Source: a virus (Duplodnaviria; Caudoviricetes). From it: 44,128 nucleotides of DNA. Both the position numbers and the translations under genes were made by a program. The notes beneath the pieces were generated by a model. That model saw only the letters and a list, made by a program, of their open reading frames with translations, did not search any database and had not been told where the DNA came from. Where the stretch lies: IMG/VR virus record IMGVR_UViG_3300025646_000087, positions 1 through 44,128 of that record. The stretch is one strand, 5' to 3'. Shown piece by piece: positions 1-44,128 of the stretch. The number at the start of each line of letters is the position of its first letter. The stretch's first letter is position 1.

Positions 1-169
1 ATGAATATAAACCACCTTGAAGCCATACGGTTGTTAAAGCGGTGCCGACAGCAGAATTAAAGCCAAACTTGTGTATGCTTTCGTGAAAACTTATTTGATC
101 TCTAGCAACTTGTAATTCAAAAGGCTCGGAAGTGCCAACCCTTGTAATTGATGATACTTCCTGAGCCAT
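1..169 (-). CDS. Putative virion protein, N-terminal part (runs off window edge)
   Basis: Not in ORF track. ATG at 169, open to base 1: MAQEVSSITRVGTSEPFELQVARDQISFHESIHKFGLNSAVGTALTTVWLQGGLYS; 3 nt after the stop of 173..472. Confidence 0.7.
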   Translation of the reverse strand, partial: MAQEVSSITRVGTSEPFELQVARDQISFHESIHKFGFNSAVGTALTTVWLQGGLYS

Positions 170-172
170 AAC

Positions 173-472
173 TTATGAATGAAAAACAGTTACTCTGTCT
201 ATATTACTTAATACAACGTGAATACCGTCTTCAAATAAAACTCCTGAATCAGGGATATTTAAAGTTTCGGTATCGTTAGCGTTGCAAGGAGCAATTAATA
301 AAGTTGAGCCTGTAACAGTTCCGTTTCTAAAAGTAACGGTTCCGTCTGTAGCTCCACCTGCAATAATGTATCCTCTTAATCTAGATCTACCAGATACTAA
401 AGAAGCTCCACCAGTTGCACCAGTAGCAGTCGTAGCTGTTTTAACATCAGATCCTACAATTCTACCTGCCAT
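173..472 (-). CDS. Small putative virion structural protein
   Basis: 99 aa, G/T/V-rich beta-type composition, RBS AGGAG, downstream of capsid gene. Confidence 0.6.
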   Translation of the reverse strand: MAGRIVGSDVKTATTATGATGGASLVSGRSRLRGYIIAGGATDGTVTFRNGTVTGSTLLIAPCNANDTETLNIPDSGVLFEDGIHVVLSNIDRVTVFHS

Positions 473-484
473 TATTTACTCCTG

Positions 485-949
485 TTAAACGGACTCAGCG
501 CCGTTGTTATAAACAGTATAAGTAAAGATACCTGTTACGGTTCCGCTAGTAGCTGCTGAAGCTCCAACGTTAGCTGTTACAGTTGTTTGCGCAGAAATAC
601 CAGTTCCTACTACCAACGCACCATCAGCACCTTTTAAAGTACCTTTAGTATCAGCATCAACTTCATTGAAGAATCCATCAGGATCAGCAGATGAACCGAT
701 ATCTACAGTTGGAGAAGTACCACCAGCTGCACCGCCTAAAGATAAGAATGAAATAGGAACTGCTCCGGCTGGAAGAGTAAAGAGCTCTCCTGCTGAAGAA
801 GATGTTCCAATTCTTACGTTGGTAGCACCTGTAGCTGTTGGGCTAAAAGAAATGGTTTCTGACAAAGTAACAACGCCTGGAGTAACTCCATCGCCTTTAT
901 CAGCACCGCCATAGGATCTTACGATTCCTTGAAATGTATTTGTTGCCAT
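485..949 (-). CDS. Putative capsid decoration/virion protein
   Basis: 154 aa, G/A/T-rich, RBS AGGAG, head module position. Confidence 0.55.
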   Translation of the reverse strand: MATNTFQGIVRSYGGADKGDGVTPGVVTLSETISFSPTATGATNVRIGTSSSAGELFTLPAGAVPISFLSLGGAAGGTSPTVDIGSSADPDGFFNEVDADTKGTLKGADGALVVGTGISAQTTVTANVGASAATSGTVTGIFTYTVYNNGAESV

Positions 950-954
950 ATATG

Positions 955-1030
955 GTCTCCTAAAATAGCCATACCATCTTTGGAGTTATCTGCCGAGCCA
1001 GTTGGTATAGCCGATTATCTCGGTTTACCT
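955..1030 (-). ncRNA. Structured leader RNA, probable Mu-gpT-DE-like motif
   Basis: 10-bp stem GGCUAUACCA(1012-1003)/UGGUAUGGCU(976-967) with G-U pairs only on minus strand; inner CUG-GCUCGG-CAG hairpin whose loop can pair with CCGAG (1023-1019); lies downstream of a Mu gpT-like capsid gene. Confidence 0.55.
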
Positions 1031-1031
1031 A

Positions 1032-1037
1032 AGTATA
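1032..1037 (-). promoter_or_regulatory. Putative -10 box TATACT in front of the structured RNA
   Basis: TATACT immediately 5' of the RNA element; no convincing -35. Confidence 0.4.
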
Positions 1038-1045
1038 GTCTTTTA

Positions 1046-1459
1046 TTAGTCTTGAGGAAAGTTTTCTTTGGATTTAAGAATGGATTCTCTAGAATTAAAT
1101 AAAGCTTGATAAGATTCTTTAATAGATGGATCTTTTCCAAATTCATCCATCATATCTTTGCCTACCATTTCAATAAGAGCTTGAATAGTAGTAAGCCTGC
1201 CTTTGATATCATCTATTTTGCTTAAATCTTTCACTTTTATATTTGCCTCTAATTTTTGTCTTATATCATAGCCTTTTAGCCAATTTTTTACATTTATTCC
1301 TTTTTTTTCAAATTCAGAATAACTTTCCCAATCGCGTATTTCTTCTATATTTCTACCACATCCTTGGCAAATTTCGTCAAAGGGAGCCATAGACGTTGTA
1401 CAACGTCCTGTACAGGGAGAGTTTGCTAGAGACAAACTCGAATGTAAACCAGTATTCAT
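1046..1459 (-). CDS. DUF1289-like Cys-cluster (putative Fe-S/metal-binding) protein with C-terminal helical extension
   Basis: SPCTGRC...C.GCGR..EEI..W motif. Confidence 0.7.
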   Translation of the reverse strand: MNTGLHSSLSLANSPCTGRCTTSMAPFDEICQGCGRNIEEIRDWESYSEFEKKGINVKNWLKGYDIRQKLEANIKVKDLSKIDDIKGRLTTIQALIEMVGKDMMDEFGKDPSIKESYQALFNSRESILKSKENFPQD

Positions 1460-1542
1460 ATAATATATTTATTTGGTTTACCTTGATTCTACAATAAGAA
1501 TCAATTTAAAGGTAGCTTTTTGTAACTTTTATTTTTTTACTT

Positions 1543-1572
1543 AAAAAAGAAAGGGAGCCGAAGCTCCCTTTC
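1543..1572 (-). terminator. Rho-independent terminator after major capsid gene
   Basis: GAAAGGGAGC-UUCG-GCUCCCUUUC followed by U6. Confidence 0.9.
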
Positions 1573-1606
1573 AGTAGGTTAAACAACCCACCCCGAAAAA
1601 TCGGTA

Positions 1607-2515
1607 TTAAGCACCTTGAGATGCAAATACACATCTCCAGTTTGACCACCCGAAGGAGTATCTTTCTCTAGCTTTGTAACGCATGTTACCAGTATCGAAA
1701 TCACCTTCTAATGCAGTTTGCATTGGGCTTCTTTGGAAGTGCTTGAATCCATCTGGACAGTCGGTTTTGACAAACCAAGCATCGCTATCTGTCAAATAAT
1801 GGTTTACAACGTAGCCTTGTGGCAACATTCCCATATTTTTCATAGCGTTGATGTCATTGTCAGCTGTGCCAACTCTTCCTGGAGTCATTAACAATCTATC
1901 AGCAATAAATTGTAATTGTGGTGGAACAATCAACTTGCTACCTTGTAGAGCAATCGCTAGATTTCTGTCATCAGTTAAAGTTGAGATAGAAATAAGAGCG
2001 TCTTCTAATGAAGTCTCATTAAGGTCGGTGTAAGTTGAAGGTCTGTTGCTTGATGTTCCGCCGCCACCGAGTGGGTGAGCATTAGAAACAAGAGCAACAC
2101 CATCACCACCAGTATAACTGCTGCTGAAAGCGTTATTTAATACTGAAGCAGCTTTAATTTGCTTAGTATTTGCCATAGATCTAGCTAGAGCTTTTGTATA
2201 TCTAGCACCAAGTCTATCGTAAAGATTATCTTCAATTGCTTCTTCTGTTAGAGCAAAAGCAAGAGCTACAGTTTCGTGGCTGTAACGTGAAGTATAGCCT
2301 TCGGTGGCGTTATCAAATGAAACACCAGCTCCTTCAGCTTTTACTTGAGCGTTACCAAATCCAACGATCAATACCTCTTCTTCAAAAGCTCTGTCTGAAG
2401 ATTCAGTTTCAAAGATTTCTTCGTGTTCTGAGTCGTACCTAGCGTACTCCATGCCAAACAAGGCATTCAAACCAGGCTCGAGCTCTTTTGCTAATTGTGA
2501 ACGATTAATTGCCAT
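1607..2515 (-). CDS. Major capsid protein (Mu gpT-like, HK97 fold)
   Basis: 302 aa; MAINRSQLAKELEPGLNALFG start and DFDTGNMRYKARERYSFGWS end typical of this capsid family; strong terminator follows. Confidence 0.9.
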   Translation of the reverse strand: MAINRSQLAKELEPGLNALFGMEYARYDSEHEEIFETESSDRAFEEEVLIVGFGNAQVKAEGAGVSFDNATEGYTSRYSHETVALAFALTEEAIEDNLYDRLGARYTKALARSMANTKQIKAASVLNNAFSSSYTGGDGVALVSNAHPLGGGGTSSNRPSTYTDLNETSLEDALISISTLTDDRNLAIALQGSKLIVPPQLQFIADRLLMTPGRVGTADNDINAMKNMGMLPQGYVVNHYLTDSDAWFVKTDCPDGFKHFQRSPMQTALEGDFDTGNMRYKARERYSFGWSNWRCVFASQGA

Positions 2516-2517
2516 GA

Positions 2518-3096
2518 TTAGACTCCTACTGTTTGAGCATAGAAGTGCTCGTTAATTTTGACAATCATGTTGACATTTGCAGACTGAGATCCAGTACCTA
2601 AAGTATTGTTGTCAGGATCACCTGAGAAACCAACAATTCTTAATTGTGCTGAAGTCGCTGCAGTTGTTCCAGAAATCTCTACAGCAGAGATTCCAGTCTT
2701 GGTTGAGCCAGAAGTGTAAACGATGTCAGCGTTGTTACCTACTACGGTTTGAACAACTGAACCAGTCGCTGCACTTTGAACTTCAAACAAGGCATTCGGA
2801 TCGTCAACTACGAAAGCCACCGCATCTGATGTCACAGTACCACTTGGCCAGTAAGCTGAAAAAATCACCTCACCGTTTGAGTTGGTATATTGACATCCCC
2901 TAAAAACGCCTAGAGCTTGATCGCCAGCAGCAGCTACTAAAATAGTACCTGTATTAGCCATCTTAACTAGGTCGCCTGAAAAGATATTTCCGGACGCGCC
3001 AGAAGCAATTTTGTATTCGGTAGTTCCTGCAGAATTATAACCCGAACCTAATTCGCCAACTGGTTTTAGACCGAAAGGTGCATCTTTGTTAGCCAT
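2518..3096 (-). CDS. Putative head decoration/minor capsid protein
   Basis: 192 aa, MANKDAPFGLKP start, IFSGDLV motif, directly upstream of capsid gene. Confidence 0.65.
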   Translation of the reverse strand: MANKDAPFGLKPVGELGSGYNSAGTTEYKIASGASGNIFSGDLVKMANTGTILVAAAGDQALGVFRGCQYTNSNGEVIFSAYWPSGTVTSDAVAFVVDDPNALFEVQSAATGSVVQTVVGNNADIVYTSGSTKTGISAVEISGTTAATSAQLRIVGFSGDPDNNTLGTGSQSANVNMIVKINEHFYAQTVGV

Positions 3097-3137
3097 AATA
3101 TTACCTTTTATCTAAAAAGTTTCTAAAAGTGAAAAGA

Positions 3138-3611
3138 TTAATTTCTCTTTCCACCACCAAAAGTAACGCTTGAACTTCTCTGAGGTTTTAATATCGGAGA
3201 AGATGGATCAGATTCCTTCATCAAATCATTATCAATTGCATCCTGTTGAGATTGCGCACGACCTGAAAAGTAGGCGTTCCTTTCGTCACGTGTTTCATTG
3301 GGAATCTTAGCCAAAAGCAAACCACCCACGGCTACAACACCAGCGTGCCTTCCATCGTCCATCGTTGGAAGTTCAAAGTCTCCTATCTCTTCTTTACGTA
3401 CTAGCTCAAAGCCTTCACGTAATCTTGACATAACATTCTTTTTATCTTCCTGACCGACAATCTCGGCTCTTATCCACCTGTAGGTATATCCTTCAGGTGC
3501 TGGTGGTGTCTCCAACATAGATGGGGGACGCCAAGGTTTGCGAGCGCTTGTACTAGCTCGAGTATCTGCAGAACGTGGTGTTCTGTTATCTGTTTTTATT
3601 TTATCTGTCAT
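3138..3611 (-). CDS. Conserved head-module hypothetical protein
   Basis: 157 aa; W.PPS.L..P.APEGY.YRWIR and GGLLLAKIP motifs; between scaffold and capsid. Confidence 0.65.
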   Translation of the reverse strand: MTDKIKTDNRTPRSADTRASTSARKPWRPPSMLETPPAPEGYTYRWIRAEIVGQEDKKNVMSRLREGFELVRKEEIGDFELPTMDDGRHAGVVAVGGLLLAKIPNETRDERNAYFSGRAQSQQDAIDNDLMKESDPSSPILKPQRSSSVTFGGGKRN

Positions 3612-3616
3612 AGTCC

Positions 3617-4525
3617 TTACCTTTTAATATATTTAGCATATTCTTGAACTGGAACATTCAAACGACGTGCCATTTCAACTTCGCTTTTGGTAAGTCTAAC
3701 TTGTCGTTTGCGTCCAGAGCCATCAGATCTAACAGCTGGAGCAACGGTTTGTTGCATCCTGCTTTTGGTCTTTTCCCCACTAAACTTATGAGGAAATTCA
3801 GCTCTGATACGTTTATCTATCTCATCATAATACATTGAATCGCTAGGATCAAATCCTTCTTCTTCAATTAATTTACGATGAATGTTAAAAGCAGCTAAAG
3901 TCATAGTTTCGTCTTCACCAAACCAAGCATTTTTTTCTGCCCAGTCTTGAGCAGCAGGGTCTGGCTCAGGCGCTGCTTGCGGCTGCTGAAATTGTTGAAA
4001 CTGTTGAGGATTGTAATTTTGGTAAGTAGGTTCAGGCTGTTCAGACTTCATTCTATTATTTACCAATTTACTTTCTTCAACAGTAATCTTATCTAAAATT
4101 TCTTGGGCTTTCGTTACCTTATCCCAATCTTGATCTTGATAAGCTTGTTTTAAAACTGCATTTGCTTGAGCTCTTTGAGATTTAAGCCTACTTTCAGCTT
4201 CACCAAAATAACTTTTATTTAGCTGAGATGTACTACTTTTCAGTCTATCATTTTCAACTTGTAAGTTTTTGGCATATTCGTATGCTGATTGCGCAGCTCT
4301 TTCTTGCTCTCGCATTTTTTTAGTAAGCGTAGCAATACGCTTTTGAACGCTTTTAGAGTAATCCTCTAATTCGTCTTCTTTACTAGCTTTCTGCCCTTCT
4401 TCGGCAGAAACATCTTCGACTGCTTCATTAGCATCAGAATCATCAGATTCTGTAACATCTAATTCAACAAGTTCGCCTTCGTCTTCTAGTCTTTCTTCTA
4501 TTTGATTTGTTGCTTCTTCTTGCAT
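3617..4525 (-). CDS. Putative capsid scaffolding protein
   Basis: Acidic N-terminus, long coiled coil, W...N.WFG motif, C-terminal helix-loop-helix (LTKSEVEMARRLNVPVQEYAK); position. Confidence 0.7.
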   Translation of the reverse strand: MQEEATNQIEERLEDEGELVELDVTESDDSDANEAVEDVSAEEGQKASKEDELEDYSKSVQKRIATLTKKMREQERAAQSAYEYAKNLQVENDRLKSSTSQLNKSYFGEAESRLKSQRAQANAVLKQAYQDQDWDKVTKAQEILDKITVEESKLVNNRMKSEQPEPTYQNYNPQQFQQFQQPQAAPEPDPAAQDWAEKNAWFGEDETMTLAAFNIHRKLIEEEGFDPSDSMYYDEIDKRIRAEFPHKFSGEKTKSRMQQTVAPAVRSDGSGRKRQVRLTKSEVEMARRLNVPVQEYAKYIKR

Positions 4526-4537
4526 GATTTCCTCACG

Positions 4538-5044
4538 TTATAGCGTAACGATATCGTCCGGATCTGCGATCGTCGCGATTACTTCGTCGTCGTTTATTAT
4601 TCGGCATTCAGCATCATCGCCTAATTTAAAGCGAGCTCCTGCATACCGTCCTATTAGCACCCAGCTTCTTTCTTGACACCAGGGTGTGTCTCCAAATTTA
4701 TCTTTGTCTTTATAACAAAGCGGTCCCATCTTGACCACATACGCAACAACAGAAGCTAAAGCCTCTCTGTCAACAGTATCTTTTACAAGCGTGATTCCAC
4801 CTTTGGATACTCCTCGACCGCGATACGGAAGTATCAACATACGCCAGCCGCTAGGACTTGGCATACGCTCGATCAAAGATTTAGACATCAGGGTTGGGTC
4901 TAATACTCTTTCGTCGGGACTAACAAAAGCAGAATCTACTTCTGATTTGCTTTCCTCAACTTTTTTTTCCTGATTAGCTTTTGCAGCTTCTAGTTCTACT
5001 TCAGCAGCAATATGGTCAGGTACCAGTACTCTCTTCTCCGTCAT
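4538..5044 (-). CDS. groES: GroES/Cpn10-like co-chaperonin
   Basis: P.GWRMLI, SKGGITL mobile loop, VVKMGP, GRYAGAR, RIINDDEVIA. Confidence 0.8.
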   Translation of the reverse strand: MTEKRVLVPDHIAAEVELEAAKANQEKKVEESKSEVDSAFVSPDERVLDPTLMSKSLIERMPSPSGWRMLILPYRGRGVSKGGITLVKDTVDREALASVVAYVVKMGPLCYKDKDKFGDTPWCQERSWVLIGRYAGARFKLGDDAECRIINDDEVIATIADPDDIVTL

Positions 5045-5228
5045 CTTCTACTATCCTTTTTAGCAATTCTCTTAACTCTGATTCTACGTCGTCGAGAGAA
5101 TTGTAGCGACCACGTAAAAATTGATAATCCTCAAAAGACTTAACCCCATTTAATAACTGGGCGTTAATATCTTCTTTCTTCTCCTTTAGCCGTTTCTTTA
5201 AATTGTCGGCCAACCAAATTGTTGACAT
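5016..5228 (-). CDS. Hypothetical helical protein
   Basis: 70 aa, tightly packed in head operon. Confidence 0.65.
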   Translation of the reverse strand: MSTIWLADNLKKRLKEKKEDINAQLLNGVKSFEDYQFLRGRYNSLDDVESELRELLKRIVEDDGEESTGT

Positions 5229-5234
5229 TTATTC

Positions 5235-5435
5235 TTAGTATATACCTGAGAATTTTCCGCCAAATTCTGCTTCGCCCATACCTCTTGCTTTACCTTTGCC
5301 CATACCTGGCTTAGATGAAGCGTCAGCGTTGACGTTTTTCATATCGTTAAAAGCAACGCTACCCTTATTTGAGTAAGGTTGTTTTTTTAATATTTTAGGA
5401 GTTTCTAAATTTTTTATTTCAGTTCTTTTAATCAT
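5235..5435 (-). CDS. Small basic hypothetical protein
   Basis: 66 aa, K/G-rich, C-terminal KARGMG.AEFGGKFSGIY. Confidence 0.65.
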   Translation of the reverse strand: MIKRTEIKNLETPKILKKQPYSNKGSVAFNDMKNVNADASSKPGMGKGKARGMGEAEFGGKFSGIY

Positions 5436-5438
5436 TTG

Positions 5439-7934
5439 TTACCTAAATTGACTTAATCCTAAGTCTATTAATTTTAATTCCTTTTGTTGATCAAGTCTAT
5501 CTTGAGCAGTATCGTCCTTCATTCTAGCAATATTGCGTTGAACGTCAATTCTTTCTCTATCAATCTGATCTTGTCTCATCTTTTCTTCCATTCTTAATCT
5601 TTCTTTTATTTCAAATTGATCTCTGTCTTGTTGCAATTCTTGACCTTTGAGCGCAAGTTCTTGTTTTCTAATTTCAACCAGCGGATCTTCTTGAGGAGGT
5701 GTTGCAACTTGTTGAGCAAATTGAGTCATTAATTCAGTCATTATTGGAGAGCTGAATTGAGCCAATAAATCGTTTGCTTGCTGCAATAAAGGAGCTGCCT
5801 CAACTGGAGACATTTGCTGAGCTTGTTGTTGTAATTGTTGATATTGTTGTAAAGCTTCTGGAGGCATTTGTTGTTGCGCAATTAAATCAGCTTTCATTTG
5901 CAAATGTTGCATGATATGTGCATGTATATTAGCTTGCACTTGCGCATTCATTTGTACCGGAGGCATGTTAAGTAAATTAACGTGCGTTGCGATATGGGCA
6001 TCATGGTTTTGTTGTATAAATGCTTGAGCTGGTCCACCTGATAATAAACCTGAATTTTCAAAACCAGCTTCTATAGGTTTTGGTTCTGTATCGGGTGGTG
6101 GAATTAATAGCGCATCTATATTGTCTACACCTAAAGCTGCATACATTCTTCGGTATGCTTCGTACACGCCATTAGGACCATGTACTTGAGGATTAGACTG
6201 AACTAACTGCATCATCTCTTGAGCCATTACTATTCTTTGGCTGGTTGAGAAAATATCAGGATTAGAAACTGGAAATACATCTACTCTGTCATCAAAGTCA
6301 GCTTGTTTAATTTCCATCTGGCCGCCTGATACCGCATATGGATAAACTGGAGGAAGACTATCGGCAAATATTCTTGCTAATAAATTAAATTCTTTTTTCT
6401 GAGCAGAATGAAGGCGTTTATGAATAGCAGACAATACCTTGGTAGATCTTTCTAGTAAAGCTAAAGTTGTTCCTACAGGAGCTTGCGAATTTCCTTCGCC
6501 AACATTTATTTCAGCAATAGATGCAAATCTTTGTCCGTTTTGAACCAATATCCCTAATAGTTGTAATAAAGTTCCACTTGGTTCTTTGAATGGTAAAGGT
6601 TGAATAGCATCTCTTAAAGAACCTGCTGGAGCATCCACATCTCTAAATTCGCCTGGCTGAATTGGAGAATCTTCATCTCTAATTCTAATACCTCTAGTTT
6701 TAAAACCAGCCGGTAAATTAGATAAAGTACCAGCATCAATTAATTGTCTGATAATTGAAGTTGAGGCTTTAGATAAACCTCCAATCATATGAGTTAAACC
6801 AAATCCATAAAAACCTAGTCCAGGCAAAAATTTAAAATGAACAAAGTATTCGATCTTTTCTTTCATTGGATCGTCTTCAACAAAGTTTCTTCTAATAGCT
6901 AAAACATTTTCGCTGTTAGCATCTATCGTTACGATATAAGGCAATTTAACTTCGGTAAATTCACCATTTTCATCTTTGTCTTCAAAACCTTCTAAATCTA
7001 AATTGCAATGAACCTCGTATAAGTTACATACTTCACCAGTATCGTAAGATGGTCTCATTCCTTCTAAATCTTCTATTTCAGTTTTTAAACCTGAATCTTG
7101 GTTTGGCATATCAACGCCACTTACTTTAACGTTACGATAAAAACCAATTGCTTGTAATTTTTTAACATCATTCTCAGGCATCTTAATCAGATGCGTGATT
7201 CTAGGGCAAGATTCTAAATCGGTTGTATAGTAAGGAACGATTAAATCTTCAGGTGGAACAAACTTAGAAACAGCTCGTTGCATATTTTCGTCGTAATACA
7301 CTTTCTTAAATGCAGATCCTGCCAACGGTAAATAGAAAAGCATTTGATCTAATTCTTCGTCGTATTCTTCCATTACATGAACTATTTGATAGTTCATAAA
7401 TTCTTTAACGCGTTGAGCTTGTTCTTCTACTTGCGAATTATATTCACCAATAACTTGAGTTTTAACTGGTCCTTGAGGAGGCAATAATTCTTTGTAAGCT
7501 TGCGCTTGAAACTGAGTAACGGATTCTGCAAGCAAAGGATGGATAACTCCGCTTGCTCCTTGAAATGGCTCTGATCTTTCATCGTCAAACTTCATACCTA
7601 AATATTTCAATCCATCGGTATAAGTTTTTTCCCAATCTTCGCGAGCAGACTTATCGTTTTCGATCGCGGCCGTTAACTCTACATAAATTTTGTCTAATTC
7701 TTCTTCTGAAACAACCTCTGCTAAGTTTTCCCCAAAACCTAGCGAAGGCATGTCCACTTCTGGTTCACCTAAAATAACGGAACCGTCTTCTTGATATTGA
7801 ATACCTTCTTCTCCCAATCCTTCTAAAATATCAATAATTTGATCGTCAATATCTTCAACTGATTGAGAGGTTGTTAAATCTTGATTCAACTCTAGATTTT
7901 GAGCTGGATCTGGTACTTGTCTTTCTATTGCCAT
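5439..7934 (-). CDS. Portal protein (podovirus type with long C-terminal barrel)
   Basis: 831 aa directly after TerL; HPLLAESVTQFQA, LPLAGSAFKKVY, PGLGFYGFGL; Gln-rich coiled C-terminus. Confidence 0.88.
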   Translation of the reverse strand: MAIERQVPDPAQNLELNQDLTTSQSVEDIDDQIIDILEGLGEEGIQYQEDGSVILGEPEVDMPSLGFGENLAEVVSEEELDKIYVELTAAIENDKSAREDWEKTYTDGLKYLGMKFDDERSEPFQGASGVIHPLLAESVTQFQAQAYKELLPPQGPVKTQVIGEYNSQVEEQAQRVKEFMNYQIVHVMEEYDEELDQMLFYLPLAGSAFKKVYYDENMQRAVSKFVPPEDLIVPYYTTDLESCPRITHLIKMPENDVKKLQAIGFYRNVKVSGVDMPNQDSGLKTEIEDLEGMRPSYDTGEVCNLYEVHCNLDLEGFEDKDENGEFTEVKLPYIVTIDANSENVLAIRRNFVEDDPMKEKIEYFVHFKFLPGLGFYGFGLTHMIGGLSKASTSIIRQLIDAGTLSNLPAGFKTRGIRIRDEDSPIQPGEFRDVDAPAGSLRDAIQPLPFKEPSGTLLQLLGILVQNGQRFASIAEINVGEGNSQAPVGTTLALLERSTKVLSAIHKRLHSAQKKEFNLLARIFADSLPPVYPYAVSGGQMEIKQADFDDRVDVFPVSNPDIFSTSQRIVMAQEMMQLVQSNPQVHGPNGVYEAYRRMYAALGVDNIDALLIPPPDTEPKPIEAGFENSGLLSGGPAQAFIQQNHDAHIATHVNLLNMPPVQMNAQVQANIHAHIMQHLQMKADLIAQQQMPPEALQQYQQLQQQAQQMSPVEAAPLLQQANDLLAQFSSPIMTELMTQFAQQVATPPQEDPLVEIRKQELALKGQELQQDRDQFEIKERLRMEEKMRQDQIDRERIDVQRNIARMKDDTAQDRLDQQKELKLIDLGLSQFR

Positions 7935-9394
7935 TAGTAATAAACCCTTCTTCTTGGTTCTCTTTCCTCGTCTTCGTAGTCGCTGTCTAGATAAACAAAG
8001 CCGCCTTCACGGAATCGCATCAGCGCTTGAGTCATAGTATCACATAAATCGTCGTTAGCTCCAAATGGAAATGCAGCGCATTCTTCAATCATATCTTCTG
8101 CAAACATCATTTTGGGTGCCCAAACCATACCAGATTCAAAAATAGGTGCGACCGAGTGCATACGTGTTGTTTTATCGTGACCACGCGTGGGTGAGTAGTT
8201 TACAACAGGAATACCCATTCGTCTTAGTTCTTGCGTCAAAGGAGTTCCTGAAGCTTTTGCCTCAATCAATACCATATCAGTATCCCAATAACGATATTCA
8301 CGCATCGCTATTTCTTTTAATTCTGGAAAGTCCCATCTACCTTTTTGACAATCTAATAAAATAATAGATTCTGGAGCATCTTCAGATGGTTTAAAAACTC
8401 CCCAAGTAGATATTGCCGAATAGTCAGCTGTTTCTCTTTTAGAAAATGCAGTATCGTAACTTTGCATAATATAACTAACTTTTGGTAACGTATCATGTTC
8501 CCATCTTTGCCACCAATCTCGTTTGATAATTGAGCCTTCTTCAGCAGTTGGTTGTTGCATCCATTGCGCATTCCATTTCATTCCAGGCAAAGATGCTTTA
8601 ACTTTTAACAATTCATCTTTTGACCAAAATTCGGGCCAGAGAGGATCATCGGATTTAGGCAATATAGCTGGAAACTCTATTACTTCCCATTGATCAGCCA
8701 ACGGTTCTTTTTGCGCTTCTAAAAGTTTGGCTGTTAAATCAATAGCTGACCAACGCGTCATCACTATTACGATAGATCCTTTTGGTTGTAAACGCTGTCT
8801 AGGACCAGAGGTGTACCAATCCCAAGCACTTTCTAACGCTGTTGGCGAAAGCGCATCTTGTTCAGAATGTGGATCGTCAATTATCAATAAATCCGCACCC
8901 CGTCCAGTAACCGCTCCTCCTACACCAGCCGCAAAATATTCTCCCCCTTTATTCGTCTCCCAACGACCAGCAGATTTGTTATCGGCTTGCAACTCTACTT
9001 CTGGAAATACTTGTTTGTATTCTTTTTGCGCCATCAAGTTCCTAACTTTCCTACCAAACCTAACCGCAAGTTCACCGGTATGCGTCGTCTGCATTATTTT
9101 CATTTTAGGATTGAGACCCATTATCCAAGATGGAAAATAGGTCGAAGCAAATTCGGATTTGGTATGACGAGGCGGCATGTTAACGATCAAGCGTTTGCAC
9201 TTACCCGTTGCTACGTCCTCTAGTTTCTGCGCAAATATTTTATGGTGACGGCCGCAAATAAATTCTGGCCACATTTGATTAATATATTTCAAAAAGGATT
9301 TTTGGCATTCGTCTTGAACGCTATAGCCTTCTTGTTTTTCTAGCAAAAGCAGAGCTTCTTTGAGCTCTGATTCTGTCAAATGTGACAGGTCCAT
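7934..9394 (-). CDS. terL: Terminase large subunit
   Basis: Walker A MPPRHTKS, Walker B LLIIDDP, motif III VMTRW, nuclease acidic motifs YDTA, ADYSA, IEAKASG, NDDLCD. Confidence 0.95.
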   Translation of the reverse strand: MDLSHLTESELKEALLLLEKQEGYSVQDECQKSFLKYINQMWPEFICGRHHKIFAQKLEDVATGKCKRLIVNMPPRHTKSEFASTYFPSWIMGLNPKMKIMQTTHTGELAVRFGRKVRNLMAQKEYKQVFPEVELQADNKSAGRWETNKGGEYFAAGVGGAVTGRGADLLIIDDPHSEQDALSPTALESAWDWYTSGPRQRLQPKGSIVIVMTRWSAIDLTAKLLEAQKEPLADQWEVIEFPAILPKSDDPLWPEFWSKDELLKVKASLPGMKWNAQWMQQPTAEEGSIIKRDWWQRWEHDTLPKVSYIMQSYDTAFSKRETADYSAISTWGVFKPSEDAPESIILLDCQKGRWDFPELKEIAMREYRYWDTDMVLIEAKASGTPLTQELRRMGIPVVNYSPTRGHDKTTRMHSVAPIFESGMVWAPKMMFAEDMIEECAAFPFGANDDLCDTMTQALMRFREGGFVYLDSDYEDEEREPRRRVYY

Positions 9395-9397
9395 ACT

Positions 9398-10342
9398 TTA
9401 AATATCGCGATAATTATCGTAAAGAGGCTTATCTACTGAGCCTCCACTTTTTTTATTTAATCTCTCTAGTTCTTCTAAAATAGCATCCAATTGTTCTTTG
9501 CTTGGATTGGTTAAAGTTTTTTGTTTATACGTAACTTTGTTGCCAAATTTTGATTGAGGTATGAATAGTTTTATTTTTTCTGTACCTTTATCAAAATCAA
9601 TTACTTCTTCAAAATAAGGTCTTGGTCTAAATTCGTCAAGTTTTTCAAAAGTACCAAATCTTTCTGCAATATCTTTATCTCTTAGCAAAGCTCTTGCTAG
9701 AGTATTATCTCCAGATCTAAAATCTTTTGGTAATTTATTTATATCAAGCAAGTCTTTATAAAAATCTATTTTATCGCTATCTAAAATTTCATACTTACCT
9801 TTTAAAGGAATGTTGTCATCTGCATATAAAGCAAGTCTTTCTTTAAATGGAATTGTTTGAATATAATCTAATATTTCTTCTCTAGTTACATTTTCAAAAT
9901 CAGCTGACGTTGGTTTTGCTAAATTTCTTTTACCAAGATTAAAATCTTCAATTGCTTTTGCGATATCTTCTTGACTTGCAAGTTGCTTGCCTTTTCCGGA
10001 TGCTTCTAAATAAAGTCTTTCAGCTTCGGCTGGATTTTTTATTTTTAAAGTCTTTCTAATCTGTTCAGCCTCAGCAATATCGCCTTTAGCTCCAGATCTG
10101 AATAAAGAAGCTATACGCTGATGTTTTAAAAGTTCTTGACCAAGTTCTTTTAATCCAAGTTGTAAGCCTTTACCAGGAGGACCACCCATCGCAATAAATG
10201 GATCGCCTCTCAGCGTTTCATCTGCTCTAGAAAAAAAATCAGATAAGTTTTTTAATACCGGATCAGTTATAGGTTTTTTTTGAAGCTCTAGTTCTTCTAA
10301 GCCTGTTATCGGTTCAATACGATATCTTTCTAGATCAGCCAT
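9398..10342 (-). CDS. Hypothetical protein (late operon)
   Basis: 314 aa ORF tightly packed; C-terminal KKSGGSVDKPLY. Confidence 0.65.
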   Translation of the reverse strand: MADLERYRIEPITGLEELELQKKPITDPVLKNLSDFFSRADETLRGDPFIAMGGPPGKGLQLGLKELGQELLKHQRIASLFRSGAKGDIAEAEQIRKTLKIKNPAEAERLYLEASGKGKQLASQEDIAKAIEDFNLGKRNLAKPTSADFENVTREEILDYIQTIPFKERLALYADDNIPLKGKYEILDSDKIDFYKDLLDINKLPKDFRSGDNTLARALLRDKDIAERFGTFEKLDEFRPRPYFEEVIDFDKGTEKIKLFIPQSKFGNKVTYKQKTLTNPSKEQLDAILEELERLNKKSGGSVDKPLYDNYRDI

Positions 10343-10343
10343 C

Positions 10344-10958
10344 TTAGCCGAGAGCAGCTAACTCAGAATCGATACTTGGTCCTTGCAACATTTCGATAAC
10401 TGCTTGGAATACTGCAGCGATATCTTCGTCGTCTAGTCCCATTTGCTTGAGCATACCAATAACTTGTTCTTCGGTTGCTCCTTGTTGAATCATTTGAACG
10501 ACTTGCTGAACGATTTGATCTAAAGGTGCAGCTTCTTGGCTAACGCTTTGAATGCTCATCAAGCTTTCTTGAATATCGTCACCTTCTGGCTCCATTTCCA
10601 TTTCCATTTCAGCTTCGCCGCCTTCTGCAAAAGTTTCAAAGGGTAAGTTGCTAGTAATTCTTCCAGCCTCTCCACCCAAATCTCTCGCCATTCCTAAACT
10701 TGGATATTTACCAGTTTTATCAATAAATTTTTTCTTCATTTCTTTTGGAAGATATGTATCAATCATCATTTCTTTATCGCCCATCTGAGCCATCATTTGA
10801 ACTCTTTTATTATCGATCTCGTTGATTCGATCGTTTAGTTCAAGAGCTTTGCGCATATCTTTGTTCTTAACAGCAAATTCCATATCAACACGTAGCTGAT
10901 CTGCTAACGCGCCTAAACTAAAAATTTTGCCGCCTAAAGTTTGATCTATTCCTGGCAT
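10344..10958 (-). CDS. Hypothetical protein, acidic C-terminal half
   Basis: 204 aa; FAEGG motif separates a mixed-charge N half from an acidic C half. Confidence 0.65.
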   Translation of the reverse strand: MPGIDQTLGGKIFSLGALADQLRVDMEFAVKNKDMRKALELNDRINEIDNKRVQMMAQMGDKEMMIDTYLPKEMKKKFIDKTGKYPSLGMARDLGGEAGRITSNLPFETFAEGGEAEMEMEMEPEGDDIQESLMSIQSVSQEAAPLDQIVQQVVQMIQQGATEEQVIGMLKQMGLDDEDIAAVFQAVIEMLQGPSIDSELAALG

Positions 10959-10959
10959 T

Positions 10960-12309
10960 TTATCGTAATCCTTTTAATTGCATTTGTATCATATCAATTG
11001 GGCCGCCGTATGCAAAGGCAAAACGGTTAAATGGCTGTATTGGTAAATTTGGTCTAGTTTGTACTGGCATTCTTGGCGCAGTAGTTGGAATCGTTCTAGG
11101 TGGTTGCGAAACTATCGGACTAACTGATCTTGGCGCTGGTTCAGTAGGTAAAGGCTTAAACCGTTGTACTAATCCGCTGATACCGCCTGTTTCAGTAGGA
11201 GGGGGTAAGTCAACACGCGGACTATAAAATTTACCACCTGGTTCGTAAAGTCCTGGAGATCCGCCAGCATATAACTTACCATCTGAAGGAGGAGCTGAAG
11301 GAGTCGGAGCTAGCGGAGTCATTTCTACTGGCGGTTGATATATTTTAAAATCTTCTGGCTTGCCGCCGCCCGCAGTTACTCTCCCATATAAATCTTGAAT
11401 CCCTTGTTGAATGGCATCCCCACCTGGCATCATACTTACAGCAGCATCTATTCTTTCTTGATCGCGTAAATACGAATCAAAAGGTGTAGCAGGTTGTTCG
11501 CTAATAACTGCTGGAACTTCTGCAGCCTTTTGTCCTAACGCAGAGATTTGGGCTTGCAAGTCGGCTATTGTCGACTCCCTCTCACCCAATAAACTTTGTC
11601 TCTCAGAAAGCAACGATTGCTTTTGGGATTCAAGCGCCTGCGCTTGTTCTTCTGCAGCTTGAGCTCTTATTACATCTTGTTTTGCTATCGCTTGATCTCT
11701 TTCTGCGGTAACGTTGGCAAGCGCTTGATTGATTTCGTTAATCTGACCTTCGTAACCACTCGTCACTTGTTGCAACTTTTCGGCAGCTCTTGCTTCGGCT
11801 GCGGCAACGGCGTTGACGCCTCTGGCTTCTGCTTCGGCAACGGCTTGCTGAAGTTCAGATTGTAATCTTGCTTGCTGTTCGTTAAGCGCTTGAATTTTTT
11901 CTTCACTTAACTGCTGACGAATAACGTCTTGCATTTCGATAGCGTCGTTTCTCTCGACGAGTAAACCTTGCTTGGCAGTTTCTAATTCTTGAATACTGCC
12001 TTGCAATTGATTGACTTGGTCTCCGTAATATCTTTCTACTTCTGCGGCTCTTGCGCCTAACGCTGCGCCGAAAGATTGAAAGTCACCCATACCAGCAGTT
12101 GTAGTATCAGTTGTAGTTGTAGTATCTTCCTGGCCGGAGGAATCCTGTTGTTCTTGTTCTGTAATTCTTGGGGGTGGCCCTCCGAAGAAATTAATATCCT
12201 GTAGGTAATTTACGGGCTCAAAGGATGGTAACTCAATAGGGCCTCTAACAGCCGAGCCCATCTCCGGTAGATTTAAAAATGAATAATCTGTTACGAAACC
12301 ATTTGCCAT
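10960..12309 (-). CDS. Coiled-coil, Pro-rich putative internal virion protein
   Basis: Start moved from 12348 to ATG 12309 (RBS AGGA; upstream is structured RNA); internal duplication ER..AI..QDVIR.Q..EE..QAL; C-terminal FAYGG. Confidence 0.65.
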   Translation of the reverse strand: MANGFVTDYSFLNLPEMGSAVRGPIELPSFEPVNYLQDINFFGGPPPRITEQEQQDSSGQEDTTTTTDTTTAGMGDFQSFGAALGARAAEVERYYGDQVNQLQGSIQELETAKQGLLVERNDAIEMQDVIRQQLSEEKIQALNEQQARLQSELQQAVAEAEARGVNAVAAAEARAAEKLQQVTSGYEGQINEINQALANVTAERDQAIAKQDVIRAQAAEEQAQALESQKQSLLSERQSLLGERESTIADLQAQISALGQKAAEVPAVISEQPATPFDSYLRDQERIDAAVSMMPGGDAIQQGIQDLYGRVTAGGGKPEDFKIYQPPVEMTPLAPTPSAPPSDGKLYAGGSPGLYEPGGKFYSPRVDLPPPTETGGISGLVQRFKPLPTEPAPRSVSPIVSQPPRTIPTTAPRMPVQTRPNLPIQPFNRFAFAYGGPIDMIQMQLKGLR

Positions 12310-12334
12310 ATATTTCCTACATATATTTTTAAGC

Positions 12335-12398
12335 AGCGAGTAAAGCAAAAGTCTTGGAGAAGATAGTATGAACGAAGTGCTAAATACTCTACTCGCTT
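12335..12398 (-). ncRNA. Structured leader/sRNA at the start of the late operon
   Basis: 12-bp stem AGCGAGUAGAGU/GCUUUACUCGCU (two G-U pairs, minus strand only); inner UCUU-CUCC-AAGA hairpin; starts at predicted +1 of the adjacent promoter. Confidence 0.6.
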
Positions 12399-12404
12399 GG
12401 GAAA

Positions 12405-12433
12405 ATGATAGCCGACTAAGGGATCCTTTACAA
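12405..12433 (-). promoter_or_regulatory. Sigma70-type promoter for late head operon
   Basis: TTGTAA-N17-TATCAT. Confidence 0.65.
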
Positions 12434-12589
12434 GCAAAGAATCAAAAGTTGAAAAATGCCTGAGTTTTTAACTATATTGTTGTCCTTTAGTTGTATGTGT
12501 AAGGATGTTATTTTGTTTTAGGGGGGTACCCGTCTCGCTTTTTATACTTATCTGTCCGACTTTACCGACCGAAAAGAATCATATACAGC

Positions 12590-12644
12590 CAACACGCGTA
12601 GCGTGTTGACCTTATTACTCTCGAGCGAACGAAGTGAGCGAGAG
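12590..12644. other. Tandem DNA hairpins, pas/ssi-like
   Basis: CAACACGC-GTA-GCGTGTTG and CTCTCG...CGAGAG enclosing GAGCGAACGAAGTGAGCGAG. Confidence 0.4.
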
Positions 12645-12685
12645 CGATTGGATAGGGCGGAATAGATCTATAGACTAAAATAGCA

Positions 12686-12721
12686 ATAAATACGGCTAGA
12701 TATAGATAAATATGGCTAGAT
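12686..12721. repeat. Direct repeat ATAAATAYGGCTAGAT x2, 20-bp period
   Basis: 12686-12701 and 12706-12721, partial copy following. Confidence 0.7.
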
Positions 12722-12822
12722 TTGGCTATAAATACCCCAGTATTTGCCTATATTTGCCCTTGTTTTGCCGTTTTTCTGTAGATTTTAGCCCTCTTACCTC
12801 TCCCCTACCCTAGCATTTAGAT

Positions 12823-12853
12823 AAAAAAAAGGGGGCTAAATGCCCCCTCTTTT
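12823..12853 (-). terminator. Rho-independent terminator, possibly bidirectional
   Basis: AGGGGGC/GCCCCCT stem with T8 on minus and CTTTT on plus; closes the 13842-12897 operon. Confidence 0.85.
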
Positions 12854-12896
12854 CCGTTCTTATCCTAATCTATTAACCAAAGGAAGATAGTTAGGA

Positions 12897-13118
12897 CTAA
12901 TACGGCAAACACTCATACTCCTTAGCCTGACATGCAGAGATAAATTTGACATCATCAAATCTAGGATTGCATGTTCGGAAGTAATCGCAGAGCTCACTTA
13001 CCAAGTCGCTTGAGTCAATCCACCTAGTCAGGTTTCTAGTATTAACCTCACTAGCATCTTCTCTCAGTTCAGAGATAATCTCGGCTATCGCTTTAAAGTC
13101 GCGTTTACTCATACTCAT
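12897..13118 (-). CDS. Small hypothetical early protein
   Basis: 73 aa; MSKRDF.AIA...NPRFD..KF..AC; RBS GAGGTG. Confidence 0.7.
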   Translation of the reverse strand: MSMSKRDFKAIAEIISELREDASEVNTRNLTRWIDSSDLVSELCDYFRTCNPRFDDVKFISACQAKEYECLPY

Positions 13119-13276
13119 ATCGCCACCTCTTTCTGAGCTTCGATCTCTTGGTCAAGCAGAGCCATTCCGTCCTGCCATACTCTATCAGCGTCGTCCATAC
13201 GATCGCATCTGATTAAGAAGATAGCCATTTCGATTTTGAACTTGGCTAACTCTAAGTTGGTTTTTTCCTTATCCAT
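13115..13276 (-). CDS. Small hypothetical protein (53 aa, not in ORF track)
   Basis: MDKEKTNLELAKFKIEMAIFLIRCDRMDDADRVWQDGMALLDQEIEAQKEVAI; RBS AAGGGGGTG; ATGA overlap with next gene. Confidence 0.7.
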   Translation of the reverse strand: MDKEKTNLELAKFKIEMAIFLIRCDRMDDADRVWQDGMALLDQEIEAQKEVAI

Positions 13277-13589
13277 TCTGCACCCCCTTAACCTTAGCAG
13301 TCAGAGTGACCTCGTAGCCCTCAGGCGAATAGATCGCGTCTAGTCTTTCCTCTAGCGTTTCAATCGCTGAGGTGTGGTCTTCGATCTGACTACTCATGTC
13401 GTCTAGATCGTAGCGATCTCTCACCCATTCTAGATCATCTACTGAGTTTTGAAGATCATCAACCTGAGAGCAGACACCCTCTAGATTGTATCGTCTAGCC
13501 AGTAGACTTTCGAGCACTCGCTCGACTTGCTCGTCAGTAGCTACGATCTGATTTAGACCAAGCCATTTTAATATCATCTGTTTAAACAT
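13269..13589 (-). CDS. Acidic coiled-coil hypothetical protein
   Basis: 106 aa, RBS AAGGGGGTG, overlaps neighbours. Confidence 0.7.
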   Translation of the reverse strand: MFKQMILKWLGLNQIVATDEQVERVLESLLARRYNLEGVCSQVDDLQNSVDDLEWVRDRYDLDDMSSQIEDHTSAIETLEERLDAIYSPEGYEVTLTAKVKGVQNG

Positions 13590-13842
13590 TTAGCACCCCC
13601 TTAATTGCTAACTCTGTTCTGTCTACGAATGACTGCAAAGTTTCAGATGGATTTGACGCCACGCTGACACGCTCCTCAGCGTTCCAAATGTGGCAAGTGA
13701 AAGTATTATCTCGATTAGACCAAAAAGCTCTATTGAAATTCAATACTTTGAATTCCTCACCTTGTCTGATCTGATCAGAAACAATATGACGACCGCTTAT
13801 TGCTGGGGGTTGTCTAAAACCAGCTCTTAAAATATCAAGCAT
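13582..13842 (-). CDS. Hypothetical early protein
   Basis: 86 aa, RBS AAGGAG, first gene after promoter. Confidence 0.7.
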   Translation of the reverse strand: MLDILRAGFRQPPAISGRHIVSDQIRQGEEFKVLNFNRAFWSNRDNTFTCHIWNAEERVSVASNPSETLQSFVDRTELAIKGVLNV

Positions 13843-13874
13843 TTGTAAACTCCTTTTGAAATGTTGATAAGAGA

Positions 13875-13905
13875 ATTATAAGCGATCTGTAGACAAATTG
13901 TCTAC
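13875..13905 (-). promoter_or_regulatory. Sigma70 promoter overlapped by a palindromic operator
   Basis: TAGACA-N18-TATAAT; GTAGACA-AAT-TGTCTAC at 13889-13905. Confidence 0.7.
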
Positions 13906-13988
13906 TGCTAATTTATTAAATAATTGGGGGCAGATCTTGGAGTTGCGATTGTCCAGATGACGACCTGATCGCTACCTGATCGCGATTT

Positions 13989-14032
<44 letters not shown>

Positions 14033-14083
14033 AATATATACCTGAATGTGTAAGGTGTGCTTTGTTATTTGATTGTAGAATGT

Positions 14084-14129
14084 TCCCGACTTCCCGACTT
14101 CCCGATTACCGACTGTTCCCGATTCCCGA
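14084..14129 (+). repeat. TCCCGA repeat cluster (5 copies)
   Basis: 14084, 14092, 14100, 14117, 14124. Confidence 0.85.
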
Positions 14130-14238
14130 TTTTTTCAAAAGTTTAGAAAGGAAAAGCCGGACAACAAAGGAAATGCTATTTTTTACCCCTTTATCCCCCC
14201 TTAAAGAATTGAAAGCGATTTTATCTGCTACTAGATGT

Positions 14239-14261
14239 AAAAAAGGGGGATTTCTCCCCCT
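14239..14261 (-). terminator. Rho-independent terminator
   Basis: AGGGGGA-GAAA-UCCCCCU plus U tract after 14285..14578. Confidence 0.85.
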
Positions 14262-14284
14262 ATCAACATTTAACGGAGTTTACG

Positions 14285-14578
14285 CTAAAAATTTAAAAGA
14301 ATATAACCGCCGTTATCAAGTGGTATTACTTGAGTATGAGCGTGTAAATCTTCCTCTGTTTTTATTCCTTCGTAGTTTTCCTTGATTTCTTCAAAGCTGT
14401 CATATTCTGACCATTCGCAACAAATGGCGATAGGATCAAATTCTATCTGTTCTCCCATTCCATCTTCTAATTCTTCGTAGAAATCAAAAAGAGCGTTTAA
14501 ACCATCATATGAAAAGTTTTCCGGTCTTAGCTTTCTAAAGGTATCTATAAATGTAGTTCTTGTAACTGTATCAAACAT
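14285..14578 (-). CDS. Highly acidic hypothetical early protein
   Basis: 97 aa; FSYDGL.ALFDF.EE...EFDPIAICCEWSEY. Confidence 0.75.
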   Translation of the reverse strand: MFDTVTRTTFIDTFRKLRPENFSYDGLNALFDFYEELEDGMGEQIEFDPIAICCEWSEYDSFEEIKENYEGIKTEEDLHAHTQVIPLDNGGYILLNF

Positions 14579-14579
14579 T

Positions 14580-14828
14580 TTAAACCCCCAATATTTTAGC
14601 TACTCTTTCAAGATCGCTAAGAGATAATTTATTGATAGCATCAGTATTAATAAGACTGCCATTTTGCCACGCTTGTAAGCCTTGACGATCTTTTAATTCA
14701 TTCCTAGCAAATATTGCTAGATCACTTTCACTTCCCGCTCTTTGTTTAACAAAGTTCTCAAGCGTTTTGTTATTCATCTCTAAGACTTTTTGCTTAGCTT
14801 GTTCTAAAGTTAGACTTTCCATTTTCAA
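14580..14828 (-). CDS. Hypothetical early protein
   Basis: 82 aa (or ATG 14822), RBS AAGGAG. Confidence 0.7.
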   Translation of the reverse strand: MKMESLTLEQAKQKVLEMNNKTLENFVKQRAGSESDLAIFARNELKDRQGLQAWQNGSLINTDAINKLSLSDLERVAKILGV

Positions 14829-14858
14829 CTCCTTTTAAATGTGAATTTCTATTCTTTT

Positions 14859-14935
14859 ATTATACTGACTTTTTTAAGATTGTATACATTTTGTAAAAAT
14901 AATTGTTGACTTTTTGTATACTTATAAAAGACAAT
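14859..14935. promoter_or_regulatory. Divergent promoter pair with two operator-like sites
   Basis: Minus TATACA-N16-TATAAT; plus TTGACT-N18-GACAAT; sites GTATACA-TTT-TGTAAAA (14882-14898) and GTTGACT-TTT-TGTATAC (14905-14921). Confidence 0.6.
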
Positions 14936-14960
14936 AAAACTTACATATATAGGAGTGTGT

Positions 14961-15254
14961 ATGGAATTAATAAAAACAGAGGTTGTAGACAGAAGTGCCT
15001 ACGATAAACCAAACATAGTTATCAAAGTGTATGAGCATATCCCCGATATCCCGAAACCAATTACTGATAAAGAGTGGGAAGATCATTTTGACAACTACGC
15101 TAATGGCGATTTTGTTCAAGGTAAATACTCTTACGAGGTTTACCGACAAGGGGAACTAGAGCCATTCTTTTCTGATAGCCATGACATATGGGATATCGAG
15201 AACGCCTTAAATTTAGCTTATCAAGACTTTGGCGATAAATGGGAGTGTGCATGA
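14961..15254 (+). CDS. Acidic hypothetical early protein
   Basis: ATG 14961 with RBS AGGAG; first gene of rightward early operon. Confidence 0.7.
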   Translation: MELIKTEVVDRSAYDKPNIVIKVYEHIPDIPKPITDKEWEDHFDNYANGDFVQGKYSYEVYRQGELEPFFSDSHDIWDIENALNLAYQDFGDKWECA

Positions 15255-15433
15255 AAACAAAAAAATTAAATAAAGCTGAACTTAATGTATTGGTTGCGGT
15301 TGTCGATCAAATAGCATCTTACAATTTTGCAATGAGAAACATACAAGAGTATGTGGAACACATGTTAACGCCAAAACAGATACATCTTTTACGCGAAAAA
15401 CTTGGATATCAATTAACAGAGATTTCAAGATGA
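15251..15433 (+). CDS. Hypothetical early protein
   Basis: ATG 15251, RBS GGAG, ATGA overlap. Confidence 0.65.
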   Translation: MKTKKLNKAELNVLVAVVDQIASYNFAMRNIQEYVEHMLTPKQIHLLREKLGYQLTEISR

Positions 15434-15648
15434 AACCGACATCAACTAACGGAGTGTGTTATATCGTTTCTGAAACTAGATCAAGGCGTGTATGGATTAA
15501 TACCGACTACCCGACTGAGAAATCCCGAAAGAAAGCAATAACCAAATTTTTTAACGAGAATGGGGAAGACACTTTTTCAACAAGTGCTACCTATTATTTA
15601 GCTAACCCAAATAAATTCAAACAAGGAGTGAATGATGATATTGATTAA
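15430..15648 (+). CDS. Hypothetical early protein
   Basis: 72 aa, ATGA overlap. Confidence 0.6.
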   Translation: MKPTSTNGVCYIVSETRSRRVWINTDYPTEKSRKKAITKFFNENGEDTFSTSATYYLANPNKFKQGVNDDID

Positions 15649-15889
15649 TTTTGGAATACAAGACGGCTCATGCGAATACAGAGAATGGGATTACGATACC
15701 AATTTCTCTAAAGCTGATTACGACAATGGCAAAGTTAAAGACTTTGATCTTTTACAAACTATGTATTGTGTAGATGAAGATGATCTTGATAGCAATGATA
15801 CATATTGGGCTGGAGATAAATTGGTATGGATTGAAAATGTTCAAGACATTGACCAATCTACCCTAGATATTCTAAGGAGATATGTCTAA
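15632..15889 (+). CDS. Acidic hypothetical early protein
   Basis: 85 aa, Asp-rich, RBS AAGGAG. Confidence 0.65.
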   Translation: MMILINFGIQDGSCEYREWDYDTNFSKADYDNGKVKDFDLLQTMYCVDEDDLDSNDTYWAGDKLVWIENVQDIDQSTLDILRRYV

Positions 15890-16416
15890 TGGACGCTATA
15901 GAAACAATTAAAACCAAAAGATTTATCGCTGATATTTATATTGATGATATGCCATATAGCCCTAGAGAAGATGACAATCTAGGAACGCTAATAGCATTTC
16001 ATTCTAGGTATGACTTATCAGATGACGATAGATGGACTAAAGAGGAATTGATAGAACATGTTGCAAAAGAAGATGTTTTATCTTTACCCGTTTATATGTA
16101 TGAACATTCGGGAGTAGCCCTATCTACTGAGCCATTTTCTTGTTCTTGGGATAGTGGGCAAGTAGGTTATATCTTTGTTTCTCATGCTGAGATTATTGAG
16201 TGCTACGGCAAACTAGATTTAGATACAGCTAAGAAGTGTTTAGAAACTGAGATAGACGAATACGGACTTTATCTTAACGGAGAGGTTTACGGCTATAAGG
16301 TATATCGCAAAGACGGAGAAGATGTTAATTCTTGTTGGGGATATATTGGCTACGATAATGCCGTATATGAAACTAATGTAGCACTAGCATGTGCTGAGGA
16401 GAACGAAGATGAGTAA
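15889..16416 (+). CDS. Acidic protein of a recurrent phage/mobile-element hypothetical family
   Basis: 175 aa; SPRE.DNLG, LPVYMYEHSG, WDSGQVGYI, LNGEVYGY, SCWGY motifs; RBS AAGGAG. Confidence 0.75.
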   Translation: MDAIETIKTKRFIADIYIDDMPYSPREDDNLGTLIAFHSRYDLSDDDRWTKEELIEHVAKEDVLSLPVYMYEHSGVALSTEPFSCSWDSGQVGYIFVSHAEIIECYGKLDLDTAKKCLETEIDEYGLYLNGEVYGYKVYRKDGEDVNSCWGYIGYDNAVYETNVALACAEENEDE

Positions 16417-16561
16417 TAAATGGAGATATGTTGTATGGGTTGGTGGTTGTGATGATTACTATACTGAATACGAGAGAGCCAAAGAGCATTATGATAAATG
16501 GATTGAGCAAGGATATGATGATGTGCATTTATTAAAACTAAAGGAGAACGAAGATGAGTAG
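16409..16561 (+). CDS. Small hypothetical protein (50 aa, not in ORF track)
   Basis: MSNKWRYVVWVGGCDDYYTEYERAKEHYDKWIEQGYDDVHLLKLKENEDE, starts in AGGAGAACGAAGATG repeat. Confidence 0.75.
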   Translation: MSNKWRYVVWVGGCDDYYTEYERAKEHYDKWIEQGYDDVHLLKLKENEDE

Positions 16562-16889
16562 CTATATCTCTGAAATTGTAGAAGAAGATGTTATTACTTG
16601 CGAATGTTGTAAAAAGAACTTTCTAACAAATGAAATTACTTTAGATGATTTCAATTTCGCGTGGGATAACTATACAACGATTGATTGTTGTTCTGATTGT
16701 GCAAGTAGCAATATGGAATGTTATGCGATTGATTTTGACAAAATGAATAATTCTCAAAAGTTATCCTTTGTTGCCGAAAGAAATGGATATGTTGAAGACG
16801 GAATAGGTTATTTAGATGACGGCAACGAATTCCGAGATGACAACGGACAAGCACTTTTTATTGATAACGAGGAGAACGAAGATGTCTGA
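16554..16889 (+). CDS. Acidic CxxC zinc-binding hypothetical protein
   Basis: CECC...CSDC; 111 aa. Confidence 0.7.
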   Translation: MSSYISEIVEEDVITCECCKKNFLTNEITLDDFNFAWDNYTTIDCCSDCASSNMECYAIDFDKMNNSQKLSFVAERNGYVEDGIGYLDDGNEFRDDNGQALFIDNEENEDV

Positions 16890-17001
16890 GAAAGAGATTA
16901 TAGAAGAATTAGTATTAATGATTACTTGCGATTATTGGGATTTAATTCCTGAACATCATCAAAAAATTATTGAACAACGATTACAAAAACTAGGTTTATA
17001 A
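16882..17001 (+). CDS. Small hypothetical protein (39 aa)
   Basis: Start moved to ATG 16882 within RBS repeat. Confidence 0.65.
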   Translation: MSEKEIIEELVLMITCDYWDLIPEHHQKIIEQRLQKLGL

Positions 17002-17012
17002 GGAGAACGAAG

Positions 17013-17216
17013 ATGAGCGTAATAACTAAACCAAAAATAAAAACTAAATCATGGACGGCAGTAATAACTTACTCCGTACTTGATATGGGCAGAGAGTGCG
17101 ATACTCAAGAAGAATATATTGAGATGGTAAAAGATCATTTCAGAGAAGAACATAATATCGAATTAACCGATAACGAGATAACCGATATTGAATTTGACGA
17201 GGTGGAATATGAGTAA
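17013..17216 (+). CDS. Acidic hypothetical protein
   Basis: 67 aa, RBS repeat. Confidence 0.7.
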   Translation: MSVITKPKIKTKSWTAVITYSVLDMGRECDTQEEYIEMVKDHFREEHNIELTDNEITDIEFDEVEYE

Positions 17217-17640
17217 GAAACCATACCTTAACTACGGCAATCTAGAATGGCATTTTGAACAAGACGATAAAACGCCACCTAGACAATTAGCTAATATCCC
17301 TTTGGGAGAACTAGACGAGCCAATTACTACAGGCAGAGAATTACTTGCCTATCTATCCAAATGTCTTAACAAAGACAGATATGCCTTTAGGAACAGAGGT
17401 AGAGGTAGTAGAAAACATGCTACAGGATTTATGAGAGATCTAACGATTGATCAAGCAGAAAGAGTAGCTATCTACTTTCAAGAAAAAGAAAGTGTTATTA
17501 AGAAAGAGATCTTTCAACGAAACCGGTGGAAAGACAGATACCAACTTAATGATGCTATCAGAGAACTATCAAGAAGACTTTACGAACATGCTCAAAAGTA
17601 TGGTGATGATGTTTTAATTTTACAAAAAAAGGAGAAGTGA
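17209..17640 (+). CDS. Basic hypothetical protein
   Basis: ATG 17209 with RBS GAGGTG; RNRGRGSRK motif. Confidence 0.7.
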   Translation: MSKKPYLNYGNLEWHFEQDDKTPPRQLANIPLGELDEPITTGRELLAYLSKCLNKDRYAFRNRGRGSRKHATGFMRDLTIDQAERVAIYFQEKESVIKKEIFQRNRWKDRYQLNDAIRELSRRLYEHAQKYGDDVLILQKKEK

Positions 17641-17840
17641 AAATGAAAGTATATAAAGTATATACAAAATGGGTTGGCTATTCTGAAATAATAGTTGATG
17701 CAGAAGATGAACAAGAAGCTAAAGATTTTGTAGCTATGGGAAGTTATGACCCTAGTGAAGAATTGCAAACAGGGAATGGTCTTGATTATGGCTATGAAGA
17801 TGAACAAGTTTATAAAATAGAGGAGATACCAAATGATTGA
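17637..17840 (+). CDS. Acidic hypothetical protein
   Basis: Start GTG 17637 or ATG 17643, RBS AAGGAG; VDAEDEQEA motif. Confidence 0.7.
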   Translation: MKMKVYKVYTKWVGYSEIIVDAEDEQEAKDFVAMGSYDPSEELQTGNGLDYGYEDEQVYKIEEIPND

Positions 17841-18003
17841 GAGAGTAACGAGTGCCTTACTAGATATGTATGACATACAAAATGCTTTAGATGAGAAAAC
17901 CAAAAACTTACCTAAAGACAATGACGGAACGGATATAACTATTGGTGATTGTATTGCTGATGTTATTAGCACTTTAAGGAGAATACAAAATGAAACTAAA
18001 TGA
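17833..18003 (+). CDS. Small hypothetical protein (56 aa, not in ORF track)
   Basis: MIERVTSALLDMYDIQNALDEKTKNLPKDNDGTDITIGDCIADVISTLRRIQNETK, RBS GAGGAG. Confidence 0.7.
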   Translation: MIERVTSALLDMYDIQNALDEKTKNLPKDNDGTDITIGDCIADVISTLRRIQNETK

Positions 18004-18175
18004 ATACCAATTAGTTAAGAAACTAGGCGTAACTCAATTCAAAGAGTTAGCTGATCTTGTTGACGATCTTGGGTGGGACTATCAAAGAATGACTACAAGT
18101 GGCAGAGCAACATACAAGAAACTTTGCAATACACTTGGTTGGGAATTTGAATGGAATGATGAGGAGTTAGGCTAA
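17990..18175 (+). CDS. Hypothetical protein
   Basis: 61 aa, RBS AAGGAG. Confidence 0.7.
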   Translation: MKLNEYQLVKKLGVTQFKELADLVDDLGWDYQRMTTSGRATYKKLCNTLGWEFEWNDEELG

Positions 18176-18405
18176 TGAAAGAATGGCAACAAGATAATTG
18201 GACTGAATTAACAACAGAAGATAATCAAGTCTTAGATGTTAATTTATGGACTGACGATACTACAGGTAAGCAATACATTTCTTTCTATCCTACAACTTGG
18301 AATGACGAGGGCTACTATACAGCAGACGGAAATTACCGAGAGGGATACAGAGAAACAGACAGCAATCCTATAGCAACTTATAGAGTAATTTTAGAGGAGA
18401 AATAA
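18175..18405 (+). CDS. Acidic hypothetical protein
   Basis: 76 aa, RBS GAGGAG, TAATG overlap. Confidence 0.7.
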   Translation: MKEWQQDNWTELTTEDNQVLDVNLWTDDTTGKQYISFYPTTWNDEGYYTADGNYREGYRETDSNPIATYRVILEEK

Positions 18406-18407
18406 AA

Positions 18408-18596
18408 ATGAAAGTAAAAGATCTAATTAAAGAACTACAGCAACAAGACCAAGATAAAACTGTAAATATCTTTATTGCCAAAGAATTTGGAGAAGACAAT
18501 GTAGAAGATATTTATAGCGAAGTTATCTTAGATGTTATTGATCAAGATGATACTGTAGAAATTTATTGTTTAAAGGAGAGTGCAAATGTCAATTAG
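18408..18596 (+). CDS. Acidic hypothetical protein
   Basis: MKVKDLIKELQ..DQD N-terminus common in small phage proteins; RBS GAGGAG. Confidence 0.7.
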   Translation: MKVKDLIKELQQQDQDKTVNIFIAKEFGEDNVEDIYSEVILDVIDQDDTVEIYCLKESANVN

Positions 18597-18828
18597 AAAA
18601 ACAAACAAAGACAGATCAAACGACATATATCGTCTAATGTTAGTCTTTTTACAATACTATGGTTTTGAAAAGTCATACGCTGATGAAGAAAACTGGTTTA
18701 TAAGAGATTTGCTATGCGACTTAAAACACTTTTGTGATGAATACGCTATTGATTTTTATGGCGAGTTAATTAGGGCTGAAAAGTTTTACGACCTAGAGGT
18801 GCAAGAAGAAAAAAAGGAGAGTGCTTAA
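18586..18828 (+). CDS. Hypothetical protein
   Basis: ATG 18586, RBS AAGGAG; DLLCDLKHFCD. Confidence 0.7.
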   Translation: MSIRKTNKDRSNDIYRLMLVFLQYYGFEKSYADEENWFIRDLLCDLKHFCDEYAIDFYGELIRAEKFYDLEVQEEKKESA

Positions 18829-19172
18829 TGGATATAGGCAATAGATGTGTATGTTGTGGCGAAGATACTTCTTTTGGTAGTGGCAACTTCGTCAATCGTA
18901 TTCCTGCAGATGCAGATTACGAGAGTTTAGACGAGCAAGGTAATGTTATCTTTGCTGACGGAGAATACAGGGACGGATATGCTTGTTCTGATTGTATGGC
19001 TATACCTTGTTATAGGTGTGATAAACCTATACCTTTAGACGAAGATCTATCACCTTGTTGTGTTTATCCTGAAGACCATATCAATCATTTTGATAATGAA
19101 TTTTCAGATGGTGCAGATAGAGTGCATTTTGAATGTCTAACTAAAGAAGAAAGACAATATTTAAATGTTTGA
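18828..19172 (+). CDS. Double zinc-finger-like hypothetical protein
   Basis: CVCC, CSDC, CYRC, HFEC. Confidence 0.7.
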   Translation: MDIGNRCVCCGEDTSFGSGNFVNRIPADADYESLDEQGNVIFADGEYRDGYACSDCMAIPCYRCDKPIPLDEDLSPCCVYPEDHINHFDNEFSDGADRVHFECLTKEERQYLNV

Positions 19173-19230
19173 ATTTCTAGCTATAACTATATTAATCATT
19201 TTATTTCTAATAGATAAGGATAACAGCTAA
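19165..19230 (+). CDS. Putative 21-aa hydrophobic micropeptide
   Basis: MFEFLAITILIILFLIDKDNS; exactly fills the gap, overlapping both neighbours. Confidence 0.45.
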   Translation: MFEFLAITILIILFLIDKDNS

Positions 19231-19472
19231 TGCTATCAAGAAAAGACGAAAGAAACGAAGACGGCTACAGAGATTGTAATCTCTGTGGCCATTCTTTTAA
19301 TCTATATGCAGATGACGAGGGACTACTCAATCTAGAGGAAATCCTAGAGTGTTCTGAGCAACAACAACAACAATGGCAATCAAACAATCCAAGAATAGAT
19401 TTAACAAGCTATTTCTGTAGTGATTGTGCCGAACATACCATTCAACAAATAGAGGAGAAAATAAATGTATAG
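19230..19472 (+). CDS. CxxC zinc-binding hypothetical protein
   Basis: CNLC...CSDC. Confidence 0.7.
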   Translation: MLSRKDERNEDGYRDCNLCGHSFNLYADDEGLLNLEEILECSEQQQQQWQSNNPRIDLTSYFCSDCAEHTIQQIEEKINV

Positions 19473-19656
19473 AGCAACAATAGAGTTAGAGTTTAATCAG
19501 AAACCTGATGAAGCAGATGTAATCAATTACCTAAATGAATTAATTGATAACGACTGTTTAGGATTTGAGATTAAACAAATTAACAATCCTAATAGCGTAG
19601 GTTATTACGGATACAATCAAAAAACGGATAACTACTATCCAAATTTAGACGACTAA
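19465..19656 (+). CDS. Hypothetical protein
   Basis: 63 aa, RBS GAGGAG. Confidence 0.65.
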   Translation: MYRATIELEFNQKPDEADVINYLNELIDNDCLGFEIKQINNPNSVGYYGYNQKTDNYYPNLDD

Positions 19657-19667
19657 GGAGAAGTTAA

Positions 19668-19859
19668 ATGACTGAACATACCGACAAAGTAGAACAAGCA
19701 AGATTTAGAATATTCAAAGAGCAAACAAACTACCCTACGATTGAGGGTAGAGCCGAATGGGATTACTTAATCAAACGCTATCCAAATGGCAAGATCGTCA
19801 AAGTCTTTGACGACAAACGAAAGAAAAATGAAATCGTAGCAGAGGGAGAGGAAGTTTAA
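19668..19859 (+). CDS. Hypothetical protein
   Basis: 63 aa, RBS AAGGAG. Confidence 0.65.
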   Translation: MTEHTDKVEQARFRIFKEQTNYPTIEGRAEWDYLIKRYPNGKIVKVFDDKRKKNEIVAEGEEV

Positions 19860-20491
19860 TCTTCCTCTCTATTAACTCCTACCTTATCCTTTTTCTTTTT
19901 TCCAGAATCTAAAATATCGTCAACGCTAATCATACTTCCCGACTTGTCTTCAATAGCTGTTCCCGACTGTTGATGTTCAATAACTTTGTTCCCGATTAAT
20001 TGCTGTAGCCGTTTTTCGACTTCCTCCCGACTCATCTGGTCAATCTTTCCATGCAATACTTCCCGACGATCAACAATTAGCCCGCCAAGTTTCAACAACA
20101 AATTCTGAGCGTTGATGGCCGCCGTAAAGTTTTCCTTCTCCCACGCCGCATCTCTGAGTTTATACAAGTCCTCGACAGCTCTATCGTGATTCAATTCAAA
20201 TTTCTTTTTAGCCTCACTCATCAATCTTTCATACTCCCGACGAACATGCGCATATCTCCCGCCTGGTCTCATCAATCTCCCGACGACTACCGGATTCTTA
20301 TAGCCTGCCTTTTTCGCGGCCTCCGCGAAAGTCAGTCTAGGATCGTTGACTGCATTCCAGACTAATAACCTTTGTCTCTTGGTTAACTTCTTCTCGTCGT
20401 CATTCATATATTCAATCGGCATCTCATCTACAGGTTCAAGCGTCGGCTCTACCTTGATGGTTGGCCTTATCCTCATATCGTATGCTGGCAT
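19856..20491 (-). CDS. terS: Terminase small subunit-like HTH protein
   Basis: LTKRQR...TFAEAAKKAGY N-terminal HTH; LRDAA...FTAAINA...LGGLIVDRREV; IDQMSREEV. Confidence 0.7.
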   Translation of the reverse strand: MPAYDMRIRPTIKVEPTLEPVDEMPIEYMNDDEKKLTKRQRLLVWNAVNDPRLTFAEAAKKAGYKNPVVVGRLMRPGGRYAHVRREYERLMSEAKKKFELNHDRAVEDLYKLRDAAWEKENFTAAINAQNLLLKLGGLIVDRREVLHGKIDQMSREEVEKRLQQLIGNKVIEHQQSGTAIEDKSGSMISVDDILDSGKKKKDKVGVNREED

Positions 20492-20618
20492 GTTCTATCT
20501 TAGTTATCCTCGCGTCAAATTCTTGTAAAAGTTTAGCTAATATCGGTTGTTCTAACAACTCTATCAAATCATCTGGAAGATGCTCCCGACACTTATCGGT
20601 TAGTCTTAATTTGTTCAT
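20436..20618 (-). CDS. Hypothetical protein
   Basis: 60 aa upstream of and overlapping terS. Confidence 0.5.
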   Translation of the reverse strand: MNKLRLTDKCREHLPDDLIELLEQPILAKLLQEFDARITKIEHASIRYEDKANHQGRADA

Positions 20619-20652
20619 ACTGAATAAATTTTATCACACCTTCTACAAATAC

Positions 20653-21004
20653 TTTTGTCAAAGTCTCTGACAAAACTCTGCCAAAACTCTTAACCCCTCG
20701 TAAAGTACTGATATAATGTATTATTTATATATAATAATATATATATATTTACCTTATTTATTAGTTTTGTCAGGTTTTTCTTTACCCCCCCTTTACTTTT
20801 ACGATTATGAGGGATTTTAGGCATATTCTAAGGGGGTACTCTGACAAAATGACAAAACTGCCAAAAGTGCGCCAGTACTGCATTTGCGCCATTTTGACAA
20901 AACTGACAAAATGACAAAACTACCCCGTTTTTGCCAAAACTCTGCCTAAAATACGACTAATTGCGGGTTTGAAGGGGGTCTTTTGTCAAAAGTTTATGAC
21001 AAAA
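20653..21004. repeat. Iteron-like array around AT-rich core (putative replication origin)
   Basis: 13 copies of TG(A/C)CAAAA (10 forward, 3 reverse) flanking an almost pure AT stretch at ~20711-20763. Confidence 0.75.
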
Positions 21005-21274
21005 CTATTTGTCTTTTTCAGGGGTAAAATCAGGGATAAATTCTATCTCTTTTGTTAGACCAAAAGAATTTTCTAAGATCTCATCTATTTTAAGAATACC
21101 TTGTTCGATTGTTGTTGAATAATCGAAGACTCTTGAGGTTCCGAAGGTAAAAAAAAGTAAGGCGACAAATTCCGCATCTGCGCCGCGTTCGATAAGTTCC
21201 GAGAATAAAGATTCAAGTCTACGTTCAGCTTCTTGTACGGAAGGTTTCTTCTTTTTGATTTCCAAGACTTTCAT
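21005..21274 (-). CDS. Hypothetical protein, possibly leaderless
   Basis: 89 aa; no SD, TAAACT -10-like box 6 nt before ATG. Confidence 0.6.
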   Translation of the reverse strand: MKVLEIKKKKPSVQEAERRLESLFSELIERGADAEFVALLFFTFGTSRVFDYSTTIEQGILKIDEILENSFGLTKEIEFIPDFTPEKDK

Positions 21275-21298
21275 ACTTGGAGTTTAGCTGAGAATGGT

Positions 21299-21393
21299 TA
21301 AAAAGGAAAGTGAGGTGTTTTGCCGCAGACTACACCTCAGAGTCCGGAGTGTGGGGTAAATGAAAGTATAAGGAACCCCAAAGCGACGCGTCT
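21299..21393 (-). ncRNA. Candidate ~95-nt small RNA
   Basis: Extended -10 TGtTAAAAT (21400-21408); hairpin UGGGGU/ACCCCA with 17-nt pyrimidine loop; terminal hairpin UGAGGUGU/ACACCUCA plus U-rich tail. Confidence 0.6.
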
Positions 21394-21433
21394 CTTATTA
21401 TTTTAACAGGCCAGACGACTTGCCTGCTCGCGA

Positions 21434-21628
21434 TTATCTTCTGGGCGCGTAGTTCTTAAAGAACCCGTCGGTTACCCAGTCAAACCAAAAATCTCTACAA
21501 CTGCATTCGTCGTAGCGTTTATCAATTTTTTGCATACGATAGTAGAACTCTCCTACATCTTCGCAATCTTGAATGATACCTTCGGCATCTGCCTCCATAT
21601 CAATTAATAAATCAGATATTCTTCCCAT
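21434..21628 (-). CDS. Hypothetical protein
   Basis: 64 aa, adjacent to upstream stop. Confidence 0.65.
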   Translation of the reverse strand: MGRISDLLIDMEADAEGIIQDCEDVGEFYYRMQKIDKRYDECSCRDFWFDWVTDGFFKNYAPRR

Positions 21629-21841
21629 TTAGTGTACCCCCATTTCTCTGATAAGTTTTGCTGATACCTCTTCTATTAAACAAGTAAGTCTAGAAGTATC
21701 GTTGGATATCTGCCAAGTGTAGATATCGGTTTTGGTTATTTCTATTAGACCTGCTTTGAAGTATTGTTCCATCAGCGCAAAGATAGAGTCTCGTAAGACA
21801 TCTCTTGTTTGGTCTATTTGTTCAGATATTGTTTCGTTCAT
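21629..21841 (-). CDS. Hypothetical protein
   Basis: 70 aa, RBS GGAGGAG. Confidence 0.7.
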   Translation of the reverse strand: MNETISEQIDQTRDVLRDSIFALMEQYFKAGLIEITKTDIYTWQISNDTSRLTCLIEEVSAKLIREMGVH

Positions 21842-21870
21842 ATTAGCTCCTCCGAAAATTATCTACACTT

Positions 21871-21915
21871 AGTATAGCAAAAGTAGTTTACAGCGCAACT
21901 ATTATTTGATACATT
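21871..21915. promoter_or_regulatory. Overlapping divergent promoters
   Basis: Minus TTGCGC-N16-TATACT with TGn extension; plus TTTACA-N17-TACATT with TGn extension. Confidence 0.6.
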
Positions 21916-21939
21916 TAGTAATTATATATAGGAGCATAT

Positions 21940-22122
21940 ATGAACGAAGTAAAAAATTTAATTGAAGGCGTCCTTGCCTTACAAAGTCCAACCGCACCCG
22001 TCGGCAGAATCGACATGCAAAAAGACCTAGACTCTATGAAAAAGATCAACGCGTTTGTTGAGTACATCTATACTCATCATCCCGCGTTGTTTGAGAAAGC
22101 CTACAAGGAAGCCAGCAAGTGA
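21940..22122 (+). CDS. Hypothetical protein, first gene of helicase operon
   Basis: 60 aa, RBS AGGAG. Confidence 0.7.
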   Translation: MNEVKNLIEGVLALQSPTAPVGRIDMQKDLDSMKKINAFVEYIYTHHPALFEKAYKEASK

Positions 22123-22364
22123 GATTAAGTAAACAAGATATTATTCAATACTTTAAAAACAGAGGATGTAACTTTGAATCCGAAGGTATAGGTAAATACA
22201 AAGTTTTTAAAAAATATATTTTTATAGAAGAACTTGACGTAGGAGAAGTTGTATTGTACGACTTTGACGGATCTATTTCCGGAGAAGCTATAGAAGGATA
22301 TTGTCCTAAAAAATTCAACTGGACCAAAGCATACATGCAAGATTGTATTGAGAACTTACTATGA
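22119..22364 (+). CDS. Hypothetical protein
   Basis: 81 aa, GTGA overlap. Confidence 0.65.
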   Translation: MRLSKQDIIQYFKNRGCNFESEGIGKYKVFKKYIFIEELDVGEVVLYDFDGSISGEAIEGYCPKKFNWTKAYMQDCIENLL

Positions 22365-22609
22365 GATTCTTTTTTAACTACAACGGCAAAGCAGTTGAGT
22401 GGGAATGGAAAGATAAAGACAAACAATTTTACAGAACTTATATCCCTAAAAAATCTGAATTGATTATTAAAGGGATAGACGGGGCCGAAAGGCAAATTAT
22501 TAAAGATACTCTATGGGAGAACATACAAAATGAAATTAGAGAAATCAAAGATAGGAAAAATCAGCAAGCCAAAGAAAGTCGTGCTAAGAAAAAAGCAAAT
22601 CAATCTTGA
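22361..22609 (+). CDS. Hypothetical basic protein
   Basis: 82 aa, ATGA overlap. Confidence 0.65.
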   Translation: MRFFFNYNGKAVEWEWKDKDKQFYRTYIPKKSELIIKGIDGAERQIIKDTLWENIQNEIREIKDRKNQQAKESRAKKKANQS

Positions 22610-22766
22610 GCAAGCTATTAAAGAAACTGAAAAGAAAATAGAACAGCAAATAGCTGAAAGAGAAAAAGAAATAGTGCGCGTTAAAGAGCCTATGACGTTT
22701 TCGCAAAATGTATTGGCTATTGTTGTTTTAGGAACAATCGTGCTGATCGCTTGGTTGAATGGGTAA
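22530..22766 (+). CDS. Small coiled-coil protein with C-terminal transmembrane helix
   Basis: VLAIVVLGTIVLIAWL; start uncertain. Confidence 0.55.
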   Translation: MKLEKSKIGKISKPKKVVLRKKQINLEQAIKETEKKIEQQIAEREKEIVRVKEPMTFSQNVLAIVVLGTIVLIAWLNG

Positions 22767-22857
22767 CTTCATATTGCCATTTCTTATAACTATAGCTAGT
22801 GCAGCAATCTTTGCTGTCGTTGGTTTGTATTTAATAGAAAAATTTCTAAGCAAATGA
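22759..22857 (+). CDS. Putative 32-aa membrane peptide (not in ORF track)
   Basis: MGNFILPFLITIASAAIFAVVGLYLIEKFLSK; overlaps both neighbours. Confidence 0.5.
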   Translation: MGNFILPFLITIASAAIFAVVGLYLIEKFLSK

Positions 22858-23009
22858 ATTATACAGAGGAAGAAAAAGAAACCTTAGATGCAATTAAAAT
22901 TATCAGAGCCTATATAAAAAATAACTTAGTGTTTGTAGGCGAGGTAAAGCTAGACGATATGTTGTTTAACTTGCAAGAAGAAATAATAGGTAAGGCGGAG
23001 TTTAGATGA
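22854..23009 (+). CDS. Small hypothetical protein (51 aa, not in ORF track)
   Basis: MNYTEEEKETLDAIKIIRAYIKNNLVFVGEVKLDDMLFNLQEEIIGKAEFR; ATGA overlap. Confidence 0.55.
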   Translation: MNYTEEEKETLDAIKIIRAYIKNNLVFVGEVKLDDMLFNLQEEIIGKAEFR

Positions 23010-23055
23010 TTAGTTATTTATGGGGTTGGTTTGACCCCGAGCAACTACCAAGATA

Positions 23056-24666
23056 ATGCCGCTTAGAGACTATCAACAAGAAGCCTTAGATGCGTTAGAA
23101 AATTACGTATCTTTAGAAGAGGGCAATCCTTTAGTTGTTATGCCGACAGGTTCAGGCAAGTCGCATGTTATTGCAGAATTTGTACTGCATATGAAACAAC
23201 AAAAAGATGCTAAGGCTTTGATCGTTAGTCATGTTAAAGAAATTATTTTGCAGAACTATGAGAAACTCAACAATGTTTGGGAAGGAGATATTGGTTTGTA
23301 TGGAGCTAGCTTTAAGAGCAGAGATACAGACAACGATATTATATATGCGCAGCTGCAATCGGTTTGGAACAAGGTAGGCAAGCTCCCTTCATTTGATCTA
23401 TTAGTAGTAGATGAAGCTCATCTTGTTCCAAAAGACGGCGAGGGAATGTATCGTTCTCTCGTCGTTGCTTTAAAAGAAAAAAATCCAGATCTTTGTGTAG
23501 TAGGTTTTACAGCTACTCCCTACCGTTTAAATTCCGGTATGTTAACCGAAGGTGAAGGCGCTATCTTCGACGATATCGCTATTGACTTTAGTAGTGGTGA
23601 TAATTTATTACGCTTGATTGATGATGGTTACTTAGCACCTCTAGTAACGAAATGTATGGATACTCAATACGACGTAGAAAGCGTCGGTATCAGAGGTGGA
23701 GAATTTATTCGTTCTGATCTACAAGAAAAAATGAACGACGAAGGCAAAACAATTAAAGCCATTCAAGAAACAATTAAAAAGGGACAGAACAGAAAGCAAT
23801 GGTTAATCTTTTGCGCTGGCGTCAATCATGCAGAGATGGTCTGCAGCATACTTCGTCTCTACGACATCAGCGCAAAGGTTGTAACTGGAGAGACTAGCCA
23901 AACCGAGAGAGACCAATTAATAGCAGATTACAAAGCTGGCAAAATAAAAGCGTTGGTTAATTGCGATGTGTTAACAACTGGATTTGATGCGCCTAATACA
24001 GATTTGATTGTTATGTTGCGCCCCACTCAAAGTCCAGGACTTTACGTGCAGATGATGGGTAGAGGTATGCGTCCATCAGACGGCAAGAAAGATTGTTTGG
24101 TTTTAGATTTTGCTAGAAATATTGAGCGTCATGGTCCAATCAATCAGATCAAACCAAATGCTAAAGGACAGCGCAGAAAGCCAGGACAGATGCTAGTTAA
24201 GTCTTGCAAAGAATGTCAGTCGTATGTACCGAAAGCGGCTAATACTTGTCCGGATTGTGGTTACCAATTTCCTATGCGTAAATTGCAACTTGATTTGGTT
24301 GCATCTCAGCTTGAAATCATATCTAAAAATCAAAAAAAAGAACGCTACGATTTAAAAGTTATAGATATGTGGGTGGGTCATCATCTTGCAAAAGGCAAGA
24401 ATGTGCCTGTATTAAAAGTCAGTTACAAGACTCCCAATAAAATTATTAACGAATTTATTTGTTTTGAACATACCGGTTACGCTAGACAGAAAGCAGTAGC
24501 GTGGTGGAATCATATGGTTTCTGGCGAAAGTTTGCGTCGCTCCCCTCCGATTACAATAGATGAGGCTCTCTTTCGCCAGACTGAAATTAATAAACCTAAT
24601 CTGATAAAGGTTGACTTTACAGGTAGGTATCCAAACGTGGTCAATTATTTGTATGCCGATCGGTGA
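23056..24666 (+). CDS. Superfamily 2 DEAH helicase (SSL2/RadD-like) with zinc ribbon
   Basis: LRDYQ, PTGSGKS, DEAH, TATP, LTTGFDAP, QMMGRGMR, CKEC...CPDC. Confidence 0.92.
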   Translation: MPLRDYQQEALDALENYVSLEEGNPLVVMPTGSGKSHVIAEFVLHMKQQKDAKALIVSHVKEIILQNYEKLNNVWEGDIGLYGASFKSRDTDNDIIYAQLQSVWNKVGKLPSFDLLVVDEAHLVPKDGEGMYRSLVVALKEKNPDLCVVGFTATPYRLNSGMLTEGEGAIFDDIAIDFSSGDNLLRLIDDGYLAPLVTKCMDTQYDVESVGIRGGEFIRSDLQEKMNDEGKTIKAIQETIKKGQNRKQWLIFCAGVNHAEMVCSILRLYDISAKVVTGETSQTERDQLIADYKAGKIKALVNCDVLTTGFDAPNTDLIVMLRPTQSPGLYVQMMGRGMRPSDGKKDCLVLDFARNIERHGPINQIKPNAKGQRRKPGQMLVKSCKECQSYVPKAANTCPDCGYQFPMRKLQLDLVASQLEIISKNQKKERYDLKVIDMWVGHHLAKGKNVPVLKVSYKTPNKIINEFICFEHTGYARQKAVAWWNHMVSGESLRRSPPITIDEALFRQTEINKPNLIKVDFTGRYPNVVNYLYADR

Positions 24667-24946
24667 TGAAATACGTTTCTACCCTATGCGCAAGAATACA
24701 GGCGGACTTAAGTTTGTTCCGTTTGATCATACAGAATTGGACTTAGGTTTTGTCGGAAATAAAGAAGAATACAAAGAATTATTAGAATACTGGGAAATGA
24801 TAGATAAACCTTATTACGACGAAGCTAAAGATTACGGAGATAATCTGCAATCTATATATAACAATTTAAAGTATTGGCCTAGACCAATGAAACACCCATC
24901 TGTTATACAGATATTAATACTGGAGTATGAAAATGGAAATAACTGA
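24653..24946 (+). CDS. Hypothetical protein
   Basis: Probable start ATG 24653; between helicase and exonuclease. Confidence 0.6.
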   Translation: MPIGDEIRFYPMRKNTGGLKFVPFDHTELDLGFVGNKEEYKELLEYWEMIDKPYYDEAKDYGDNLQSIYNNLKYWPRPMKHPSVIQILILEYENGNN

Positions 24947-25763
24947 ATTAAAAGAATATAAATTTACCGAAAGAGGAGACGCGTTTATCTTTGATGATAT
25001 ACCTAATGCCGTCTATCACGCCGGTCCAGGACTCAGTAGCTCTAACGTCAGAGCTTTTGGGCATTCTCAATTACACGCGGTTGAACACGTTCAAGAAACT
25101 ACGCCTGCTATGAACTTTGGGACGGCTGCACACTCAATGATTGTAGAGGGAGAACAAGCATTTAATAACGACGTTGCTGTTATTACTGGCTCTCCATATA
25201 CCAATGCAAACAAAGACTTAAAAGCCGAATACGAAGAAAGAGGTTTGACTGTTATTAAAGAAGCTGAGTTACAAGCTATCAAGGGTATGAAAGCCAATCT
25301 AATTGATGAAGGCGACGTTTATATTAATGCAGAAGGTAGGCTTACAGAGGCTAGTTTTTATTGGTATGAAGGCGAAATACTTTGCAAGTGTCGTCCAGAT
25401 GTTCTCTGTCCGCCTATCCAAAAACCTTATGCCGCTAACGATATTGTTGTTGTTGACTATAAAACAACGCAAAGCTGTCACCCTAAAGAGTTTGCTGGTT
25501 CGGTTAGAAAATACGGTTACGACATGCAAGCCGCTTGGTATCGCAGAGGAATGGAAAAAGCTGGATTCAGAGTAAAAGAATTTATTTTTGTAGCTCAAGA
25601 AAAAGTACATCCATTTGCATCTAAAGTCTTTCGTATGGGTGAAGAGCATATGAATAGAGGCTGGGAGATGATGGAGCAGTATTTAGAGGCTTATAAAAAT
25701 TATGAAAAAGGCGGTCATTTAACTATCTATAACAGTCCCAATATAGTAGATTTAGAACTGTGA
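24927..25763 (+). CDS. PD-(D/E)xK exonuclease, RecE/ExoVIII-like (DUF3799 type)
   Basis: YH...LSSS, MNFGTAAH, KCRPD, VVDYKTT, YGYDMQAAWY, FIFVAQEK. Confidence 0.85.
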   Translation: MKMEITELKEYKFTERGDAFIFDDIPNAVYHAGPGLSSSNVRAFGHSQLHAVEHVQETTPAMNFGTAAHSMIVEGEQAFNNDVAVITGSPYTNANKDLKAEYEERGLTVIKEAELQAIKGMKANLIDEGDVYINAEGRLTEASFYWYEGEILCKCRPDVLCPPIQKPYAANDIVVVDYKTTQSCHPKEFAGSVRKYGYDMQAAWYRRGMEKAGFRVKEFIFVAQEKVHPFASKVFRMGEEHMNRGWEMMEQYLEAYKNYEKGGHLTIYNSPNIVDLEL

Positions 25764-26032
25764 TTGAATATAAGTTTAAAGAAGATGAGATTCTTCAAGC
25801 TATTAAAGAATATATAGATCAAACTTATAATCAACATTACGCTAACGGTAAGTATCAGGCAACTGATATTATTATTGATAGCGGTCATGGTGAGGGCTTT
25901 GCCCTAGGAAACATAATGAAATATGCTATGCGGTTCGGTAAAAAGAACGGTAAAGAAAATGCTGACTTAATGAAAATAATTCATTATGCAGTTATAGCAT
26001 TGTATGTTAATGGATATAAAAAGGATAATTAA
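25760..26032 (+). CDS. DUF3310 (T7 gp1.7-like) putative nucleotide kinase
   Basis: HY..G...D, GF.LGNIMKY..R.GKK, DL.K..HY. Confidence 0.75.
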   Translation: MIEYKFKEDEILQAIKEYIDQTYNQHYANGKYQATDIIIDSGHGEGFALGNIMKYAMRFGKKNGKENADLMKIIHYAVIALYVNGYKKDN

Positions 26033-26033
26033 A

Positions 26034-26240
26034 ATGTTTGAAAGATTTGATAAATACCTATGTTACTACAAATCAGAAAATGGTATGCGCGTAGCTGTTC
26101 TCAATGCTCCAGATGAAGATACTGCAAAGTTCTTTGTTCAATTAAAATCTATGGAAGAAGATGATGTCTTTGTTCCTGCCGAAGTTATAGAAATCTCTAA
26201 ATACGATCCATCACATAGAATTAGTTTAACGATTCATTAA
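26034..26240 (+). CDS. Hypothetical protein
   Basis: Probable start ATG 26034 after AAGGA. Confidence 0.6.
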   Translation: MFERFDKYLCYYKSENGMRVAVLNAPDEDTAKFFVQLKSMEEDDVFVPAEVIEISKYDPSHRISLTIH

Positions 26241-26254
26241 TCCCCCTAAAGAAT

Positions 26255-26315
26255 GCTAGGTGGGCCCACCTTGAGTGTGTGGGGGGAAAGGAAAGCCCTT
26301 TTATGGCGCCCTAGC
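26255..26315 (-). ncRNA. GC-rich branched RNA structure/terminator between convergent operons
   Basis: Outer stem GCUAGG/CCUAGC followed by AUUCUUU; inner AAAGG/CCUUU and CCCAC-ACACUCAAG-GUGGG hairpins. Confidence 0.5.
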
Positions 26316-26326
26316 GCACCTATAAG

Positions 26327-26833
26327 TTACAAGCTAGGCTTAGCTGGCTTGTTATCGTTAACCCAAGCTGGAGTCTCTAAAGTTGTTTGTGCAACTTTAG
26401 GTTTGTCGGTATGACCGACAGACTTAAATCCAATAATATTATTTTTATCTGGATAGTCCGGGTTATTACTTTTCTCAATACCAAAAGTTGAGATAACTTT
26501 TAAGCCAACCAACTCGCCAGCATTTGACGGTGGATTGCTTTCAAGTCCAAGAGCTTTGAGAAGTTTAGAAAACTGCCTAGATGCAATCTCTCTAACCATC
26601 TCTTGTTTCTCTTGGTCAGGATTGGTATACCAAAGATTAAAATTGTTTCTAGCAATCCAACCTTTGTATTTCTCGCCTGCAACAGCTACCTCTAACTTAA
26701 GATAAGAATTACCTGCTTGAGAAACAGTTTTCTCGCAAGTCTTTATCTCAGTCACATAATCGCCTTCGGGGATGAAGGAGTTATCACTTTCTTTCGTTTC
26801 GAAATTAAACTTGACATCTGCAAAATCGCTCAT
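26327..26833 (-). CDS. Single-stranded DNA-binding protein (DUF669-like)
   Basis: IPEGDY, S.AGN.YLKL, follows Sak4-like gene; start moved to ATG 26833 (RBS AGGAGG). Confidence 0.75.
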   Translation of the reverse strand: MSDFADVKFNFETKESDNSFIPEGDYVTEIKTCEKTVSQAGNSYLKLEVAVAGEKYKGWIARNNFNLWYTNPDQEKQEMVREIASRQFSKLLKALGLESNPPSNAGELVGLKVISTFGIEKSNNPDYPDKNNIIGFKSVGHTDKPKVAQTTLETPAWVNDNKPAKPSL

Positions 26834-26834
26834 A

Positions 26835-27542
26835 TTAGCCTCCTGTTGTAAAACCAAGTTTATTAATAATATGCGTTAAGTTAGGCTCTTCAAAAGTATC
26901 TAACTTACCACTCCTGTCTTTGGCGGTGTAATTCGCGCCAAGGGTTGTTTGTAACCAACGATTGGTTACCTTCTTACCTTCTTCATTTTCTTCTTCAAAA
27001 ACTCTAAGTACTAGAACTTCATCAAAGAAGTAAGGTATTTGAACTGGAAGTTTTGCACCTACCATCATAGGTTGATACGTAAACATTCCGGTTTGCTCAT
27101 CACGTATCTTGTCCTCTTTAGCAACAAAGATGACGTGAATTTTGAGATCCCTAAACCTACGCATAGTTTTGGTCATAATTTCTATAACCTCGCCATAAGC
27201 ACGTCTTGGGTCTTTGCTTTTAGCTTTTTCAGCTGCAAGCAAAATCTCTGACATTTCTGTCACGCTGTCCAAGCAAACGGTATCGTAATCAAGTTGACCT
27301 GACTCAAGTAGTTGAGCGATCTCCTCGATTTCATGCGCTTCTTTAACCTCAATAGCAGTAACGTTCTCTTGATCTCTAATAGATAAGAGTCCGGCCTCCA
27401 TACTGATGATTAAAGTTTTGCCTGGGGCAGTTGCGCAGGTAGTCGTCTTACCTGCTCCTGATGCTCCGTAGATTAAGATTTTTGCACCTTGTTTTTCTAC
27501 GAGTTCATTAGGACTTTTTATACGACTCAATATATCAGACAT
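26835..27542 (-). CDS. AAA_24 / Sak4-like recombination ATPase
   Basis: LIYGASGAGKTT, VCLDSVTE, AKDRSG. Confidence 0.85.
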   Translation of the reverse strand: MSDILSRIKSPNELVEKQGAKILIYGASGAGKTTTCATAPGKTLIISMEAGLLSIRDQENVTAIEVKEAHEIEEIAQLLESGQLDYDTVCLDSVTEMSEILLAAEKAKSKDPRRAYGEVIEIMTKTMRRFRDLKIHVIFVAKEDKIRDEQTGMFTYQPMMVGAKLPVQIPYFFDEVLVLRVFEEENEEGKKVTNRWLQTTLGANYTAKDRSGKLDTFEEPNLTHIINKLGFTTGG

Positions 27543-27632
27543 ATATCTTCTCCTTTTTTTTATAAAAAGTATTTTAATTTAATTTATTTAGAATTACAAT
27601 TAGTCAACAAGAAAATATGAACGGATTGTAAA

Positions 27633-27968
27633 ATGAATGAAGTGCACAAAGATCAATGGAAAGTAAACTATCTTTGGAGGTTAAAAACTTTAACCGATAG
27701 AGAGCTTAATACATTTCTTGCAGAAAAACTAGAACCTGAATACAAGGAGAGAGAGGTGCGAAGATATACCTTAAAAGAATATATTGAATTTGTAGGTACA
27801 GAACCTGCAGCAGAATTATTTGATTGCTCGCCAGCAACTACTAAAGCTTGGCGATATGGTTTAAGACAACCGTCAATCAAACAAGCAAAAAAAATAATCA
27901 AAGCTAGTGGGGGCAAACTTGATTTTGAATCTATATATGGACCGCTAGAAGACAAGAGTGAAAGTTAA
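27633..27968 (+). CDS. Cro/YdaS-like HTH regulator
   Basis: TLKEYI...AAELFDCSPATTKAWRYGLRQPS...IIKASGGK. Confidence 0.75.
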   Translation: MNEVHKDQWKVNYLWRLKTLTDRELNTFLAEKLEPEYKEREVRRYTLKEYIEFVGTEPAAELFDCSPATTKAWRYGLRQPSIKQAKKIIKASGGKLDFESIYGPLEDKSES

Positions 27969-27970
27969 TA

Positions 27971-30094
27971 GTGTTCAATTTAAATATTACAGCGCAAGAT
28001 ACTGCGTTGGATTTAGCGCTTGCGTATGCTGAGTTTGGCGTAAGTGTAGTACCACTACATCGTCATAATAAAGTTCCACCTAAAGAGTTAGGCGGATGGC
28101 AGCAGTTTCAAGAACGCCAACCAACGACAGAAGAAATTACCAAATGGTTTAAAGGTAGGGATGATTTAGTTGTAGCCTTAGTCTGCGGAAAATTTATAGT
28201 AGTCGACGCAGACACTCCTGAAGCTGTTAATTGGGCTGACGCTACTCTCCCTACCACCCCATTCAAAGTCGCTACAGGTAAAGGCGTACACTATTACTAT
28301 AATAATCCTGAAAACTTTACTACTTATGTAGCAAGAAGAACCGCAACAACCGAACCTGAGAAACTTATAGATATAAGAGGGGTGGGCGGTCTTATTGTTG
28401 CACCTCACAATATTCATGCAACCGGAGCTATCTATGAACCAATTACTATTCCTGATTGGGAATTAGATGATATAGATGATCTTCCTGATTTTACTAAGGA
28501 GCTTTGGATAAAAATAACTGGAGCAGATAAAGTAAATGGCAAACCAATACAAACACCATTATCTTTAGACGGTGTAACAGAAGGGTCAAGAAATGACCAA
28601 GCCGCAAGACTTGCTGGTTATTTAATAGCAAAAGATTTAAATATAGACTTTGTACATTTCTTTGTTAATTCTTGGAATCAACAAAATAAACCACCTCTTC
28701 CTGATTCAGAAATACAAACAACAGTTAACAGCATACAAAAAACTCACGAAAGAAAAAACCAACAAGCACCAGCATATATATCTAAATTGCATCATATAGA
28801 TGAGCCTGTTGATCTATATAACCCACCAGGAATTATCAAAGACATTTACGATTATTCTGAGCGTATAGCGCAGATCTCTCAACCAGCTTTAAGTATGCAA
28901 GCAGCACTCGCTCTTTGTTCTGTAACTTTGGGAAGAATGTATAAGACCAATATGAATAATTTCTCATCTTTGTTCTTTATGTGTATTGCAAAATCAGGGC
29001 AAGGAAAAGAAAACGTTAAAACAGTTATTGAAGCTATTTTAGATAAAGCTGGTTATTCTGATCTTATGGCTGGTGATGGCTATACATCAAGTGGTGCTAT
29101 CTATTCTATTCTTAGATATAAACCAACACACATTACAGTTATGGATGAATTTGGTAAGAGATTAGAAAGCATATCTAATTCTAGCAACTCAAACAAAGAA
29201 GACGCTATTCAAGTTCTTATGGAAACATGGGGAAGATGTCATGGTACTTTGCGACCTGACAATTATTCTATGATGACGTTAACGCAGAAACAACAAAAAG
29301 AAGTGCTAGATAGATCAACTATCAAACCTGCAATAACGTTGGTCGGTATGAGCGTACCAAAGAATTTCTATGGTGCGCTCTCAACCGGTCGTATTGTAGA
29401 TGGATTCTTAAATAGATTTATTGTTGCTGAATCTACTATTCCAAGAACTGTTGGAAAAATGAAACCATTTGTTGAGCCACCTAAATCAACAACAGATTGG
29501 GTAGAACATGTTCGTCAAGTTAAAAATGAAATAGAGCAAATTGCCATCAATAATGCAGAAATGGATTTTAAACAAAGAGTTATAGCTTTCTCAGATGAAA
29601 GTAATCATCTTTTAGAAAAGCTTGCATACGATTTAGTGGAGCAACAAAACAGATTAGAAAAAGATGGATTGGAAGTATTGCTATCAAGAACAAGAGAAAA
29701 ATCTATGAGACTTGCTTTAATTGCCGCGTTAGCAGATGACCGCAATGCAAAGGTTATTCCTGTAGAAATAACTAAGTGGGCAATTGATTACGTTAACTAT
29801 TACGATCAGCTATTAGTAGAAAGCTGTAGAGATAAAGTTGCTGGATCAGAAATGGAAGGAAAGATCAAGCAAATACTTAACTTTATTAGATCGCAAGGCG
29901 ACTGGGGTATCAGCAAACGCGATATTGATAGAAGAGAAATATTTAGATCAATGAAGTCATACGAAGTCAAAGAGATTATAGAAAGGCTTAAAAATGCTGG
30001 TGAGATACAAGAAAAAGATTTAAAAGCTAAAGGAACAGGTAGACCAACAAAAAGAATTGTTGCGATTGATCCTGAATTTTTTGAAGAAGAATAA
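27971..30094 (+). CDS. Bifunctional primase-polymerase (Prim-Pol) + PriCT + DUF3987-like helicase
   Basis: GVSVVP, VVDAD, TGKGVHYYY, IDIRGVGGLIVAP, EGSRND, Walker A SGQGKE, MDEFG, DGFLNRF. Confidence 0.88.
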   Translation: MFNLNITAQDTALDLALAYAEFGVSVVPLHRHNKVPPKELGGWQQFQERQPTTEEITKWFKGRDDLVVALVCGKFIVVDADTPEAVNWADATLPTTPFKVATGKGVHYYYNNPENFTTYVARRTATTEPEKLIDIRGVGGLIVAPHNIHATGAIYEPITIPDWELDDIDDLPDFTKELWIKITGADKVNGKPIQTPLSLDGVTEGSRNDQAARLAGYLIAKDLNIDFVHFFVNSWNQQNKPPLPDSEIQTTVNSIQKTHERKNQQAPAYISKLHHIDEPVDLYNPPGIIKDIYDYSERIAQISQPALSMQAALALCSVTLGRMYKTNMNNFSSLFFMCIAKSGQGKENVKTVIEAILDKAGYSDLMAGDGYTSSGAIYSILRYKPTHITVMDEFGKRLESISNSSNSNKEDAIQVLMETWGRCHGTLRPDNYSMMTLTQKQQKEVLDRSTIKPAITLVGMSVPKNFYGALSTGRIVDGFLNRFIVAESTIPRTVGKMKPFVEPPKSTTDWVEHVRQVKNEIEQIAINNAEMDFKQRVIAFSDESNHLLEKLAYDLVEQQNRLEKDGLEVLLSRTREKSMRLALIAALADDRNAKVIPVEITKWAIDYVNYYDQLLVESCRDKVAGSEMEGKIKQILNFIRSQGDWGISKRDIDRREIFRSMKSYEVKEIIERLKNAGEIQEKDLKAKGTGRPTKRIVAIDPEFFEEE

Positions 30095-30106
30095 AAGGAG
30101 ATAACT

Positions 30107-30583
30107 ATGAATCCAAAACCTAAGATGGAAACGATCAACGATCAAAAACGGGAAGAACGTGTCGCTGGTTTTATAGAAGGACTTTGGAATGTTCGTTGCA
30201 ACAAATTACCAGTTAGTTATGGATTAGATTACTGGTGCGAATCTAAAGAAGTATGTTTTTGGATGGAAGTAAAATGCAGAACTTTTAGTATAGAAAGATA
30301 CGACACTTTATTATTATCGGCATCTAAATTAAGAATGGGTGCGGCCTTATCTATAGCTACTAATCATCCATTTGTAATTGTTTATGCTATGACAGATAGT
30401 GTTTATAGCCACACTTGGCAACGCGACAAAGTGTACGATATTCGTTTTGGTACAGTAGCTGAACCAATATACGAAGAAGACTCTGAGCCATATGTGCATT
30501 TTTCTAGAGATGAACTTGAATGTTTATCGCCATATCCTCTAGGATTTGATCGCGAAGAGATGGGATTAGTTAAGAAGAAATAA
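30107..30583 (+). CDS. PD-(D/E)xK-like endonuclease
   Basis: YGLDY...WMEVKCR. Confidence 0.6.
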   Translation: MNPKPKMETINDQKREERVAGFIEGLWNVRCNKLPVSYGLDYWCESKEVCFWMEVKCRTFSIERYDTLLLSASKLRMGAALSIATNHPFVIVYAMTDSVYSHTWQRDKVYDIRFGTVAEPIYEEDSEPYVHFSRDELECLSPYPLGFDREEMGLVKKK

Positions 30584-30584
30584 T

Positions 30585-31007
30585 ATGCCAATTAATAGTA
30601 GAAACAAAGGAGCAGGTTTTGAGCGAGAAATAGCCAAAACTTTAAATGAATTTTTTGAAGAGCAAGGAATAGACTTTGCTTGTAAAAGAAATCTAGATCA
30701 ATATCAATCTAAAAATCTTTGCGATATCAATATTCCTTTTCACGCCGTTGAATGTAAGTTTTACAAAGAGGGCGACTGGTATCAATCAGGCTGGTGGAAT
30801 CAAGTATGTGAATCTGCCGGCAACAGAATCCCTGTTTTAATTTTTAAATACAACAGAAGAAGTACAAAAGTTTGCGTACCTATTTACGCTGTTAATACCG
30901 AATGGGAAAAAACCAATAAAATAGTAAATGTAATGACGCTAGAAGATTGGTTGGAAGTTCTCAAAAAGAACTGGAAAGAATACGAAAAAATGGATTTTGA
31001 AAGTTAG
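30585..31007 (+). CDS. Hjc/T5 D14-like Holliday junction resolvase
   Basis: SRNKGAGFERE, CDI...AVECK, WWNQ, PVLIFKYNR. Confidence 0.75.
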   Translation: MPINSRNKGAGFEREIAKTLNEFFEEQGIDFACKRNLDQYQSKNLCDINIPFHAVECKFYKEGDWYQSGWWNQVCESAGNRIPVLIFKYNRRSTKVCVPIYAVNTEWEKTNKIVNVMTLEDWLEVLKKNWKEYEKMDFES

Positions 31008-34000
31008 GCTAATCTGCCAAGTCTTTGCGCTATATCAATATTTGCAGGAGAGCCGCCTAATAGACTAGGAGCCATTATTCCTTGCGCTTGTTCAGCACCT
31101 ATAGGCTCTACTTCTGGAAGATTTAAAGATGTAGTTAACGTCTGTCTTGCTTGAGTGGCCGCAGTTCCAAGTTCTCTACCTGCTCCTCTTAAAGTTTCTA
31201 AAAAGTCTTGAGTTACTTGTTCCTCACCAGCTCTTCTAGTTCCTTCTTCGAGACCTCTAGTTATATCTTCGCCAAGCTCAGTTGTTCCAAGTCCAAGTTC
31301 TCTGGTTAATGAAAATCTTATTGCTCTCTCTACAAATCTTAAAACCTCTCCTACAGAGCTGCTATCTGTTTTTGAAAGCAAAGAAACAATTCTTGGATTA
31401 GAGAATATAGCTTTATATGTTCCTAGAGCTACAGCTGTAGGCAACGCACTTAAATTAAATATATTTAAAGCTAAGGCACCAGCAACCAAAGTACCAGCTC
31501 CTCCAGCTTCTTCTGCTCCTACAGTTATTCTTAAAGTCCTTGCATAGTTTTTAAGAGACTCTGCAAGATCTTTTCCAAACATAGCTTGAAGCGTATCATC
31601 GCCGTAAGACTGTAAGGCTCTTTCTAAGTTACCTGGTTTAAATATTTCTCCAAGCTTGTTGCTTCCTGGAAGGATTGACTTTTTAATTAAAGATTCTAAA
31701 GCAAAATCTTGTACCTCAGCAAAAGCCTCAGGAGATAACTGTCCTTTAATAAATTCAATATCGCCAGCAGATCTTGGTCTGAATAATTTAGCGGCCATCT
31801 CTTCTGGAGTTGCAGTATCTAAATTTCTTAGAATATTTCTTTTTTCAAAATCTAATCTTTCAGAACTCGCTTGGGCTTTTTCTCTTAAACCTTTAATAAA
31901 TTTATTTAAACCCTCAAACCCTTGCGTTGCTTCCAAACCCTCTGCTTTAGAAGTCATATTGTTTGCAAGTCTGGTAAGTTCATCTGGAGTTAAGTTAGGG
32001 CTGAGCTTATTAAATTCATCTAACATTTGGAAGAATGTTGTTCTTTGCTTACCAACAAGCTGAGTTAGGATGGCTTCTTTCTTTAAAAGATTATTTACAT
32101 ATCTTGATGGATTCACTATTCCAGTAATAGGATCTGTTGCTAGAGCTATCTCATCTTTAAATAATCTTCTTAAAAGCTGAGTTCTAAGAGTAGCTCTTGT
32201 TGCAGTCTTGCCAATTATCTTGCCTTTAGCATCTTTAATAAATATTGGAGATTCTGGCATTGCTGCAAGAATATCTTTTAGATCGCCGTGTTTGTTTTTT
32301 TGAATTATGAAATTGTACACATCATCAGGATCTACTTTATTTTGGCCAGCATCTTTTTTAACTCTAAGAACAGCTGCGTTATCAAACGGCTCCATCGACT
32401 TTGCATATCTTTGATTTTCTTTATTAATTCTATTAGCCAAATTAAAAAGCTGCTTTCTCTTTGTTTCACTTACTGGTTCTCTGACTATCTTTTCTATAAA
32501 GATTGGTTTGTCAGTTTTTGGATCAACTTTTTGTAATCCTGTTTTTGGATCTATTACAGGCTCTTTTACTTTAGTAGCTCTAGTAATAAATCCTAAAGGA
32601 GCATCTGTCAGTTTGTCATCTATCATTTCTCTAACAGCTTTAATGACGTTTCCTTTTTCGCCACCTTTTAAACCAGCACTTAACGTAGCTCCAATTAAAT
32701 CTCCTTTGATACTAATAAGCTGATCTAGTCTTGCTCCATTTCTTAGCTTACCGCCATCTATTTCTTCTTTGAGCTTCATCAGCACTTTAAAATTGATGTC
32801 TTCATCTTTGGCTGGAAGCAAAACGTTTCTATCTAAAATTTGATTAATGTATTCACTTATATCATCTAAGTTTATTCGTATGTCTTTATCGCCAGTAAAT
32901 TTATCTACTTCGTCAAATAAAGTTTTATATCTGCCTTCAAAACCTTTTTGCATATCTATATAAGCATTTTTGATTGTGCTTTGAATGCTTGCTCCAAGCT
33001 CTGCTCTTTGAGGAGCTAATAATATTCCAGAGTCAAAACCTCCAGTCTGCTCTGTTAAATCTTCTATTAATCTTTGTAGCTGATTAGACATATCCTCATC
33101 TGCTTTTTCTAATAAAGATTTTTTAGATTTTAATTCTGAAATAAGTAAAGAATCATCTGCGTTAGTTAAAGCGTAATCATCTAGACGTGCTTGCGTTTGA
33201 GCTATCTTTTCTCTGAGTTGTTTAAGAGCCGCCATATTGTAGGCAATCAATCCTTGATCTCTGCTCTTTCTTCCAAAGATAGTTTCACCTGCGGCCTGCA
33301 TTCTTCCAGGCAACGCTCTTCCTAAAGCTCTTTGACTTGGAACACCTCTAACGCCGAGATCTTTTACCTCACCTCTTTTAGCGGCTTTTTTAATATCGTT
33401 TTCTGTTGCAAGCCTTCCCAGTTTTCCATCCAGCTTAATAACGTCATCCATACTGTAGCCGTTATTAACAACCCAAGTGTCTCTAATATCTGCAATAGGT
33501 GCTTTTCTTCCAAAGAAAGCTGCGAATGCTTTTGCTCCAAGTTCTCCAACCCCTTGTCCTACAGTACCAAAAGCAAATTCATTTTTAAGCATATCTGCAA
33601 CGTCTTGACTGTCTTGTAATTGAAATCCTTGCTGAGCATCTAATACTTCCTCAGCTCCTTTACCTGCAGCCGAACCGAGTCCAGCAGATACAGCTCTAGA
33701 AACAGCTGGGCTTCTAAATAAAACTTGCGCCATCTTAACCAATCTAAGATGCGGGCTAAGTGCAGTTATGGCTCCAAGTATCGGGCCGGCAGCTCCAGCA
33801 AAATCTGCAAAGTCTCCTGCTGTACCAAATCTGTTTTCATCTATAACAATATTTTTGGTAGATATTTGTTCAGGTTCTAACAAACCTTTTTCTACAAGTC
33901 TTCTCTGCCCTTCTGGAGTGATAGCTAGATCGCCTTTGGTAGAACGAGTAAAACCCTCGCTGCCAACCTCTCCTCTAAGGACAGCTTCTTTTTCTAAGTC

Positions 34001-34222
34001 TAGTCTTTTGCCATCTACTTTAACTGATTCAGCTCTAGCAAGTTTTTGTCTAAGGCTAGGAATATTGATACCTGTTTCGTAATCAAAATATAATTTATCA
34101 AAAATAGGAGAAGCTTCTTTCTTTGCTATTTCTGCTTGTAATTTTTGTTCAGCTTCTTTTCTAGAATTTGCGTAGATAGGAACCGTTAAATCGTCGGTTA
34201 GTATGAAATCATATTTTTTCAT
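31004..34222 (-). CDS. Large helical protein, putative internal virion/ejection protein
   Basis: 1072 aa; G/A-rich hydrophobic segments near both ends; last gene of tail block. Confidence 0.6.
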   Translation of the reverse strand: MKKYDFILTDDLTVPIYANSRKEAEQKLQAEIAKKEASPIFDKLYFDYETGINIPSLRQKLARAESVKVDGKRLDLEKEAVLRGEVGSEGFTRSTKGDLAITPEGQRRLVEKGLLEPEQISTKNIVIDENRFGTAGDFADFAGAAGPILGAITALSPHLRLVKMAQVLFRSPAVSRAVSAGLGSAAGKGAEEVLDAQQGFQLQDSQDVADMLKNEFAFGTVGQGVGELGAKAFAAFFGRKAPIADIRDTWVVNNGYSMDDVIKLDGKLGRLATENDIKKAAKRGEVKDLGVRGVPSQRALGRALPGRMQAAGETIFGRKSRDQGLIAYNMAALKQLREKIAQTQARLDDYALTNADDSLLISELKSKKSLLEKADEDMSNQLQRLIEDLTEQTGGFDSGILLAPQRAELGASIQSTIKNAYIDMQKGFEGRYKTLFDEVDKFTGDKDIRINLDDISEYINQILDRNVLLPAKDEDINFKVLMKLKEEIDGGKLRNGARLDQLISIKGDLIGATLSAGLKGGEKGNVIKAVREMIDDKLTDAPLGFITRATKVKEPVIDPKTGLQKVDPKTDKPIFIEKIVREPVSETKRKQLFNLANRINKENQRYAKSMEPFDNAAVLRVKKDAGQNKVDPDDVYNFIIQKNKHGDLKDILAAMPESPIFIKDAKGKIIGKTATRATLRTQLLRRLFKDEIALATDPITGIVNPSRYVNNLLKKEAILTQLVGKQRTTFFQMLDEFNKLSPNLTPDELTRLANNMTSKAEGLEATQGFEGLNKFIKGLREKAQASSERLDFEKRNILRNLDTATPEEMAAKLFRPRSAGDIEFIKGQLSPEAFAEVQDFALESLIKKSILPGSNKLGEIFKPGNLERALQSYGDDTLQAMFGKDLAESLKNYARTLRITVGAEEAGGAGTLVAGALALNIFNLSALPTAVALGTYKAIFSNPRIVSLLSKTDSSSVGEVLRFVERAIRFSLTRELGLGTTELGEDITRGLEEGTRRAGEEQVTQDFLETLRGAGRELGTAATQARQTLTTSLNLPEVEPIGAEQAQGIMAPSLLGGSPANIDIAQRLGRLA

Positions 34223-36126
34223 TTTCTAAATTGAGATCTAAAATCTATTGTCTCTGAAGGTTCAACCTCTCCATATGGAGCTGGGCTAAATTCTAGTAAA
34301 TCTTTAATAGTTTGATAGTCACTAGACACTGCTGAAGAATCTTGCTTAGATCTTCTAAAAAATTCTAAATCTATATTTGCTTGAGATTGCTGTCTTTTGA
34401 TTGAATCTACAAATCCTTTTCTCGTATCTTTTAATTTATCAATAATGATTGCTGGAGGTGTGAATGTATCAATCGTACCAAAGATATCTTCAATAATCTT
34501 TCTATCTAAGTTAGATATAGTCTTACCAGATTCACCCAATAAGTCTCTAATTGATTTTTGTTGTAGAACTTTAACAGCTGCTTCTGCTCTTGTTCTTGGA
34601 GACAGTTGATCAAAGTCTTTACCGTAACCTTCTTTAACAAGAGTTAAAAATTGGTCTTTTGCTTTACCTAAAAGACCTACCAATCCAGTTGCGCCGCCAG
34701 CTTCTATTTCGCTTATAACGCCATCTAATTTTTTTAAATTATCTCTAGAATTTTGAAACTCTTTTAAAGTGTTTGCAAGACTTTCATCTCTTTTTGCAAT
34801 AGCTTCTAAATCTGAAATTTTAAGAATTTCTTTTCCTTTTAGCAAAGCTTCTCTTACAGCTTTTTCTTTTTCAAATTCGAGCAATTTTCTTTCTTCAAAT
34901 GTTTGAGCTGCACCTAAACCAATACCAGCACCTATTTGAGAAGTTTTAGTCATTTGACTTCCAATATTTCCAATATATCTTACAAAATCAGGATTCGAGA
35001 ATACAGTCTTCATAGCTTCTAAAGAACTTTTTTCATTCTCTACATCAACATAAGGTTCGTCTTCTTTTGTTTCTTTTACTTTTTTGCCTTCTTCTTTCGC
35101 TAGTTTTTCTTCTTCAGTTACAACTGCTTCTTCTGGAGTAATTTCTTCTTCAACAACAGCTTCCCCTACAATCTCTTTTTCCGCAGGAACTTCTTCTACA
35201 ATAGTTGGTTTTGTTAAGTCTTCTAATTCTTTATCTATTGTTGTTTCTACAGTAGGAGCTATTAATTCTGGTGGTTGATATTCAACACCAGGAATAGACT
35301 GTAATCTTGCTAAAGATAATTCTTCTCTTGTTGGAACACTTGGAATAGCTTCTCTGAATCTTTTTCTTTGACGAGCTCCACCGGCCACTTCTCCTAAAAA
35401 TCCAGCAATACCACTTACTGGACCTTCTAATAATCTACCTATACCTAAACTAACATCAACAGTAGCTGAACCAATATCTTCTGGCCTGTAAGCTGTTCCT
35501 CTTCTTTCTTCAAATCCAAGACCACTCATTCTTTCAGTAATTTGAAAGGGTTCATCTTCTTGAACAAATTGTTCTAAAATTTTAGCCACGTTTGAACCAA
35601 ATTTTGCATTTGGGTTATTGATAATTGGATATAAGGTAACACCATCTATATCTCTGTTTTGAACCATCTGTTCAAAGTTAGCTGGCATATTATAAACATC
35701 ACTACCAATCATTACCTGATTAGGTCCAAGCTCCGGCTCTGCTTTTTCTACAGGTCTTTCTTGCGCAAACATTTCGTCTTCTGGAGCTTCTTCATCTAAT
35801 CCTGGAACAGGAATAAATCTATCTTGATCTAATTGAGAAACATCTATTGATTCTATTCTTGGAGCAGTAACAATAGTTTCTTGTGGTCTTCTGGGCATAG
35901 GTATTTGCACCTGCGATCTAGGATCTACAGGAGCGGGAGCGGGTGTAAATTGAGCAATTAATTCTCTAGTAAATTGCGGATTGATTCCAACTTGAATGCC
36001 TTCTGCAACAATATCGTCTGGATTCATTCCAGCCGCAATACGATCAGTTACAAACTTTTGTATGTTACCGCTATAACTAGAGGATACCCCTCCTTGTTGA
36101 AACATTCTTCTTTGAAGTACATTCAT
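34219..36126 (-). CDS. Putative internal virion/ejection protein
   Basis: 635 aa; MNVLQRRMFQQGG start, Glu-rich linker. Confidence 0.55.
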   Translation of the reverse strand: MNVLQRRMFQQGGVSSSYSGNIQKFVTDRIAAGMNPDDIVAEGIQVGINPQFTRELIAQFTPAPAPVDPRSQVQIPMPRRPQETIVTAPRIESIDVSQLDQDRFIPVPGLDEEAPEDEMFAQERPVEKAEPELGPNQVMIGSDVYNMPANFEQMVQNRDIDGVTLYPIINNPNAKFGSNVAKILEQFVQEDEPFQITERMSGLGFEERRGTAYRPEDIGSATVDVSLGIGRLLEGPVSGIAGFLGEVAGGARQRKRFREAIPSVPTREELSLARLQSIPGVEYQPPELIAPTVETTIDKELEDLTKPTIVEEVPAEKEIVGEAVVEEEITPEEAVVTEEEKLAKEEGKKVKETKEDEPYVDVENEKSSLEAMKTVFSNPDFVRYIGNIGSQMTKTSQIGAGIGLGAAQTFEERKLLEFEKEKAVREALLKGKEILKISDLEAIAKRDESLANTLKEFQNSRDNLKKLDGVISEIEAGGATGLVGLLGKAKDQFLTLVKEGYGKDFDQLSPRTRAEAAVKVLQQKSIRDLLGESGKTISNLDRKIIEDIFGTIDTFTPPAIIIDKLKDTRKGFVDSIKRQQSQANIDLEFFRRSKQDSSAVSSDYQTIKDLLEFSPAPYGEVEPSETIDFRSQFRK

Positions 36127-36135
36127 TGTTATCCT

Positions 36136-37455
36136 TTAAGCAAATATGTAACCGCCGCCTGATTGAGGTGCTTGCTGATATCCTCCATAACTTGGAGCTT
36201 GCTGATATCCACCATAACTAGGCATAGAAGGCATATAACCTGTTGTCATATATCCTCCAGTTTGCTGTTGACCTCCGCCTTGTCCGCCGGCATATATATT
36301 AACTCCAGAACCTTGTTGTTGAGGAGCTAGAGCACCGTATGTGCTGAAGAAAGCTCCTAGTCCTTCTGCTAAAGGAGATCTTGGTTCTCTGTATTGTTTT
36401 GCTATTTGAGTTTGTCCACCAACATATTGAGGAGCAAACCCTTGAATATATTGCATCGCTTGTATTGGAGCTTGTCTTTGAGCAACTTGTTGTTCGTATT
36501 CTCTTCCCAATCTTGTTTCCATCAGCTGTCTTGGTACAGCTCCTAGACCCATTAACTCTTGTCTTTGTTGTTGTCCTAATTGTTGATAAGTTGCTCCAAG
36601 TCCGCCAAGTTCTCTTCCATAACCAGCTAGCTCTTGACCAACTCCTCTTTCAAATTCAGCGGCTCTTTGTAAAGCTCCCCTACCAAATTCTGATTCTCTT
36701 TGAGCTGCTCCTAAGGCTTGTCCATATCCGCCTGCTCTGATTTGAGCAAGAGCCTCGCCTAAGCCTTTTCCTAAAGCTGCTTGTCTTTCTGCAGCTCCAA
36801 GCCTAGCTCTAGAACCAAATGCTGATTCTCCGCCTCTAGCAATATCAGCTGCTCTTTGTTGAATATCCTGTAAAGCCCCACCCTTCATTACATCTTGAAT
36901 AGTTTGTTGTACTACTTGTTGTTCAAAAGGATTGTAAAAACCACCTATAGAAGTTGGATCAAAACCTCTTAAAGATGCTCTAGATAAACCTCTTTGAGAT
37001 CCTATAGTTCCGAGACCACCTAAAATAGCTTCTTCTTGAGCTTGTAAATATGGTTCATATCCGCCAATACCGCCGTAAGCCTGTTGAATAGCTGCTGTTT
37101 CTAAAGGAGATAATCCTGCGGTTTGTCTTAATATTGCAGGTTGATCTAAAAATGTTTGTTGCGCTGCTCTTCTAGCTTCTGAAATAAGTCCTGGATAATC
37201 AGGAGAACCAAAATATAATTCACGTAACGCAGGATCGGATAGAACTTCGGTTCTATCTACTGCACTCAAAACTGGTAACATTTGACCGTTTGCCATTCCG
37301 CCTCCTATAGCTGGACTATTTGCCCTACTATCTCTTGGAACTGCTTGTCTCTCACCATTTGGACCATAAGCGTATGCAAAACCTGGAGGTGGCGAACCCA
37401 TATCATAAATTCTTCCTTCAGGGGGTGTAAATGAATAACCTTCAGGTAAAGCCAT
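36136..37455 (-). CDS. Gln/Gly/Ala-rich putative ejection protein
   Basis: 439 aa; FYNPFEQQVV and AFGSRA motifs; tandem PSYGGYQQA. Confidence 0.6.
   Translation of the reverse strand: MALPEGYSFTPPEGRIYDMGSPPPGFAYAYGPNGERQAVPRDSRANSPAIGGGMANGQMLPVLSAVDRTEVLSDPALRELYFGSPDYPGLISEARRAAQQTFLDQPAILRQTAGLSPLETAAIQQAYGGIGGYEPYLQAQEEAILGGLGTIGSQRGLSRASLRGFDPTSIGGFYNPFEQQVVQQTIQDVMKGGALQDIQQRAADIARGGESAFGSRARLGAAERQAALGKGLGEALAQIRAGGYGQALGAAQRESEFGRGALQRAAEFERGVGQELAGYGRELGGLGATYQQLGQQQRQELMGLGAVPRQLMETRLGREYEQQVAQRQAPIQAMQYIQGFAPQYVGGQTQIAKQYREPRSPLAEGLGAFFSTYGALAPQQQGSGVNIYAGGQGGGQQQTGGYMTTGYMPSMPSYGGYQQAPSYGGYQQAPQSGGGYIFA
36170..36223. repeat. 27-bp in-frame tandem repeat (PSYGGYQQA x2)
   Basis: Two near-identical units at 36170 and 36197. 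Confidence 0.8.
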
Positions 37456-38714
37456 TATATTGCCTCAAAAATATTCATTAATTCGCGCATATTTTTTACG
37501 CCTTGTTCTCTAGATGATTTACCGCCACCTATAAGCTCTATTCCTTGAGGAGTTTTTTTGGTTGTAAAAGATCCTGCTCCTCTTACAGCTTTTGCAGTCA
37601 TTACATATTCACCATCGCTTAACATGGCTGGAATATCGTCTGAAGTTCCAGTACCTGGTCCAGCTGATTCGCCGCCATTACGCATATCGAGCTCTTCCAT
37701 CATTACGGCGCCGCCTTTTGCAAATTTTAAAGTTTGCTGAGCTGGTCCCAAACCAAACTCTGCTCTAGTACCCCCAGTACCTAAAGCTTTTGAAAGTTGG
37801 TATCTTCCTAGAGGATCCATCGTTACTGCTGGAGTTTCTGCTAAACCACCCATTCTTGATTTAACATCTTCGTAAGTTACTTTTCCAAGAAGCGCTCCTA
37901 ATCCACCAGCACCTAATCCTGTTAATTGTCCATCTTTATAAAATGGGCTTGCTATAGATCCTAAGAAATCTGAGATGCCGCCTCCAAGTTTTGATAAAAA
38001 TCCTGGTTGCTGCTGTCCAGCTACATTTATAAAACCGCCCATTTGTTGAGGATACATCATTCCTCCGCCTGGCATCATTCCACCCATTCCTCCTTGTTGA
38101 GGTTGTTGAAACAATCCTGCAATACCTTGTCCAAGAGCTCCAAGTCCTTGACTTAAAGGAGTTCCTGTATATAAACCAAAATCTTGTAAGTTTTGTCCTA
38201 ACGTTCCAAGTCCTGGAACTTTGCCTATTATTTTTCCTAAACTACCAATACCACCTGTAAGCGCACTTCCTAACGCGCTTGCTCCGGATGACAAAGCTCC
38301 ACCTATTCCTGGTATTTTAGAAAGAACAGATGTTGCTGCTCCACCCAGTCCACCTAAAGCTGAACCTAAAGCTGGTCCTACTCCTGGAATAAAAGTAGCT
38401 GCAACTCCCAATACAGGAGCAGCTTTTTTAACTACGTTTTTAACTTTTTTCCAAACTTTAGAAAGAAAACCAAACTCTGGTAATCCTGTTAAAGGATTTA
38501 AATCCATATCGCCGTTTCCAACGACAAATTGATTTGGATCAACTCCATATTTAGAAATAGATTTTCTGATTAAAGCATTTAAGAAAGGATCGTCGCGTAG
38601 TACTTGAGCTGGGATAACCATTTCATCTGGCGCAACGTGCGCAAGAAACGTATCCTCGTTTCTTCCCATACCTGCAACGCTTTGTAAGTTTTGTCTTTGT
38701 TGTCCGTTTAGCAT
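37455..38714 (-). CDS. Gly-rich putative ejection (pilot-like) protein
   Basis: GR..DT.LAHV, NPLTGLPEF, GPGTGTSDDIPAMLSDGEYVMTA.AV motifs. Confidence 0.6.
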   Translation of the reverse strand: MLNGQQRQNLQSVAGMGRNEDTFLAHVAPDEMVIPAQVLRDDPFLNALIRKSISKYGVDPNQFVVGNGDMDLNPLTGLPEFGFLSKVWKKVKNVVKKAAPVLGVAATFIPGVGPALGSALGGLGGAATSVLSKIPGIGGALSSGASALGSALTGGIGSLGKIIGKVPGLGTLGQNLQDFGLYTGTPLSQGLGALGQGIAGLFQQPQQGGMGGMMPGGGMMYPQQMGGFINVAGQQQPGFLSKLGGGISDFLGSIASPFYKDGQLTGLGAGGLGALLGKVTYEDVKSRMGGLAETPAVTMDPLGRYQLSKALGTGGTRAEFGLGPAQQTLKFAKGGAVMMEELDMRNGGESAGPGTGTSDDIPAMLSDGEYVMTAKAVRGAGSFTTKKTPQGIELIGGGKSSREQGVKNMRELMNIFEAI

Positions 38715-38741
38715 ATTAATATAACCTATATGTTAGCATTT

Positions 38742-39053
38742 TTAAGGCGTTGATACAGTAACTGAGCCTAATCCAGTTGTAGCAGAAAGTCCTGTCAGAT
38801 AAGTACGATGGCTGGTTAAATCTATAAACTCGTATCCATCCCAAACCTGCAACACTTCTGTAGTTGTATTGAAGATTAGCGTGCCAGGATTAAAATTAAG
38901 CTGATCACGTTGAGTAGTCGATATAGCTAAAGTATTATACGGATCTACTGCTCCTAAGTTTATCTCTAAAATACGTACAAGTCTATTAAAAAGGTCGGCA
39001 GAAACAGTTTCTCCTTGCGCTAACGGTAATCTAGTTGGCAGCAGTTTAGCCAT
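38742..39053 (-). CDS. Small putative tail protein
   Basis: PGTLIFNTTTEVLQVWDG motif. Confidence 0.55.
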   Translation of the reverse strand: MAKLLPTRLPLAQGETVSADLFNRLVRILEINLGAVDPYNTLAISTTQRDQLNFNPGTLIFNTTTEVLQVWDGYEFIDLTSHRTYLTGLSATTGLGSVTVSTP

Positions 39054-40921
39054 TATCTTCTACCGTCTTGCCTGATATCTATCCTTGTAGCTCCCAATCT
39101 CCAACCTATACCTAGATTACCATCATCTGTAGCGTCGTCATCAGATTCAAATCTAAGCGCTGCTTGTCTTCCTCTGCCCCTAACGTTGACTTGACCAGTA
39201 TTGCTTTTAATAGAACTGGTTGAATCTATTGATAGGGAATTTCCTGGAAAATCTCTAGTTTGTAAAACTATATTAATAGAGCAATCATTTTCATTTTGTA
39301 AAAATTTAAAATCTGGTATAAGTCGTCTAATAAATTGAAAACTCTCGCCATCACCTATATCAAAGTCTGAGCTTTGAATATAAACATTTGTCATCGGCGA
39401 TCCATCTGCGTCAAAACCGTATTCTTGTTGATATAAATAACCGTTAGTTACTGCTCTTGGATATGGCTCAACGCCTGTATCTAACCAAGCAGTTCTAGTT
39501 AATTGACCATATGACCAAGCATCTTCTGTATAGTTATAAAGAACGTATCTATCAATATTGTCGCTGTTAGCAGAACAATAGAACCAGCCTACTTCAGTTT
39601 TATCGTTAATTGTAAAAGCGTGTATTTTATAAGCTTGATCTAAATTGATATTGCTAAATACGTAATTTTGTACTTGACATCTAACAGTTTGTACAGATCC
39701 GTTATATACGTAGAAGTTATTGTTACTCATCCAAAATGTACCGTTAGGAGCAGTTGCGCAAGCCTTTGGTCCAACTAAACCAGCTCCTTCGTTAATTAGG
39801 TTAACTGCAAATGTATAAGGAGGGCCAACAAACTGCATACTATATAAAGAAGTGTCTGTCCAAATAAGTGTTTCTTGTCTAGCTTTGCAACCGCCAACAA
39901 TTTGAGATCCTGAGGAAAGTCTTACAGATCCAGCAGTATTCGTAATTAAAGGCTCAAAATCTAATTCGTTTTCTTGATCGGAGAATGCAACTAACATCGG
40001 ATCAATAGATCCTGTTCTTACACCTCCTGAAATTGGATCAGCTCCTAAAACAATCAAGTGTCTATCGGTTTCTGAAGTAATAACTTGTAATCCTACAGTT
40101 GGAACTAGATTGGCTCCAGATCTTTGCGATAATTCAACGGCTCTAGTTGTTACGCCGTTGTTTTCAATCCATTCGTAAATGCCGCCACCTCTGACATTCA
40201 TTATTAAGTTCTCGCCGTAGTTATCGTGAGTCCAAAGCCTTAGCTGATTTGCTGCAGATAAAGCAGTTGATGATCCGTATGCTCCAGCACCCCAAGTTCC
40301 TACGCCATATCCAGTAGAACCAACATATACATCCAAACCTGTATTGATTTGGTATTCTCCTACTACTGAAGCTCCTCCGTCGCCTGTATCAGAAGAGTTG
40401 GCGGTTACAGTATTGCCACTTGTATCTTTAGCTTCAATAGTATAATTGTCGGCATCTATAATAGTTGCTATTTGATATTCTTGATTGAGAACTGTATCGG
40501 TAATATTTCCGCCTAAAGATACTGCACCTGAGAATGTAACAAAATCGTTTTGAACTGCTCCATTTGCAGTATCTGTTACTGTAATAGTTGCATCTCCATC
40601 TACTGCAGCAAAGGTTACATCTCCTGCAGCGGTAGTAGATCTAATAGGGGTTATGTCGTTGTAGCCAGAACCTTCTTGTATGTAATATTTTAAATTTGTT
40701 CCAAGACCAAGATACTTAGTTCCTTCTAAAGCAATCCAAGCGTGCAAAGCTCTGCAAGTTCCTAAAAAAGTATTAGATATTATCTTAGTCCAACCGCCAA
40801 ACTTTTCCGGTCTGCCTTTTCTAAAACGAACTAAATTACCGTCAAACCAACCACCCTCGTTATCGTAGTCAGTTCCTTCTCTGTTTATGCCTGGTCTAAA
40901 TACTGCTTTCTGTAGTGCCAT
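39053..40921 (-). CDS. Tail nozzle/DNA stabilisation protein (P22 gp10-like)
   Basis: 622 aa beta-rich; FRPGINRE, VRFRKGRPEKFGGW, FSDQE, VRGRGRQ, WRLG; precedes ejection genes. Confidence 0.65.
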   Translation of the reverse strand: MALQKAVFRPGINREGTDYDNEGGWFDGNLVRFRKGRPEKFGGWTKIISNTFLGTCRALHAWIALEGTKYLGLGTNLKYYIQEGSGYNDITPIRSTTAAGDVTFAAVDGDATITVTDTANGAVQNDFVTFSGAVSLGGNITDTVLNQEYQIATIIDADNYTIEAKDTSGNTVTANSSDTGDGGASVVGEYQINTGLDVYVGSTGYGVGTWGAGAYGSSTALSAANQLRLWTHDNYGENLIMNVRGGGIYEWIENNGVTTRAVELSQRSGANLVPTVGLQVITSETDRHLIVLGADPISGGVRTGSIDPMLVAFSDQENELDFEPLITNTAGSVRLSSGSQIVGGCKARQETLIWTDTSLYSMQFVGPPYTFAVNLINEGAGLVGPKACATAPNGTFWMSNNNFYVYNGSVQTVRCQVQNYVFSNINLDQAYKIHAFTINDKTEVGWFYCSANSDNIDRYVLYNYTEDAWSYGQLTRTAWLDTGVEPYPRAVTNGYLYQQEYGFDADGSPMTNVYIQSSDFDIGDGESFQFIRRLIPDFKFLQNENDCSINIVLQTRDFPGNSLSIDSTSSIKSNTGQVNVRGRGRQAALRFESDDDATDDGNLGIGWRLGATRIDIRQDGRR

Positions 40922-41363
40922 CCAACGGTTCCAATTCTGGTATCTTGTTAAATATTAATAAAGTTTTAATTAAAGACTCTTTAGAGTCAATATTTTTTAA
41001 ATTTTCTATAGTTTTGGCGACAGAATTTTCAACTTCGCTGAAAGGCAAAAAGAAAACCTTATCGATTGGCAAGGCAACTAAGCAGAAAATATCTACTTGC
41101 CCGCTACCATATCTTAGCATTTTATTCTTTCTTTTGTTATCTGCGTTAGAACGAAAGTCCCAACGATAATAATTTTTACTATCTTTGGTATAAATGCTAT
41201 TAGTTGTTTTTACTTGTATGCGATAAAACTGTCCTTGATGATCTAGAATAAGATCGGATTTATGGCCTTCAGGAGCCAATATAACAGAGTCGCAATATCG
41301 CAACAAAAATGATGCTGCTAGATATTCACCCGCAAGAGCAACTCTTGCTGAAGGATGCGCCAT
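40896..41363 (-). CDS. PD-(D/E)xK endonuclease (free-standing, homing-endonuclease-like)
   Basis: GE..A, SDLIL...RIQVKT, Y....VDIF. Confidence 0.7.
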   Translation of the reverse strand: MAHPSARVALAGEYLAASFLLRYCDSVILAPEGHKSDLILDHQGQFYRIQVKTTNSIYTKDSKNYYRWDFRSNADNKRKNKMLRYGSGQVDIFCLVALPIDKVFFLPFSEVENSVAKTIENLKNIDSKESLIKTLLIFNKIPELEPLDGTTESSI

Positions 41364-41555
41364 CTAAGCTCCTAATTTCTTTCTTCTCTCAATTTCGTTT
41401 TTGATTTTTTGTTTTACTTTTGGGCCCATATTAGGCATTTCAAGCAATTCTTTTAGTTCTTTAATATTAGCCATTTTCATATAAGAATGTTCTTGCTTCA
41501 TTTTTCCAGTAGCCTTATCTCTTATAGAATGGCTTTTTCTTAGCTTGATAGGCAT
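41364..41555 (-). CDS. Small basic hypothetical protein
   Basis: Probable start ATG 41555; Lys-rich. Confidence 0.55.
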   Translation of the reverse strand: MPIKLRKSHSIRDKATGKMKQEHSYMKMANIKELKELLEMPNMGPKVKQKIKNEIERRKKLGA

Positions 41556-41556
41556 G

Positions 41557-42003
41557 TTAAATATGGCGCCAATCTTTACCTTCAAATAATAAGGCTTCAG
41601 CTTCTCGTCTTCTAACCAATCCAGCTAAAACTTTGCCGCCAGCTTTGTTCCATTTTTTAATTTGTTCTGGAACTTTATCGTATTCTTTATTATTTAATTT
41701 TTTTAAAAGAGTAGAAGATTTTAAATTAGATGGTCCTAAGTTATATACCCAAGAACAAAGAGCGTCGAATTGTTGTTGATTTAGATCTACGTGTACGTAA
41801 TCGTTAATATATTGCTCGTATTCTTCTTCAAGTTCTCTTTGCAACATATAGTCAGCTTTATCTTGCGTCCACTTATCGCCCTCTTGAACACCTTTAATAT
41901 GTCCGTATCCAATTGTAAGAACGCCAACTGCGTCAAAATATGCTTCAAGTTCGCAGCCCTCAAAATGTTTAATAAGTTCTAATCCTTCATCTGATATGTG
42001 CAT
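41557..42003 (-). CDS. Lysozyme/endolysin, glycoside hydrolase family 24
   Basis: Catalytic E-X8-D-X5-T (EGCELEAYFDAVGVLT), TIGYGH, QQQFDAL, GLVRRREAE; start ATG 42003. Confidence 0.93.
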   Translation of the reverse strand: MHISDEGLELIKHFEGCELEAYFDAVGVLTIGYGHIKGVQEGDKWTQDKADYMLQRELEEEYEQYINDYVHVDLNQQQFDALCSWVYNLGPSNLKSSTLLKKLNNKEYDKVPEQIKKWNKAGGKVLAGLVRRREAEALLFEGKDWRHI

Positions 42004-42004
42004 T

Positions 42005-42487
42005 TTAGTCATCCTTGCTAGGCGTGTTAGAAGCGCCAAAATAAAACGAAATAACCGCACTTGCTAGTCCTCCCAAATACCCAAGAACTAAGTTAATAAG
42101 TGCTTCAGAGTTTTGCTCAGGCGGTTGAATGGTTACTAAGAATATGTAGCCAAGAAATCCTCCAACAGTTGCAATACCCATAATTCTTGCAGTCCAATCT
42201 TTGCTAAATTTTCCTCTAGCATCTTGTTTGTCTTGAACTTCTAATTTGAATATATCTATATCTAGTTCTTTCATTTGAACTTCAAAAGCCTGTTCTGCTT
42301 TTTTTAGTTCCATCATTTGTTCGGGAGTTGCTTGTTGAATGGCTTGATCGATTGCTTTAGGGGTGTTGTCGCATTTTAAAACATCGCAAATAACTTTACT
42401 TGCCATTCCTCCAAGCGGTCCGCCTAAAGCAGATCCAAGCGTTGGAGCTACGCTACCAACTACATTTTTTAATATTCCTTTTAACAT
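42005..42487 (-). CDS. Holin-like membrane protein
   Basis: APTLGSALGGPLGG N-terminus, two C-terminal TM helices ending SFYFG; adjacent to lysozyme. Confidence 0.65.
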   Translation of the reverse strand: MLKGILKNVVGSVAPTLGSALGGPLGGMASKVICDVLKCDNTPKAIDQAIQQATPEQMMELKKAEQAFEVQMKELDIDIFKLEVQDKQDARGKFSKDWTARIMGIATVGGFLGYIFLVTIQPPEQNSEALINLVLGYLGGLASAVISFYFGASNTPSKDD

Positions 42488-42488
42488 A

Positions 42489-44128
42489 TTATTTCCAAGT
42501 ATATATCTTCAAAGGCTTGCTTTTGCCTTTGACCATTATAGGTTCTAATTCTAGCAAATGGTAGCCACACATCAACTCAGTACTCTCACCTATTAATATA
42601 TTGACTCCACGCTCTTTAGTAGCAGATTCTAACCTTGCTGCTGTATTAACAGCATCTCCTATTGCGGTATAGTCAAATCTATTTTCGCTACCCATATTAC
42701 CAACAATAGCTTCACCCGTATTGATACCAATACCTATAGCTATTCCTGGCAGATTTTCTGATTGCAGCTCTTGATTTAATATTTCTATATTCTTCATTAT
42801 CTCTACGCCACATTCTACTGCTCTCTTAGCGTGATTACGCATATCTAAAGGTGCGTTAAATATAGCCATCATCGCATCTCCAATATATTTATCTACCATA
42901 CCCTCATACTTTTGAACTGCCTTTTGTTGAGCAGTTAAAACCTTGTTCATAATATAAGTAACTTCTTCAGGTGTAACACTTTCAGATAAAGCGGTAAAAC
43001 CTCTTAAGTCAGTAAAGATAAAAGTACAGTTTCTTTTTTCGCCACCTAGTTTTAATAGATCAGGATTCTTTTGTAATTGTTTGACTTGTCTTGGGTCAAG
43101 ATAGTGTTCAAATTGTTTTTTAATTTGTTGTCTAAGTTTGAATTGTTCTTTGAATCTTAAATAGAAAGCTAACGTGCCTACAATAAAACTAGATATAAAC
43201 GCCCAAGTTATATCTATCAATAAACCATTCTTGATAAAAGTTGAGCCAACAACTATTTGTATAGCTAAAACAAATAAAAAACTTATTGCACTTAACGCAA
43301 TACCAAAGTAACTAAGACAAATCCAAACCAATACTACAGATATAAAGAATATGAATATTTCAACCGCTAGACTATAATCAGGAATATATGGTGAATCTTC
43401 TATCAAAATGGATTCGGCAAGTGCTGCTTGGATTTTGTGTGGTTCTAATAAGCCTGCTGGCGTTGCCACTTGCGGCATTACACCTTGCGCTGTTACCCCT
43501 ACAAAAACGAATTTATTTTCAACATCCATTTCGGCAAGAGTAGTTTCAGGCGTATCAACCCAACTGATCCACTTGCGGCCTAAACTATCTGTCTTAACTG
43601 GTGGTATGCCTTTGACAGTTATTTCTTGAATACCATTTTCATTTGTTTTAATAATGTAGGTATCAGAGCCTGCTAGTATTTTTAATACTTGCGTACCGTA
43701 AGCAGGTATCCAACCATCCGGGCTTTTCATCAATAACGGTATGCGTCTTACCAAGTTATCAACATCTACGGGAGCAACGGCTACACCTTCTGGAGCCGCT
43801 ATGACGTTTTGTCTTACACCTCTGGCTGAATAACCAATGACATCCGGACCAAGTATGACAGTTCCTGTTGTTTTAGGATAAAACTTGGTATCGTTTTCAA
43901 ACATCGCCAATACCGTAGGTACGGTCATATTAATGGCTTCTGCAAATTCTTGATCGCCTCCAAATCTATCTTGTTCGGTAAAAGCTATTACCCAACCAAC
44001 CCCAATAGCACCTTTGCCATACAGTTGTTTTTGGATTTCTGCAAGTCTTTGTCTTGGAAATGGGTAGCCGCCTTCTTTGACTACGTCAGCTTCAGTAATA
44101 TTTAAAATAGTAAAATAGCCAGATGGAT
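42489..44128 (-). CDS. CHASE2-domain class III adenylate cyclase (5'-partial)
   Basis: Frame open beyond 43928 to window edge (ILNI.E...GGYPFPR, DRFGGD); three TM helices; FTDLRGFT, DKYIGDAMMA, GIGINTG, DYTAIGDAVNTAARLES. Confidence 0.9.
   Translation of the reverse strand, partial: PSGYFTILNITEADVVKEGGYPFPRQRLAEIQKQLYGKGAIGVGWVIAFTEQDRFGGDQEFAEAINMTVPTVLAMFENDTKFYPKTTGTVILGPDVIGYSARGVRQNVIAAPEGVAVAPVDVDNLVRRIPLLMKSPDGWIPAYGTQVLKILAGSDTYIIKTNENGIQEITVKGIPPVKTDSLGRKWISWVDTPETTLAEMDVENKFVFVGVTAQGVMPQVATPAGLLEPHKIQAALAESILIEDSPYIPDYSLAVEIFIFFISVVLVWICLSYFGIALSAISFLFVLAIQIVVGSTFIKNGLLIDITWAFISSFIVGTLAFYLRFKEQFKLRQQIKKQFEHYLDPRQVKQLQKNPDLLKLGGEKRNCTFIFTDLRGFTALSESVTPEEVTYIMNKVLTAQQKAVQKYEGMVDKYIGDAMMAIFNAPLDMRNHAKRAVECGVEIMKNIEILNQELQSENLPGIAIGIGINTGEAIVGNMGSENRFDYTAIGDAVNTAARLESATKERGVNILIGESTELMCGYHLLELEPIMVKGKSKPLKIYTWK

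Follow-up and report, generated by a model that had tools for sequence, protein, structure and literature searches.

Upstream of the packaging genes of an uncultured phage lies an element that, judged from sequence comparison, is a real, conserved and apparently undescribed phage RNA structure: a single hairpin read from the minus strand, with a large open loop. The comparative evidence that this loop pairs with the phage's own messages is good but incomplete, and we consider it probable that the hairpin RNA pairs in trans with the starts of the phage's early genes and blocks ribosome loading there. Searches of literature listings returned no description of the element. No copy of the loop is present in six supplementary files of PMC10690425; three large files lay outside that search, so it may be listed there.

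Genome context

The window (the whole 44,128-nucleotide stretch of DNA analysed here) represents most of an uncultured phage genome and is 37.6% GC. The terminase-portal-GroES-capsid block is on the minus strand below position 12309, with the GroES-like gene at 4538-5044 (minus strand) inside it. Small genes of unassigned function occupy 12.9-22.8 kb, and the replication genes are at 23-31 kb, coding for a helicase, exonuclease VIII, SSB, Sak4, a repressor-like protein, a primase-polymerase and a resolvase; a gene with CHASE2 and adenylate/guanylate cyclase matches (PF05226, PF00211) is at 42489-43928 on the minus strand. The closest named phages (023Pt_psg01, DSL-LC04, HTVC027P and HTVC023P) have terminases 59-63% identical to that of the window (61-63% for HTVC027P and DSL-LC04), and the DNA occurs in runs labelled freshwater, marine, estuary, lagoon and oyster.

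Among the small genes, 16409, 16554, 16882 and 17013 (16395-17015, plus strand) all have a near-identical 14-nt leader ahead of the start codon. Entire genes between leaders are skipped in related-strain contigs at 17.6-18.8 kb, which suggests gene shuffling at ribosome-binding repeats.

A hairpin at the head of the packaging block

On the minus strand, positions 12335-12397 are predicted to fold into a 13-bp stem closing a 37-nt open loop, with a free energy of -16.5 kcal/mol (Table 1). The z-score of the fold is -3.29 on the minus strand, with one of 200 shuffles as low, versus -2.11 on the plus strand. An earlier note on this DNA, made from the sequence alone, had described a 12-bp stem; the stem is real but has 13 bp, joining 12335-12347 to 12385-12397. 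The same note placed a mini-hairpin displaying an anti-Shine-Dalgarno motif beside it, and this structure appears in the folds of many relatives but in neither the minimum-energy nor the centroid fold of the window, in which the loop is fully open. In a 200-nt transcript the predicted unpaired probabilities of the loop bases are mostly 0.4-0.9. A promoter of its own, a conserved structure and an accessible seed, the features of a trans-acting base-pairing sRNA, are thus all found in the element by prediction. The minus strand has no terminator-like site between 12300 and 12400, hence no intrinsic terminator with a U tail, and 25 nt separate the hairpin from the first gene of the packaging block in the window. 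Rfam gives no match at gathering score in the window, and none of ten weak matches in 12200-12900 overlaps the element.

Table 1. Positions of the hairpin, its promoter, the neighbouring gene and the predicted targets. Positions are those of the window, except in the last three rows, which refer to the records named.
Feature	Position	Strand	Description
Sigma-70-type promoter	12405..12433	-	-35 at 12428-12433, -10 at 12405-12410, 17-nt spacer; start predicted at ~12398
Stem 5' arm	12385..12397	-	Supported by fold and covariation
Loop box 1	12368..12380	-	Complementary to the start codon and the codons after it in 27633, 21940 and 21841
Loop box 2	12356..12365	-	Complement of Shine-Dalgarno and spacer of the Sak4 gene
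Loop 3' end	12348..12358	-	Complement of codons 2-5 of gene 21274
Stem 3' arm	12335..12347	-	Supported by fold; A-rich tract next
449-aa gene	10960..12309	-	No family; first gene downstream of hairpin, at head of terminase-portal-GroES-capsid block
27633 start	27633..27645	+	Predicted box-1 target; repressor-like gene 27633-27968, first gene before primase
Sak4 ribosome-binding site	27544..27553	-	Predicted box-2 target; Sak4-like gene 26835-27542, heads leftward Sak4-SSB unit
21940 start	21939..21950	+	Predicted box-1 target; gene 21940-22122, 60 aa, first of helicase-exonuclease unit
21274 start	21261..21271	-	Predicted target of loop 3' end; gene 21005-21274, 89 aa, apparently leaderless
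21841 start match	21833..21842	-	Gene 21629-21841; box-1 match, not kept in relatives
Distant hairpin, box 2 only	L050 6485-6552
Distant hairpin, box 2 only	L042 2140-2190
Distant hairpin, box 2 only	L043 828-892

The promoter noticed at first reading, with a 17-nt spacer and a start at ~12398, is present as a promoter-like site on the minus strand, and the stem starts 7 nt behind its -10 hexamer; the start site is a prediction. Its score (9 of 12) is unremarkable by itself, with 35 such sites in the window compared to 56.6 in shuffles. A -10-like hexamer is located 3-13 nt ahead of the stem in all 87 distinct upstream regions, and a -35 with the same first three letters in 84 of them, these counts coming from best-of-window picking without a shuffle control. 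The -35 hexamer is also that of the Sak4 early promoter, so only its position marks it as late. The element is covered by contigs from RNA runs (three metatranscriptome runs, two studies); these continue across the promoter and the 12.5-12.9 kb intergenic region, show neither strand nor start, and were not counted as support for a hairpin transcript.

Several other features are seen around the promoter. A 6-bp palindrome, a candidate operator, is located in the promoter spacer in six of 18 records (12420-12427 in the window) and 134-144 nt downstream of the loop in six others (the window also has it at 12525-12531). A 7-nt motif is positioned at nearly fixed spacing 185-216 nt upstream of the loop in 14 of the 18 records (G002, G003, G005, G006, G009, G010, G012, G013, G019, G076, G081, L018, L033 and L035), the window not being among them, and is possibly a genome-end or packaging signal. 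At 12613-12650 there is a small plus-strand hairpin (-9.6 kcal/mol), which we take to resemble primosome-assembly sites, followed by short repeats ~10 bp apart at 12690-12770; 12613-12770 is a possible origin region. A second copy of the seed recorded previously at 12627-12636 is present in the window, but in none of the 11 relatives examined.

The RNA is conserved in related phages

The same layout is found at nine loci besides the window among 53 sources, with a weaker candidate in L027 (reached via the terminase, not the loop). The loop pattern occurs at 120 metagenome loci (81 distinct) and 25 virome loci, all of them in the promoter-and-stem context as far as the flanks extend, and the close form alone is present in ~160 metagenome stretches. 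A looser pattern, for the second clade, also matches 120 loci, of which 23 were kept as elements by stem and promoter and the others set aside as ordinary gene starts or chance.

The stem is maintained by compensatory change. Among 38 close copies 97.4% of stem cells are paired and five of 13 pairs are changed on both sides (no shuffle of 500 is as high), compared to 34-47% paired in slid controls; across 57 distinct copies, seven of the eight core pairs are changed on both sides. Many of these changes are from G-C to G-U or from A-U to G-U and would be mismatches if read on the plus strand, and because the G-U pairs hold pairing only on the minus strand, we assign the stem to it. The earlier claim of a minus-strand RNA with strand-specific G-U pairs is therefore borne out by covariation. 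Both loop boxes are kept across clades with a spacer of 2-7 nt, and loop invariance within the close group is partly a product of the search pattern. A plus-strand frame beginning in box 1 is conserved for only about five codons and is therefore not a gene.

The gene following the hairpin varies among lineages, and in several of them hairpin and gene are 120-190 nt apart with a second promoter-like site (read by eye) in between; a role in trans fits these arrangements better than a gene-specific leader. In distant relatives, with terminases 77-78% identical, a hairpin is at the same place with only box 2 kept (Table 1).

No isolated phage was found with either the element or the repressor gene, and of 50 element-bearing records searched for that gene eight contain it. 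Around the terminases of HTVC027P and DSL-LC04 (41 and 34 kb, respectively) a model of the element has no match, nor does it have one in G004 (>90% complete). The model returned two matches in 41 records, one of which, a weak match (E = 0.046) in a coding region of G082 (>90% complete), was rejected. It missed the divergent hairpins of G005, G006 and G081, which a hairpin scan recovered, so these absences are not firm. A stem-only pattern matched two stretches in viral contigs, of which the one inspected is unrelated, and a degenerate pattern for the first downstream gene matched none.

The loop is complementary to early gene starts

Three complementarities reported at first reading, to the starts of genes 21940 (12 nt), 27633 (13 bp with one G-U) and 21841 (10 nt), are all present, and there are two more of at least 10 nt, at the Sak4 ribosome-binding site (10 nt) and at gene 21274 (11 nt). 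The predicted targets are at 21.3-27.6 kb on both strands, 9-15 kb from the element at 12.4 kb, with 10-13 nt of pairing. That the phage's own early gene starts should pair above shuffled controls was also confirmed: exact complements of at least 10 nt occur at four of 74 gene starts, compared to 0.35 for dinucleotide-shuffled loops (four of 1000 reach four), or to 0.69 in a stricter shuffle with the anti-Shine-Dalgarno and anti-start letters fixed (423 of 20000 reach four; p = 0.02). The mean of the five best duplexes is beyond the shuffles (5/1000), and the single best duplex in the window is not significant (131/1000). Early starts pair better than late ones (48 versus 26 genes, -14.1 versus -10.0 kcal/mol, p = 1.4e-4). 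Net binding energies, charged for opening of the target and not of the loop, are strong for 27633 (-22.0 kcal/mol), 21841 (-18.7) and 21940 (-17.6), and weak for Sak4 (-8.5) and 21274 (-7.1), with the primase control at -6.7 kcal/mol. Gene 21841 has the best duplex in the window, but its box-1 match is seen in one of 13 homolog rows, which is the window itself.

The repressor-like gene at 27633 (a weak PHROG35 match, E = 6e-5) is without a Shine-Dalgarno, and 14 records contain both it and the element. The start encodes M-N-E-V in the window, G002, G016 and G020, where 12-13 nt of it pair with box 1. The start is M-N-K-A in G003 and G052, and box 1 is altered at exactly two paired positions, giving 10 of 10 pairs; in G076 it is M-S-E-V (an Asn-to-Ser codon), with a U-to-C change in the loop at exactly the paired position and again 10 of 10 pairs. 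G076 is an independent case, having been reached via the repressor gene with the loop looked at afterwards. In G007, G010, G012 and G019 the start is M-R-E-V and box 1 is unchanged, so that the duplex has eight standard pairs plus a G-U and a mismatch; 65 of 80 repressor-gene loci, the commonest lineage, are of the M-R-E-V type. The repressor start of G013 has one mismatch to box 1, and in G006 it is box 2 that pairs, with 9 nt. When ATG candidates are ranked with the element's own antisense reading left out, the repressor start is first or second among 127-441 candidates in seven of the 14 records and outside the top seven in the other seven. Twenty repressor homologs, not linked to particular loops, mostly start M-N-K-A, and the M-N-K-D and M-S-V starts predicted from other loops are not among them.

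A 9-nt complement of box 2 is found at one of 47 Shine-Dalgarno-bearing starts in the window, that of Sak4, and is absent from all five genomes with another loop or none found. In G003, G052 and G076 the Sak4 start matches both boxes, with own-loop energies that are column-best or close to it. In the lineages of G007, G010, G012, G019 and G013 the fit is carried by box 2, at the Shine-Dalgarno regions of the Sak4, 21940 and 20618 homologs; the 21940 homolog of G013 matches both boxes, at -29.8 kcal/mol. Genes 21274 (minus strand) and 27633 (plus strand) both lack a Shine-Dalgarno, and homologs of 21274 have a -10-like hexamer ~6 nt ahead of the start codon, which suggests leaderless mRNAs. A box-2 complement is also present at a 241-247 aa gene ~13 kb behind the terminase and on the same strand in G002, G003, G009, G010 and G019, and the ribosome-binding site of this gene changes in step with box 2. 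The gene has no Pfam match, is outside the window and is apparently part of the late block (G019 16094-16837 and G003 42189, both plus strand), so the targets may include a late gene.

Loop and some predicted targets change together

The expectation that seed and targets should co-vary is realised for 27633, Sak4, 21274 and, more weakly, 21940, but for 27633 it fails in the commonest lineage, where the change is uncompensated in the four genomes with both loop and start (G007, G010, G012 and G019). Three site changes are compensated on both sides, in two lineages (G076, and G003 with G052). In seven lineages, a preference of gene starts for the loop of their own genome is as strong in 14 of 5040 permutations for 27633 and 33 of 5040 for Sak4; the lineages are related, so these p values overstate independence. 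The own-loop test was extended to the 18 ortholog families (of 45 genes queried) present in at least five of the seven lineages, as a control for base composition and host preference. The four lowest p values belong to Sak4 (0.0065), 27633 (0.0081), 21274 (0.0083) and 21940 (0.042), all first genes of early units, and the other 14 families show no preference (e.g. terminase 0.63, portal 0.73 and capsid 0.57); taken singly, none of the 18 p values stays significant after Bonferroni correction. The choice of Sak4 and 21274 as targets was made after the window was seen, the permutation tests include G005 and G006 despite their weak fit, and the G076 row for 21940 was kept in the family test with an automatic start too far downstream.

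Proposed mode of action

We propose that transcription by the host RNA polymerase begins at the base of the stem, at ~12398, and that the stem would both protect the 5' end and present the 37-nt loop as single strand. In the repressor-like gene 27633 and in gene 21940, the start codon and the codons after it would be covered by box 1. Box 2 would take in the Sak4 Shine-Dalgarno and, in several lineages, also that of the 21940 homolog, and the start of 21274 would be covered by the loop's 3' end. As it accumulates, the RNA, whether leader of the packaging mRNA or a separate piece, would damp the replication and recombination units. A role as timer of the early-to-late transition is the weakest step, since the promoter, sharing its -35 with the Sak4 promoter, could fire early, and the RNA would then be an accumulating brake and not a late switch.

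Alternative explanations

The main target may be a host mRNA, or any start with the same ribosome-binding motif, the phage genes matching through start signals preferred by the host. The drift of the 27633 start in the commonest lineage against a fixed box 1, the ordinary anti-Shine-Dalgarno within box 2 and the match at a probable late gene are all in keeping with this. We nonetheless think it unlikely, given that the structural genes show no own-loop preference, that the 9-nt motif is rare among starts, and that a search for both boxes in 185,579 species genomes yields 31 scattered exact matches, about the chance level and with no recurring host. Control could also run in reverse, with early mRNA ends binding the loop and steering whether the packaging transcript is read through, how it is processed or how stable it is. 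In the window no terminator lies in the 25 nt between the hairpin and the first packaging-block gene, and the promoter looks constitutive; yet the 120-190 nt and second promoter-like site that intervene in several lineages, and the location of all matches on Shine-Dalgarnos or start codons, relevant only if the early mRNAs are regulated, make this decidedly unlikely.

A binding site for a protein on RNA or DNA, of which the matches would be copies (for instance a packaging signal, or an operator for the repressor-like protein), is very unlikely, even though a genome end or origin is probably nearby (the repeats at 12690-12770, and the 7-nt motif ~200 nt upstream in 14 of 18 relatives) and a 10-nt copy is at 12627-12636. 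That copy is missing in all 11 relatives, G-U-rich covariation implies a single-stranded fold, and the matches lie on opposite DNA strands yet always on the mRNA strand of their genes; that they fall on Shine-Dalgarnos and start codons of oppositely facing genes argues for translational control and not a DNA site. It is highly improbable that the hairpin is a real 5' stabilising stem whose gene-start matches are chance or remnants of an old duplication: the matches are short, with p = 0.02 under the strict shuffle and few independent lineages, but three site changes are compensated on both sides in two lineages, and the four best of 18 families are all first genes of early units. Hardly credible is a plus-strand peptide of 31 aa (12368-12463), of which the conserved letters would be ribosome-binding site and start. 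A Shine-Dalgarno and ATG are there, and relatives have ATG, GTG or TTG at this place, but lineages differ in frame beyond about five codons, some have a spacing of 3-4 nt, and there is neither a family match nor a plus-strand promoter pointing into the frame.

The reading preferred here, pairing in trans with early gene starts, has a stronger form that we advance tentatively: an aquatic, podovirus-like lineage may make its early-to-late switch with RNA alone, through a multi-target 5' hairpin whose loop is rewritten as the starts evolve, and which would shut the first gene of each replication and recombination unit, leaderless ones included. If true, this would be a protein-free way to end the replication phase in a widespread group of uncultured phages: a single hairpin would mirror the gene starts of four or five distinct early units, with intermolecular compensated changes across lineages. 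The natural variants provide ready matched and mismatched loop-target pairs, testable in E. coli reporters without the host.

Comparison with known RNAs

The element appears from its sequence to work most like c4 of phages P1 and P7, but is not a member of the c4 family. As described in two articles, c4 is an RNA of ~65-77 nt with three stem-loops, excised by RNase P, that serves immunity by acting in trans on the antirepressor mRNA of its own phage; it does so with two short segments of its loops, of which one lies over the ribosome-binding site, and a few changed letters set lineage specificity (PMC12197685, PMC5320573). The element likewise has two unpaired segments complementary to ribosome-binding regions of its own phage's mRNA. 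It is excluded from c4 by having no Rfam match, one stem and not three, and no antirepressor target; in place of stem-loops P1-P3 it has a single stem, located at what is predicted to be a 5' end, with a loop of 37 nt; it is predicted to target four or five distinct early units (Sak4, the repressor-like gene and others), and no antirepressor family is represented among the 75 proteins scanned in the window.

The lambda OOP and aQ RNAs and P22 sar are antisense RNAs with one target each, which time development via a regulator's mRNA, as covered in the available part of a review in which phage small RNAs act on one phage target or on host RNAs (PMC12197685). The element is proposed to pair with a regulator's mRNA as they do but, unlike the cis-encoded OOP, aQ and sar, is not encoded opposite its targets, which are at 21.3-27.6 kb with the element at 12.4 kb. 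StxS is described as a trans-acting RNA from the 5' end of the late transcript of a Shiga-toxin phage, formed by early termination in lysogens and acting on stx1AB and host rpoS (PMC7547250, PMC12197685). It indicates that the 5' end of a late-promoter transcript can yield a trans-acting RNA, although no terminator follows the stem of the element and its predicted targets are early phage genes. In phage T4 the RegA protein represses translation of several early mRNAs. The element is proposed to resemble RegA in that one phage product damps several early translation starts, and differs in that the predicted agent is the loop of an RNA and not a protein.

Follow-up and report, generated by a model that had tools for sequence, protein, structure and literature searches.

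Trans-acting bacterial small RNAs such as RNAIII and RsaE use loop seeds to pair with messages at ribosome-binding sites, and type III antitoxins of the ToxI-like kind consist of tandem pseudoknot repeats located upstream of a ToxN, CptN or TenpN toxin. Class 1 xrRNAs of flaviviruses, as described in the available parts of PMC8374639, PMC7749634 and PMC5760640, form a 15–16-nt ring and block bacterial RNase J1. Our literature search found no xrRNA described for phages. Here we analysed a 44,128-nt stretch of viral DNA (referred to below as the window) and found that the minus strand of 21433-21299, judged by covariation among relatives, is a member of an apparently undescribed family of phage non-coding RNAs with a covarying knot. 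Our leading reading, which we hold tentatively, is that the knotted RNA is durable and, in the lineages bearing an additional hairpin, acts as a generic clamp on translation starts and not on a few chosen genes.

By its sequence, the window belongs to a group of uncultured marine phages with packaging genes related to those of HTVC023P-type pelagiphages. The 52 proteins that were scanned include a portal protein, terminase large subunit (TerL), capsid, helicase, exonuclease VIII, Sak4, primase and RusA; TerL is 59–63% identical to the TerL proteins of HTVC023P, HTVC027P and two related phages, and the sequencing runs that hold the stretch carry a marine label. BLASTN of window positions 19000-24000 against 50,697 phage records gave no match, and a search for the host, in which the TerS of the window was compared with genome contigs, found no relative. 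As in HTVC023P-type phages, about 10 kb separates terS and terL and includes a divergent block of small early genes (window 12897-19859). The replication module includes Sak4 and exonuclease VIII, with no DNA polymerase among the 52 proteins scanned, unlike the HTVC023P-type layout that is otherwise shared. The RNA element lies within a 160-nt gap between genes 21628 and 21274, both on the minus strand, with repeats of TGACAAAA and terS downstream:

21877..21898, minus strand: −35-like TTGCGC (21898-21893) with an extended TG, upstream of gene 21841; recognized by eye and unlisted by the consensus scan
21871..21876, minus strand: −10 TATACT upstream of gene 21841; this TGCTATACT motif also stands ahead of leaderless genes in relatives
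21629..21841, minus strand: 70-aa gene with no PHROG or Pfam family
21434..21628, minus strand: 64-aa gene whose stop codon abuts the RNA element, according to the gene calls
21281..21286, minus strand: −10-like TAAACT upstream of gene 21274, with a spacing of exactly 6 nt to the ATG and no SD; read from the sequence and 26 homologues
21005..21274, minus strand: 89-aa conserved phage protein, function unassigned, with homologues in relatives
20830..21004, no strand assigned: TGACAAAA / TTTTGTCA repeats, putatively origin- or pac-like
19856..20491, minus strand: terminase small subunit (TerS), 32–34% identical to the annotated TerS of HTVC023P and HTVC027P

The product of gene 21274 has no family in Pfam, PHROGs or the ESM Atlas. 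The repeats at 20830-21004 are direct and inverted copies of TGACAAAA beside an AT-rich run, and are kept in L014, L017 and L029. In these three loci and in L030, L031, L059 and L062, the interval between the RNA and terS is a cargo slot in which genes come and go; its contents are hypothetical genes and methylase-like genes, the latter called by eye from the translations.

Relatives were gathered as 130 viral loci with a relative of TerS, of which the best 80 were kept, and a covariance model was built from 30 aligned sequences. The initial annotation had named conservation in related contigs as a check on its proposal. The model found the element in 59 of the best 80 of the 130 loci (57 complete copies and 2 truncated at a contig end), with 23 of the 59 positive loci being part of the training set. 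In all 21 loci with no match, the start of terS lies at most 2,038 bases from the start of the contig. The element lies 0.8–3.5 kb upstream of terS (the most distant in L059), so these contigs begin too near terS for the lack of a match to indicate absence. One strong copy was present in each of seven long sequences, the window and six contigs of 43–53 kb, whereas the model found no element in HTVC023P (whole), DSL-LC04 (50 of 61.5 kb) or HTVC027P (10 kb). Of the stretches picked up by pattern scans, 65 and 37 were viral and 12 came from metagenomes; 2 of the 65 (L092 and L106) are without the knot. A single match of the 5′-module pattern in a bacterial MAG was dismissed as chance, because it sits in a coding gene and is without the knot. 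A descriptor of the knot identified 36 distinct bodies, all at the homologous site; it missed the units of L011–L013, which the covariance model found. At these loci the knotted unit is in tandem, and at all others it is single. The knotted body measures approximately 75 nt in the window and 45 nt in minimal forms.

With cmscan against Rfam, which the initial annotation had also suggested, the whole window gave no hit at the gathering threshold, the element gave no match at E values up to 10, and the element in six relatives gave none at E values up to 5. A literature search found no description of the RNA. The catalogue of 10,000 RNA candidates built from IMG/VR (PMC10690425) may include it as an uncharacterized entry; three of its six text supplementary files held no match.

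Read 5′ to 3′, the element consists of a palindromic hexamer, hairpin P0, an A-rich linker with YGC(W), the 5′ strand of P1, a variable insert, stem P3 and the 3′ strand of P1, followed by 3–5 nt, the 3′ strand of the pseudoknot, AC and a tail. Its parts in the window are as follows:

21428..21433, minus strand: self-complementary hexamer UCGCGA; at this position all 30 of 30 aligned relatives have a palindromic hexamer, in four different versions
21406..21427, minus strand: hairpin P0, GCAGGC (21427-21422) with GCCUGU (21411-21406); 100% of cells paired, with double-sided changes in 2 of 6 pairs and G-U allowed
21388..21405, minus strand: A-rich linker with conserved YGC(W) at its end, including TAAAAT at 21405-21400; from alignment columns
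21383..21387, minus strand: P1 5′ strand GUCGC, partner of 21326-21322; double-sided changes in 3 of 5 pairs, with 96.7% of cells paired
21353..21379, minus strand: optional hairpin P2 with a GGGGU/ACCCC stem, missing from 13 of 36 distinct bodies
21345..21352, minus strand: joining strand ACACUCCG with a conserved, anti-SD-like UCC; UCC follows CAU in 24 of 27 hairpins, with a gap of 7–11 nt in 23
21328..21344, minus strand: stem P3, GACU (21344-21341) with AGUC (21331-21328); double-sided changes in all 3 of the 3 pairs that were counted
21322..21326, minus strand: P1 3′ strand GCGGC, from the descriptor and covariation
21312..21318, minus strand: pseudoknot 3′ strand ACACCUC, then the conserved AC; double-sided changes in 6 of 7 pairs, with 99.5% of cells paired
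21299..21309, minus strand: U-rich tail; in 24 of 36 bodies, at least 5 of the 8 nt that follow AC are U

The loop of P3 is 9 nt long and carries the 5′ strand of the pseudoknot, GAGGUGU (21338-21332). Covariation was scored on a MAFFT alignment that was not fitted to the structure, over 630 cells (21 pairs in 30 sequences). Of these cells, 97.9% were paired and 14 of the 21 pairs changed on both sides, a result reached by 0 of 500 shuffles; the same sequences supplied the structure, and their relatedness inflates the shuffle test, yet the changes are spread over all four helices. Slid controls were 33–48% paired. The conserved fold, by this measure, is a 5′ hairpin and an A-rich linker leading into a junction closed by a 7-bp pseudoknot. 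G-U pairs on the minus strand occur in every helix, which makes the minus strand the structured one, in agreement with the strand that the initial annotation had proposed for a structured RNA.

The details of that proposal fared less well. The initial annotation had drawn two hairpins within 21299..21408, and folding of this 110-nt stretch was no better than that of shuffled sequences (z = −1.17; 29 of 200); including 29 additional upstream bases gave z = −1.86. ViennaRNA cannot form the knot and gives a nested fold, from which the apparent second hairpin arises; by covariation it is a pseudoknot. A structured RNA does lie where the initial annotation had placed it, but it extends further, with the conserved hairpin P0 lying upstream, at 21427-21406, and overlapping the −10 proposed there. 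The length of the P0 loop varies even among close relatives. In L035 (1714-1760) an upstream ORF crosses P0 and stops in the linker, so that P0 lies within coding sequence in that clade. The palindromic hexamer 5′ of P0 (21433-21428 in the window) is a possible site of RNA dimerization or a DNA site. We rejected a sigma-54 promoter as a reading of the 5′ module because the spacing differs by 1–2 nt among close relatives, and a conserved ORF on the opposite strand, which in some loci but not in others meets a stop 2–3 codons after AUG. HDV-like and pistol ribozymes and the SAM-II/V, fluoride, guanidine-III and preQ1 riboswitches were rejected because the helix order differs or core letters are missing, and Rfam agrees.

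The insert between P1 and P3 is 29–38 nt long in 23 of the 36 distinct bodies and 7–11 nt in 13. The hairpin whose loop the initial annotation had matched to early starts is this optional insert, P2. Its loop in the window is 17 nt long (21374-21358) and contains UCCUU and UUUCAU, with CAU at 21362-21360. YCAU (anti-AUG) at the 3′ side of a U-rich loop, followed by UCC (anti-SD), has been retained by 24 of the 27 distinct hairpin inserts, which share descent and do not amount to 24 independent events, while the stems differ widely. The claim that the RNA exposes letters complementary to translation starts is thus upheld, for hairpin-bearing lineages only. The other three hairpin inserts have a UCCGUAA-type loop (two) or an unreliably parsed loop (L142). 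In L011-type loci there is a second knotted unit, which bears two further hairpins that are both U-rich and CAU-ended. On a TerS tree made with FastTree, the root of which is weak, CAU hairpins occur in the clade of the window and in the L029–L084 group, a further clade has short inserts that contain CAU, and one supported clade (0.92) is without CAU. Because 13 of the 36 bodies have no hairpin insert, antisense pairing is not the sole role of the family; these bodies, together with the three hairpins lacking CAU, indicate that the conserved core has a role for which an antisense loop is not required. The U-rich loops could also find their partner in the A-rich linker, or serve as a protein-binding site, instead of pairing with mRNA starts.

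In a rival explanation, the knot would be a roadblock to nucleases in cis, or a transcript boundary, that protects its own message (either downstream cargo or the 3′ end of the upstream operon), with the loops being secondary. We consider this explanation possible but doubtful. All type-A lineages share the knot and no other part, and in many relatives SD-led cargo genes (methylase-like or encoding a 70-aa hypothetical protein) begin just past it. The distance between the pseudoknot strands is 13 nt in 19 of the 36 bodies, 15 nt in 2 and 16 nt in 15, and this spacing and the topology resemble those of class 1 xrRNAs as given in the available parts of PMC8374639. In the window and the minimal forms, however, the next gene appears to be leaderless and to have a −10 of its own, which leaves little to protect downstream. 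A hexamer of the TA..CT, TACAAT, TAAAAT or GATAAA type lies near the 6-nt spacing in the 26 listed homologues of gene 21274, two of which are mis-started, and from these sequences gene 21274 is likely leaderless with a promoter of its own; the RNA is therefore likely not its 5′ UTR. This gene starts with Met-Lys in the clades with a CAU RNA and with Met-Ser or Met-Thr in the clade without CAU, which represents one phylogenetic split. Retention of YCAU and UCC and triplication of the loop in L011-type loci would also go unexplained by a roadblock. In addition, the 5′ end does not pair with the junction: across the 36 bodies, we found no xrRNA-type Watson-Crick pairing of the 5′ flank, where YGCW faces a junction strand of U, C, A, UU or CU without covariation.

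It is unlikely that the RNA is a decoy, the knot or CAU loop of which titrates a host nuclease, toxin or RNA chaperone as an anti-defence RNA. Phage mimics of type III antitoxin pseudoknots and of anticodon nucleases exist, and the compact pseudoknot, its tandem duplication in L011–L013 and a CAU loop on a G-C-rich stem, loosely like the anticodon arm of the initiator tRNA, would suit such a function. Exchangeable decoys would also be expected to be replaced, as in five loci (L091, L093, L101, L117 and L127; approximately 1189-1310 in L093 and L117) where a type B body is swapped in behind the same 5′ module. The type B body has a covarying 7-bp closing helix, two inner hairpins, a conserved AAGUAACG loop and a P3-like hairpin, and from these features it may be a rearranged relative of the knot. 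However, the loops of the CAU hairpins are 9–19 nt long with CAU at the 3′ side, unlike a 7-nt anticodon loop, no antitoxin or tRNA of Rfam matched, and a decoy does not predict UCC at SD spacing.

The initial annotation had proposed a stand-alone sRNA with an extended −10 promoter and a U-rich end, in which two seeds had evolved against the early genes 17643, 18408, 14961 and 15251. The sites on these genes are:

17641..17653, plus strand: start of early gene 17643, complementary to the P2 loop over 13 nt, AAATGAAAGTATA; letter for letter, strain-specific
18406..18416, plus strand: start of early gene 18408, complementary to the P2 loop over 11 nt, AAATGAAAGTA; letter for letter
14952..14959, plus strand: GGAGTGTG in the SD region of the first rightward early gene; letter for letter
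15242..15249, plus strand: GGAGTGTG in the SD region of the second rightward early gene; letter for letter

All of the matches that had been listed are present, including ATGAAAGT at the start of gene 21274, and there are further copies: a third GGAGTGTG inside a gene at 15451, and ATGAAAGT at 29595 on the plus strand and 34780 on the minus strand, away from called starts. With CAU of the window loop anchored on AUG, the 13- and 11-nt matches stand out among 63 ATG starts, called by a heuristic gene caller that favours SD-bearing starts. Loop shuffles anchored on CAU put the best match at P = 0.005 and the top two at P = 0.001 (0.008 and 0.004 with UUCAU fixed), so that in the genome of the window these matches exceed the generic start-codon likeness against which the initial annotation had proposed a permutation test. 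The four named genes also rank top among 25 early starts by duplex energy, and the close relative L224 retains GGAGTGTG at its first early gene.

The same evidence is not repeated in relatives, and we regard an sRNA directed at these genes as very unlikely. In five other cognate pairs of loop and genome the best anchored match is 7–9 nt (P = 0.34–0.80; 0 of 5 significant), and the window loop likewise finds at best 7–9 nt in six other genomes. Loop variants in the clade of the window change letters inside the 13-mer. In L224, where the loop seed is unchanged, the homologue of gene 17643 (54% identity) has a different third codon, leaving a 7-nt match. Starts with a GGAG SD followed by TGTG number 2 of 33 in the window and 0–1 of 23–41 in six other genomes. 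Nine further, non-identical loci with a homologue of gene 17643 and a readable start have other start contexts; none of them holds the element, so they are uninformative on compensation, and L224, which is informative, is negative. Across the cognate pairs, the homologues of gene 17643 and L224, we found no conserved specific phage target with compensatory change, and we set aside the idea of two seeds aimed at four named genes.

The proposed transcript signals are also present in the window and little conserved. The extended −10, TGtTAAAAT, was confirmed at 21408-21400 on the minus strand, where it overlaps P0, but TG-n-TAnnnT occurs in only 4 of 30 aligned relatives and any TAnnnT in 7 of 30. 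The U-rich tail is real, in the window and in most bodies, but a terminator is not apparent: the consensus scan called neither a promoter nor a terminator-like site over the element. A promoter in the linker is possible, since an A/T-rich hexamer there always lies approximately 7 nt before a purine. TTGCGC and TGn-TATACT upstream of gene 21841 are likely to form a host-sigma70 promoter, the transcript of which would run into the RNA element. In contigs from RNA libraries (8 RNA runs of the 12 listed), the element has a depth of approximately 2–6, the same as genome-wide; these data are contigs, blind to strand, ends and level, and may include DNA.

Early and late genes differ in their translation starts. 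Early genes have an SD in 20 of 25 cases and AUG-GC in 0 of 25, whereas late genes have an SD in 7 of 25 and AUG-GC in 12 of 25. Genomes without a CAU loop (G007, G017 and G020) show this bias too, which is therefore no sign of selection by the RNA. The preference of cognate loops for early over late starts is weak (AUC 0.71, 0.72, 0.62, 0.36, 0.71 and 0.73, against shuffled means of 0.56–0.60); between 11 and 192 of 200 shuffles were at or above the observed value, and one cognate loop points in the opposite direction. Because the long seeds are not conserved and the early preference is weak, the conserved signal is a generic anti-AUG and anti-SD in order and spacing. Early genes also share repeated SD-start blocks (window 16398-17013 and 17629-18815; G006 8500-9930; G007 20840-21700), with GGAGAACGAAGATG occurring three times in the window and different repeats being used in G006 and G007. 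Related strains have contigs that are joined across such repeated SD-start junctions. These patterns suggest gene exchange at the blocks, which may explain the two GGAGTGTG starts.

The weakest explanation, a pRNA- or primer-like RNA for packaging or replication that acts with the adjacent repeats and TerS and oligomerizes through the palindromic hexamer, would fit the fixed position 0.8–3.5 kb upstream of terS, the single strong copy per genome and the hexamer found in 30 of 30 relatives, but HTVC023P has homologous TerS and TerL without a match, cargo genes intervene freely and Rfam gave no match, and we give it very little credence.

Returning to the generic clamp, we propose a mechanism in which the RNA would either share a transcript with genes 21841-21628 or have a weak promoter of its own in the linker, and would then be trimmed to the knot. 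With 13–16 nt between its pseudoknot strands, the knot would shield the RNA from nucleases as the ring of an xrRNA does. The SD of an mRNA (GGA) would pair with UCC of the joining strand at the foot of P2, the spacer of the message would run along the closed P2 stem, needing no sequence match, and AUG-AA would pair with CAU at the 3′ side of the P2 loop. Such pairing would favour SD-led AUG-AA messages, of the host and of early phage genes, over late genes, which often have AUG-GC and a weak SD; the generic seeds are short, at 5–7 nt plus 3–4 nt, and the 13-nt match to gene 17643 would be a strain-specific extension of a generic seed. A more specific and rather improbable form of this proposal is that the RNA is an xrRNA-like chassis with exchangeable loops that mimic the anti-SD and the initiator anticodon, giving a spacer-independent clamp from which leaderless and AUG-GC late messages would escape. 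Loops that clamp ribosome-binding sites regardless of spacer would offer an RNA route to host shut-off and to early-to-late switching, and a spacer-independent clamp, if true, would be a compact scaffold for stable antisense RNAs in bacteria.

Several known systems share features with this RNA. Like type III antitoxins, it is a short pseudoknot with occasional tandem units; unlike them, it is a single unit except in L011-type loci, has no Rfam match and adjoins no toxin family identified by Pfam or PHROGs. As far as the available parts of the sources describe them, the small RNAs discussed here differ from it in the following respects. The CreT RNA toxin of Acinetobacter (PMC10097628) is also a small RNA tied to translation-initiation signals, but carries a sense SD and AUG, whereas the phage RNA carries their complements on its structured strand and the mini-ORF on the sense strand is not conserved. 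The phage sRNAs OOP, sar, PreS and VpdS (PMC12197685) are likewise intergenic non-coding RNAs proposed to tune phage or host translation; they are cis-antisense or Hfq-dependent with named targets, whereas the present RNA has a covarying knot and no conserved specific target. It resembles the 6C sRNA (PMC6486639) in having pyrimidine-rich loops complementary to translation-start regions, several per molecule, and differs from 6C-type sRNAs in being encoded by a phage and pseudoknotted, in holding anti-AUG and anti-SD at the SD-AUG spacing by a stem, and in its lack of an Rfam match. Unlike loop-seeded sRNAs in general, it has no conserved promoter, terminator or target.

The likeness to class 1 xrRNAs, again as the available parts of their descriptions present them, lies in the architecture. 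In both, the order of helices around the junction is P1, P2 and P3, with P2 limited here to the hairpin-bearing bodies, and the P3 loop forms a pseudoknot, of 7 bp here, with the strand just 3′ of P1; the 13–16 nt between the pseudoknot strands compare with the 15–16-nt ring, although a ring needs a three-dimensional structure. The phage RNA differs in that its 5′ flank does not pair with the junction strand of 1–2 nt, in having a dispensable P2, an extra 5′ hairpin and an A-rich linker, and in its location in a dsDNA phage instead of the 3′ UTR of an RNA virus. We therefore do not file it as an xrRNA, although by analogy it possibly works like one; should it prove to stop RNase J, it would represent a naturally occurring xrRNA outside the RNA viruses of eukaryotes.
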